Shown here: positions 1 through 64,000 of the stretch, in pieces | How the letters are laid out: the number at the start of each line of letters is the position of its first letter | How positions within the stretch are numbered: position 1 is the first letter of the stretch | Assembly: GCA_964016885.1 (NCBI GenBank) | Contig: OZ024741.1 | Location: forward strand, 131,254,001-131,318,000 | Source: Eledone cirrhosa | Lineage: Eukaryota | Direction of reading: 5' to 3' | Length of the DNA stretch: 64,000 nt | Notes under the pieces: model-generated | What the model saw: only the letters and a program-made list of their open reading frames with translations | Told to the model about the DNA's origin: nothing | The model's database searches: none | Program-made: the position numbers and the translations under genes

Positions 1-1824
1 GTGCTAGCAAAGAGGTTGGCGCTTGTCGTTGGTGGTCTGGTGGGAGAGGCACAGACATGCGCCATTCCCGACAGATCCATCCACGACAACCTCCACCTCA
101 TGCGATACATCGTAGAGAGGGTAGCTAGGGAACCTGGCACGGGTGGGTCTTTGATCAATTTAGATCAGTCGAAAGCCTTCGATAGGGTCGACCATCGTTA
201 CCTAGCGGCAGTCCTGAGGGCGGCTGGCTTTGGGCCCGTCTTCAGAAGCTGGATCGCTGCCATGCACAGCGACATCTGCTCTGTAGTGAGAGTGAACGGT
301 CACCTTTCGGAACCGTTCAACATCATGCGCTCGGTCCGCCAAGGATGTCCCCTCTCGTCCCTATTGTACGTATTGACTCTCGAGCCATTACTGCACAAAC
401 TGGAGACGTTGAGGGGGGTCCCGCGCGAACTAGGATGCGGAAGATCCGTGTCAGCATATGCCGACGATGTCACCGTAGTGGTGTCGAGCGCCAAACACAT
501 CGAGGCGATCGGCACTACACTAAGAGAATACGAAGCGGTGACAGGAACAATGATCAACCAGGAAAAGTCAGTGGGCCTGCAGCTCGGCACCTGGAGAGGC
601 AGGTCCATGCCGTCCAACAGCGTCGTCGGGCGCTGGACGGACGGACCGGTTAAATTGCTAGGGGTCTGGTTCGGTCCAGACCTCCAGACGGACAAAAACT
701 GGGACGAGGTGACGAGCAGGGTGGCTTCTCTCACCCAGAAATTGGCCGAGAGGAAGCTATCCCTGAAAGGTCGAGCGGAGGTGGCGAATGCGTACATCGC
801 ATCCGTCATCTACTACCGCCTGACCGTCGTACCTTGTCCTAAGCCCCGCCTGACTGCGCTGGAGCGTTTGCTCTTTCGCTTCTTGTGGAAGGGACGCGCT
901 CCGATGGTCAGGCGGTCCATCTGCTGTCAACACCCGCTACGTGGAGGGCTGGGCATGCCGTGGCTGATGATGCGCAGACACGCGCTCAGGCTACGACATC
1001 TCCACCTCTTCCTCAACGGTGATCAGGTGTGGTCGCCGTTTGCAAGACACGTTTTTCCCCAGCTCGTCTCCTTGACGGAGCTGCAGTCCTGGGTCAAGCG
1101 AAGACCGAGAGGGAGCGCTTGGAGACTGGAATGTCTTCAGGCGCTCACAGCCCTCGACCAATCGGGCAATGTGATCGGTGGAAACTCCACCTTGGCGTTC
1201 TATAGGGGATTAGTGGAGGGGAAGAGCGACGACGTACTTGGAGAAACTCTAGGCGTCGACGAAAATCAACTAGCCAATCTCTTCGGAAGGACTTTCGGGC
1301 CGGGGCCTATGGACAACTTCCAGAAATCCCTGGCCTGGCAGTGCTACCGAGGAGCTTTGCCAGTTCGGGATAAACTCTACAGGCATGGAGGTGCCGTCAG
1401 CCGGGCATGTCCGAGATGCGCGCAGGGCGACGAAACCGTCCTGCACGCACTCGTCCAGTGTCCGAGCATTGCTGACTTGTGGGTTTATGTCGAACACCTG
1501 CTGTCACGTGTAGGACCTATCCAGCTATCAGCTGAGTCCATCGTGAGGATTGCCCCGCCCCCTTCCTTTAGCCTGGAAGGGCAGGCAGTTTTTATCTGTC
1601 TGGTGGCCATGGCGAAAGAGATAGTATGGTGGACACGTTTGAAAGGGCTGAAGACGAGCACTTACCTCTTCGGTGATGCCCTGATTAACTTTTTCAAATT
1701 TCATTTGAAAAGGAAAATCAGGGTAGAGAGGGAAGTGCTCTCTTCCCAGCATTTTGTTGAAAGATGGGTGAGAGAAGCAAGTATGGCCCGAATGAATGGG
1801 CCTTCTCTGAGTATGTGTCTGTAA
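1..1824 (+). CDS. Tx1/L1-clade non-LTR retrotransposon ORF2, 5'-partial (reverse transcriptase plus C-terminal zf-RVT)
   Basis: Open 607-aa frame with RT motifs LDQSKAFDRVDH, VRQGCPLSSLLY and YADD, a KLLGVWF thumb region, and C-terminal CPRC...ETVLHALVQC. Confidence 0.95.
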   Translation: MLAKRLALVVGGLVGEAQTCAIPDRSIHDNLHLMRYIVERVAREPGTGGSLINLDQSKAFDRVDHRYLAAVLRAAGFGPVFRSWIAAMHSDICSVVRVNGHLSEPFNIMRSVRQGCPLSSLLYVLTLEPLLHKLETLRGVPRELGCGRSVSAYADDVTVVVSSAKHIEAIGTTLREYEAVTGTMINQEKSVGLQLGTWRGRSMPSNSVVGRWTDGPVKLLGVWFGPDLQTDKNWDEVTSRVASLTQKLAERKLSLKGRAEVANAYIASVIYYRLTVVPCPKPRLTALERLLFRFLWKGRAPMVRRSICCQHPLRGGLGMPWLMMRRHALRLRHLHLFLNGDQVWSPFARHVFPQLVSLTELQSWVKRRPRGSAWRLECLQALTALDQSGNVIGGNSTLAFYRGLVEGKSDDVLGETLGVDENQLANLFGRTFGPGPMDNFQKSLAWQCYRGALPVRDKLYRHGGAVSRACPRCAQGDETVLHALVQCPSIADLWVYVEHLLSRVGPIQLSAESIVRIAPPPSFSLEGQAVFICLVAMAKEIVWWTRLKGLKTSTYLFGDALINFFKFHLKRKIRVEREVLSSQHFVERWVREASMARMNGPSLSMCL

Positions 1825-2066
1825 ATTAAAGGTGGAAAACTGGGAGAGGGCACTTGCCCTGGTGGTCAGGGCCACTGTGGTCTTTTAATGGGCTTTCTCC
1901 ACAAATGTCCCTTGGAAGTCTCCCCCCTATTGGGGAATTTTTCTTTGTTATTTTATTTCAACCTCTGTTTTTTTACACGCAGAAATGCCCATTTGTACCG
2001 TCCTGTATTGTCCTGTACTGTCCTTAATGTCTACTTTATGTGAACCCTTGTGGTTAATAAAGAAAA

Positions 2067-2067
<1 letters not shown>
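1..2067 (+). mobile_element. Tx1/L1 LINE 3' end with 3' UTR
   Basis: ORF2 stops at 1824, AATAAA lies at 2056-2061, and an (ATT)n tract follows from 2068. Confidence 0.85.

Positions 2068-2121
<54 letters not shown>
2068..2121. repeat. (ATT)n microsatellite
   Basis: Direct reading. Confidence 0.95.
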
Positions 2122-5100
2122 GTTCTTTGAGTCACAGTCATTGATGTTAGTTAACTGGAAAGTTTGTTGAAATGCCCGCCCAGCCAGTGGGATGGCGTCT
2201 TCTTATGGTTAAAACAGCACGAAGAAAAGGGCCTCAGTACCCTGCGCGTCAATCGGGCCATTACACGACGGCGGAGTGCAACCCGAGCGACGAGAGGCTG
2301 CTAAGAATCACAGGTTCCCGAAGGCCGCCAAGGAACAGGACTAACTTTGCCCCATATGCACCTACAACTGCAGGTCTTTGGCAGGGGGGCAAGGACTGAA
2401 CCACCTCATGGAGGAGAAGAAGAAGATCAGGTGCGACGTGTTAGGGCTGTGCGAGACCCGCCAGAAGAAGGAGGCGAGTTTACGATGGCAAGATGGATGC
2501 GCCTTGAGACTCGGGAAAGCAGAGGGTGCCAGATCGGTCGGATGTAAGGAATGGGCTTCGAAGGTCGCTTCTTGCCAGTTCATATCGTCACGGATTGGTG
2601 TACTGAACGCGAACCTCTCAGGGAAGGCCACCCTCACGATCGTCCAGACCTACGCTCCCACAAGTGCCAGCGACGACGATGAGGTGGAAGAATTCTATCG
2701 CCAGCTAGACAAAGTGCTAGCTGTGAAGTCCACTTACACCGTCGTGATGGGAGACTTCAACGCAAAGGTCGGACAGGGACGGCAAGGGGAAAAGTATGTT
2801 GGAAGATTCGGCCTAGGAGAGCGAAATGAGAGAGGAGAGCGTCTGGTCACCATGGCGGAGGTGAGACGGTTCTACATCGGAAACAGCCTATTCAGAAAGA
2901 AGGAGAAGAGATGGACCTGGGTATCGCCAAATTTTGAGCACCGAAACGAGATTGACTACATCTTGGTCGACAAGCGACGCATACTACAGGACGTCTCCGT
3001 CATAACGCCATTCAACACTGGCAGTGATCATCGTCTGGTGAGAGCGAGGGTCGTCATCGACCGGACGAGGGAGAAGAACGCGCTGCATTTGGCGTCGAAG
3101 GGAGAATGCGTCCGGGTCTTCAACGAGGCGCAGCTGCAGGAAGCAGGAAAAGTGGCGTCAAGGAGACGGCATAGACGCTGACTACGACTCACTGATAAGG
3201 AAACTGAAGGAGTGCTTGAGGAAGGCTAAGGGTGTGTGCCCGAGGGAGTGGAAGAGAAGAGTCTCGGAGGAAACTATGAAGTTGCTTAAGAAGAGGAAGA
3301 ATATGAAGAGGACACCTGAAAATCACCTCGAATATTCCCTTCTCAACAGAGTGATACGTCAACAAATGAAGAGTGAATTCGAGGCATACCGGATGGAGAA
3401 GCTCCTGAAGGCCGCAAAGGAAAAGAAGGGCCTCAAGAAATGCGAAAGGGACATGACAATGTACAGATCGGAGGTGACGACCCAGAAAAACACAGCTGGA
3501 GTACCGGTCAGCGACAAGAGTGAGGTGGAAAAGGTTTGCGAAGACTTCTACACTAAGCTCTTCAAGTCTGCCGGGAATGTGCAGCCGTTGCCGTCACTCC
3601 AACAGGAAGAAAATGTGCCACCCATCCTTGTCGGTGAGGTCGAAAGAGCCGTCGGCTTGATGAAAAGCGGAAAGGCGCCAGGGAAAGACGGCATAACATC
3701 GGAGGTGTTGAAGTCAGGCGGAGAGCAGCTCTGGAAAATCCTCGCCGAGCGATTCACACACTATCTTGACGAGGGAAGAATACCCTCGCAGTGGAAAGAG
3801 TCGAATACCATCCTGCTATACAAGAACGGCGATAGAGAAGATCTGAAGAACTACCGACCCATATGCCTGCTGTCTCACGTGTACAAGCTGTTCACGAAGA
3901 TAATCCTGATCAGGTTATCACGTCATCTGGACGAACAGCAACCGAGAGAGCAAGCCGGCTTCCGGAAAAACTACAGCACGATGGACCACATATTTATTCT
4001 GACACAACGGCTTGAGCGAGCAAAAGAGTACAAGATGCCTCTGCGTCGCGTTCGTAGACTACGAGAAGGCCTTCGACAGCGTCGAAATCAATGCAGTCCT
4101 GAACTCGCTGCAGAGGCAAGGAGTCGAGGCGCAATACGTTCAACTGCTCAGGGAGGCGAGTTCCGGATGCACCACCGACATCTGCTGTCATCACCCGTTC
4201 AAGTGCCGGTCGAGAAGGGAGTGAAGCAAGGAGATACGATCTCTCCAAAACTTTTCACCGCGTGTCTCGAGCAGATCATCAGAGGCATTGACTGGCAAGG
4301 TGGTGTCAACATCAACGGCGAGATACTTACCCACCTCCGTTTCGCTAATGACATCGTGCTCACGCTGAAACCGCGGATCAGCTTCAGACCATGCTGACGG
4401 AGCTCGACATCAAAAGCTCTGCAGTAGGCCTCAAGATGAACCGCATGAAAACGAAGTTCATGCGGTCCGACAACGTACCAACAGGTCGAATGGTGGTTGG
4501 CGGTGATGAAATAGAGGAGGTGGAGGAGGTGGAGGAATACGTCTACCTGGGACAAGAAGTGAACATGCGCCGAGACATTGAGAGGGAGATCTCGCGGAGA
4601 GTAAGGGCCGGATGGAAGGCGTTCAACGGCATAAGGGATGTGCTCAAGGGGAGGTTGGACAAGACCACCCGCGCCAACCTCTTCAATAGCACAGTTTTAC
4701 CTGCAATGTTATATGGCAGTGAAACTTGGGCTACAACGAAGAGAGAAGAGCAGAGGCTGGTAACGGCTCAAAGAGCCATGGAGAGATCAATGCTAGGAAT
4801 CTCGTTGAGAGAGCACATCAGGAGCGAAGTCATCAGACAGAAGTCCGGCGTGAGGGACGTCATCACGGAATATATGCGCAGCAAGTTCAGATGAGCTAGA
4901 CACGTCGCCTGGTTCACCGATAATCGGTGGACCCGCGCAGTTGCCGAGTGGTACCCGCGCGAGCGGAAACGACCACTCGGAAGGCCTCCATGAGGGTGGA
5001 GTTACGATTTTAAGAATACGATTGGGAATACATGGATGAGGAAAGCACGATCCAGAGAGGAATGGGCGGCGTGCTGTGACCAGCGGCGCTGAATGGACGC

Positions 5101-5130
5101 CCGACATACTGGTCAGTCAAGGTGATCAAG

Positions 5131-5134
<4 letters not shown>
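2122..5134 (+). mobile_element. RTE-clade LINE, near full length, disrupted by frameshifts and stops
   Basis: APE endonuclease motifs in 2378-3181 (LGLCETR, YAPTS, MGDFNAKVG, IDYILV, SDHRLV). RT in pieces across 3216-4894 (KAPGKDG, NYRPICLLS, FVDYEKAFDS, GVKQGDTISP, FAND for FADD, YVYLG). 3' short tandem repeat TCAAGGTGA x2 at 5117-5134. Confidence 0.93.
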
Positions 5135-5195
<61 letters not shown>

Positions 5196-5329
5196 CTTTT
5201 CAGACATTTAAATTCATAGAAAAGAAATCCCTTGATACTGAAGGCTGTTTTGATCCTTCAGCATTGTGTACTGTTGAGGGAAGCGTTGTAAGCTTCATTA
5301 AATAAGTGTTCCCCAATTTTCAAATTCCA

Positions 5330-5900
5330 ATGAGGAGCGACTATATCAAAGAGCAATTCTTGCCCCCCAAAACATCACAGTGAATACCATCAACAAAATC
5401 TCTCACAAATGATCCCTGGAGGTAGCTAGACCTATAAATCTATTGACAAAGTTTTCGACGGGGACGATGCTTTCCATTATTCTGTTGAATTTTTCAACAA
5501 TCTGGAACTGTTTGGTGTGCTGCCACACCACCTTGAATAGAGCAAAGTCACCTTAGAAACCTGGATCAGCCGAGATTGTGCAATGGGCGCATATGGTTGT
5601 GACTGAACTATAACCTCACATTATCGAAGCCAAAATCTTCACTGGATATGGTAAGGGATACATCGTATTTATATCTAGAATGCCGCTAATACCAACTGAT
5701 GACCTCTTTTTGTTTCAAACGATTGCAATTCCTAGTGAGAGTCAGTTACGCAATGACTATTAACAAGTCCCATTTTCAAACCCTGCAGGATTTCGGTCAG
5801 CATCTAGAAGAGGCTATTTCTCATATGCCCAATTGTATACAGGTTATTCCAGACTAGGAAGACCGCACAACTTCTGCATATATGCTCCAAAGAAAAAAGT
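5330..5900 (+). pseudogene. Helitron PIF1-helicase C-terminal remnant
   Basis: Degenerate translations in the expected order: RAILAPK, EFFNNLELFGVLPHHL, RNLDQPRLCNG, IEAKIFTG, VFISRMPLIPTD, KRLQFLVRVSYAMTINKS, QLYTGYSR. These match PIF1 motifs (RNL..GLCNG, FAMTINKSQG, QLYVALSR). Confidence 0.85.
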
Positions 5901-6196
5901 TAAAAGCATTATATATAATCACTGTTTAGGCCTTACTCCTGCCATGAATCTCTCCTTTGAATTCTTTATATACCATGACAGAGCATTTTCCTCCGACTTC
6001 ACACGCTTTTCCCAGCTAATGAAACTTTTCCCTCTTCTTTGCCGTGATAGATACCATTTTCAATGTCATCATTTTCCTGGCTTTTCTATCAAGTGCCTTA
6101 AGTTTATTACATTTCCACTCTATATTATAGAAATGATTTCTACATGACTAGAACAGTTTCGCTCGTAAGAAATCATTAGGATTCTACCTGCTATAT

Positions 6197-6234
<38 letters not shown>

Positions 6235-6237
6235 TCA

Positions 6238-6340
6238 CTTGGAGAGAGTTCAACGACTAGCGACACGAATGGTACAGGGTCTTCATGAGCTGCCCTACGA
6301 AAGCCGGCTGCAGAAGCTGAACCTCTTCTCCTTGGAGCGT
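6238..6340 (+). mobile_element. CR1-like LINE RT C-terminal fragment
   Basis: LERVQRLATRMVQGLHELPYESRLQKLNLFSLER, a typical CR1 C-terminal segment. Confidence 0.75.
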
Positions 6341-7764
6341 GTGTATACCCACTTACACATACATATACACATATCCACTTCGTACGGACGTATAACAAGC
6401 ACACACACACACACACACACACACAAACAAACACACACGCGTATAGCTCTATATACAAAACGATTATTTTCCCTTTCAAATAGACGCGGTCGATCACCAC
6501 CCTTTAAAACAAGATTATCTTCCATAAAACTCCAGCATCAACAGTTTTCCTAGAGATGGCGACATGAATGGACTTGTTTGTTGTCTCTAAAAATATTTCT
6601 TTCGTTTCCGCCACTGCTCGTCTCCGCAATCTTTCTATTTATTCTTTAATTTCTCATTTTGTTTTCTAATGAAAGGTTAGCGCCCGAATCTGTAAGACTC
6701 TTTTTCTACTAAAAAACTAATAATATATTTCTTCATAAACACAGATATATTTATTTTCTTGATTTATTCTTAAATTGAGTCTGGCAAACCCTATTGTCCA
6801 TAGTTAGTATCTTTTCCACTCTAGCGAATCTGGTCCCTTACGATTTGAACACATATATGTATATATCTGTGTTTATCTCTCTTTTATATTCAATTATACT
6901 ATACGGCTCGGAAAAATCTTTTTCCTTGAGCTATTTAATTGTAAGAAACTATTTTGAGTTTCTAACTCAATATAACAGAGAACAAAAAACAGAGAGGCTG
7001 TACAAATGATATGGTTTTAGTTTCACGCTTGAGAATGAGGGGGGAGGGGGGGACATATATATATATATATATTCATTTTTTTTTACTGATTTTAGTCAAA
7101 CGCTGCATTTTCCCCAACTTTCGAACACAAGCTGGTGATCTTTTTGTATGTGTGCTTGAGTATATGCATTTATGCATGCAAGTGGACATATATGTGCATT
7201 TGTGGGTGTGCATATGTATGTATATAGGTATGTATGTATGTATCTATGTCTCTATGTACATATGAATATGTATGTATGTATGTGTGTGTGTTTACCTTTC
7301 ACTTCCAACAGTAAACAATTGTACAAAGTGATAAGAGGCGGCATTTGCTGGAGGTCTATAATACGTGGAGACGTGACGTCCCCTAAGATCAAAGACCTCC
7401 CAATACATTACGCCGGAAATTAGGTTATCAGTACAACGACCGGGAAAGGCTGTCAACACCAGGGTGTCGTAGAGTCCTTTTAAACAGTTGAACGCCCTCA
7501 GAATGAACAAAATATAAGAGAACATACTCTAACCGCCAACATACGCAATTACACATACGCATGCACACATGCACACACTCACACACACACGCACACACGC
7601 ACACACGCACACACGCACACACACGAACACACACACACAAACATGCACATACGTATATATAAGTACTCATATAGATAAGTACATAAACATCCTTCATGAT
7701 ATGAGATGTTTTTGACTCATGTTTTTTTTATGTAAGTATACACATACACACACACACATACATG

Positions 7765-7848
<84 letters not shown>

Positions 7849-7982
7849 CTGTACTGATTGTGTTGTTATTTCTGTTTACCTTTTACATACATATATATAT
7901 ATACATATATAATATATATATATATATAGGAACGAGTAGGACCCCGACGGCTGAGCTCAAGCCGTTTCGACGGCTAATTCTG

Positions 7983-8086
<104 letters not shown>

Positions 8087-8113
8087 GGAGGGTGGGAAAT
8101 TGATAGATAGATA

Positions 8114-8167
<54 letters not shown>

Positions 8168-8172
8168 TATAT

Positions 8173-8494
8173 ATATTTAAAAAAAGGAAAATTATGACTT
8201 CATTTCTAGTTCTAAACAATTTGATATCATTTTATAATATTATAATACTATGAGTTGGTAGATCTAGTAAGTTCTTTGTTAACTTCGGTGGGAAGATGTT
8301 TAAAGATTCCTGGTTAACTGACGAATGCGAGAAAGTTATCCAGGAAAGTTAACCAGGAATCTTTAAAATTCTGCCCACCGAAGTTAACAAAGAACTTATT
8401 AGATCTACCAACTCATAATATTATAATATTATAAAATTAAATCAAATTGTTTAGAACTACAAGTAAAGTCATTCTTTTCCTTTTTTCAAATATA
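8173..8494. repeat. Long imperfect inverted repeat (about 145-bp arms, about 27-bp spacer) next to (TA)n
   Basis: 8173-8319 is the diverged reverse complement of 8347-8494, e.g. aagattcctggttaact / agttaaccaggaatctt. Confidence 0.9.
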
Positions 8495-8709
8495 CCTAAG
8501 TGTACCAAGGATTTCACACATTTTCCAATATATATATATTTACAGTATTCTTTCTGCCTTTGTTAATATTATAGCTTTAAATAATTAGCTTTTAATAAAC
8601 TCCCTTTTCTTTAAATCCTTCAACCAATGACCGCCAGCCATCCCGATCCCCACCCTCTCCTACCACCAGAAAAGAAAAGATATAAATACCACCACTTACT
8701 TGGACAGCC

Positions 8710-8760
8710 AGCTTCCTGATGATTTCTCACGAATGAAACAGTTCTAGTCCTGTAGAAGCT
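8710..8760 (+). ncRNA. Type I hammerhead ribozyme (Penelope pLTR-like)
   Basis: Stem I agcttc/gaagct, CTGATGA 8716-8722, stem II ttc-tcac-gaa, GAAA 8735-8738, stem III acag/ctgt, GUA cleavage triplet. Confidence 0.8.
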
Positions 8761-8799
8761 CTTCAATATTAAAACTATATATATATATATATATATAAT

Positions 8800-8933
8800 G
8801 ATTATTTCTGAAGACAGCATATATATGTGTAGGTATGTATATTCCCTCTGATAGTTTGTAAATTTTTTACATAGATCTATATGATATACATACCAACACT
8901 CACATATATCCTAGAAACGATGGTAAAATGCTG
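8800..8933 (+). ncRNA. Hammerhead-like fold with long stem II, diverged copy of 41320-41455
   Basis: CTGAAGA 8808-8814, about 99-nt hairpin, GAAA 8914-8917, cgatggta. Homologous to 41321-41510. Confidence 0.6.
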
Positions 8934-9100
8934 AATTTTTTAATATAAGGAACTGTTTCTTTGTTTTTATTCATTGTTTTTATTAATTTATCTTGACTCT
9001 GTTTTCCTGTGATTTTTTAATACATCTTCTCTTTTCATGATATTTGGATTACATTGAGTTCTTCATACGGATTGGACACTACCGTATATTTTGGTAGATT

Positions 9101-9205
<105 letters not shown>

Positions 9206-9469
9206 TCACACATATACATATATTCACATATGCATGAATATGTACGGACACACATACATAAATGTGTGTATGTATGTGCAATTCATCAATCTGTAGACAC
9301 AGATATGAATATTTGTAAATATTCCAATGTTACAAGCAAATACCATATTTAACTATAGAAAGAGGTAACGGCTTTGAGTGATAGTGTTCTATGAAGTTAC
9401 TGCTACGAGCTTGCAGATCATATTCGTTGATGTGAACTTATGCGTTCCTGTCGGCGAACAGGTATAGGT

Positions 9470-9806
9470 GAGTAGGGTATGGAATGGTCCCGTAACTCCT
9501 GATACAGTTTGAGGGTCGCCATATTGACATACGACGTTTCTTTGGCATTTTAGGCCTGACGGAGCCCATCCTTCTCTAGGACAGAGTACAGCAGATTTTT
9601 TCCTGAGACAGATAGAAAGTGACAGAAAGGAAGTGCGAAAGAGACACATGAAGAATCGATCCCTGTACTAGACTGGTACTTTTTTTTTATCGACCTCTAA
9701 AGGATGAAAGGCAAAGTTGACCTCGGTGGGATTTGAACTGAGAGAGCAATGAGCCGGAACGAATACCACAACACATTCTATCCGACGTTCTAACGACTCT
9801 GCTAAT
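9470..9806 (-). mobile_element. tRNA-derived SINE with 3' extension
   Basis: Reverse complement carries the B-box gttcaaatccc and the shared SINE body. The extension is homologous to 30200-30365 and 42015-42110. Confidence 0.75.
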
Positions 9807-10143
9807 AGATGAGTATTCAACGCCGAATATACATGCTGGCTCACGTGGGTGTGTATATATATATATATATATCTTAATAATTTTGAAAACCATACAATGC
9901 ATTAGATTGTAATCTTGATTTTCTTAGCGATCTTGATTTTCTTTTTAATGTATAAGTTAGTTAATCAAAGAAGGGGCATGCAGCATTACAAAAGTAAGAA
10001 ATGGCAAAATTACTCATGAAAAAACTCGCAATACGTGGGGCGATTGAATAAAAACATCTATCTTTCTTTTCAGCCACACGCTGGTCAATTTCGTTAATAA
10101 CGGTGGTTATATATACAGACACACACACACGCACACACACACG

Positions 10144-10219
<76 letters not shown>

Positions 10220-10329
10220 CCACTCAAGCGTGAAATTAATATTAACATTTTGTACTGCCTCTTCGCTTCCTTGTTGTTTTTTTGTTTTCTGTTTCAACTA
10301 TAATATGTATATATATATATATATATCGA

Positions 10330-11063
10330 CCACCACAACCAATGGATTCCACACCACCGGTCATCGTTCCAGCTATCCACTCCATAACGTAAATATATCC
10401 AGCAGCTCTTCGCACACTCGACGGAACTACCTTAGGAACTTACCCACGAACAAATACTCACATTTTTTTTCGAAACACGCCACCTACATCCACACCACGT
10501 ATAAACACAAACGTACACATGCTTACCCCCACATATACACACTCAGCCTCCGGAATCCACACGCCACCCTCCCCACCCTCTCCATCCACACGCACGTTCA
10601 CAGCGACTTACACCCCACCCCACGCACACACCTTTTCCTGAACATGGAACCTCGTTCTTCCCCGAACTCTCACATTCACATACACACGCGCGCACACACA
10701 CACGTACACCTACACACATACACAAACACCACCTTCAGCCCTCCCCTCTCGGACCCCCGCCTCCCTCTCCCAACTCCACCCGCCACCACCCCTACACGCC
10801 TCACACCCTTCCACCACTTGTTTATTTTTATGTTTATTTTAATTTTTATTTTTATTTGTACTCCTTCCTTCGTTTCCCCCCCCCCCCTTTCTAAATGTCT
10901 TTCCACCTCTCCCCACACACCCTCGGAACTCTCTTCCTACCCACTTTTCTCCTGATGAAGGGTTTATGCTCGAAACGTCGTTCCCCTCCCCCCACTCTCA
11001 AAAGCGTGAACCTAATAAACTCTTATTTGTACTGCCTCTCGGCTTTTGTTCCCGTCCAAGTTT

Positions 11064-11070
<7 letters not shown>
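10330..11070 (+). mobile_element. Penelope-like element 3' end (degenerate ORF end plus pLTR with minimal hammerhead)
   Basis: CTGATGA-agggtttatgctc-GAAA-CGTC at 10952-10979, then AATAAA near 11014. Upstream degenerate GIY-YIG-tail-like peptide (FHTTGH...HEQILTFF). Confidence 0.65.
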
Positions 11071-11124
<54 letters not shown>

Positions 11125-11320
11125 ACAGGGAGAAAGAGACGATTATGAGGAAGAAAAATAGATTATTTTCCTTTTTTTGTCTCTCTCTCTCTCTTTTCTG
11201 GGTTAGAAAATGATTAAAACGAAATGTTTTACTTTGTGTGAAGTGTATTAGTTGATTTATTTATTATTTTCATATATATATATATATATATATCCTAACT
11301 CGTGTGCCTCCTCTTCACAT

Positions 11321-11399
<79 letters not shown>

Positions 11400-11401
<2 letters not shown>

Positions 11402-11580
11402 TCATCATCATCATTCGTCGACTACTGTCGAGATGATGGATCTCACTCTCATGCCCCAGAATTCCCTGTCCCCCATCGCTGCCCCCAGGTCCTGTCTACT
11501 GATTCCCGTATCCCTAGAGATAACGTCAGGGAATGACAGCTTCCTACTCCTAGGCAGGCTGGAGTCAGGGTTCCAGAGCA
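11400..11580 (-). mobile_element. Probable LINE (RTE-like) 3' fragment with (ATG)n tail
   Basis: Short GC-richer segment between (TA)n tracts that ends in a (CAT)n tail. The family call is weak. Confidence 0.35.
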
Positions 11581-11612
<32 letters not shown>

Positions 11613-11779
11613 TTAATTTCACATTTATCAAACCATACTTGAAAACCGCGTTCTCAAGTATAGTTTGGTAATTGTTGTGAAATTAACTATATATCTTACC
11701 TGTCCTTTGGACTGAGTGCTCTATCAATTTCGATATAACCCTCTGATTTTTCACTACATTATATGTATAGGGCAGTGGA

Positions 11780-11962
11780 TTGGCAGTATCAGTAGAGGGT
11801 CGGACGTCATGTTTTGACGCGTAGAGTTACGGCCCTTTCCAATCTGAGTTCAAATCCCGCCAAGGTTAACTTTGCCGTTCATCCTTATGTGGTCGATATA
11901 AAATAAAGCACCAGTAATGCACTGGGATAATTGCTGGCCTTGTGCCAAAAGTAGAAACAATT
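11780..11962 (+). mobile_element. tRNA-derived SINE
   Basis: ctgagttcaaatcccgcc-aggttaactttgcc...gtcgat...aaataaag...ggccttgtgccaaaagtagaaacaatta, a body repeated many times in the window. Confidence 0.85.
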
Positions 11963-12295
11963 ATATATATATATATAACTTGTTTGCGTCTATAAGCATA
12001 AGAACATCTTTTTTTTTATGTAAGCCTAGGGTGTAAATATTTTTATTCATTGTCGGGTTGTGATTACATGATTATTCTCTGTTACTGCAGAGATTTTTGC
12101 ATTCATACGTATACTGCTGTGAGCATAACACACACACACTCACACATATCACCCAAGCACGCACACACAATCACACACTTACACAGATAAATAAAAGCAG
12201 ACAGAGTATCACACAGGTATTGGTGTTTAGCATGTATGCAAATGACTATAAATGTGCGACTGTATATGTGCGTGTTAACAGAATAGAAACACGCA

Positions 12296-12376
<81 letters not shown>

Positions 12377-12485
12377 ATATATACATATATACATATATAT
12401 AAGAGAGAGAGAGAGTGAGAGAGATGGAGAAAAGGAGGAGTAGGGGAGTAGAAATGTCTGGAAGACAGCATTAAGAGAAGAATCC

Positions 12486-12565
12486 CCAATAATGTGATCA
12501 GCCAATCAGAATGGTTAACACGCTAGAGTGACGTCAGACACGTGAAACGCTTGGCTGAGTCAGCA
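12486..12565. promoter_or_regulatory. Dense transcription-factor motif cluster (CCAAT x2, CRE, E-box, AP-1/MARE)
   Basis: CCAAT at 12486 and 12502, TGACGTCA 12529-12536, CACGTG 12539-12544, GCTGAGTCAGCA 12554-12565. Confidence 0.4.
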
Positions 12566-13694
12566 GTTAACAATAGATTATGTTAAGGTACTGGTGAGAT
12601 GGTGCTAGTGGTGGTTATGGAGGTTGTGGTGTTGGTGTTGGTGGTGCTGGTACTGGTGATGGTGATAGATGATTTTGGTGGTCGTGGTAATGATGCTGTG
12701 TTGATGATTGTAATGAGCTTATATTGATAGCCATGGTGTTGTTGCTGTTGTTTGAGGTCGGGGTGCTTATGGGGCTAATGATCGATTGGTGGGAGTAGTG
12801 ATGGCAGTGTTGATGGTGATGATGACTGTTGCGATCGTGGTTGTTGTGATGGAGATAGCTGTGGTGGTGTCGGTGGTGTTGGTGGTGTTGGTGGTGGGGA
12901 TGGTGATATTTATGATGGTTGTGGTGGTTATTGGTTGCTATTTCTGATGTTTTCGTTATTCAGACTTTTGACAATCCAGATCATGCAGACCAAGGGATAA
13001 AGTTTTTCCAACTATGACCATCACGGGATTTTTTCCAAACGTATACCGTCCAGAACTACGTTGTCAAATTTCCTTCCATTTTAAAGACAGTGAGGAGCTT
13101 CTTAGGGACATTTGGTTGCCATTTCTAGCATATCAAGCTACTGCATAGGGAACTCCCCAGTTTATAACTTTCATTCGGTCTCGGTTAAGATTTCCAAGTA
13201 TGATCTAAACCAGTAAGAGCAAACCCAATATTTGCTTACTCATTGAAAGTTGTAAAAAATGGGTTTAAATCATTTACATTTCGCAATTGATAACAGAATA
13301 TTGTAGGTATACTCCAATATTAGACATTTCTGATTGTCTATTATTCTTTGGGTTGCGCACAATTATATATATATATATATACACTTGGAGTCTGGTCTGG
13401 GGTGCTTCCCAGATCACGAGCCGGATGCCTGAGAAACATTTGTAACCGAGTTGAGCAATAAATCTCATATGTAACACCTCCACTTTGTTCTTATTATATA
13501 GACTCTGCTCTGCATCGAGTGCTGATATTGGTACTCTCACCAGTTTTCTTTGGACTTTCTGAACTTATATATATAAGTGTGGTGTGCTCTTATGCGCGGA
13601 GATATTATAAAACAGCTTATAAAATATGGTGAAAACCCTTCAGTCGGAAAAAGAAGTTGCCATCGGCAAATATATATATATATGTCTGTGTGTG

Positions 13695-13793
<99 letters not shown>

Positions 13794-14527
13794 CTCATAC
13801 GTAATACATAGGACGAAGGAACAAGAGCATCTAACTTCCTCAACGGCCACTCACCTACAATGCAATTTCATGCATATCCAAGAGCTGAGAGTTGCGAAAA
13901 ATAAATGCTTATGTTAGTTTGTCCCAGGTTTTCGATTTTTCTGCGTCTAACTTTCCTAATAATTATTATATATACTAATGATACACGTCCCATTTTTATT
14001 ATATACATGCATCCAATCATCCAAACATTCATCCATCCATCCATCCATCAATTCATAAGTACATACATATACATACATAGATAAATACACGATGACTGCC
14101 CTCTCGATATCGAGTATGGTCATTATTATAACATTATTAATAATGCTATCGTGCAATACGTGAGAGTGAAGATTTTTTTTAAAGTGGGGAAATACTGTGC
14201 ACTGAGCCAATCCCACTCTCTGAGCGACAGTAGCCGAAAAGAAGAAAAGTAACCCGAAAAGAAGAAAAGATCAACATCGCTGTAACTACTGAGCCGCAGG
14301 TTTTATGTCGGAGTTATCCCAGTTTCCTGAGTTGCCTTCTAGAAGAATGCCCAGACAACGGCTAGGGGTCCTTCACTCCCAGTGGTTTAACCGCGCGATC
14401 GGGTATCCAGTCCGATTATTTCTACATACATACACGCGTACATACATACATATTTACATACATACGTACATACATACAAACAAACAGACAGACTATCATA
14501 TGTACGTGCGTATATACGTATGTACAT

Positions 14528-14950
14528 TCAGGGTACGTTCAATAATGAGAAAAATATCAGGAGAGACATTACTTATTTTAGTAAGCTTACAAAACTGTGT
14601 CTCCTTCATAATAATAACATCTAGCATCTACAAACTTGCGCAGGCAGCTTCCCCAATCCTGGAAGACCTCCTCCCAGTCCTTCTTCTGAAGTCCCATCAG
14701 GACATTCGCCAATGCTTCCTTCAGCTCCTGTGTTGATTAAAATCTGATTTCCCTGAGGCTGTCTTTCATGCGTGGGAACAGGAAGAAGTTACAAGGAACC
14801 AGGTCGGGCCTGTTGATCATGCAGATGGTCACCAGCATTGACTGGTGGCAAGGGTCATTGTCCTGGTGGAACCGCCACTCTCCACTGCTGTGGCCACTTC
14901 TTCTTCACCCTCTCCTTTCACCTATTCCGAATTTTAAGGAAGATGTCAGT
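14528..14950 (-). mobile_element. Tc1/mariner transposase C-terminal remnant
   Basis: Minus-strand WRFHQDNDPCH (HHDNAPAH-like) and NRPDLVPCNFFLFPRMK (YSPDLAPCDFFLFP-like). TIR-like cagggtacgttcaataa near 14529. Confidence 0.8.
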
Positions 14951-15047
14951 TAGTCACTTCATAAATTATATGCAAGTCTACTTCACCACGAGGTAACATT
15001 CTAATTGAATATCAAATGTCTTTCCTGGAATCTTCTCATTACGTATT

Positions 15048-15113
<66 letters not shown>

Positions 15114-15405
15114 ATATATATATATATATATTACTTGAGAATACCAAAAACACACAGAGGTTTGTTGGAATAGACCCTGAGAACATTCAAAACAAGAACA
15201 CAAGAGGTCATGCTGGTTCTCTGGGTGACATTTGATTTTAGTCATCTTGATTACTATTCCAAATTGTAGCCACCATAAACATTTATGTTCAGAACAGGAC
15301 ACAATGCAAAGGAAATACACAGCAGGAATGATTCTCCGCACCAAACTAGTAATAGGAATAGTGCTAAAATATAAACAAGACTGCTGCACTGTGTAAACAA
15401 TTTTT

Positions 15406-15456
15406 TTCCACTGATGAGATTGAATTAACAATCGAAACATGGTTCCATGTCCGGGA
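15406..15456 (+). ncRNA. Type I hammerhead ribozyme
   Basis: CTGATGA 15411-15417, stem II gattg/caatc, GAAA 15434-15437, stem III acatgg/ccatgt, GUC triplet, stem I ttcca/cggga with one mismatch. Confidence 0.8.
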
Positions 15457-15649
15457 TATATTGATAGTTGTTTTAATATTTATATTAGCCGTTCCTAGTG
15501 CATTTTTTATGTAGGAAATAGTTGGAACAGGTAGATAGTATCAGCAATGGAAAGCCCTGTGAAAACATTGTTACCTTGGTCTAATTTGACAAGTTTCACC
15601 CCACTCAATTCGATCAATTGGATCAAATCGATATTAAATTACATTATTA

Positions 15650-15704
15650 TTAGTACCAGTAATGTACTGGGTAATTGCTGGCCTTGTGCCTAAAAGTAGA
15701 AACA

Positions 15705-15782
<78 letters not shown>
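15650..15782 (+). mobile_element. SINE 3' fragment with long (ATT)n tail
   Basis: gtaccagtaatgtactgggtaattgctggccttgtgcctaaaagtagaaacaattattatt... Confidence 0.8.
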
Positions 15783-18050
15783 GGCGACCTACGTAGTAAA
15801 TCGTATCATCGTGAGCTCCGCAAAGGTTTGTTATTTCCGTTTGTTAAAAATAGCCATTTATGGAAAATTTTTATTGTTAACCATATATAAGCGCACATAC
15901 ATTGTTTTCCGAAAAGGACACCCAAAAAGATTGGGGCCTTGTGCCCAAAATTTAAACTTTTATTATTATCAAAAAATTTCTTTGAAAATAAAATGGCTAA
16001 TTCACCTCTGCACCAAGCAGCTGAAAGTCTTCCTCACAAATTAACACCTCACACCGACACCACCATTGTAAATGTTACTACGTTTGCCAACACTAAAAAA
16101 AATATAAGCAGTAGCAATATTTTAAATTTGTCTCAGGCAGACATTCATTTCCCGCCATTACCAATGATTGCAGGTGTTAAAGCCTCCACTACCACCACCA
16201 CCGCGACAACCACCACCCCCACCACCACCGCAACAACAGAAACAAAAGGAAAAAATAAATCAACTCGTGATGTCGAAATATTTTCAACCGAAATGGACTC
16301 TCCCAAACCGACTTTCACTGACGTCACCACCACCACAGCTGAAACTAAAATTAATAATAACAAAAATAACGATAGCAACAACAACAACGACATTAAAAAA
16401 ACCACCCTGAGTTTTGCCAGAGTAGCAAAACAGTTCGAAGCATTTACGGTAACTCAGGAGGATTTAGAAAATGTCAAACAAATGGTAAAGAAAGATGGGT
16501 ACAGGGTCAGCCCCCCCCCCCCCACCTAATAAAATGGAGCATCGGCGCCTATGCACCGTGTCGTATCGAACAATAAATGTAAAATCGCGCCGAGTGGAAC
16601 GGGCATCCGAGTCCCAAATCCAAAAAGCTTTGGGACATGTGTGGGCAAGAAAAACCCACATCAGACGTGGGCAGAAGTATGGAACCGTGGACGTGTTCTT
16701 TGAAACACCAGAGGAGGCTAGAGAACACTCCATGGCCCCATTAAGAAGTGACGACTTCACACTCGTCCCAAGCTATTGTGGCCAGAGACTCGTAAAGATC
16801 AGGGTGACCCACGTTCCACCGGCCATCGAAATTCCCTGGCTAATAGCGGCCGTCCTCGCCGGCATCGAAGCCAACACAAAGAAAATAACAATAGCAAAAG
16901 AAAAGCAGGAGAACTGGTCCGGATCTGGGATGGAGCTCCTGATCCAAGCGGATCAAAAAAGCATTGAGGAGATCCCAGAGGTAATAGACCTCACTGACGG
17001 CAGCCACCTCACCGTAATTGTCGAGGGCAGAAGGCCTAGGTGTGTCGTTTGTGGTGAAGGAACCCACCTAAGGGCTTTCTGCCCTCAGGCTAAAAGGTTG
17101 AGGCCACCTCTCCTACCCACCCCAGTGACTCAACCATCAGCACCACCAGTAGCAGAGATGGCAGCAACAACTGTAGCAGCAACAACAGAAGCAACTATAA
17201 CAGCAACAACCCCAGCAACAGTAGCAAAACCAACACCACCACCACCAGTAAAACCAGCACCACCACCACCCAACGCTTCAGAACTAGCACCAACGCCTAC
17301 CCCATCCACCACGCCACAACCAAAACTAACGCCTGTGGAGGATTTTCCACTCCCCGGCCTATCACAACTGGAGACAGATTGTGACGACGAGGAGTGGAAA
17401 CGGTATCAGGAAAAAAAAAAAGAAACCAAAAAAGAAAAAATTCTCTTCCTTCCCCCTCCAAAAACAAAATACAGAGGGAAACAAATAAATTAACAAACAA
17501 AAAAGTTAGGACAGATATGCCACCATCCACACCAGCATCACCAACCCCATCAACCCAAACACCAACACCATCACCATCATTAACCCCAACACCACCATCA
17601 CCAACACCACAAAAGTCACCAAAATGCGAAACAGAAACAAACCCACAACAAACGCAAACAAAACAAAACAACCAAAACGATACACACTATACAGCATTAA
17701 ATTTGAACAACAAGCAATTATTACACTACATCCAACACAACACCAGCATCACAGAAAAAGACTACACAACAACCCCAAAATTCACACCACCTCCACACAT
17801 ACAATTCACTCGCATCACACAGAAAACGTACATGACACTAAAACAAAAATTCCCCAAAGACATCGGAGACTTCCGACAAGCACTCTCCAGGAGGAGTTAT
17901 AAGGACATCCTTCCTAGGAGGCCACAAGCAGTGAAAAGGATGGAAAAACCGTCCTTCCCCTACGAGAAGTAAGGTAAGTGGTCTTTCCCATCTTTTCCAC
18001 ACCTTTTCAACATGACCTCACTCAGAATAGGCAGCATAAATGCGCGTGGC
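15783..18050 (+). mobile_element. Tx1/L1-like LINE 5' part: ORF1 (zinc knuckle) and start of ORF2
   Basis: ORF1 pieces from ATG 15993 to 17972, split at a poly-C (about 16511-16523) and a poly-A (about 17411-17421). CX2CX4HX4C knuckle CVVCGEGTHLRAFC. ORF2 start MTSLRIGSINARG at 18012 resembles an APE N-terminus and is then truncated. Confidence 0.8.
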
Positions 18051-18500
18051 TCCTGCAACTCTTGCACTTAATTCAGCCTTCTGCCTTCCATCATTCGAGA
18101 ACACGGCCCCGAGATACTTGAACTTCACCTACTTCAGTGGAACTCCATTCACATGTTGAGTGTACTGCGCTGGCTTCCTTGAGAGGACGAATGTCTCAGT
18201 TTTTGCACCACTAATTTTCAATCCAGCCATGCAGCACTTGGTATCAAACCTATCAAATGCAAGTCGAAGATCGTCTTGTCGCATTAAATAACATCAAGTC
18301 GTCTGCAAATTCAATCCGACTGATTTTACAACTGCCAGTCGCGATACCACTCCATCCCGGCTTAAAATAATGACCAGGAGACGTGACAATACGCACTCTT
18401 GGCGGCTTCCGACTCCCACATTGAACAGCTTCGATTTAGCACCATTTATCCGAACACAAATGCTCGGACATTCGTATAGAGACATCAAGTCTTTAGACAT
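18050..18500 (-). mobile_element. RTE LINE RT fragment
   Basis: CVRINGAKSKLFNVGVGSRQECVLS. Homologous to 31540-31970. Confidence 0.75.
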
Positions 18501-18811
18501 TGATGTTTAAATTGTAACAACGTTCATTAACATTTTAAGACCTTCTTCACCTCATCTTCTGAATGTAGTGATGCTAGTGGCTCGTCATTGGTGCGTTTGG
18601 TAGTAGAAAATAATGAATCATGGATAATGATGCTGTAACTGATAAAATCATCGGCACGTCTAGGTTTAAAATTGTTTAACGGATAACTCCTGATTAGTTT
18701 CACTGTCTATTCTAACATATGAACCCATGATGATTATTGTTCCAAGGTAAGCTACTCAATAGCCATAGTTCCATACCTTTCGACCAGCTTTCTAATACTT
18801 AAACATGTGAA

Positions 18812-18930
18812 AGCACGTGGCTTAGTGGTTAGAAAATTGGATTCGCAATTGCGAGGTTGTGAGTTTGATTTCCAGACCGCGTGATGCGTTATGTCCTTGA
18901 GAAAGACACTTTATTTCACGCTGCTCTTTC
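18812..18930 (+). mobile_element. Second tRNA-derived SINE family (CORE-like body)
   Basis: A-box-like tggcttagtggtt, B-box-like gagtttgatt, body tgtccttgagaaagacacttta. Related to 37750-37825. Confidence 0.6.
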
Positions 18931-19061
18931 TGCCAGGGTTGCGACTGATAGATAGTATCAGCATATGGAAAGATCAATGGAAACATGAGTTCCACCCCAC
19001 TCAGTAAGCAAATGAGGTCTGACATTTTGTTGATCGATCCCTCAACATCCAATACATGTAT

Positions 19062-19163
19062 TTGGCGGCGAATTGGCAGACTTGTTAAGGCGTCGGATTA
19101 AAACAGACCTCGGTATTTGTTCCGGTTCTGAGTTCAAATCCTGCCGAGCAGAAATTTGCCTGT

Positions 19164-19165
<2 letters not shown>
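19062..19165 (+). mobile_element. SINE 5' fragment
   Basis: ggcggcgaattggcaga...gagttcaaatcctgccgag. Confidence 0.7.
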
Positions 19166-19232
<67 letters not shown>

Positions 19233-19469
19233 GTCGGCTATATTCCGAGATGGAGAGAGATGGTTTCTGATCGGTTTTAAAATGCCCAGGTTAAGCCCTG
19301 TGTCAAGACGGCTGCCCTACGACTCTATCAGGATTTGAGAGCCATTTACCACTAAAAAGATATCTGTAATACTTCCTAGAACTCCTTCAGCCATCTGCTT
19401 TAGAAATCGCTGTTGTTCATGACGATGGCGACCAGGTTGGAGGGTAATAGAGGTGATGATGATAGTTCT

Positions 19470-19642
19470 TGGGCTTGTATCGGACGCCATGCTTTCGAAC
19501 ATAGTTACGTCCATTTAAGATCTGAGTTCAAATCCCGCCGAGGTTGACGTTGCCTTTCATCCTTACGGGGTCGATAAAATAAAGTACCAGTAATGCACAG
19601 GGTAATTGCTGGCCTTGTGCCTAAAGTAGAAACAATTATTAT
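19470..19642 (+). mobile_element. SINE
   Basis: Same body as 11780 and 39517. Confidence 0.85.
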
Positions 19643-19749
19643 ATATAAGATGGTTTTGATGATGATGATGATGATGGTTGTGAGGTATTAGCGACGTGCG
19701 AGTGATTTTGCATTTGTTATGATAGTATTGGAGTGTTAGTCGGAGTATT

Positions 19750-21570
19750 GATGGTAATGGAGGTGTTGATGGTGGTAATGGTGTTGATGGTGGGGTTGGT
19801 GGCATTTGTGGTGGCCGTGGTGAAGTTAGTGTTGTTGTTGGTGGTGGTGTTGGTATTGTTGATGGTGTAGTGGTGATGGTTGTGGTGCTGTTTGTGCTGC
19901 TGCTGGTGACGGTGAGTATGGTTTGGTGGTGGTAATGGTGGTGGTGGTGTTGCTGTTGGTGGTGGTGGTGGTGGTGGTGGTTTGTTGGTGGTAGTGGTGG
20001 TGATGGCGTTGCTGTTGGTGATAGTTGTGTTGGTGGTGGTGGTGTTGGTGATAGTGGTGTTGGTGATGGTGAGGGTGCTTTGGTGGTGGTAATGGTGGTG
20101 GTGTTACTGTTGGTGGTGGTGGTATTGGTGGTGGTGTTGTTGGTGATAGTGGTGGTGGTGGTGGTGGTGGTGAGGGTGGTTTGGTGGTGGTAGTTGTGGT
20201 GGTGGTGTTGCTGTTGATGCTGGTGGTGGTGGTGTTGCTGTTGATGCTGCTGCTGGTGTTGCTGTTGGTGTTGGTGGTGGTGGTGGTGGTGTTGTTGGTG
20301 ATAGTGGTGTTGGTGATGGTGAGTATGGTTTGGTGGTGGTAGTGGTGGTGGTGGTGTTGCTGTTGGTGGTGGTGGTGTTGGTGGTGGTGTTGTTGGTGAT
20401 AGTGGTGTTGGTGATGGTAGTGGTGGTGGTGGTGGTGGTGAGGGTGGTTTGGTGGTGGTAATGGTGGTGGTGTTGCTGTTGGTGGTGGTGGTGTTGGTGA
20501 TAGTGGTGTTGGTGATGGTGAGTATGGTTTGGTGGTGGTAGTGGTGGTGGTGTTGCTGTTGGTGTTGGTGGTGTTGGTGGTGGTGTTGTTGGTGATAGTG
20601 GTGTTGGTGATGGTGAGTATGGTTTGGTGGTGGTAGTGGTGGTGGTGGTGTTGCTGTTGGTTATTGGTGGTGTTGGTGGTGGTGGTGGTGGTGATAGTGG
20701 TGTTGGTGATGGTGAGTATGGTTTGGTGGTGGTAGTGGTGGTGGTGGTGTTGCTGTTGGTTATTGGTGGTGTTGGTGGTGGTGTTGTTGGTGATAGTGGT
20801 GTTGGTGATGGTGAGTATGGTTTGGTGGTGGTAGTGGTGGTGGTGGTGTTGCTGTTGGTTATTGGTGGTGTTGGTGGTGGTGTTGTTGGTGATAGTGGTG
20901 TTGGTGATGGTGAGTATGGTTTGGTGGTGGTAGTGGTGGTGGTGGTGCTGCTGTTGGTTATTGGTGGTGTTGGTGGTGGTGGTGTTGGTGATAGTGGTGT
21001 TGGTGATGGTGAGGGTGGTTTGGTGGTGGTGTTGCTGTTGGTGTTGCTGTTGGTGTTGGTGGTGTTGGTGGTGTTGGTGTTGCTGTTGGTGACAGTGGTA
21101 GGGGTGTTGGTGACGGTGAAATTGGTGTTGTTTTGTTAGTGGTGGTTTGGTGGTGGTGATAGTGGTGCTGATGGTGTTGGTGGTGGGGTTGATGGTGATA
21201 GTGGTGTGCGTGATGGTGGTATTGGTGTTGGTGATGGTGTTTGTGTTGGTGGTATTGGTGTTGTATATGATTATGGTGCTTTGGTTGTGGTGGTGGTGGT
21301 GGTGGTGGGCTTGAGGGTGATAGTGGTGTCGGTGATGGTGGTATTAGTGTTGGTGATGGTGTTTGTGTTGGTGGTATTGATGTTATTGTCGGCTATGGTG
21401 GAGTGTTGGTGGTAGCGGTAGTGTTGTGTTGATGGTGGTGGTGATGGTGGTCGTTGTATTGGTAGTGATAGTGGTATTGTTGTTGTTGGTGACGGTACTA
21501 TGGTTTTGTTGTTGGTGTCAATAATGTATTGTTTGTGGCGGTGTTGTTGGTATTGTTAGTCTTGGTGGTG
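19750..21570. repeat. GGT-rich low-complexity minisatellite with about 99-bp units at about 20590-21010
   Basis: Repeated ggtgatagtggtgttggtgatggtgagtatggtttgg unit. Confidence 0.9.
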
Positions 21571-22289
21571 GTGTCGATGATGTTTATGTCAATATGCTTG
21601 CGTCTGCGAGATTCTGTATAGATATGTGCAAACGTAAAAATGCATAGGAATGTTTGTATGTGTGTATGCGCGCGGCAAAGTGTGTATGTGTGTTTGCATG
21701 CGAGCATGCATATATGTGTGTGTGTGTGTGAATACATCTATGCATGTATGTCAGCATGAGAGTGTGTGTTTGTGTTTATTTGTTTGTCTGCGTTAGGGTG
21801 GATGTGTGTGTGCATCTACATATGGGTGTATATGTGTGTACAGCTGTACGTGCATGACAACGTGTCAGTGTCAGTATATATATATGTGTGTGTTGTGTGA
21901 ACAAGTATTACAGCTGCAATGAAATGCACAGGTGCCCTACGGCTAATGCATGAATGTCAGTTCTCAAGTTGCAGTGACAGACTGGAATGTCAGACTCCAT
22001 CACCACCAATACTATTCCCCCGCCACTACCACAACACAAAACCTAACCCCCGCTCACAACAACACAAACTCCAAACCCCCCACCACCACAACACAAACCA
22101 TCACTCCCACCCACAACAACACAAACTCCATTACCACCACCACTCTTACTCCCCACAACCACCACCACTACCTCTCCAGAACCACCACAACTACTACCCC
22201 CTCCCCCACACACAAATCTCAAATCAACTACTCCACAATCATTAAGTATCGGGTTCGTACCCATTTCGTGATATCTTAGGCAAGTGTCA

Positions 22290-22480
22290 TTTTCTTTTCC
22301 TAATAGTCCCATGCAAGGCGTGAAACCACTTAGTGTAAAAGACTATGAAGAAGGAGGAATTAAGACAAAAGGAATGAATTTAATTTAGACTTGAAAAAGT
22401 TCAGGTCATAAGAATGAAGAAAAGTCATAAGAATGAGGTCCAAAGTCTGGCGGTTCGAAGGAAAACGCCGTTGAAAGACT
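22290..22480 (-). mobile_element. Jockey/CR1-group LINE 3' end remnant
   Basis: Minus-strand VFLRTARLWTS...SYDLNFFKSKLNSF resembles the FFPRTARLWNSL...YDL..FK C-terminal motif. Confidence 0.55.
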
Positions 22481-22744
22481 TCACTAGTAATTGTATGGAA
22501 GACCGATGGATGGACCCTCAAAGTACAACTTTGCAACACATTGTATCACGCTGAATTTTTCTGAGATGTACGTTATGGGTGAACTAGTCTGTGAAATGTT
22601 CAACCACTTACATGTTAAAGTCATTAACAGGACGTTTCATGGATAGAACAAGTGCAACACTCATTATCAAATACTCAAAAGAGATGGTGGTTCATTCAAA
22701 TCAAATGCTTTTTACGGAATTATTTGTTTTTAAATATGGGTACA

Positions 22745-22910
22745 ATATACTATATATAATTGGGGTGATAGTTTCTAAAAATTGGGAGTATTTTGTACAA
22801 CATATATTTGAGGTAATAGTTTCTAAACATTCAGGGTATTTTGTACAAGATAGTTGAGGTAATAGTTTCTTAAAGATAGGAGTATTTTGTACAATATATA
22901 TTTGAAGTGA
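22745..22910. repeat. About 35-39-bp tandem repeat x3
   Basis: gtaatagtttct...gtattttgtacaa repeated. Confidence 0.75.
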
Positions 22911-23323
22911 TATATATGCCATGTGATTTGAGGGTTCAGCGCCACTAAATTGGTCGAAAAGAAGTTTGAGATAAAAGTTAGCAAACGACCATAAGACTGC
23001 TGAGTCAGTAATAATCAAGGGGTATACACCACCACCACCGCCACCACCATCACCACCACCATCACAACCATCAACACCACCACAGCCATCACCACAACCA
23101 TCACCGCCATCAACACCCTCCGACAACACCACCACCACCATCACTGCAACCAACACCTCCACCAACACCAACACCATCACCACAACCATCACCGCCATCA
23201 ACACCTCCACCAACACCACCAAAACTATCAACAACATCGACAACAACAGCATTATGTACAGTACCACCACCACCACCAACAACAATCACAACTTCCGCCA
23301 ACAACAAAAACACTATGAACATC

Positions 23324-23344
<21 letters not shown>

Positions 23345-23354
<10 letters not shown>

Positions 23355-23545
23355 TTAATAGGACTATTTGTTCCGTGCCCCCGCTTTAAGCTACATCCCC
23401 CACAAAAAAACAACAACATTAATAGGATTACATGTCCCGTGCTCCTGTTTAAGTTACACGCCCCACAAAAAACAACAACAACAACAACATTAATAGGACT
23501 ATTTGTTCCGTGCCCCTGATTTAAGCTACACTCCCCACAAAAAGA
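23345..23545. repeat. About 60-bp tandem repeat x3
   Basis: aacaacattaatagga...gtgcccc..tttaag.tacac.ccccacaaaaa repeated. Confidence 0.8.
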
Positions 23546-23548
23546 ACA

Positions 23549-24285
23549 TTCTGAGTTCAAATCCAGCCGAGGTTAAGTTTGCCTTTCATCCTTACGGGGT
23601 CGATAAAATAAAGTACCAGTAATGTACTGGTTAATTGCTGGGCTTGTGCCAATAGTAGAAACAATTATTACTACTACAAATACGACAACAGCAACAACAA
23701 CTACTGTTACTACTAAAACTACTATTAATACTAATAATTGTTTCTACGTTTGGCATAAGGCCAGCAATTACCCAGTACATTACTGGTACTTTATTTTATC
23801 GACCCCGTAAGGATGAAAGGCAAAGTTAACCTCGGCGGGATTTGAACTCAGAATGGCAAGGGCCGTAACTCTATACGTCAAAGCATGGCGTCCGACCCTC
23901 TACCGATATGATTTCATTTATTGGCCACAAGGGCCGATATATAGGGGACAATACAAAAGACTGGGACAGTGGGGTTTTACAGAAAAATCGAGTAAACAAT
24001 ATGAATAACAATAACAAAGTAACAATAAAAATACAACAAGAAAAATTGCCCAATAGGGAGGATGACCACCAGGGTTCGCTGAGGTACCCCACCAATCCTG
24101 AACGAACACTATTAGTACTAATAATAAGAATTGTTTCTACTTTAGGCACAAGGCTAGTAACTTCTTTTTTGGGGGTGGGGGGAGTTGATTAAATCGACCC
24201 CAGAGCATTACTGGTGCTTTATTTTATCAACCCCATAAGACTGGAAGTCAAAGTTAACCACGGCGGGATTTGAACGCATAACGTC
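23549..24285. mobile_element. SINE cluster: + copy 23549-23670, - copies 23735-23905 and 24128-24285
   Basis: Shared SINE body in both orientations. Confidence 0.85.
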
Positions 24286-24329
24286 ATACTGCGGCTACTA
24301 ATACTATTTCCACCGCCACTACTGCCCAA

Positions 24330-24391
<62 letters not shown>

Positions 24392-24600
24392 ACCTTCTGT
24401 CTGGTCAAGAACCTATCAGTTATGTGTTTAACACAGAGCGGAATGTAACGTAATGACATAAACAGTTGCTGTCATATATATATATATATGTGCTCTGTGC
24501 ATTGTGCACCAAATGCATTACATCTGAGGCAGCATAAACAATTGCTATAACATAAGTAGTGGGAAGTAGTTTACTTTAAAATTATTATGTTATTATTCAC

Positions 24601-24671
<71 letters not shown>

Positions 24672-24833
24672 TACGCACACACATATATATATATAAACAT
24701 ATATATATACATACATACACATATATATATGTGTTTATATGTGTTTATGTGTGTATGCGTATGTGTATGTAACTATGCATATTATATGCACACACACACA
24801 CACATATATATATATACATATATATATGTATGC

Positions 24834-24887
<54 letters not shown>

Positions 24888-24897
24888 ATATGTATGC

Positions 24898-24933
<36 letters not shown>

Positions 24934-25409
24934 GCGTAGTGTAGCAATCGGATGTGCAGAAACATTGGGAATTCAAATTTGGTGTTAATTGAGCATGTAT
25001 TGCACTGACTTGCATACGTTATGTCATGTCACAGCGAATGCAAGGTTTGCCATATAGTATTACAAGATATTTCCCAATATACACATTCATACATACACAC
25101 ATGCACACATACATATATACATACATATATACATACACATACATGTATACATACATATATACACGCATACATACAAACATATATACATATATATATACAT
25201 ACATATATACATACATGCATTCATACATACATATATCCATACGTACATAAATACATTCATTTATATATACATACATGCATATATACAAAAATTATACAAA
25301 CATTATACAGACATATATACAAATATTATACAAATATTATGCAAACATAATTACATATATGCACGCATACATATATATATAGACATACATACATATATAC
25401 ATTCATACA

Positions 25410-25447
<38 letters not shown>

Positions 25448-25576
25448 TACATGCATACGTACATACAAATATTATAGAAACATACATACATACAAATATT
25501 ATACAAAAATTATATACATACATATATATATAAACATACATATGCACATATATACAGACAAACATAAATGCATGCA

Positions 25577-25617
<41 letters not shown>

Positions 25618-25621
<4 letters not shown>

Positions 25622-25679
25622 GAGTTGGCAGCCACCATGTATGTATGTATATATACGTATGTATGTTTATCTTTATGTA

Positions 25680-25737
<58 letters not shown>

Positions 25738-25799
25738 TACATAAAGATAAACATACATACGTATATATACATACATACATGGTGGCTGCCAACTCGTTT
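25618..25799. repeat. Palindrome centred on a (TA)n tract
   Basis: aaacgagttggcagccaccatgtatg... / ...catacatggtggctgccaactcgttt. Confidence 0.9.
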
Positions 25800-27137
25800 T
25801 CGAGTACGGCCACTACTTTATATCCGATGCGCTGAACGAGTGTGGCTTTTTAGTCCAGCCAGCCACTTGAAAACTCTGGTACAAACACTACACTTGTGAC
25901 AATTATTGACACATAGTGCTGGGCCCATGGTACCATGTGACGACAAGTGCAGAGAGATCTCCAGATATAAAGCAATGCCTGTGCCGTGAAGCTTTTATAG
26001 TTAGCAAAGGTACTGCACAAAGCCAGTCCCACTCTCTTAACCAAGATGATATTTACCAAAAAGAAGAACAAGTCAACATCATTGGAAACCATCAGGGTTG
26101 CAGGTATTATATCAGAGTTTTCCTTCTGCTAGAATTCTGCCTTGACAAAGGCTAAGGGGTCATCTCTCCCGGTGATTTTGGATGGCCATTGACTCTTAAT
26201 AGCTCCTTTGCCCTTTGACAGGTTTTGTTTTTAGTCCTGCAGGATGTCCAAAGTCACCCTCCTCACCAAGAAACGTTGGTGGGGTTGCCAGTTTAGTCGC
26301 CAACGACCTGACCATACATACATACATACATACATTCATACATACATACATACATACATACATACATACATACATACATACATACATACATACATACATA
26401 CATACATACATCAGCTCCCTAATTCATTATCTACAAATGGCTGCGATAGCTGGCACCTTCAAAATTTGCAAAACATTCTTGCGATTCAAGGGATGACAAT
26501 TTTTTTTCTTTTACAACCTTGCCACCAGGTAGGTGGCCGGTCAAAAAAATATACTCGAAATTAAGAGAAAGAGATAACATACATACAAACTTGCATACTT
26601 ATATACATATATACATATACACATACATATACAGGTACGTATATATGTGCGTATATATAGTCGTGTGTGTATGTGCAAGGATACATATAAGCTTCACACT
26701 GGTAAGATATCACTCGGAAGATGTTTTTCTTGGATTGAGAAATCGTCTGGGGAGCTGTGATCCCACAGCGAAGAATAGCGTAAATTGTTGGAATATCCAA
26801 GCAGCAGCTTGCACAGCAAAACTGCAGTCAGGACATTGAAGTAAGTTAGGTCAGTTTTTATCTTGTTTTCTTTTCCCGCTTATGATTTATAACGCTCTGA
26901 CTAATTGATCATTTATTTATTTATATATTTAATTGATTCATTCATCGGGCAAAACTGGTAAATGATGACCCCTTATATGTATGTCTATATATGTATATAT
27001 AAACAATGAGTTATTTCGTTTGTTGATTATTCAACAAAGTTAATTTATAACAGATTAGAAGCATTGAACGAATTTTCCGGAGTATCATTAATATCAATAA
27101 TATTATTGATATATTTATATATATATATATATATATA

Positions 27138-27735
27138 TAAGTATGTATACGTACATACATACATATATACAGACGTACAGTAGTATGTATATATATACAT
27201 ACATGCACACATATGTATATGTACGTATGGATTCACCGAACATTTATTATAATGCTCGGTGTGTTTGTAAACAAACATCTCGTATTAAGCCGTAGTGTCT
27301 AGCAACCATCATTGCTCATTTGTTCAACACTGACAAAGGAACGCTGTACTAGTTTCAAGCTTATTAGCTATCGTCAGCAACATATACCTTCCTGCCAGAT
27401 GGTTGAACGTCTTAAAGTATATACTTTCCTTATGCATATTAACGGCTGAGCAGCCTAATTTGCATATCGAGTGAGTTAATCGGCCGGGGTACCGAAAACG
27501 ATAAACGGAAAAAATGAAACGAAATTTCATTTCTCGCTCTTAGTACGGCTGTTACTTAAATATAAGTATGTATACGTACATACATGTACACAGACGTACA
27601 GTAGTATATATCTATATATATACATACATGCACACATATATGTACGTATGGATTCAGCGAACATTTATTATAATGCTCGGTGTGTTTGTAAACAAACATC
27701 ACGAATTAAGCCGAACAGTGTCTAGCAACCATCGT
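27138..27735 (+). repeat. Dispersed repeat, two local copies (27138-27320, 27562-27735) and a third at about 34795-34940
   Basis: gtacgtatggattca.cgaacatttattataatgctcggtgtgtttgtaaacaaac shared. Confidence 0.8.
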
Positions 27736-27761
27736 TCAACCATCTGGCAGGAAGGTATACA

Positions 27762-28967
27762 GTGATCTTCCCACCATCATTGGTATCTCATCGCTTTAAA
27801 GACCATATACCTCCGGTTGGTGCGAGCAACAGCTAAAGAAAGTCGTTGGGACATGTAAATAAAGGGAACGAGCGAGAGTGTAAACAAACAAAGATGGTAA
27901 AGCAACGAAAAGTGAGGAAGAAAGAGTCAAGTCCCAGATTTCCATGAATATAAGTTCGGTGAAATCGTGAACGAGAGAGAATAAAGACCATCAAACCTAG
28001 TCGAAATGTGAGCAGGGAAGGAATTCTGCACAGGTCAAACGGGAGCAAGAAGGAGTCCAGTCCGTGAATTCGGTGAACATAGTTCTGTGAAATCGTAGAT
28101 GAGAGAGAGAAAAGGGGAACCAGCCTGGTCAAGCGTGCGCGAGAAAAGAATTACGCACAGGTCAAACGGGAGGAAGTAGGAGAGGTAGTATTAGAGAGTG
28201 AGTGATTGAAGGGTGAGGAAGAGGCTAACAGAGAGAGTGACTGTTAGAGAGGGTAAAGATACAGAGAAAGAGGAAGCAGTAAGAACGAAATAGACGGGTC
28301 ACAGCGGGGGAAAATATATGTGTGAATATGAGAACAAACGTGCTGCGTTGTTGCAAATGGGTTACATATGAATAAAGTTAGTCCTTCATAAGTGATCTTC
28401 CAACCATCATTGGTATTTCATCGCTTTAAAGACCATATACCTCCGGTTGGTGCGAGCAACAGCTAAAGAAAGTCATTGGGACACGTAAATAAAGGGAACG
28501 AGCGAGAGTGTAAACAAACAAAGATGGTAAAGCAACGAAAAGTGAGGAAGAAAAAGTCAAGTCCCAGATTTCCATGAATATAAGTTCGGTGAAATCGTGA
28601 ACGAGAGAGAATAAAGACCATCAAACCTAGTCGAAATGTGAGCAAGGAAGGAATTCCGCACAGGTCAAACGGGAGCAACAAGGAGTCCAGTCCGTGAATT
28701 CGGTGAACATAAGTTCTGTGAAATCGTAGATGAGAGAGAGAAAAGGGGAACCAGCCTGGTCAAGCGTGCGCGAGAAAAGAATTACGCACGGGTCAAACGG
28801 GAGGAAGTAGGAGAGGTAGTAGCAGAGAGTGAGTGAGTGAGGCTAACAGAGAGAGTGACTGTTAGAGAGGGTAAAGATACAGAGAAAGAGGAAGCAGTAA
28901 GAACGAAATAGACGGGTCACAGCGGGGGTAAATATATGTGTGAATATGAGAACAAACGTGCTGCGTG
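27762..28967. repeat. Tandem duplication, about 630-bp unit x2
   Basis: gtgatcttcc.accatcattgg starts at 27762 and 28392. The copies are nearly identical. Confidence 0.92.
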
Positions 28968-29068
28968 GTTAAGTGGTAAGGGAGCAGAGAGAGAGGGTGA
29001 GAAAAGCGATAGATGGTAAGAAAAAGAGAAAGAGAGAGAAAGGAGGAAGGAAATATATATACATGCAT

Positions 29069-29127
<59 letters not shown>

Positions 29128-29398
29128 TGTGTGTGTGCGTTTAATTTTTAACAAATAAAATTCAATTAAATTTAAAAATAAAAATAGAACCCATAAATGC
29201 CTAAATAAATAAATGAAACATTTGTCACCTAAAAGAGTGTGGGGGGGGGGCGATGACAGAAGCTGCCTCCAACAACTGACAACGACGATGACAACAGTAG
29301 CAATAACATAACGAACAGAAACAACAACAGCAATAACAAAGGTATGTGCTGGTCATTGACATCTAGACAATGAGGGGTCAATTTCACCATTATTTTAG

Positions 29399-29520
29399 GT
29401 CTGAGTTCAAATCCGGCCGAGGTTAACTTTGCCTTACATCCTTACGGGGGTCGATAAAATAAAGTACCAGTAATGTACTGAAAATTGCTGGCCTTGTGCC
29501 AAAAGTAGAAACAATTATTT
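29399..29520 (+). mobile_element. SINE fragment
   Basis: ctgagttcaaatccggccgagg...agtagaaacaatta. Confidence 0.85.
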
Positions 29521-30104
29521 TAGAGATTAGTAGGAAATGTCAGTTACGCATGACTTGACTTTTACTGTCAGGTGTCAGTATATATTCACTTTGAGTTATT
29601 AGAAATGTGTGTTGGGTTGTGGAATGTTGTGTGTACAGTATATGTAGCGAAAGGGATGAGGGCTAAAGGTTTGTGGTGGTGAGAGATTTAGAAGTGTGTA
29701 TGAGTGTGGTGGGTAGTGGCAAGATGCCGAAATCCTGATAAAAGTGCCATGCAATAACTGGGTTCGTTATCACCCTATATCACCTCAGATTTCTACTACA
29801 TTTTCCCATTACTAAGATAGAGATCAGTTCTATCATGAAACTTTTTATTTATGGATAATTACTATAATGGTTATCGGATGTAAGTACTGTACTTCGGGAA
29901 GTGTTGAATAGAACTAGAACTGATATATTACTTAGGGTGATGGTGCGATTCGTAGCGGTGATTTTATATGTCGGCTACTTAAACCTGTTATTATTACCTG
30001 CATCTAGTCAAGAAAGGCCTAAGTTCAAAAACAAATGCTTCCGTTCATGTTTGCAGCCCATGGTAATTTCCGATTAAATCTGTTGTTCGTTTCAGCTGTC
30101 TATT

Positions 30105-30365
30105 CTCTGAGTTCAAATGCCGCCGAGATCAACTTTGCCTTCCATCCTTTCAAGGTCAATAAAAAAAGTTCCAATCAAGTACTGGATCGATTCTTTCACT
30201 ATATCTCTTTCTCACTTCCTTTCCCTCACTTTCTGGAAGAAATATGCTGTACTCAAACCTGGAGAGGGACGGGTTCCGCCAGGGTAAAAATGCCCAAGAA
30301 AGGCCGTATGTTAATGCGGTGCCCCTACAACTCCAGTTGGAGTTACGGGACCATACCATAACTTA
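30105..30365 (+). mobile_element. SINE with 3' extension
   Basis: Homologous to the reverse complement of 9470-9740. Confidence 0.7.
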
Positions 30366-30720
30366 CCCATCTTCATGCAGAACGAAGTTTTAATCATAGA
30401 TCATTTGATATTTTTGAATCGCTAGACCGTCTCTGCTAATACAATCAGGAATCGTGTTTGTATTTTGAAATGAACTAACAATGTTATAATATCTACGCTT
30501 AAATACTGTGGTGGTTGTTCCGATGTAGACGTAGTCACTGTCTTTCGTGGTTAAAGTGAATTTATGTACTATGTCGGATAAAACGCAGCATAACCACTTA
30601 AGATAACTAAAACAATATGATGATAGCTATGTAAATAAAAGTCGAATAAATCCGGCTAAGTATGAAAAAAGCAGACAGATACGCCTCAGAGGAACTGAAA
30701 CACCACGCATCTCTTGAATG

Positions 30721-30793
<73 letters not shown>

Positions 30794-30939
30794 AGTCAAG
30801 GATCTTTGAGTAGCACCTGTTTCTCGAAACGTCGAAGCCAACAAGAGGGCCGTGACGATGGAGCTGCGAGGAATCCCGGGAGATTCCTTCCAGGAATGCG
30901 TGGAGCTGTGGCGGAGAAGGATTGGAAAGTGTGTAGGAC

Positions 30940-31975
30940 TCTTCTTCTTCTTCTTCTTCTTCTTCTTCTTCTTCTTCTTCTTCTTCTTCTTCTTCTTCTT
31001 CTTCCATCTATTCGTGAGAAGGTCATGGGAGCAGAGTCCTCAAACACGTTTTCTAGGGGGTTCTGTCAGAAGGAACCATATCCAAATGAGCCAACTGGAT
31101 CCCAAGCGTGACCAGCCAAACTCATGGATGTTATCCATTTATCTTGCTCGGGGTCTACCCCCGAGTTTCCTGCCGGTTAGTTTTGCCCATAAAATCTGTC
31201 CAGTGATTCTTCCCTGAGACATTCTAACCACATGCCCATAGTATCGGAGCTGTGATCTCTCAATTCGGAGAAGTAGTAGGTGTTCTATCTGGAGTGACTC
31301 TCTGATTTACGAGCTACACACTCTACCAAGTAACGTTACTCCAAAGACCCTTCAGAGGAACTCCATTTCTGCCGGTTGTATTCGCGATCGTATTCTTTCA
31401 GTCATCACCCAAGATTAATACCATAGGTAAGGATTGGTACGAAAACCGAATTGAAATCAGCAAGTTCGACTTTTACGCCTACCTCCCTTTTTCTGATTAC
31501 TGAATGATGAAACTGGCGCATTACTGCACCAGCTCCAGCAATTCTTGCACTTAATTCAGCCTCTTACGTTCCATCACTCGAGATACTTGAACCTCTCTAC
31601 CAGCTTCAGTGGAAATTCATTTACATGTAAAGTACACTGCGCAGGCTTTCTTAAGAGGACTAGCATCTCAGTCTCACAGCATTGGTTTTCATTCCGGCTA
31701 TGCGACACTCGGCATCAAACCTATCGCGTGCATGTTGGAGATCCTCTTCTGTCGAGTTAAGTAACATCATGTCATCTGCAAATTCAAGCCGACTGATTTT
31801 ATAGTGATCAGTTATGATACGACTTTCCAACGCGGCTGCGCATGTCAACCCTGTTCGTGTAAATAATGAACAGGAGAGGTGACAGTACGCACCCTGTCCG
31901 GAGTCCAACTACCAAATTAAATGGTTTATATTTAGTACGATTTATCCGAACAAAAATACACTTAACACTTCGAAG
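30940..31975 (-). mobile_element. RTE LINE 3' part with (GAA)n tail
   Basis: GLRTGCVLSPLLFIIY and LEFADDMMLL, an RTE-type 3' region, and a (TTC)n tract on + at about 30940-31005. Confidence 0.85.
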
Positions 31976-32098
31976 GAGAAAACTTGTAGTTTGTAGTTTA
32001 GATTTGAAATATTTTTCCTGCGAATCCCGTTCTGTTTCTTTTCTAACACACCTCATATTATGCATACTTATATATAAAAATACTCGGACTCAAACACA

Positions 32099-32178
<80 letters not shown>

Positions 32179-32221
32179 TGTTTGTGTTTGAGGCCGTGTA
32201 AATATATATATATATTGTTTT

Positions 32222-32612
32222 ACTTGGGGAGGGTTTGGAAAAAAGCGAGAAGTGACAGGGTCAGAAGAGAGGATACGGAAGGAACGGAAGATATGTCGCC
32301 GGAATGGTAGAGTCATGGGGTGGTAGGTGAGAGGGAAAGGAACACGGGTGTTTGGAGGGTGGGGCTGAGGTGAGAGGGATGTGGTGCGGTCTGTTTCACA
32401 GGCGCGGGTGAGAGCAGCTTGGATCAGGGTGGGGGGGTGGGGGGGATATCCACGCTGGATGAAACAGGAAACCATGCGAAGGGAATGGGTTTCGAAATCG
32501 TCGCCCTGGCTACAGAGTCGACGAAAACGGAGGAATTGGGAATATGGTATTGAATGTTTGGTGTGGGTTGGATGGGAGGAGGTGAAGTCAAGAAAAGATT
32601 GGGAGTCTGTTG
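32222..32612 (-). mobile_element. Penelope-like element RT C-terminal fragment
   Basis: TDSQSFLDFTSSHPTHTKHSIPYSQFLRFRRLCS...FIQRGYP...VPFPLTYHP, a characteristic PLE thumb/linker region, flanked by (TA)n. Confidence 0.85.
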
Positions 32613-33038
32613 ATATATATATGTGACAGTCTGTTTCTCTTTCCCTCGCTCAGTGCATGTGTGTACGTGTGTGTGTGAAATTGCTACAGTGGATTTTTTC
32701 TTTATGCAACTTTTTTTTATATTTATATTTCAAATTTATAAAAGGCTAGTGAAACATGACCCTCCCACAGTATAATAAAAAGATAACACTATGAAAACCA
32801 GAAAAACATTTTCTGTTATATAATTTAATATACAAGGAAAACAACTGCGACGCACATGATTTTAGAGTTGTCTCCCATGAAAGACACGCCTTGTATCATT
32901 TAGTGACTTAATGCGTCATAAAATGTTTACACGCCTAGATACACGTACACACATGCACGTACACACGTACACACAACCGTACATTTAATTATTTACATAC
33001 CCCCTCTCTCTGTCTGTCCGTCTCTCTGTGTGTCTGTC

Positions 33039-33600
<562 letters not shown>

Positions 33601-33725
33601 ATATATATATATATATATATAAATATACCTATATACATATGTAGTTGACAGATGAAAGAAAAAAGTACTCAATACCGAAGTAGAGTTTAAATATTCATAT
33701 TAGCCATAACAAATAAATATATATC

Positions 33726-33819
<94 letters not shown>

Positions 33820-33864
33820 AGAGCAAACATCACGGACGCTCTATCTCAAATTATTTTTGAAAAG

Positions 33865-34001
33865 CATTAGAAATGCGCAACCGGTAAAACTTAAAACCAA
33901 AACTGAATACTAACCAATACTATTACTAATTCTCACTTATTCCTAATTAAACTATTTTTCACTGTGAACAATTCGTCAGCATTTTCTATTCCGTTTACCA
34001 A

Positions 34002-34002
<1 letters not shown>
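33865..34002. repeat. Dispersed repeat with an inverted copy at about 41826-41970
   Basis: ttagaaatgcgcaaccggtaaaa...ttctattccgtttaccaat versus its reverse complement. Confidence 0.8.
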
Positions 34003-34039
<37 letters not shown>

Positions 34040-34041
<2 letters not shown>

Positions 34042-34485
34042 TTTTGAGTTTATGTTGGTTGTATAACAACACCTCAGTATGCAGGCTGGAGCACTCGACG
34101 AAGTGCGCAGATTGGTTTGGTTACTCCGGAGTAGTGTAAAATAAAGTTAAATAAAAGTCAAATGATTAAAATTTAGCTTCGTTTATTACTGCTATATATA
34201 TTTCAGTGACAGCCATCTTTGGCTGTGACCTCTTCAGGCAGTTTGAATTAGTATGGAACTGGAGTCATATGACTCCAGTTCCTCAGTGAAATAACAACCC
34301 AACAAGGAACTGGGCATATCAGAGTATTGACAATATTATACACCTCAACAACATATGTACTTGTCTATACCATACTAATTCAAACTGCCTGAAGAGGTCA
34401 CAGCCAAAGATGGCTGTCACTGAAATATATATAGCAGTAATAAACGAAGCTAAATTTTAATCATTTGACTTTTATTTAACTTTAT
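34040..34485 (-). mobile_element. Inverted-repeat pLTR-like element (116-bp arms 34141-34256 / 34370-34485, 113-bp spacer, left tail)
   Basis: The arms are reverse complements and each carries a hammerhead. Flanked by (TA)n. Confidence 0.85.
34384..34438 (+). ncRNA. Minimal type I hammerhead ribozyme (mirror on - strand at about 34188-34242)
   Basis: Stem I actgc/gcagt, CTGAAGA 34389-34395, stem II acagcca-aaga-tggctgt, GAAA 34422-34425, ATATATAT stem III, AATAAA at 34439. Confidence 0.82.
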
Positions 34486-34726
34486 ATATATATATATATA
34501 TATTCATTTAAATTATTGATGTATTGTTTTATTGATATTTTTTATGTTTGTCCCGAATCTTCTATTATCGATTTTTTATCGTATGGTTGATTGTAGACTT
34601 GTTCTATATGTGACGGTATTTTAACGATAGTTATAGCTCTGATTCATCTGAATTATTGAGCCCTCTGCCGCTCTTTTCGAATTTTGTTTATCGTGAACTC
34701 GTGCGCCGATTTTTCGATACTCGATC

Positions 34727-34794
<68 letters not shown>

Positions 34795-34996
34795 GTAAGT
34801 ATGTATGTATACGTACATACATACATGTATACAGGCGTATAGTAGTATGTATATATATACCTACATGCACACATATATATATGAACGTATGGGTTTACCG
34901 AACATTATTATAATGTTCGGTTTGTTTGTAAACAAACAGACAGCCCGAATTACTCCGTACTAAGAGAGAAAAATGAAATTTCGTTTCATTATTTTC

Positions 34997-35051
<55 letters not shown>

Positions 35052-35058
<7 letters not shown>

Positions 35059-35465
35059 ATCAAAAGATGGTTAAAGGAGTTCCATGTATTTTATTATGCG
35101 CATTTCAAAAACAAACATCATCATGCAATAATATTTGTGTTTTCATCAGATAAAACAGGAGAACATGATATGAAGGCTAAAAAACACTTGTGGATAGTGC
35201 AGTTTTAAATCAACATATTGATTTAAAACTGCACTATCCACAAGTGTTTTTTAGCCTTCATATCATGTTCTCCTGTTTTATCTGATGAAAACACAAATAT
35301 TATTGCATGATGATGTTTGTTTTTGAAATGCGCATAATAAAATACATGGAACTCCTTTAACCATCTTTTGATCTTATATTATGCATACTCCAGTCCTACA
35401 AACTGTAGAGTGCTTCTTATCCGATATCTGCATTGCTTTATTGTACTACAATAAAACTCACCTCC

Positions 35466-35468
<3 letters not shown>
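35052..35468 (+). mobile_element. Palindromic pLTR-like element (162-bp arms 35052-35213 / 35218-35379 plus tail)
   Basis: Apparently perfect inverted repeat with spacer cata, flanked by (TA)n. Confidence 0.85.
35276..35342 (+). ncRNA. Minimal type I hammerhead ribozyme (mirror on - strand at about 35089-35155)
   Basis: Stem I ttttat/ataaaa, CTGATGA 35282-35288, stem II acaaatattatt/gatgatgtttgt, GAAA 35325-35328, palindromic ATGCGCAT stem III, AUA triplet. Confidence 0.8.
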
Positions 35469-35532
<64 letters not shown>

Positions 35533-35540
<8 letters not shown>

Positions 35541-36394
35541 ATACTTTGTGATGGTCATGTTGCCAATAAGAAACACACGCACCAGTTGCTTTCACTTCAA
35601 TTTATTATAATAAATTTATAATAAATTTATAAATTTATAAATTTCTGGTTGGTTGGTTGGTTCCACAACCAGATAGTTGTTTATATATAGTCATAGTTCT
35701 TTCGTCACACACTCTGTGACCTCTTCAGTGACTGGGGATTCCTTTCTTTGTTTCTGTGCCTCTCCTTTGTTCTGTCCTACGCCATTTTGTTTCTGTGTGT
35801 GTGTTGTGTGCTCAGTCTGCGCATGCGCCACATCCGGGTGTCTGTGTGTGTGTTTATGTTCATTTATTTATTTGTTTATTTACATGTTACTGGTTGGTTG
35901 TTTGTTCTATGTGTGTGTGTGTTTTCATTTTGTCCTTAATTGTAAGTTGTGATGTTGCTGTTCCACTCATATTTTCTATTTAATTTTGGTTGTAATTCTT
36001 TTATGTTTATTGCCTCTGTAATCTGTAATGTGGCGCATACGCAGACTGAGCACACAACTGAGCACACAACACACACACAGAAACAAAATGGCGTAGGACA
36101 GAACAAAGGAGAGGCACAGAAACAAAGAAAGGAATCCTCAGTCACTGAAGAGGTCACAGAGTGTGTGACGAAAGAACTATGACTATATATAAACAACTAT
36201 CTGGTTGTGGAACCAACCAACCAACCAGAAATTTATAAATTTATAAATTTATTATAAATTTATTATAATAAATTGAAGTGAAAGCAACTGGTGCGTGTGT
36301 TTCTTATTGGCAACATGACCCTCCCAAAGTATAACAATATCGGTTTCAACACACGATTTCAGATAAAGAATCTTGCTAAACAAATTCAGAAACG
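35533..36394 (-). mobile_element. 5'-truncated Penelope-like copy with inverted pLTR (arms about 35533-35833 / 36028-36340)
   Basis: The spacer encodes the ORF C-terminus on - (LQITEAINIKELQPKLNRKYEWNS), homologous to the end of the GIY-YIG ORF at 36990-37240. The arms carry hammerheads. Confidence 0.85.
36140..36184 (+). ncRNA. Minimal type I hammerhead ribozyme (mirror on - strand at about 35688-35733)
   Basis: Stem I agtca/tgact, CTGAAGA 36145-36151, stem II gtcaca/tgtgac, GAAA 36170-36173, minimal stem III, CUA triplet. Confidence 0.72.
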
Positions 36395-36426
36395 ATATAT
36401 ATATATATATATATATATATAAGAAA

Positions 36427-36514
<88 letters not shown>

Positions 36515-36517
<3 letters not shown>

Positions 36518-37250
36518 CTTCGTTTTTGAATTTGTTTCGCAAGATTGTTGGAACAGATATTTTTATACTTTGGGAGGGTCATGCTGCCAATAAAAACACA
36601 CGCAGCTGTTGATTTTCACTTCAATCTATTATAAATTTCCAGTTGGTTGGCTGCTTAGTTCCATAACCGAATGGGTGTTTATATATTGTCAAAGCATTTT
36701 CGTCACACATTCTGTGACCTCCGCAGTGACTAGGTTTTTATTATGACTCTCCTTTGTTCTGTCCTACACCATCTTGTTTTTCTGTGTTGTGTGTGGTGTG
36801 CTTAGTTTGCTCATGCGTTACATCCGGGTGTGTGTCTGTGTTTTTATTTATTTATTTATGTGTTTAATTACTTGTCACTAGTTGGTTGTTTGTTTTATCT
36901 ATGTTTGTCTGATTTGTTTTGTTACTTAGGTTTCTTTGTGTCTCTGTATGTCTTCATTTTGTTCTTAATTACTAGTTGTGATGTTGTTGCTATTCCACTC
37001 GTGTTTTCCGTTTAATTTTGGTAGGATTTCGTTTATGTTTGTCGCCTCTGTGATTTGTCTGAGCATTACATCTTTTCTGTGTGTGGGTATAATTTCTTTT
37101 ATCTCTATGTTCTCTGTGTCCCTATGTTCTATTTTGTCATGTTGGTGGAGTACTGGTGAGTTTTTCCCATCCTGGAGTTCTCACCAGTGTTCACTTTTCC
37201 TTTCTCCTATGCTACGGGATTTGTCACCTATGTATGTTATATTCTTATTC
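36515..37250 (-). mobile_element. Penelope-like element 3' end: GIY-YIG endonuclease remnant plus pLTR
   Basis: Minus translation NITYIGDKSRSIGERKSEH...QITEATNINEILPKLNGKHEW. The pLTR is homologous to 35533-35833 and its hammerhead core is mutated (CUGCGGA). Confidence 0.82.
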
Positions 37251-38329
37251 CTACAACTTGGGGGTCCAGCCGGTTCAAATGGAGACGGTTGATTCTGACA
37301 TGACCTGCATATACAAAAAGGTGACTTACCACTTTGATTGTGTTCGACGTAGTCATTTGGACTATGTACATCTGATATTTATTAATATTAATTGTGATAT
37401 CAAGTAAGATAAATCAATCTAATATGGATAATCCACGGAATTTTAAATATACAGGTTGATAGAAAAACAAGGGCCACATGCTGATATTCAATGAATCATT
37501 TATTAAATACTTACACATATTTCAATGTTTTACATAATGGGCCTAAGAAATCTACATTACTACGTAATCCATTATTCTACACTGCTCGAAAGTATTTAAC
37601 GTATTTCTGCAAGGAAAGTCTCACTTATATAGAATATCTTACATACATACCCATATACACGTCCACCTATACTCGTATGCATAAGATCATACATGCATAT
37701 TCGTTTATAAACATACACATGCGTATGTTCATGTACAAACAATTGCGTACAATTTGCGGTGGTGCGTTGTTTCCTCGTGCCAAATACTTTACTTCTCGTT
37801 GCTCCAGTCCACTCAGCTGGCAAATATTAATTGTACCGGTAATTCAAGGGAGCCACTTTTGTTACATCATTTGTTTCACTGAATTATTCCCCTGAGAATA
37901 TCGTTAAAATTACACGTGTCTCTGGGATGCTCAGCTACAAGCACGTTAATTTCCCTAATATGATGTTCCATTGCTCGAATCAACTTGAACTGACGTCGTC
38001 ACAACCGACTGACTTCTAACACACGCATTACATAACATATACACAGAGACAATAACATGTTCATAATGAGATGGTTCATAAAGCGATAGTAAAATTAAGG
38101 CTCAAACAATCTTAAATTTGAACCTGAGAGAGTTTTTAAAGTGTGTTAGGTTTCGTTAACATTATTTGGGGCTGTTATATTATGAATAAGGTAGATGGAC
38201 TTTCTTAATCACGAATATCACCTATACCTTTGGCTATCTATTCTTAAGTCCATTCATTTGGATACCAAAACACAAGAAAACGCTTCTTGTTCTTCATACA
38301 AAACTATATATATAAAAAATGAACATCAC

Positions 38330-38455
38330 AATTGCTTCTACTTTAGGCACAAGGCTAGCAATATGAAGGGGAGGGAGAAAGTCGATTAAATCGATCCCAG
38401 TACTTATTGGTGCTTTATTTTCTCGATGCCGTAGGGATGAAAGGCAAAGCTTGCC
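38330..38455 (-). mobile_element. SINE fragment
   Basis: Reverse-complement SINE body. Confidence 0.7.
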
Positions 38456-39129
38456 TCGTGATATTACGTGAGAACATTCGCTAAGTTATTTTCCAAATCC
38501 CAGCTTAGTAGCTGGAGTTTGGAAAATAACTTAGAAAATGTTAATGAGAAAGTTATGAGAAAGTTAATTATATTATAAAATGGTTTTAATATTTTCAAAA
38601 TTATTTGAAAATTATAAGCAGCGACTTTCATTAGAAATAATGCAAGGACAGTATTAATTGGTCATTCAGTTTAACATCACTACCAACTGGATTTTGGCTG
38701 CCATTTAGAGGAGTTTCCTAATGTGGATAAAGATAATGACACCCATTTTACTTTCTTTTGGGTATCATCTAACACCACTACTGGCCTTGTATTTCCTTTA
38801 GTGCAATCCACGTTTGTAGGAGATTTCACTAGTTAAAAACCACTACCAAGTATAATTTGGTTGCCTTTAGCACAATGTACTTTTGTAGTAGACTTAATCA
38901 ATCGCTCTGTTTAACACCAATCATACCTGACATTTCAGTACTATTTTTCAGAAGTGATTATTTTACTGCAGTAATGTGCCAGCTTCAGCATTCGGCAATC
39001 AGAAGGGAGGAAAATGCCATACTTGTTATCTTCAATTCGGTATTCGTGCCAGCCTTTAAGGTCAGGAATTTTGGATAATGACTGAAAAAAAAAAGAAAAT
39101 TAAAAATTTAAAAAAAAGATGATAGTTAA

Positions 39130-39366
39130 TACAAGCAGCCGAAATGGGGTTCCTTCGAGGATTCTTTGGAGTAACATACTCGATAAAGTGCGTAGGTCGG
39201 AAATCAGAGAGTGGTTACAGGTAGAGCTATTGTTTCTCCAAATTGAGGGATCACAGGGCATGTGGTTAGAATTTCTTATGAAGAACCACCAGCCATATTT
39301 TACTGGCAAAACCAACCGGCAAGAGACCAAGGGGTAAACCCCGAGCAAGATGGTTGGATAACATCC
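39130..39366 (+). mobile_element. RTE LINE 3' fragment
   Basis: QAAEMGFLR and DKVRRSEIREWLQVE, homologous to 31125-31380 (-). Confidence 0.7.
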
Positions 39367-39516
39367 ATTTCTGAAGAAGCCGCAAATAAATAGACTTACG
39401 AAACACAAGGTAAAAATAATGATTCTTATAGAAAAGAAATAATAGCAGGGGAAATAATCGGTTTTACTTTCATCGAGTAGTGTCCCTTTGGCATATTCTA
39501 AAAAAAAAAAAAAAGT

Positions 39517-39708
39517 GGGGCAGAGTATTGGCAGTATTGGTAGAGAGTCGGACGCCATGCTTTCCAGCATAGTTACATCCCATTACGGTCTGAGTTCAAA
39601 TCCCGCCGAGGTTGACTTTGCCTTTCATCCTTACCGGGTCGATAAAATAAAGTACCAGTAATGTACTAGGTATTTGCTGGCCTTGTGCCAAAAGTAGAAA
39701 CAATTATT
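39517..39708 (+). mobile_element. SINE, near full length
   Basis: gggcagagtattggcagtattggtagagagtcggacgccatgc...ctgagttcaaatcccgccgagg...agtagaaacaatta. Confidence 0.88.
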
Positions 39709-39737
39709 CTAAAAAATCAAATATTTTAAATGTGTTC

Positions 39738-39928
39738 TACATTGGGAGGGTCGTGCTGCCAATAAATAAATACACACGTACCAGTCAGGTTTCATCTCAA
39801 TTTATTATTAAACATTTTCGTCACTTAGTTTAATAACAACAATTATCCGGTTATTAAACTCAACTGGTGCGTGTTTTCTTCCATTTTTTTTTTTTTTTTT
39901 TTTTTTGCAGCATAACCCTCCCAATGTA
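39738..39928. mobile_element. Short element with inverted termini of the 35533/36340 pLTR family
   Basis: tacattgggagggtcgtgctgccaataa...gtaccagt / actggtgcgtg...gcagcataaccctcccaatgta. Confidence 0.6.
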
Positions 39929-40026
39929 TATCTGTGTCATCACACGTTTTTACATAATAAAAGTCTTGCAAAACAAATACAATCATGAAGAATGTTTAAA
40001 TATATATATAAAGAGAGAGAGACAGA

Positions 40027-40069
<43 letters not shown>

Positions 40070-40073
40070 CGAG

Positions 40074-40142
<69 letters not shown>

Positions 40143-40453
40143 TGATAGATAAACAAAATCCTTTGAATCGGACAAAATTACTCACAGTACTAATTTACGC
40201 CCTTATCCGTTTTGTGTTCAAATCTCTCCTATGGCGTAATGGTTAAACACACCTGCCCGTCGTATGAAAGATACCTGCTTCGGTTTTTCCTAAGCATTTG
40301 TGTCAACCTTTTCCTTCGCCAGGTGTACTTCACCCGATTTATTAAATTATTATTTATAGTTATCAAATATCATAATAGTTATATGCTATGGTGACTATAT
40401 TTTCAAATTTCATATTTCCTAACAAGCCTTGTATATATGTATATATATATATA

Positions 40454-40655
40454 TAGAAGTGGTTACGCAACAGTTAGTTCACCATACCGAGAACAATTGT
40501 TTCACCTTAGCGGATCCTCGAGCTGAGGATCCGCTAAGGTGAAACAATTGTTCTTGGTATGGTGAACTAACTGTTATGTAACCACTTCTACCTAACTCGT
40601 CCCATGGACTGAATGCTCTACCACTACGGATATTACCTTCCAGTGTTCTACCACT
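40454..40655 (+). mobile_element. Short palindromic pLTR-like element (66-bp arms 40454-40519 / 40525-40590 plus tail) with hammerhead
   Basis: CTGAGGA 40523-40529, cc-gctaa-gg, GAAA 40541-40544, palindromic ACAATTGT stem III, stem I cgag/cttg. Flanked by (TA)n. Confidence 0.75.
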
Positions 40656-40664
40656 ATATATATG

Positions 40665-40706
<42 letters not shown>

Positions 40707-40816
40707 TGTGTATGTATACCTATATATATATATATATATATATATATGTAGATATATATACATATATATAGATATATATATATTGGCTTTTTGCTACAAT
40801 ATTTTCTATACCTTTC

Positions 40817-40924
<108 letters not shown>

Positions 40925-41319
40925 ATATATATATCCCTATAAGTATACCTATCAATTAATTTAATTTCTTGTTATAGATCTAGATTCCTTGTGGTTTAAA
41001 TAAGATTAGTATCTCTCACTAATACCCTTACCCTAAAATTTTATTTTCCTTCGTTTTTAACATTATTCTTTAATAACATCAAATTTTCGTGTACCCTTCA
41101 CTGGCTTGACCTCTTTTCATCCCCAAAGTATTCTTTTTATTCAAAGTATTCTTTCCATTCAAAACATAAGTCTGCAGTCCTATACCCCTAAATTAAATTT
41201 CTACTACTACTATTCTGTCAACTTGACCATTTACTACTTTTCTATTGGTCAATTCAAAACCTGTTCCCAAACAAACCTTTTATATTAAATCTTTGTTGGT
41301 TTCTTTCAATAAACAAATC

Positions 41320-41455
41320 TCATCATTTCTGAAGACAGCATGTATATGTGAAGGTATGTATATTTCCTCTGATAATTTGTAATATTTTTACATAGATGTA
41401 TATGATATACATACCAACACACATATACATCCTAGAAACGATCGTAAAATGATGA
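41320..41455 (+). ncRNA. Type I hammerhead fold with about 99-nt stem II
   Basis: Stem I tcatcattt/aaatgatga (9 bp), CTGAAGA 41329-41335, helices atgtatatgtg/cacatatacat and ggtatgtatat/atatacatacc, GAAA 41435-41438, palindromic ACGATCGT, GUA triplet. Confidence 0.72.
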
Positions 41456-41504
41456 ATTTTTAATATAATGAACTTTTTCTTTCTTTTTATTCATTGTTTT
41501 TATT

Positions 41505-41505
41505 A

Positions 41506-41593
<88 letters not shown>

Positions 41594-41626
41594 CTATATA
41601 TATATAGTTATATATATATATATAGT

Positions 41627-41658
<32 letters not shown>

Positions 41659-41749
41659 TATATATATATATAGTTATATATATATATATATAGTTATATA
41701 TATATATATATAGTTATATATATATATATAGTTATATATATATATATAG

Positions 41750-41790
<41 letters not shown>
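41505..41790. repeat. (TA)n with periodic GT interruptions
   Basis: tatatatagttatata units. Confidence 0.9.
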
Positions 41791-42014
41791 AAAGAATAGA
41801 GGTGTAACACACAAGTTATTATATATTGGTAAACGGAATAGAAAATGCTGACAAATTGTTCACAGTTGAAAAATGGTTTAATTAGGAATAAAAGAGTATT
41901 AGTGATTGTATGGGTTAGTATTCAGTTGTGGTTTTAAGTTTTTAAGTTTTTACCGGTTGCGCATTTCTAAATGTTCGTTTTCTTTTATTTTTGTTTTGAC
42001 ATTTTTTTTTTAAA

Positions 42015-42725
42015 GACTGACGGAGCCCATCGCTCTCCAAGTCTGAACACATCAGAGAAGGATAGAAAGTGAGAGAGAGGAAGTGAGTACGAGATATAGA
42101 GAAAGAGTCGATCCCAGTGCTAGACTGATACTTTTTTTATCGATTCGATTTCGAAAGAATGAAAGGTAAATTTGATTTCGGTGGGATTTGAACTCAGAGA
42201 GCAGTGAGCCGGAATGAATACTGCAAAGCATTTTATCCGACGTTCTAACGACTCTACCAATTCACCGTCCTAACACCAATAATGATTTCTGATAAAGTAA
42301 CAAAGCTAGTTATTTTGAGTAGAGGAGGATATGAAAATAACATTAACATCAGTGCATGACTGATCCTTTTTTTCCACCTCGGAATGATGAAAGACAAAGT
42401 TGTTTTCTGAGGAATTTGAATTCAGAATTCATAGAGCCATAACTAAAAGCCTCAATTCATTGTGTCCAACATTCTAACAATTCTACCAAACCATCTTTTA
42501 CCACCATCTTAACAACAACAGTAGTAATTGTTTCCTCTTTTGGCACAAGAACCGCATCTTGAAAGGTAAGAGGAGCGTCGATTTTAACAACCCCAGCGCG
42601 TTACTGGTACTTTATTTTACCGACATCGTAAAGATGAAAGGCAAAGCTAACCTCATCGGAATTTGAACGCAGAACATAAAGTGTCGTAACTATATGTCGC
42701 AAGTATAGTTCTACCGATTCTGCCA
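42015..42725 (-). mobile_element. Three tandem SINE copies
   Basis: gatttgaactcaga, gaatttgaattcaga and gaatttgaacgcaga B-box complements with the shared body. Confidence 0.78.
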
Positions 42726-43054
42726 AACACCAACTACAATACGTTGGAACCTCAGTCGCTTCTGAATATGGGTTTCCTCTTTGTTTGAATAACGGAATAG
42801 TCTACTCCTATAATAAGCTGGCAAGTGGCTGAGATTTCCACAGACACGTGCACTCTTAACGTAGTTCTCAATGTGATTCGGTGTGAGTGACAACGTTGGC
42901 GCTTTGAAATACAATAAAACTCATTTTTGCCAGCCGATTGAAGTGGAGTAACATGAATAAAGTACTCAACGCACTGCCGAGTATCGAACACACGTCTTTA
43001 CGATCATGAGCCGAGCACTCTAACTATAAGCTATGTGCCTTCACATTTGTACTA

Positions 43055-43217
43055 TTGTTGTTGTTGTTGTTGTTGTCTTCGTCATTGTTAGTATTTTTGT
43101 GGTCTTCGTAATTGGCGTCGATGTCGTCATCATCATCTCTGTTGTTTCTGTTGCATTTGTTGTTGTTGACATCGTTTTTGTTGTTGCTGTTGCTGCTGTT
43201 GTTGTTGTTGTTATTGC

Positions 43218-43263
<46 letters not shown>

Positions 43264-43300
43264 GCTGCTGATGTTGCGGTTGTTGTTGCTGCTGCTGTTG
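43055..43300. repeat. (GTT)n-rich tract, the (AAC)n tail side of the adjacent element
   Basis: Direct reading. Confidence 0.85.
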
Positions 43301-43850
43301 TTTTTTTTTTTTACCGCAGGCGCCTGAGGATTACCCTCAGTAGCGCTAGACTGAGGTGTGGGAGACGCACGAGTTCATCCATGCTGGAGCCGAGTTGGTT
43401 GGTTTGGTGTTTGTGCGGATCTTTCCCTGGCATAGGTGGCATCGGAGATTTTGATCACTTGCTGGCGATAGATGCGTTGGCTCGACGGCTGTTCCCCCGG
43501 CAGAGACTGCAGACGAAGCTTTGATGACTCTTCTGTTGAACTCGAGTGAAGCCGCTACATTTCCTGTGGAAATCACGTCTGCAGGTCGTGCAGATGAATG
43601 GTGCGAAGTCACGGCGAATCGTCTTGGCACACCCTGGGCAGATGGGTCCGGGGTTGATCTCGATGTCGCCCGACAGGAGGAGGATTAACTGGAGTTACAG
43701 GGCGGGAGTTGCACCCCTGGTTGTAGAAAAACGGTGCGTCTCCCACGACGCAGTCTGGGTAGGATATGGTGCGAGTTCGTAAGTCGCCTGGAGGTGACCC
43801 CAACACAGCACAGCTCTGTAAGGTCTCGGTCCATATAAACGTGCTACCGC
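43301..43850 (-). mobile_element. Internally deleted Ingi-like non-LTR element with 2A-like peptide and PHD finger
   Basis: Minus frame 43694-43500 reads LQLILLLSGDIEINPGP then ICPGCAKTIRRDFAPFICTTCRRDFHRKCSGFTRVQQKSHQSFVCSLC. The 3' end reads LGSSMDELVRLPHLSLALLRVILRRLR-TAA, followed by poly(A) and (AAC)n. The 5' boundary is approximate. Confidence 0.75.
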
Positions 43851-43899
43851 CACTGTCACCACAAGAGTTATCGTCAATACCGCCGCCTCTGCTTCTGTT

Positions 43900-46800
43900 G
43901 TTGTCGTTGTCGTCGTTGTTGATGCTGTTGTTGTTGTTGCAGCTGCTGGTACTGTCGTTGTCATTATTGTTGTTGTTGCTGCCGTCGTTGTTATTGTTGT
44001 TATTGCCGTTGTTGTTGTCGTTGTCATTATTGTTGTTGTTGTTGCTGTCGTCATTGTTATTTTTGTTATTGCCGTTGTTGTCGTTGTCATTATTGTTGTT
44101 GTTGTTGCTGTCGTCGTTGTTATTGTTGTTGTTGTTGCTGTCGTCATTGTTATTGTTGTTATTGCCGTTGTTGTCGTTGTCATTATTGTTGCCGTTGTTG
44201 CTGTCGTCGTTGTTATTGTTGTTATTGCCGTTGTTGTCGTTGTCATTATTGTTGTTGTTGTTGCTGTCGTCATTGTTATTGTTGTTATTGCCGTTGTTGT
44301 CGTTGTCATTATTGTTGCCGTTGTTGCTGTCGTCGTTGTTATTGTTGTTATTGCCGTTGTTGTCGTTGTCATTATTGTTGTTGTTGTTGCTGTCGTCGTT
44401 GTTATTGTTGTTGTTGTTGCTGTCGTCGTTGTTATTGTTGTTATTGCCGTTGTTGTCGTTGTCATTATTGTTGTTGTTGTTGCTGTCGTCATTGTTATTG
44501 TTGTTATTGCCGTTGTTGTCGTTGTCATTATTGTTGTTGTTGCTGTCCTCATTGTTATTGTTGTTATTGCCGTTGTTGTCGTTGTCATTATTGTTGTTGT
44601 TGTTGCTGTCGTCATTGTTATTGTTGTTATTGCCGTTGTTGTCGTTGTCATTATTGTTGTTGTTGTTGTTGCTGTCGTCATTGTTATTGTTGTTATTGCC
44701 GTTGTTGTCGTTGTCATTATTGTTGTTGTTGCTGTCGTCGTTGTTATTGTTGTTATTGCCGTTGTTGTCGTTGTTATTATTGTTGTTGTTGCTTTCGTCG
44801 TTGTTATTGTTGTTATTGCCGCTGTTGTCGTTGTCATTATTGTTGTTGTTGCTTTCGTCGTTGTTATTGTTGTTACTGCCGTTGTTGTCGTTGTCATTAT
44901 TGTTGTTGTTGCTGTCGTCATTGTTATTGTTGTTATTGCCGTTGTTGTCGTTGTCATTATTGTTGTTGTTGCTGTCGTCATTGTTATTGTTGTTATTGCC
45001 GTTGTTGTCGTTGTCATTATTGTTGTCGTTGTTGCTGTCGTCATTGTTATTGTTGTTATTGCCGTTGTTGTCATTGTCATTATTGTTGTTGTTGCTTTCG
45101 TCGTTGTTATTGTTGTTACTGCCGTTGTTGTCGTTGTCATTATTGTTGTTGTTGCTGTCGTCATTGTTATTGTTGTTATTGCCGTTGTTGTCGTTGTCAT
45201 TATTGTTGTTGTTGCTGTCGTCATTGTTATCGTTGTTATTGCCGTTGTTGTCGTTGTCATTATTGTTGTTGTTGCTGTCGTCATTGTTATTGTTGTTATT
45301 GCCGTTGTTGTCGTTGTCATTATTGTTGTCGTTGTTGCTGTCGTCATTGTTATTGTTGTTATTGCCGTTGTTGTCGTTGTCATTATTGTTGTTGTTGCTG
45401 TCGTCGTTGTTATTGTTGTTATTGCCGTTGTTGTCGTTGTCATTATTGTTGTTGTTGTTGCTGTCGTCATTGTTATTGTTGTTATTGCCGTTGTTGTCGT
45501 TGTCATTATTGTTGTTGTTGCTGTCCTCATTGTTATTGTTGTTATTGCCGTTGTTGTCGTTGTCATTATTGTTGTTGTTGTTGCTGTCGTCGTTGTTATT
45601 GTTGTTATTGCCGTTGTTGTCGTTGTCATTATTGTTGTTGTTGCTGTCGTCGTTGTTATTGTTGTTATTGCCGTTGTTGTCGTTGTCATTATTGTTGTTG
45701 TTGTTGCTGTCGTCATTGTTATTCTTGTTATTGCCATTGTTGTCGTTGTCATTATTGTTGTTGTTGCTGTCATCATTGTTATTGTTGTTATTGCCGTTGT
45801 TGTCGTTGTCATTATTGTTGTTGTTGCTGTCCTCATTGTTATTGTTGTTATTGCCGTTGTTGTCGTTGTCATTATTGTTGTTGTTGTTGCTGTCGTCGTT
45901 GTTATTGTTGTTATTGCCGTTGTTGTCGTTGTCATTATTGTTGTTGTTGCTGTCGTCGTTGTTATTGTTGTTATTGCCGTTGTTGTCGTTGTTATTGTTG
46001 TTGTTGTTGTTGCTGTCGTCGTTGTTATTGTTGTTATTGCCGTTGTTGTCGTTGTCATTATTGTTGTTATTGCTGTCGTCGTTGTTATTGTTATTATTGC
46101 CGTTGTTGTCGTTGTCATTATTGTTGTTGTTGCTTTCGTCGTTGTTATTGTTGTTATTGCCGTTGTTGTCGTTGTCATTATTGTTGTCGTTGTTGCTGTC
46201 GTCATTGTTATTGTTGTTATTGCCGTTGTTGTCGTTGTCATTATTGTTGTCGTTGTTGCTGTCGTCATTGTTATTGTTGTTATTGCCGTTGTTGTCATTG
46301 TCATTATTGTTGTTGTTGCTTTCGTCGTTGTTATTGTTGTTACTGCCGTTGTTGTCGTTGTCATTATTGTTGTTGTTGCTGTCGTCATTGTTATTGTTGT
46401 TATTGCCGTTGTTGTCATTGTCATTATTGTTGTTGTTGCTTTCGTCGTTGTTATTGTTGTTATTGCCGTTGTTGTCATTGTCATTATTGTTGTTGTTGCT
46501 GTCGTCATTGTTATTGTTGTTATTGCCGTTGTTGTCGTTGTCATTATTGTTGTTGTTGCTGTCGTCATTGTTATTGTTGTTATTGCCGTTGTTGTCATTG
46601 TCATTATTGTTGTTGTTGCTGTCGTCATTGTTATTGTTGTTATTGCCGTTGTTGTCGTTGTCATTATTGTTGTTGTTGCTGTCGTCATTGTTATTGTTGT
46701 TATTGCCGTTGTTGTCGTTGTCATTATTGTTGTTGTTGCTGTCGTCATTGTTATTGTTGTTATTGCCGTTGTTGTCGTTGTCATTATTGTTGTTGTTGCT

Positions 46801-49800
46801 GTCGTCATTGTTATTGTTGTTATTGCCGTTGTTGTCGTTGTCATTATTGTTGTTGTTGCTGTCGTCATTGTTATTGTTGTTATTGCCGTTGTTGTCGTTG
46901 TCATTATTGTTGTTGTTGCTGTCGTCATTGTTATTGTTGTTATTGCCGTTGTTGTCGTTGTCATTATTGTTGTCGTTGTTGCTGTCGTCATTGTTATTGT
47001 TGTTATTGCCGTTGTTGTCGTTGTCATTATTGTTGTTGTTGCTTTCGTCGTTGTTATTGTTGTTACTGCCGTTGTTGTCGTTGTCATTATTGTTGTTGTT
47101 GCTGTCGTCATTGTTATTGTTGTTATTGCCGTTGTTGTCGTTGTCATTATTGTTGTTGTTGCTGTCGTCATTGTTATCGTTGTTATTGCCGTTGTTGTCG
47201 TTGTCATTATTGTTGTTGTTGCTGTCGTCATTGTTATTGTTGTTATTGCCGTTGTTGTCGTTGTCATTATTGTTGTCGTTGTTGCTGTCGTCATTGTTAT
47301 TGTTGTTATTGCCGTTGTTGTCATTGTCATTATTGTTGTTGTTGCTTTCGTCGTTGTTATTGTTGTTACTGCCGTTGTTGTCGTTGTCATTATTGTTGTT
47401 GTTGCTGTCGTCATTGTTATTGTTGTTATTGCCGTTGTTGTCGTTGTCATTATTGTTGTTGTTGCTGTCGTCATTGTTATCGTTGTTATTGCCGTTGTTG
47501 TCGTTGTCATTATTGTTGTTGTTGCTGTCGTCATTGTTATTGTTGTTATTGCCGTTGTTGTCGTTGTCATTATTGTTGTCGTTGTTGCTGTCGTCATTGT
47601 TATTGTTGTTATTGCCGTTGTTGTCGTTGTCATTATTGTTGTTGTTGCTGTCGTCGTTGTTATTGTTGTTATTGCCGTTGTTGTCGTTGTCATTATTGTT
47701 GTTGTTGTTGCTGTCGTCATTGTTATTGTTGTTATTGCCGTTGTTGTCGTTGTCATTATTGTTGTTGTTGCTGTCGTCGTTGTTATTGTTGTTATTGCCG
47801 TTGTTGTCGTTGTTATTATTGTTGTTGTTGCTGTCGTCGTTGTTATTGTTGTTATTGCCGTTGTTGTCGTTGTCATTAGTGTTGTTGTTGCTGTCGTCGT
47901 TGTTATTGTTGTTATTGCCGTTGTTTTCGTTGTCATTATTGTTGTTGTCGTTGTCATTATTGTTGTTGTTGTTATTGCCGTTGTTGTCGTTGTCATTATT
48001 GTTGTTGTTGTTATTGCCGTTGTTGTCGTTGTCATTATTGTTGTTGTTGCTGTCGTCGTTGTTATTGTTGTTATTGCCGTTGTTGTCGTTGTCATTATTG
48101 TTGTTGTTGCTTTCGTCGTTGTTATTGTTGTTATTGCCGTTGTTGTCGTTGTCATTATTGTTGTTGTTGCTGTCGTCATTGTTATTGTTGTTATTGCCGT
48201 TGTTGTCGTTGTCATTATTGTTGTCGTTGTTGCTGTCGTCATTGTTATTGTTGTTATTGCCGTTGTTGTCGTTGTCATTATTGTTGTCGTTGTTGCTGTC
48301 GTCGTTGTTATTGTTGTTATTGCCGTTGTTGTCGTTGTCATTATTGTTGTTGTTGCTGTCGTCATTGTTATTGTAGTTATTGCCGTTGTTGTCGTTGTTA
48401 TTGTTGTTGTTGTTGCTGCCGTCGTTGTTATTGTTGTTATTGCCGTTGTTGTCGTTGTCATTATTGTTGTTGTTGTTATTGCCGTTGTTGTCGTTGTCAT
48501 TATTGTTGTTGTTGCTGTCGTCGTTGTTATTGTTGTTATTGCCGTTGTTGTCGTTGTCATTATTGTTGTTGTTGTTATTGCCGTTGTTGTCGTTGTTATT
48601 GTTGTTGTTGTTGCTGCCGTCGTTGTTATTGTTGTTATTGCCGTTGTTGTCGTTGTCATTATTGTTGTTGTTGTTATTGCCGTTGTTGTCGTTGTCATTA
48701 TTGTTGTTGTTGCTGTCGTCGTTGTTATTGTTGTTATTGCCGTTGTTGTCGTTGTCATTATTGTTGTTGTTGCTTTCGTCGTTGTTATTGTTGTTATTGC
48801 CGTTGTTGTCGTTGTCATTATTGTTGTTGTTGCTGTCGTCATTGTTATTGTTGTTATTGCCGTTGTTGTCGTTGTCATTATTGTTGTCGTTGTTGCTGTC
48901 GTCATTGTTATTGTTGTTATTGCCGTTGTTGTCGTTGTCATTATTGTTGTCGTTGTTGCTGTCGTCATTGTTATTGTTGTTATTGCCGTTGTTGTCGTTG
49001 TCATTATTGTTGTCGTTGTTGCTGTCGTCGTTGTTATTGTTGTTATTGCCGTTGTTGTCGTTGTCATTATTGTTGTTGTTGCTGTCGTCATTGTTATTGT
49101 AGTTATTGCCGTTGTTGTCGTTGTTATTGTTGTTGTTGTTGCTGCCGTCGTTGTTATTGTTGTTATTGCCGTTGTTGTCGTTGTCATTATTGTTGTTGTT
49201 GCTGTCGTCGTTGTTATTGTTGTTATTGCCGTTGTTGTCGTTGTCATTATTGTTGTTGTTGCTGTCGTCGTTGTTATTGTTGTTATTGCCGTTGTTGTCG
49301 TTGTCATTAGTGTTGTTGTTGCTGTCGTCATTGTTATTGTTGTTATTGCCGTTGTTGTCGTTGTCATTATTGTTGTTGTTGTTGTCGTCATTGTTATTGT
49401 AGTTATTGCCGTTGTTGTCGTTGTTATTGCTGTTGTTGTTGCTGTCGTCATTGTTATTGTTGTTATTGCCGTTGTCGTCGTTGTCATTATTGTTGTTGTT
49501 GCTGTCGTCGTTGTTATTGTTGTTATTGCCGTTGTTGTCGTTGTCATTATTGTTGTTGTTGCTGTCGTCGTTGTTATTGTTGTTATTGCCGTTGTTGTCG
49601 TTGTTATTGTTGTTGTTGTTGCTGCCGTCGTTGTTATTGTTGTTATTGCCGTTGTTGTCGTTGTCATTATTGTTGTCGTTGTTACTGTCGTCGTTGTTAT
49701 TGTTGTTATTGCCGTTGTTGTCGTTGTCGTTATTGTTGTTGTTGCTGTCGTCGTTGTTATTGTTGTTATTGCCGTTGTTGTCGTTGTCATTATTGTTGTT

Positions 49801-52800
49801 GTTGCTGTCGTCATTGTTATTGTTGTTATTGACGTTGTTGTCGTTGTCATTATTGTTGTTGTTGCTTTCGTCGTTGTTATTGTTGTTACTGCCGTTGTTG
49901 TCGTTGTCATTATTGTTGTTGTTGCTGTCGTCATTGTTATTGTTGTTATTGCCGTTGTTGTCGTTGTCATTATTGTTGTTGTTGTTGCTGTCGTCGTTGT
50001 TATTGTTGTTGTTGTTGCTGTCGTCGTTGTTATTGTTGTTATTGCCGTTGTTGTCGTTTCATTATTGTTGTTGTTGTTGCTGTCGTCGTTGTTATTGTTG
50101 TTATTGCCGTTGTTGTTGTCATTATTGTTGTTGTTGCTGTCGTCGTTGTTATTGTTGTTATTGCCGTTGTTGTCGTTGTCATTATTGTTGTTGTTGTTGC
50201 TGTCGTCGTTGTTATTGTTGTTATTGCCGTTGTTGTCGTTGTCATTATTGTTGTTATTGCTGTCGTCGTTGTTATTGTTGTTATTGCCGTTGTTGTCGTT
50301 GTCATTATTGTTGTTGTTGCTGTCCTCATTGTTATTGTTGTTATTGCCGTTGTTGTCGTTGTCATTATTGTTGTTGTTGCTGTCGTCATTGTTATTGTTG
50401 TTATTGCCGTTGTTGTCGTTGTCATTATTGTTGTTGTTACTGTCGTCGTTGTTATTGTTGTTATTGCCGTTGTTGTCGTTGTCATTATTGTTGTTGTTAC
50501 TGTCGTCATTGTTATTGTTGTTATTGCCGTTGTTGTCGTTGTCATTATTGTTGTTGCTGCTGTCGTCGTTGTTATTGTTGTTATTGCCGTTGTTGTCGTT
50601 GTGATTATTGTTGTTGTTGTTGCTGTCGTCATTGTTATTGTTGTTATTGCCGTTGTTGTCGTTGTCATTATTGTTGTTGTTACTGTCGTCGTTGTTATTG
50701 TTGTTATTGCCGTTGTTGTCGTTGTCATTATTGATGTTGTTGTTGCTGTCGTCATTGTTATTGTTGTTATTGCCGTTGTTGTCGTTGTCATTATTGTTGT
50801 TGTTGCTGTCGTCGTTGTTATTGCCGTTGTTGTCATTGTCATTATTGTTGTTGTTGCTGTCGTCGTTGTTATTGTTGTTATTGCCGTTGTTGTCGTTGTC
50901 ATTATTGTTGTTGTTGCTGTCGTCGTTGTTATTGTTGTTATTGCCGTTGTTGTCATTGTCATTATTGTTATTGTTGCTTTCGTCGTTGTTATTGTTGTTA
51001 TTACCGTTGTTGTCGTTGTCATTAGTGTTGTTGTTGCTGTCGTCATTGTTATTGTTGTTATTGCCGTTGTTGTCGTTGTCATTATTGTTGTTGTTGCTTT
51101 CGTCGTTGTTATTGTTGTTACTGCCGTTGTTGTCGTTGTCATTATTGTTGTTGTTGCTGTCGTCATTGTTATTGTTGTTATTGCCGTTGTTGTCATTGTC
51201 ATTATTGTTGTTGTTGCTTTCGTCGTTGTTATTGTTGTTACTGGCGTTGTTGTCGTTGTCATTATTGTTGTTGTTGCTGTCGTCATTGTTATTGTTGTTA
51301 TTGCCGTTGTTGTCGTTGTCATTATTGTTGTCGTTGTTGCTGTCGTCGTTGTTATTGTTGTTATTGCCGTTGTTGTCGTTGTCATTATTGTTGTTGTTGT
51401 TGTTGCTGTCGTCATTGTTATTGTTGTTATTGCCGTTGTTGTCGTTGTCATTAGTGTTGTTGTTGCTGTCGTCGTTGTTATTGTTGTTATTGCCGTTGTT
51501 GTCGTTGTCATTATTGTTGTTGTTGCTGTCGTCGTTGTTATTGTTGTTATTACCGTTGTTGTCGTTGTCATTAGTGTTGTTGTTGCTGTCGTCATTGTTA
51601 TTGTTGTTATTGCCGTTGTTGTCGTTGTCATTATTGTTGTCGTTGTTGCTGTCGTCGTTGTTATTGTTGTTATTGCCGTTGTTGTCGTTGTCATTATTGT
51701 TGTTGTTGCTGTCGTCGTTGTTATTGTTGTTATTGCCGTTGTTGTCGTTGTTATTATTGTTGTTGTTGCTGTCGTCATTGTTATTGTTGTTATTGCCGTT
51801 GTTGTCGTTGTCATTATTGTTGTTGTTGTTGCTGTCGTCATTGTTATTGTAGTTATTGCCGTTGTTGTCGTTGTTATTGTTGTTGTTGTTGCTGCCGTCG
51901 TTGTTATTGTTGTTATTGCCGTTGTTGTCGTTGTCATTATTGTTGTTGTTGCTGTCGTCGTTGTTATTGTTGTTATTGCCGTTGTTGTCGTTGTCATTAT
52001 TGTTGTTGTTGCTTTAGTCGTTGTTATTGTTGTTACTGCCGTTGTTGTCGTTGTCATTAGTGTTGTTGTTGCTGTCGTCATTGTTATTGTTGTTATTGCC
52101 GTTGTTGTCGTTGTCATTATTGTTGTTGTTGCTTTCGTCGTTGTTATTGTTGTTGCTGCGGTTGTTGTCGTTGTCATTATTGTTGTTGTTGCTGTCGTCA
52201 TTGTTATTGTTGTTATTGCCGTTGTTGTCATTGTCATTATTGTTGTTGTTGCTTTCGTCGTTGTTATTGTTGTTACTGCCGTTGTTGTCGTTGTCATTAT
52301 TGTTGTTGTTGCTGTCGTCATTGTTATTGTTGTTATTGCCGTTGTTGTCGTTGTCATTATTGTTGTCGTTGTTGCTGTCGTCGTTGTTATTGTTGTTATT
52401 GCCGTTGTTGTCGTAGTCATTATTGTTGTTGTTGCTGTCGTCATTGTTATTGTAGTTATTGCCGTTGTTGTCGTTGTTATTGCTGTTGTTGTTGCTGTCG
52501 TCGTTGTTATTGATGTTATTGCCGTTGTTGTCGTTGTCATTATTGTTGTAGTTGCTGTCGTCGTTGTTATTGATGTTATTGCCGTTGTTGTCGTTGTCAT
52601 TATTGTTGTTGTTGTTGTCCTCATTGTTATTGTTGTTATTGCCGTTGTTGTCGTTGTCGTTATTGTTGATGTTGCTGTCATCATTGTTATTGTTGTTATT
52701 GCCGTTGTTGTCGTTGTCATTATTGTTGTTGTTGTTGTTGCTGTCGTCATTGTTATTGTTGTTATTGCCGTTGTTGTAGTTGTCATTATTGTTGTTGTTG

Positions 52801-55800
52801 TTGTCGTCATTGTTATCGTTGTTATTGCCGTTGTTGTCGGTGTCATTATTGTTGTTGTTGTTGTCCTCATTGTTATTGTTGTTATTGCCGTTGTTGTCGT
52901 TGTCATTTTTGTTGCTGTTGCTGTCGTCATTGTTATTGTTGTTATTGCCGTTGTTGTCGTTGTCGTTATTGTTGATGTTGCTGTCGTCGTTGTTATTGTT
53001 GTTATTGCCGTTGTTGTCGTTGTCATTATTGTTGTTGTTGCTGTCGTCATTGTTATTGTTGTTATTGCCGTTGTTGTCGTTGTCATTATTGTTGTTGTTG
53101 CTGACCGCATTCTTATTGTTGTTATTGCCGTTGTTGTCGGTGTCATTATTGTTGTTGTTGTTGTCCTCATTGTTATTGTTGTTATTGCCGTTGTTGTCGT
53201 TGTCATTTTTGTTGCTGTTGCTGTCGTCATTGTTATTGTTGTTATTGCCGTTGTTGTCGTTGTCATTATTGTTGTTGTTGATTTCGTCGTTGTTATTGTT
53301 GTTATTGCCGCTGTTGTCGTTGTCGTTATTGTTGATGTTGCTGTCGTCGTTGTTATTGTTGTTATTACCGTTGTTGTCGTTGTCATTATTGTTGTTGTTG
53401 CTGTCGTCGTTGTTATTGTTGTTATTACCGTTGTTGTCGTTGTCATTATTGTTGTTGTTGCTGTCGTCGTTGTTATTGTTGTTATTACCGTTGTTGTCGT
53501 TGTCATTATTGTTGTTGTTGCTGTCGTCATTGTTATTGTTGTTATTGCCGTTGTTGTCGTTGTTGCTTTCGTCGTTGTTATTGTTGTTACTGCCGTTGTT
53601 GTCGTTGTCATTATTGTTGTTGTTGCTGTCGTCATTGTTATTGTTGTTATTGCCGTTGTTGTCGTTGTTGCTTTCGTCGTTGTTATTGTTGTTACTGCCG
53701 TTGTTGTCGTTGTCATTATTGTTGTTGTTGCTGTCGTCATTGTTATTGTTGTTATTGCCGTTGTTGTCGTTGTTGCTTTCGTCGTTGTTATTGTTGTTAC
53801 TGCCGTTGTTGTCGTTGTCATTATTGTTGTTGTTGCTGTCGTCATTGTTATTATTGTTATTGCCGTTGTTGTCGTTGTTGCTTTCGTCGTTGTTATTGTT
53901 GTTACTGCCGTTGTTGTCGTTGTCATTATTGTTGTTGTTGCTGTCGTCATTGTTATTGTTGTTATTGCCGTTGTTGTCATTGTCATTATTGTTGTTGTTG
54001 CTTTCGTCGTTGTTATTGTTGTTACTGGCGTTGTTGTCGTTGTAATTATTGTTGTTGTTGCTGTCGTCATTGTTATTGTTGTTATTGCCGTTGTTGTCGT
54101 TGTCATTATTGTTGTCGTTGTTGCTGTCGTCGTTGTTATTGTTGTTATTGCCGTTGTTGTCGTTGTCATTATTGTTGTTGTTGCTGTCGTCATTGTTATT
54201 GTAGTTATTGCCGTTGTTGTCGTTGTTATTGTTGTTGTTGTTGCTGCCGTCGTTGTTATTGTTGTTATGGCCGTTGTTGTCGTTGTCATTATTGTTGTTG
54301 TTGCTGTCGTCGTTGTTATTGTTGTTATTGCCGTTGTTGTCGTTGTCATTGTTGTTGTTGTTGCTGTCGTCATTGTTATTTTTGTTATTGCCGTTGTTGT
54401 CGTTGTCATTATTGTTGTTGTTGCTGTCGTCGTTGTTATTGTTGTTATTGCCGTTGTTGTCGTTGTCATTAGTGTTGTTTTTGCTGTCGTCGTTGTTATT
54501 GTTGTTATTGCCGTTGTTGTCATTGTCATTATTGTTGTTGTTGCTTTCGTCGTTGTTATTGTTGTTATTGCCGTTGTTGTCGTTGTCATTATTGTTGTTG
54601 TTGTTGCTGTCGTCATTGTTATTGTTGTTATTGCCGTTGTTGTCGTTGTCATTATTGTTGTTGTTGCTGTCGTCGTTGTTATTGTTGTTATTACCGTTGT
54701 TGTCGTTGTCATTAGTGTTGTTGTTGCTGTCGTCATTGTTATTGTTGTTATTGCCGTTGTTGTCATTGTCATTATTGTTGTTGTTGCTTTCGTCGTTGTT
54801 ATTGTTGTTACTGCCGTTGTTGTCGTTGTCATTATTGTTGTTGTTGCTGTCATCATTGTTATTGTTGTTATTGCCGTTGTTGTCGTTGTCATTATTGTTG
54901 TTGTTGCTGTCGTCGTTGTTATTGTTGTTATTGCCGTTGTTGTCATTGTCATTATTGTTGTTATTGCTTTCGTCGTTGTTATTGTTGTTACTGCCGTTGT
55001 TGTCGTTGTCATTATTGTTGTTGTTGCTGTCGTCGTTGTTATTGTTGTTATTGCCGTTGTTGTCGTTGTCATTATTGTTGTTGTTGCTTTCGTCGTTGTT
55101 ATTGTTGTTACTGCCGTTGTTGTCGTTGTCATTATTGTTGTTGTTGCTGTCGTCATTGTTATTGTTGTTATTGCCGTTGTTGTCGTTGTCATTATTGTTG
55201 TCGTTGTTGTTGTCGTCGTTGTTATTGTTGTTATTGCCGTTGTTGTCGTTGTCATTATTGTTGTTGTTGCTGTCGTCATTGTTATTGTAGTTATTGCCGT
55301 TGATGTCGTTGTTATTGTTGTTGTTGTTGCTGTCGTCGTTGTTATTGTTGTTATTGCCGTTGTTGTCGTTGTCATTATTGTTGTTATTGCTGTCGTCGTT
55401 GTTATTGTTATTATTGCCGTTGTTGTCGTTGTCATTATTGTTGTTGTTGTCCTCATTGTTATTGTTGTTATTGCCGTTGTTGTCGTTGTCGTTATTGTTG
55501 ATGTTGCTGTCATCATTGTTATTGTTGTTATTGCCGTTGTTGTCGTTGTCATTATTGTTGTTGTTGTTGTTGTTGTCGTCATTGTTATCGTTGTTATTGC
55601 CGTTGTTGTCATTGTTATTATTGTTGTTGTTGTTGTCCTCATTGTTATTGTTGTTATTGCCGTTGTTGTCGTTGTCATTATTGTTGTTGTTGCTGTCGTC
55701 ATTGTTATTGTTGTTATTGCCGTTGTTGTCATTGTTATTATTGTTGTTGTTGTTGTCGTCATTGTTATTGTTGTTATTGCCGTTGTTGTCGTTGTCATTA

Positions 55801-58800
55801 TTGTTGTTGTTGCTGTCATCATTGTTATTGTTGTTATTGCCGTTGTTGTCATTGTTATTATTGTTGTTGTTGTTGTCGTCATTGTTATTGTTGTTATTGC
55901 CGTTGTTGTCATTGTTATTATTGTTGTTGTTGTTGTCCTCATTGTTATTGTTGTTATTGCCGTTGTTGTCGTTGTCATTATTGTTGTTGTTGCTGTCGTC
56001 GTTGTTATTGTTGTTATTGCCGTTGTTGTCGTTGTCATTATTGTTGTTGTTGCTGTCGTCATTGTTATTGTTGTTATTGCCGTTGTTGTCGTTGTCATTA
56101 TTGTTATTGTTGTTGTCGTCATTGCTATTGTTGTTATTGCCGTTGTTGTCGTTGTCGTTATTGTTGATGTTGCTGTCGTCGTCGTTATTGTTGTTATTGC
56201 CGTTGTTGTCGTTGTCATTATTGTTGTTGTTGCTGTCGTCATTGTTATAGGTTGTTATTGCCGTTGTTGTCGTTGTCGTTATTGTTGTTGTTGCTGTCGT
56301 CATTGTTATTGTTGTTATTGCCGTTGTTGTCGTTGTCGTTATTGTTGATGTTGCTGTCGTCGTTGTTATTGTTGTTATTGCCGTTGTTGTCGTTGTCATT
56401 ATTGTTGTTGTTGCTGTCGTCATTGTTATTGTTGTTATTGCCGTTGTTGACGTTGTCATTATTGTTATTGTTGCTGTCGTCGTTGTTATTGTTGTTATTG
56501 CCGTTGGTGTCGTTGTCATTATTGTTGTTGTTGCTGTCGTCGTTGTTATTGTTGTTGTTGCTGTCGTCGTTGTTATTGTTGTTATTGCCGTTGGTGTCGT
56601 TGTCATTATTGTTGTTGTTGCTGTCGTCATTGTTATTGTTGTTATTGCCGTTGTTGTCGTTGTCATTATTGTTGTTGTTGCTGTCGTCCTTGTTATTGTT
56701 GTTATTACCGTTGTTATTGCCGTTGTTGTCGTTGTCATTATTGTTGTTGTTGCTGTCGTCGTTGTTATTGTGGTTATTGCCGTTGGTGTCGTTGTCATTA
56801 TTGTTGTTGTTGCTGTCGTCATTGTTATTGTAGTTATTGCCGTTGATGTCGTTGTTATTGTTGTTGTTGTTGCTGTCGTCGTTGTTATTGTTGTTATTGC
56901 CGTTGTTGTCGTTGTCATTATTGTTGTTATTGCTGTCGTCGTTGTTATTGTTGTTATTGCCGTTGTTGTAGTTGTCATTATTGTTGTTGTTGTTGTCGTC
57001 ATTGTTATCGTTGTTATTGCCGTTGTTGTCGGTGTCATTATTGTTGTTGTTGTTGTCCTCATTGTTATTGTTGTTATTGCCGTTGTTGTCGTTGTCATTT
57101 TTGTTGCTGTTGCTGTCGTCATTGTTATTGTTGTTATTGCCGTTGTTGTCGTTGTCGTTATTGTTGATGTTGCTGTCGTCGTTGTTATTGTTGTTATTGC
57201 CGTTGTTGTCGTTGTCATTATTGTTGTTGTTGCTGACCGCATTCTTATTGTTGTTATTGCCGTTGTTGTCGGTGTCATTATTGTTGTTGTTGTTGTCCTC
57301 ATTGTTATTGTTGTTATTGCCGTTGTTGTCGTTGTCATTTTTGTTGCTGTTGCTGTCGTCATTGTTATTGTTGTTATTGCCGTTGTTGTCGTTGTCATTA
57401 TTGTTGTTGTTGATTTCGTCGTTGTTATTGTTGTTATTGCCGCTGTTGTCGTTGTCGTTATTGTTGATGTTGCTGTCGTCGTTGTTATTGTTGTTATTAC
57501 CGTTGTTGTCGTTGTCATTATTGTTGTTGTTGCTGTCGTCGTTGTTATTGTTGTTATTGCCGTTATTGTTGTTATTACCGTTGTTGTCGTTGTCATTATT
57601 GTTGTTGTTGCTGTCGTCGTTGTTATTGTTGTTATTACCGTTGTTGTCGTTGTCATTAGTGTTGTTGTTGCTGTCGTCATTGTTATTATTGTTATTGCCG
57701 TTGTTGTCGTTGTTGCTTTCGTCGTTGTTATTGTTGTTACTGCCGTTGTTGTCGTTGTCATTATTGTTGTTGTTGCTGTCGTCATTGTTATTGTTGTTAT
57801 TGCCGTTGTTGTCGTTGTCATTATTGTTGTTGTTGCTTTCGTCGTTGTTATTGTTGTTACTGGCGTTGTTGTCGTTGTAATTATTGTTGTTGTTGCTGTC
57901 GTCATTGTTATTGTTGTTATTGCCGTTGTTGTCGTTGTCATTATTGTTGTCGTTGTTGCTGTCGTCGTTGTTATTGTTGTTATTGCCGTTGTTGTCGTTG
58001 TCATTATTGTTGTTGTTGCTGTCGTCATTGTTATTGTAGTTATTGCCGTTGTTGTCGTTGTTATTGTTGTTGTTGTTGCTGCCGTCGTTGTTATTGTTGT
58101 TATGGCCGTTGTTGTCGTTGTCATTATTGTTGTTGTTGCTGTCGTCGTTGTTATTGTTGTTATTGCCGTTGTTGTCGTTGTCATTGTTGTTGTTGTTGCT
58201 GTCGTCATTGTTATTTTTGTTATTGCCGTTGTTGTCGTTGTCATTATTGTTGTTGTTGCTGTCGTCGTTGTTATTGTTGTTATTGCCGTTGTTGTCGTTG
58301 TCATTAGTGTTGTTTTTGCTGTCGTCGTTGTTATTGTTGTTATTGCCGTTGTTGTCGTTGTCATTATTGTTGTTGTTGCTGTCGTCGTTGTTATTGTTGT
58401 TATTACCGTTGTTGTCGTTGTCATTATTGTTGTTGTTGTTGCTGTCGTCATTGTTATTGTTGTTATTGCCGTTGTTGTCGTTGTCATTATTGTTGTTGTT
58501 GCTGTCGTCGTTGTTATTGTTGTTATTACCGTTGTTGTCGTTGTCATTAGTGTTGTTGTTGCTGTCGTCATTGTTATTGTTGTTATTGCCGTTGTTGTCA
58601 TTGTCATTATTGTTGTTGTTGCTTTCGTCGTTGTTATTGTTGTTACTGCCGTTGTTGTCGTTGTCATTATTGTTGTTGTTGCTGTCGTCGTTGTTATTGT
58701 TGTTATTGCCGTTGTTGTCATTGTCATTATTGTTGTTATTGCTTTCGTCGTTGTTATTGTTGTTACTGCCGTTGTTGTCGTTGTCATTATTGTTGTTGTT

Positions 58801-61800
58801 GCTGTCGTCATTGTTATTGTTGTTATTGCCGTTGTTGTCGTTGTCATTATTGTTGTTGTTGCTTTCGTCGTTGTTATTGTTGTTACTGCCGTTGTTGTCG
58901 TTGTCATTATTGTTGTTGTTGCTGTCGTCGTTGTTATTGTTGTTATTGCCGTTGTTGTCGTTGTCATTATTGTTGTTGTTGCTTTCGTCGTTGTTATTGT
59001 TGTTACTGCCGTTGTTGTCGTTGTCATTATTGTTGTTGTTGCTGTCGTCATTGTTATTGTTGTTATTGCCGTTGTTGTCGTTGTCATTATTGTTGTCGTT
59101 GTTGTTGTCGTCGTTGTTATTGTTGTTATTGCCGTTGTTGTCGTTGTCATTATTGTTGTTGTTGCTGTCGTCATTGTTATTGTAGTTATTGCCGTTGATG
59201 TCGTTGTTATTGTTGTTGTTGTTGCTGTCGTCGTTGTTATTGTTGTTATTGCCGTTGTTGTCGTTGTCATTATTGTTGTTATTGCTGTCGTCGTTGTTAT
59301 TGTTATTATTGCCGTTGTTGTCGTTGTCATTATTGTTGTTGTTGTTGTCCTCATTGTTATTGTTGTTATTGCCGTTGTTGTCGTTGTCATTATTGTTGTT
59401 GTTGTTGTTGTTGTCGTCATTGTTATCGTTGTTATTGCCGTTGTTGTCATTGTTATTATTGTTGTTGTTGTTGTCCTCATTGTTATTGTTGTTATTGCCG
59501 TTGTTGTCGTTGTCATTATTGTTGTTGTTGCTGTCGTCATTGTTATTGTTGTTATTGCCGTTGTTGTCATTGTTATTATTGTTGTTGTTGTTGTCGTCAT
59601 TGTTATTGTTGTTATTGCCGTTGTTGTCGTTGTCATTATTGTTGTTGTTGCTGTCATCATTGTTATTGTTGTTATTGCCGTTGTTGTCATTGTTATTATT
59701 GTTGTTGTTGTTGTCGTCATTGTTATTGTTGTTATTGCCGTTGTTGTCATTGTTATTATTGTTGTTGTTGTTGTCCTCATTGTTATTGTTGTTATTGCCG
59801 TTGTTGTCGTTGTCATTATTGTTGTTGTTGCTGTCGTCGTTGTTATTGTTGTTATTGCCGTTGTTGTCGTTGTCATTATTGTTGTTGTTGCTGTCGTCAT
59901 TGTTATTGTTGTTATTGCCGTTGTTGTCGTTGTCATTATTGTTATTGTTGTTGTCGTCATTGCTATTGTTGTTATTGCCGTTGTTGTCGTTGTCGTTATT
60001 GTTGATGTTGCTGTCGTCGTCGTTATTGTTGTTATTGCCGTTGTTGTCGTTGTCATTATTGTTGTTGTTGCTGTCGTCATTGTTATAGGTTGTTATTGCC
60101 GTTGTTGTCGTTGTCGTTATTGTTGTTGTTGCTGTCGTCATTGTTATTGTTGTTATTGCCGTTGTTGTCGTTGTCGTTATTGTTGATGTTGCTGTCGTCG
60201 TTGTTATTGTTGTTATTGCCGTTGTTGTCGTTGTCATTATTGTTGTTGTTGCTGTCGTCATTGTTATTGTTGTTATTGCCGTTGTTGACGTTGTCATTAT
60301 TGTTATTGTTGCTGTCGTCGTTGTTATTGTTGTTATTGCCGTTGGTGTCGTTGTCATTATTGTTGTTGTTGCTGTCGTCGTTGTTATTGTTGTTGTTGCT
60401 GTCGTCGTTGTTATTGTTGTTATTGCCGTTGTTGTCATTGTCATTATTGTTGTTGTTGCTGTCGTCATTGTTATTGTTGTTATTGCCGTTGGTGTCGTTG
60501 TCATTATTGTTGTTGTTGCTGTCGTCATTGTTATTGTTGTTATTGCCGTTGTTGTCGTTGTCATTATTGTTGTTGTTGCTGTCGTCCTTGTTATTGTTGT
60601 TATTACCGTTGTTATTGCCGTTGTTGTCGTTGTCATTATTGTTGTTGTTGCTGTCGTCGTTGTTATTGTGGTTATTGCCGTTGGTGTCGTTGTCATTATT
60701 GTCGTTGTTGCTGTCATCGTTGTTATTGTTGTTATTGCCGTTGGTGTCGTTGTCATTATTGTTCTTGTTGCTGTCGTCGTTGTTATTGTTGTTATTGCCG
60801 TTGTTGTCATTGTCATTATTGTTGTTGTTGCTGTCGTCATTGTTATTGTTGTTATTGCCGTTGGTGTCGTTGTCATTATTGTTGTTGTTGCTGTCGTCAT
60901 TGTTATTGTTGTTATTGCCGTTGTTGTCGTTGTCATTATTGTTGTTGTTGCTGTCGTCGTTGTTATTGTTGTTATTGCCGTTGTTGTCGTTGTCATTATT
61001 GTTGTTGTTGCTGTCGTCATTGTTATTGTTGTTATTGCCGTTGTTGTCGTTGTCATTATTGTTGTTGTTGCTGTCATCGTTGTTATTGTTGTTATTGCCG
61101 TTGGTGGCGTTGTCATTATTGTTGTTGTTGCTGTCGTCATTGTTATTGTTGTTATTGCTGTTGTTGTCGTTGTCATTATTGTTGTTGTTGCTGTCGTTTT
61201 TGTTATTGTTGTTATTGGCGTTGGTGTCGTTGTCATTATTGTTGTTGTTGCTGTCGTTTTTGTTATTGTTGTTATTGCCGTTGTTGTCGTTGTTATTATT
61301 GTTGTTGTTGCTGTCATCATTGTTATTGTTGTTATTGCCGTTGTTGTCGTTGTTATTATTGTTGTTGTTGCTGTCATCGTTGTTATTGTTGTTATTGCCG
61401 TTGGTGTCGTTGTCATTATTGTTGTTGTTGCTGTCATCGTTGTTATTGTTGTTATTGCCGTTGTTGTCGTTGTCATTATTGTTGTTGTTGCTGTCATCGT
61501 TGTTATTGTTGTTATTGCCGTTGGTGTCGTTGTCATTATTGTTGTTGTTGCTGTCGTCATTGTTATTGTTGTTATTGCCGTTGTTGTCGTTGTTATTATT
61601 GTTGTTGTTGCTGTCATCATTGTTATTGTTGTTATTGCCGTTGTTGTCGTTGTCATTATTGTTGTTGTTGCTGTCATCGTTGTTATTGTTGTTATTGCCG
61701 TTGGTGTCGTTGTCATTATTGTTGTTGTTGCTGTCGTCATTGTTATTGTTGTTATTGCCGTTGTTGTCGTTGTTATTATTGTTGTTGTTGCTGTCATCAT

Positions 61801-64000
61801 TGTTATTGTTGTTATTGCCGTTGGTGTCGTTGTCATTATTGTTGTTGTTGCTGTCATCGTTGTTATTGTTGTTATTCTCGTTGGTGTCGTTGTCATTATT
61901 GTTGTCGTTGTTGCTGTCGTCGTTGTTATTGTTGTTATTGCCGTTGTTGTCGTTGTTATTGTTGTTGTTGTTGCTGTCGTCGTTGTTATTTATGTTATTG
62001 TCGTTGTTGTCGTTGTCATTATTGTTGTTGTTGCTGTCGTCGTTGTTATTGTTATTATTGCCGTTGTTGTCGTTGTCATTATTGTTGTTGTTGTTGTCTT
62101 CATTGTTATTGTTGTTATTGCCGTTGTTGTCGTTGTCGTTATTGTTGATGTTGCTGTCATCATTGTTATTGTTGTTATTGCCGTTGGTGTCGTTGTCATT
62201 ATTGTTGTTGTTGCTGTCATCGTTGTTATTGTTGTTATTCTCGTTGGTGTCGTTGTCATTATTGTTGTCGTTGTTGCTGTCGTCGTTGTTATTGTTGTTA
62301 TTGCCGTTGTTGTCGTTGTCATTATTGTTGTTGTTGCTGTCGTCATTGTTATTGTAGTTATTGCCGTTGTTGTCGTTGTTATTGTTGTTGTTGTTGCTGT
62401 CGTCGTTGTTATTGTTGTTATTGCCGTTGTTGTCGTTGTCATTATTGTTGTTGTTGCTGTCGTCGTTGTTATTCTTATTATTGCCGTTGTTGTCGTTGTC
62501 ATTATTGTTGTTGTTGCTGTCGTCGTTGTTATTGTTGTTATTGCCGTTGTTGTCGTTGTCGTTATTGTTGATGTTGCTGTCATCATTGTTATTGTTGTTA
62601 TTGCCGTTGGTGTCGTTGTCATTATTGTTGTTGTTGCTGTCGTCGTTGTTATTGTTGTTATTGCCGTTGTTGTCATTGTCATTATTGTTGTTGTTGCTGT
62701 CGTCATTGTTATTGTTGTTATTGCCGTTGGTGTCGTTGTCATTATTGTTGTTGTTGCTGTCGTCATTGTTATTGTTGTTATTGCCGTTGTTGTCGTTGTC
62801 ATTATTGTTGTTGTTGCTGTCGTCGTTGTTATTGTTGTTATTGCCGTTGTTGTCGTTGTCATTATTGTTGTTGTTGCTGTCGTCGTTGTTATTGTGGTTA
62901 TTGCCGTTGGTGTCGTTGTCATTATTGTTGTTGTTGCTGTCATCGTTGTTATTGTTGTTATTGCCGTTGGTGTCGTTGTCATTATTGTTGTTGTTGCTGT
63001 CGTCGTTGTTATTGTTGTTATTGCCGTTGTTGTCATTGTCATTATTGTTGTTGTTGCTGTCCTCATTGTTATTGTTGTTATTGCCGTTGGTGTCGTTGTC
63101 ATTATTGTTGTTGTTGCTGTCGTCATTGTTATTGTTGTTATTGCCGTTGTTGTCGTTGTCATTATTGTTGTTGTTGCTGTCGTCGTTGTTATTGTTGTTA
63201 TTGCCGTTGTTGTGGTTGTCATTATTGTTGTTGTTGCTGTCGTCGTTGTTATTGTTGTTATTGCCGTTGTTGTCGTTGTCATTATTGTTGTTATTGCCGT
63301 TGTTGTCGTTGTTATTGTTGTAATTGCCGTTGTTGTCGTTGTCATTATTGTTGTTATTGTTGCTGTCGTCGTTGTTATTGTTGTTATTGCCGTTGTTGTT
63401 GTTGTCATTATTGTTGTTGTTGCTGTCGTTTTTGTTATTGTTGTTATTGCCGTTGTTGTCGTTGTCATTATTGTTGCTGTTGTTGCTGTCGTCGTTGTAA
63501 TTGTTGTTATTGCCGTTGTTGTCGTTGTCATTATTGTTGTTGTTGCTGTCGTCATTGTTATTGCTGTTATTGCCGTTGTTGTCGTTGTCATTATTGTTGT
63601 TGTTGCTGTCGTTTTTGTTATTGTTGTTATTGCCGTTGCTGTCGTTGTCATTATTGTTGTTGTTGCTGTCGTCATTGTTATTGTTGTTATTGCCGTTGTT
63701 GTCATATCATTATTGTTGTTGTTGCTGTCGTCGTTGTTATTGTTGTTATTGCCGTTGTTGTCGTTGTCATTATTGTCCCTGTTGCTGTCGTCATTTTTAT
63801 TGTTGTTATTGCCGTTGTTGTTGTTGTTGTTGTCATTATTGTTGTTGTTACTGTCGTCATTGTTATTGTTGTCATTGCCGTTGTTGTCGTTGTCATTATT
63901 GTTGTTGTTGCTGTCTTCGTTGTTATTGTTGTTATTGCCGTTGTTGTCGTTGTCATTATTGTTGTTGTTGCTGTCTTCGTTTTTATTGTTGTTATTGCCA
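43900..64000. repeat. Large 60-bp satellite derived from (AAC/GTT)n, more than 20 kb, runs off the window
   Basis: Unit gttgttgttgctgtcgtcattgttattgttgttattgccgttgttgtcgttgtcattatt repeated roughly 330 times with variants. Confidence 0.97.

What the first reader, a model, noticed from the sequence alone, without database searches (positions are those of the whole stretch)
43500..43694. 2A/StopGo ribosome-skipping peptide fused to a PHD finger, missed by the ORF track
Seen: the minus strand encodes LQLILLLSGDIEINPG-P, matching the D(V/I)ExNPGP consensus with the usual upstream hydrophobic run. It is followed at once by a complete C4-H-C3 PHD finger, and a second finger start (LRCHLCQGKIR) follows in another frame. 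Established: 2A-like motifs occur at the N-terminus of some APE-type non-LTR elements (L1Tc/Ingi and some CR1, L2 and RTEX), often with PHD fingers. Inference: this is the N-terminus of an Ingi-like ORF.
Basis: partly seen in the sequence, partly recalled or inferred. Interest (0 to 1): 0.75.

Follow-up and report, generated by a model that had tools for sequence, protein, structure and literature searches.

The report
Gutted Ingi retrotransposon with 2A peptide
This is a broken, shortened copy of a jumping gene whose full-length relatives start their one protein with a virus-like peptide predicted to make ribosomes skip a bond, a trick already known from such elements; the less usual point is that two related families here carry the same front end taken from an unrelated jumping gene, likely because their self-cutting RNA failed to trim it off.

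Summary
The 2A motif and the C4-H-C3 PHD finger are real (about 4e-5 expected by chance). They lie in a 586-bp, internally deleted copy (43311-43896, minus) of an Ingi-like LINE. A 4.8-kb parent elsewhere in the genome reads 2A, three PHD fingers, APE, RT, RNase H, Zn finger, and an intact database relative has the same order in one 1475-aa frame. The window copy is dead: a stop precedes the 2A, a frameshift follows PHD1, and about 4.1 kb are gone. Ten independent short copies exist; two junctions recur on several chromosomes, so short RNAs were likely mobilised in trans, like RIME/NARTc. None of 13 copies starts at the predicted cleavage site. 2A, ribozyme and bipartite derivatives are all known for the Ingi clade; skipping and cleavage are untested, and clade membership rests on architecture and by-eye motifs. 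Mostly ordinary, with one testable twist.

The parts
43311..43896 (-). Whole short internally deleted copy of Ingi-like family A
   Evidence: blastn chain to leader and parent, 585-586 bp; 4.4% substitutions from the family majority
43847..43896 (-). Remnant of the captured 5' leader (from ORF1 region of a Tx1-like LINE), with a 13-nt deletion at its 3' end
   Evidence: alignment of 12 copies; leader homology to older LINE
43771..43847 (-). HDV-like ribozyme fold, decayed in this copy (P3, L3 and P2 each carry a breaking change)
   Evidence: own descriptor matches 3 of 12 family A copies, not this one; 0 of 4500 shuffles; alignment; no Rfam HDV-type hit
43733..43762 (-). 5' arm of a long-range 5'-3' helix
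   Evidence: duplex -41.6 kcal/mol, 0 of 100 shuffles as good; present in MFE and centroid
43695..43697 (-). Stop codon just upstream of the 2A Leu run; the duplicate locus L002 has Tyr here
43644..43694 (-). 2A/StopGo-like peptide; predicted skip between Gly (43649-43647) and Pro (43646-43644)
43500..43640 (-). PHD finger 1, C4-H-C3, basic (9 K/R, 2 D/E)
43494..43498 (-). 5-G run causing the frameshift between PHD1 and PHD2
43400..43447 (-). First part of PHD finger 2, cut by the deletion
43396..43403 (-). Deletion junction (about 4.1 kb of linker, PHD3, APE, RT, RNase H, Zn finger missing)
   Evidence: parent positions ~535 joined to ~4692
43311..43399 (-). 3' terminal piece: last codons of the ORF and its stop; 3' recognition end
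   Evidence: 36 loci match its 41-nt end at up to 2 mismatches; same C-terminal motif in P0003
43345..43371 (-). 3' arm of the long-range helix
43291..43312 (-). A-tail (12 A) and candidate 12-bp target duplication in a CAA/CAG repeat
   Evidence: duplication not significant (9 of 28 cross pairs as good)
43953..64000 (.). Context: AAC-rich minisatellite of about 60-63 bp unit abutting the 5' end
   Evidence: TRF on 42800-47000; same composition to the window end

Best explanation
The 2A-like motif and PHD finger are the front of the single protein of an Ingi-like LINE, preserved in a dead 586-bp copy that joins the element's first ~500 and last ~90 bases and was likely copied as a short RNA by the enzyme of full-length relatives. 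In the parent, the Leu-rich 2A is predicted to make the ribosome release the short N-terminal peptide so that the enzyme starts at Pro directly before PHD1, and likely also lowers its output. Short RNAs keep the 3' end and both arms of a 5'-3' helix, which likely brings the ends together and favours microhomology jumps across the middle. The HDV-like fold would normally cut the RNA free at the 5' end; in this family it likely failed (first pair U-U in the best register), so copies carry a leader from the Tx1-like LINE in which the source copy sat. Shown: sequence, domain order, shared junctions, shared leader, complementarity. Inferred: skipping, down-regulation, trans-mobilisation, ribozyme identity and failure.
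For: Parent L021 with APE (E 4.9e-13), RT (2.1e-13), RNase H pieces (3e-4). Intact relative P0003: 2A, 3 PHD, APE, RT, RNase H, Zn finger in one frame. 27 of 121 homologous proteins carry an NPGP motif near the N-terminus, each 0-9 residues before a CxxC. 11 of the 15 family A loci with the 2A/PHD are short bipartite copies, 10 independent; junction J1 is shared by 4 loci on 4 contigs and J2 by 3 loci on 3 contigs, with different 5' ends, flanks and A-tails. One variant base is shared by the window and all four J1 copies and absent from the other seven scored (L011 read by eye). 17 of 29 3' ends are followed by CAA/CAG repeats against 3 of 348 background windows. 5'-3' duplex is the best in the whole parent (-46 against -34.6 next). 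All 13 family A loci that reach the fold extend upstream of it. All 28 hits of the leader-end pattern are fused to family A (8) or B (20); A and B leaders differ at 3 of 226 majority columns while bodies are 64-72% identical. In family B, 2 of 17 loci reaching the fold start at its first base, which is also the leader junction.
Against: The window's own junction is unique apart from its segmental duplicate, and the copy tree is star-like with no supported junction clades. Target duplications are barely above cross-pair control (mean 10.9 against 8.8). Rfam gave no HDV-type hit; the descriptor was written after seeing the sequence, matches only 3 of 12 A copies, and fits family B only with a 29-nt L3 (6 of 18). 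No descriptor match upstream of the 6 2A-like motifs found in 80 metagenome loci, only one of them a close relative. The register of P1 (6 bp with C-G first, or 7 bp with U-U first) is not settled. Whether leader AUGs are in frame with the 2A is inconclusive (family B 4 of 9; the two A copies scored differ by -1 and +1). No tree with named clade references.
Confidence: 0.8

Rival explanations
1. A full-length or long copy inserted here and later lost its middle by microhomology-mediated DNA deletion; no short RNA was ever mobilised.
For: The window's junction is found only here and in its duplicate; all junctions show 3-4 nt microhomology; long copies also carry private internal deletions (L033, L146, L163); no supported clustering by junction.
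Against: Identical junctions at 4 and at 3 unlinked loci with different flanks and 5' truncation points; a base shared by the window and all J1 copies; family B has its own recurrent short junction.
Confidence: 0.12
2. The element belongs to another I-group lineage (such as the unnamed octopus I clade) or to a CR1/Crack-type 2A-PHD lineage, not to Ingi.
For: Odon 2013 lists PHD between 2A and APE for Crack, CR1 and sea-urchin elements, not for Ingi. Martelossi 2023 reports 16 unclassified I-superfamily elements in O. sinensis. My tree has no named references.
Against: RNase H and one ORF; by eye the RT shares its motif-3 region and later motifs with I1_AC, labelled Ingi, in the RTclass1 file; in my tree families A and B nest among APE-RT-RNase H proteins next to a Vingi-like RT and away from the RTE root.
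Confidence: 0.1
3. The upstream fold is not a ribozyme; the leader is simply the family's own acquired 5' UTR/promoter, swapped between families by template switching.
For: No family A copy starts at the fold; no Rfam hit; family B fold is non-canonical; 5' UTR chimeras are known in Ingi-3_AC (PMC5786205).
Against: All five HDV helices and the J4/2 C-x-A occur in order, 0 of 4500 shuffles; P1, P2 and P4 differ in sequence between A and B yet pair in both; two B copies and the B leader junction start at the first P1 base.
Confidence: 0.2
4. The 2A-PHD is a working host-like gene translated from the long open frame of the adjacent minisatellite.
For: The duplicate locus has an open frame of 4282 codons running into the 2A-PHD; in the window a 2772-codon Thr-rich frame ends at the stop before the 2A.
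Against: That frame of an AAC/AAT/GAC repeat has almost no way to hold stops; the window copy has a stop and a frameshift; divergence from the family majority is like that of other dead copies (4.4% within 3.5-7.5%).
Confidence: 0.03

Closest known systems
Ingi-clade LINEs with 2A: L1Tc, ingi, Ingi-1_AC of Aplysia (Odon et al. 2013, PMC3708506; parts 1-3 of 6 and supplement passages read)
   Same: Single ORF, N-terminal GD(V/I)ExNPGP, APE, RT, RNase H; Ingi-1_AC 2A is reported >97% active
   Different: Three PHD fingers between 2A and APE (that paper lists PHD for Crack, CR1 and urchin elements, not Ingi); captured Tx1-like leader
Bipartite non-autonomous LINEs RIME, NARTc, Vingi-1_EE derivatives (Kojima 2018, PMC5786205, passages) and R2 SIDEs (PMC3414825, passages)
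   Same: 5' end joined to 3' end by internal deletion, A-tail, variable 5' truncation, dispersed copies
   Different: Keeps coding remnants (2A, PHD1, half of PHD2); several independent junctions in one young family; low copy number
L1TcRz/Pr77 and R2 HDV-like ribozymes (PMC3185411, PMC4035085, PMC3774820; passages)
   Same: P1-P2-P3-L3-P4-J4/2 order upstream of the ORF, single-pair P1.1 possible
   Different: Copies do not begin at the fold; no cleavage shown; family B version has a 29-nt L3
Leu-rich eukaryotic class A 2A peptides (PMC12338488, PMC13405545; passages)
   Same: Canonical core; six Leu at positions -19 to -10 in intact copies, the range reported for peptides that skip and lower protein abundance
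   Different: This sequence was not found in the passages searched (supplements not searched) and is untested

Membership tests
Ingi clade LINE | Single long ORF, no separate ORF1 | tested here: met
   Collinear broken frame in L021, L093, L094, L100; intact in P0003
Ingi clade LINE | APE, RT and RNase H in that order (RNase H separates Ingi from Vingi, PMC13708176 passage) | tested here: met
   Pfam on parent pieces and P0003
Ingi clade LINE | 2A-like peptide near the N-terminus | tested here: met
Ingi clade LINE | RT groups with L1Tc/ingi/I1_AC in a phylogeny | tested here: inconclusive
   No named references in the tree; by-eye likeness to I1_AC only
Ingi clade LINE | A-tail and about 12-bp target duplication (length recalled) | tested here: inconclusive
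   A-tails present; duplications obscured by repeat targets
Bipartite non-autonomous LINE (RIME/NARTc/SIDE type) | 5' and 3' ends of an autonomous partner joined by deletion | tested here: met
Bipartite non-autonomous LINE (RIME/NARTc/SIDE type) | Same junction at unlinked loci (amplified as a unit) | tested here: inconclusive
   Met for J1 (4 loci) and J2 (3 loci); the window's junction is private and tied to J1 by one base
2A/StopGo peptide | Core D(V/I)ExNPG-P with upstream Leu-rich helix | tested here: met
2A/StopGo peptide | Lies in a translated frame with about 20-30 upstream residues | tested here: not met
   Window copy has a stop 9 codons before the Asp; L002, L006, L008 are open there
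2A/StopGo peptide | Ribosomal skipping activity | not testable with these tools
   needs a reporter
HDV-like ribozyme | Nested double pseudoknot P1, P1.1, P2, P3, P4 with J4/2 cytosine | tested here: inconclusive
   Descriptor met in 3 of 12 A copies, not in the window copy; post hoc; no Rfam hit
HDV-like ribozyme | Element 5' end coincides with first base of P1 | tested here: not met
   0 of 13 in family A; 2 of 17 in family B
HDV-like ribozyme | Self-cleavage | not testable with these tools
   needs in vitro assay
PHD finger | C4-H-C3 ligand spacing | tested here: met
   (below Pfam cut-off); P0003 passes the cut-off
CR1/L2/Crack 2A-PHD elements | No RNase H domain (recalled) | tested here: not met
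   RNase H present

The most novel reading that the evidence does not exclude
Two Ingi-like lineages 30-35% apart in DNA were both amplified from source copies sitting in the same captured, 5'-inverted Tx1-like LINE front end. In family A the ribozyme's first base pair is U-U, a natural knock-out of self-cleavage, so the element ran on a borrowed promoter, the 2A cut off whatever leader-encoded peptide preceded the enzyme, and 5'-3' RNA cyclisation repeatedly spawned short non-autonomous derivatives.
Probability: 0.35. Interest if true: 0.55.

Novelty: new variant of a known kind. Interest (0 to 1): 0.3.

Why it matters
The flagged 2A-PHD itself adds a cephalopod member to a pattern described in 2013. 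If the twist holds, the family is a natural test of what the ribozyme and the 2A are for in single-ORF LINEs: it would show that an Ingi-type element can spread without trimming its 5' end, that promoters pass between unrelated LINE clades, and that end-to-end RNA pairing explains why only a few clades make bipartite derivatives. Each step is a simple bench assay.

Tried and rejected
Rfam E-value scan of 12 loci: only microsatellite-driven miRNA hits, no HDV-type family. Splicing as the source of the junctions: no GT..AG at the five junction types (read). Competition of upstream CAG repeats for P1: pseudoknot-free folding gave erratic pairing probabilities, no conclusion. Global folding energy of the window copy is unremarkable (z 0.99). 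Target-duplication test weak because targets are repeats. Copy tree star-like; L011 and L014 dropped out of that alignment, 12 of 14 rows kept. Leader AUG in frame with the 2A: inconclusive, and the family B offsets printed were one base off and were redone. Metagenome scan for an outgroup ribozyme: one close relative with a 2A (L171), no descriptor match. PDB holds only distant R2 and L1 proteins; ESM Atlas gave unnamed RT-RNase H-APE clusters. Sequencing runs: no RNA holder listed; contigs of one other sample hold the family but no piece spans the window's junction, which proves nothing. Leader as a MITE or DNA-transposon carrier: rejected, since it is the front of a LINE with gag-like ORF1 and an APE ORF2. 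Ruminski 2011, Kojima 2011 and Cerrone-Szakal 2008 were not held and are known only through citing papers.

Full report
Observation. The minus strand at 43694-43461 reads a Leu-rich run, SGDIEINPG|P, and a C4-H-C3 finger starting two residues after the predicted skip. It is the only NPGP in the window's six frames; 4e-5 such motifs are expected from base composition. Pfam PHD matches at E 2.7e-4, below its cut-off. A TAA at 43697-43695 precedes the Leu run, a 5-G run shifts the frame after PHD1, and PHD2 is cut at about 43400. The window lies at C2:131.25-131.32 Mb of a 3.0-Gb genome; earlier notes on this genome call it an octopus, which I did not test.

What it is part of. A DNA search of the genome gave 44 matches among 40 scored candidates of 70. 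In L021 the same 5' end continues for 4.8 kb through PHD2, a linker, PHD3, APE, RT, RNase H and a C-terminal Zn finger to the same 3' end and A-tail. The window copy joins parent position ~535 to ~4692. A database protein, P0003 (1475 aa), has this order in one frame and the same C-terminal motif. Of 121 homologous proteins, 27 carry an NPGP motif near the N-terminus, each 0-9 residues before a CxxC; among the 32 with more than 120 residues before a detected APE start, 18 do. So 2A next to PHD is a conserved lineage feature and not a local fusion.

Family census. The 2A-PHD protein search scored 150 of 3807 candidates and gave 53 matches: 15 loci of the window's family A, some 25 of a sister family B at 50-61% identity, and weak unrelated fingers. 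Family B has its own 2A, full-length copies (L093, L094, L100) and recurrent short copies. Thirty-six loci match the 41-nt family A 3' end at up to two mismatches. The 12 copies aligned are 3.5-7.5% from the majority, the window 4.4%, in a star-like tree; I did not date this. The locus is duplicated 603 kb away at 98-99.9% over at least 7 kb (L002/L031), and the duplicate lacks the stop.

Short derivatives. Eleven of the 15 family A loci with the 2A/PHD are 400-1130 bp bipartite copies, ten of them independent. Five junction types occur, all with 5' breaks in PHD2 and 3' breaks in the last 150 bases, with 3-4 nt microhomology and no GT..AG. J1 is shared by L005, L006, L011 and L012 on four contigs and J2 by L009, L013 and L014 on three, each with its own flanks, 5' truncation point and A-tail. 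One base is shared by the window and all J1 copies and absent from the seven others scored (L011 by eye), so the window copy is likely a J1 copy with a further ~38-nt loss. Against this, its junction is private and the tree does not support junction clades. Insertions favour CAA/CAG repeats (17 of 29 3' flanks against 3 of 348 background windows), which makes target duplications hard to prove (own mean 10.9 nt, cross 8.8).

RNA elements. About 100-180 nt upstream of the 2A the family folds on paper into the HDV order P1, P2, P3, 7-nt L3, P4 hairpin, J4/2 with C-x-A. A descriptor I wrote after seeing the sequence matches 3 of 12 copies, 0 of 4500 shuffles and no site in the 4.8-kb parent, whose own P2 is mutated; the window copy fails through changes in P3, L3 and P2. 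Rfam gave no HDV-type hit. Family B has different P1, P2 and P4 sequences that also pair, but needs a 29-nt L3 (6 of 18 copies, 0 of 600 shuffles).

The leader. All 13 family A loci that reach the fold continue upstream of it, three on different chromosomes for about 565 nt. The same leader is fused to family B about 20 nt earlier. All 28 hits of a leader-end pattern belong to A (8) or B (20); none is empty. Majority leaders differ at 3 of 226 columns (4 A and 16 B copies), bodies by about 30-35%. The leader is 69-86% identical to the front of an older two-ORF LINE with a gag-like ORF1 and an APE ORF2 (Tx1-like by recalled features), and its first 300 nt are inverted against that LINE in the geometry of a 5' inversion. 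In family B, 2 of the 17 loci that reach the fold (22 distinct loci examined) begin at the first P1 base, which is also where the leader joins. In family A the HDV-like register puts U opposite U at the first pair. PMC3774820 (passage) cites P1 mismatches, a U-U among them, as the proposed reason for absent cleavage, and PMC3185411 (passage) shows that upstream sequence modulates L1Tc cleavage. Ribozyme failure is therefore my preferred reading, but a 6-bp P1 starting C-G is also possible and my folding test was uninformative. Whether B inserted into the leader of an A copy or acquired it by template switch is open.

Mechanism. Parent RNA is transcribed from or through the captured leader. Translation enters upstream of the 2A; whether at leader AUGs is unresolved. 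The 2A, with six Leu at -19 to -10 in intact copies, is predicted to skip the Gly-Pro bond and, by the trend in PMC13405545 (passages), to lower the amount of downstream protein. The enzyme would start at Pro-PHD1. PHD1 is basic (9 K/R, 2 D/E), so nucleic-acid or chromatin binding is likelier than methyl-lysine reading; this is inference. Short RNAs that keep the 3' end and both helix arms are likely copied in trans. The window copy is a dead product of this.

Comparison with what is known. Odon 2013 (PMC3708506; parts 1-3 of 6 read, supplement file 2 searched, file 1 not searchable) reports active 2As in Ingi, including Aplysia Ingi-1_AC, and PHD between 2A and APE in CR1, Crack and urchin elements. 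Kojima 2018 (PMC5786205, passages) names RTE, Ingi, Vingi and R2 as the only clades with bipartite derivatives, lists Ingi among ribozyme-bearing clades, and notes a chimeric 5' UTR in Ingi-3_AC. Martelossi 2023 (PMC10294476, passages) finds Ingi in molluscs and an unnamed I clade in O. sinensis. By eye the RT most resembles I1_AC among the entries I saw; my tree groups A and B with P0002, P0003 and P0006 (support 0.93) but has no named references. Searches for octopus + ribozyme + HDV-like + retrotransposon gave 0 papers, octopus + Ingi + LINE + cephalopod 2, and ribozyme + transduction + chimera nothing relevant by title; subscription papers and Repbase were not searchable, so absence from print is not shown.

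Verdict. Real, explained, and mostly a new member of known kinds: a dead bipartite derivative of an Ingi-like LINE with a canonical 2A. The three-PHD front, the shared captured leader and the likely silenced ribozyme make it a modest variant. Interest 0.3; the bold reading has probability 0.35 and would deserve 0.55.

Noticed in passing
L042-L061, L075, L083, L093-L106: Sister family B with its own 2A, a fold needing a 29-nt L3 that holds a hairpin, a variable poly-T run, full-length copies and a recurrent short derivative joining PHD2 to the C-terminal Zn finger.
   Followed up: partly
window 15891-18000 (+); L113-L126: Two-ORF LINE front with gag-like ORF1 (CCHC knuckle) and APE start; the window copy is 50-61% identical in protein to the LINE family that donated the leader.
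   Followed up: partly
window 43953-64000: More than 20 kb of AAC-rich minisatellite (unit about 60-63 bp) with frames open for thousands of codons; in the duplicate locus one frame runs into the 2A-PHD.
   Followed up: partly
window 36541-44200 and L031: Segmental duplication 603 kb away at 98-99.9% identity; could also be an uncollapsed haplotype.
   Followed up: no
window 2345-4894 (+): Frameshifted RTE-type LINE (APE, RT), with a second RT fragment at 300-809 (-).
   Followed up: no
L257:1378-3015 (-): 546-codon open RT resembling Vingi-type entries by eye; used as tree neighbour.
   Followed up: partly
L171, about 250-170 nt upstream of the 2A at 542: Metagenome relative with an HDV-like arrangement by eye (7-bp P1, P3, P4 hairpin, J4/2 like HDV) but atypical L3 and weak P2; missed by my descriptor.
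   Followed up: no
L007, L010, L037, L259, L266, L267: Several copies show 5' inversions; in L007 the already inverted leader segment is inverted back.
   Followed up: partly
L110, L112: Distant PHD hits lie in other retroelements (one with an RLE-type RT by eye), not in Ingi-like ones.
   Followed up: no
P0089: Homologue with two NPGP motifs (residues 28 and 247).
   Followed up: no
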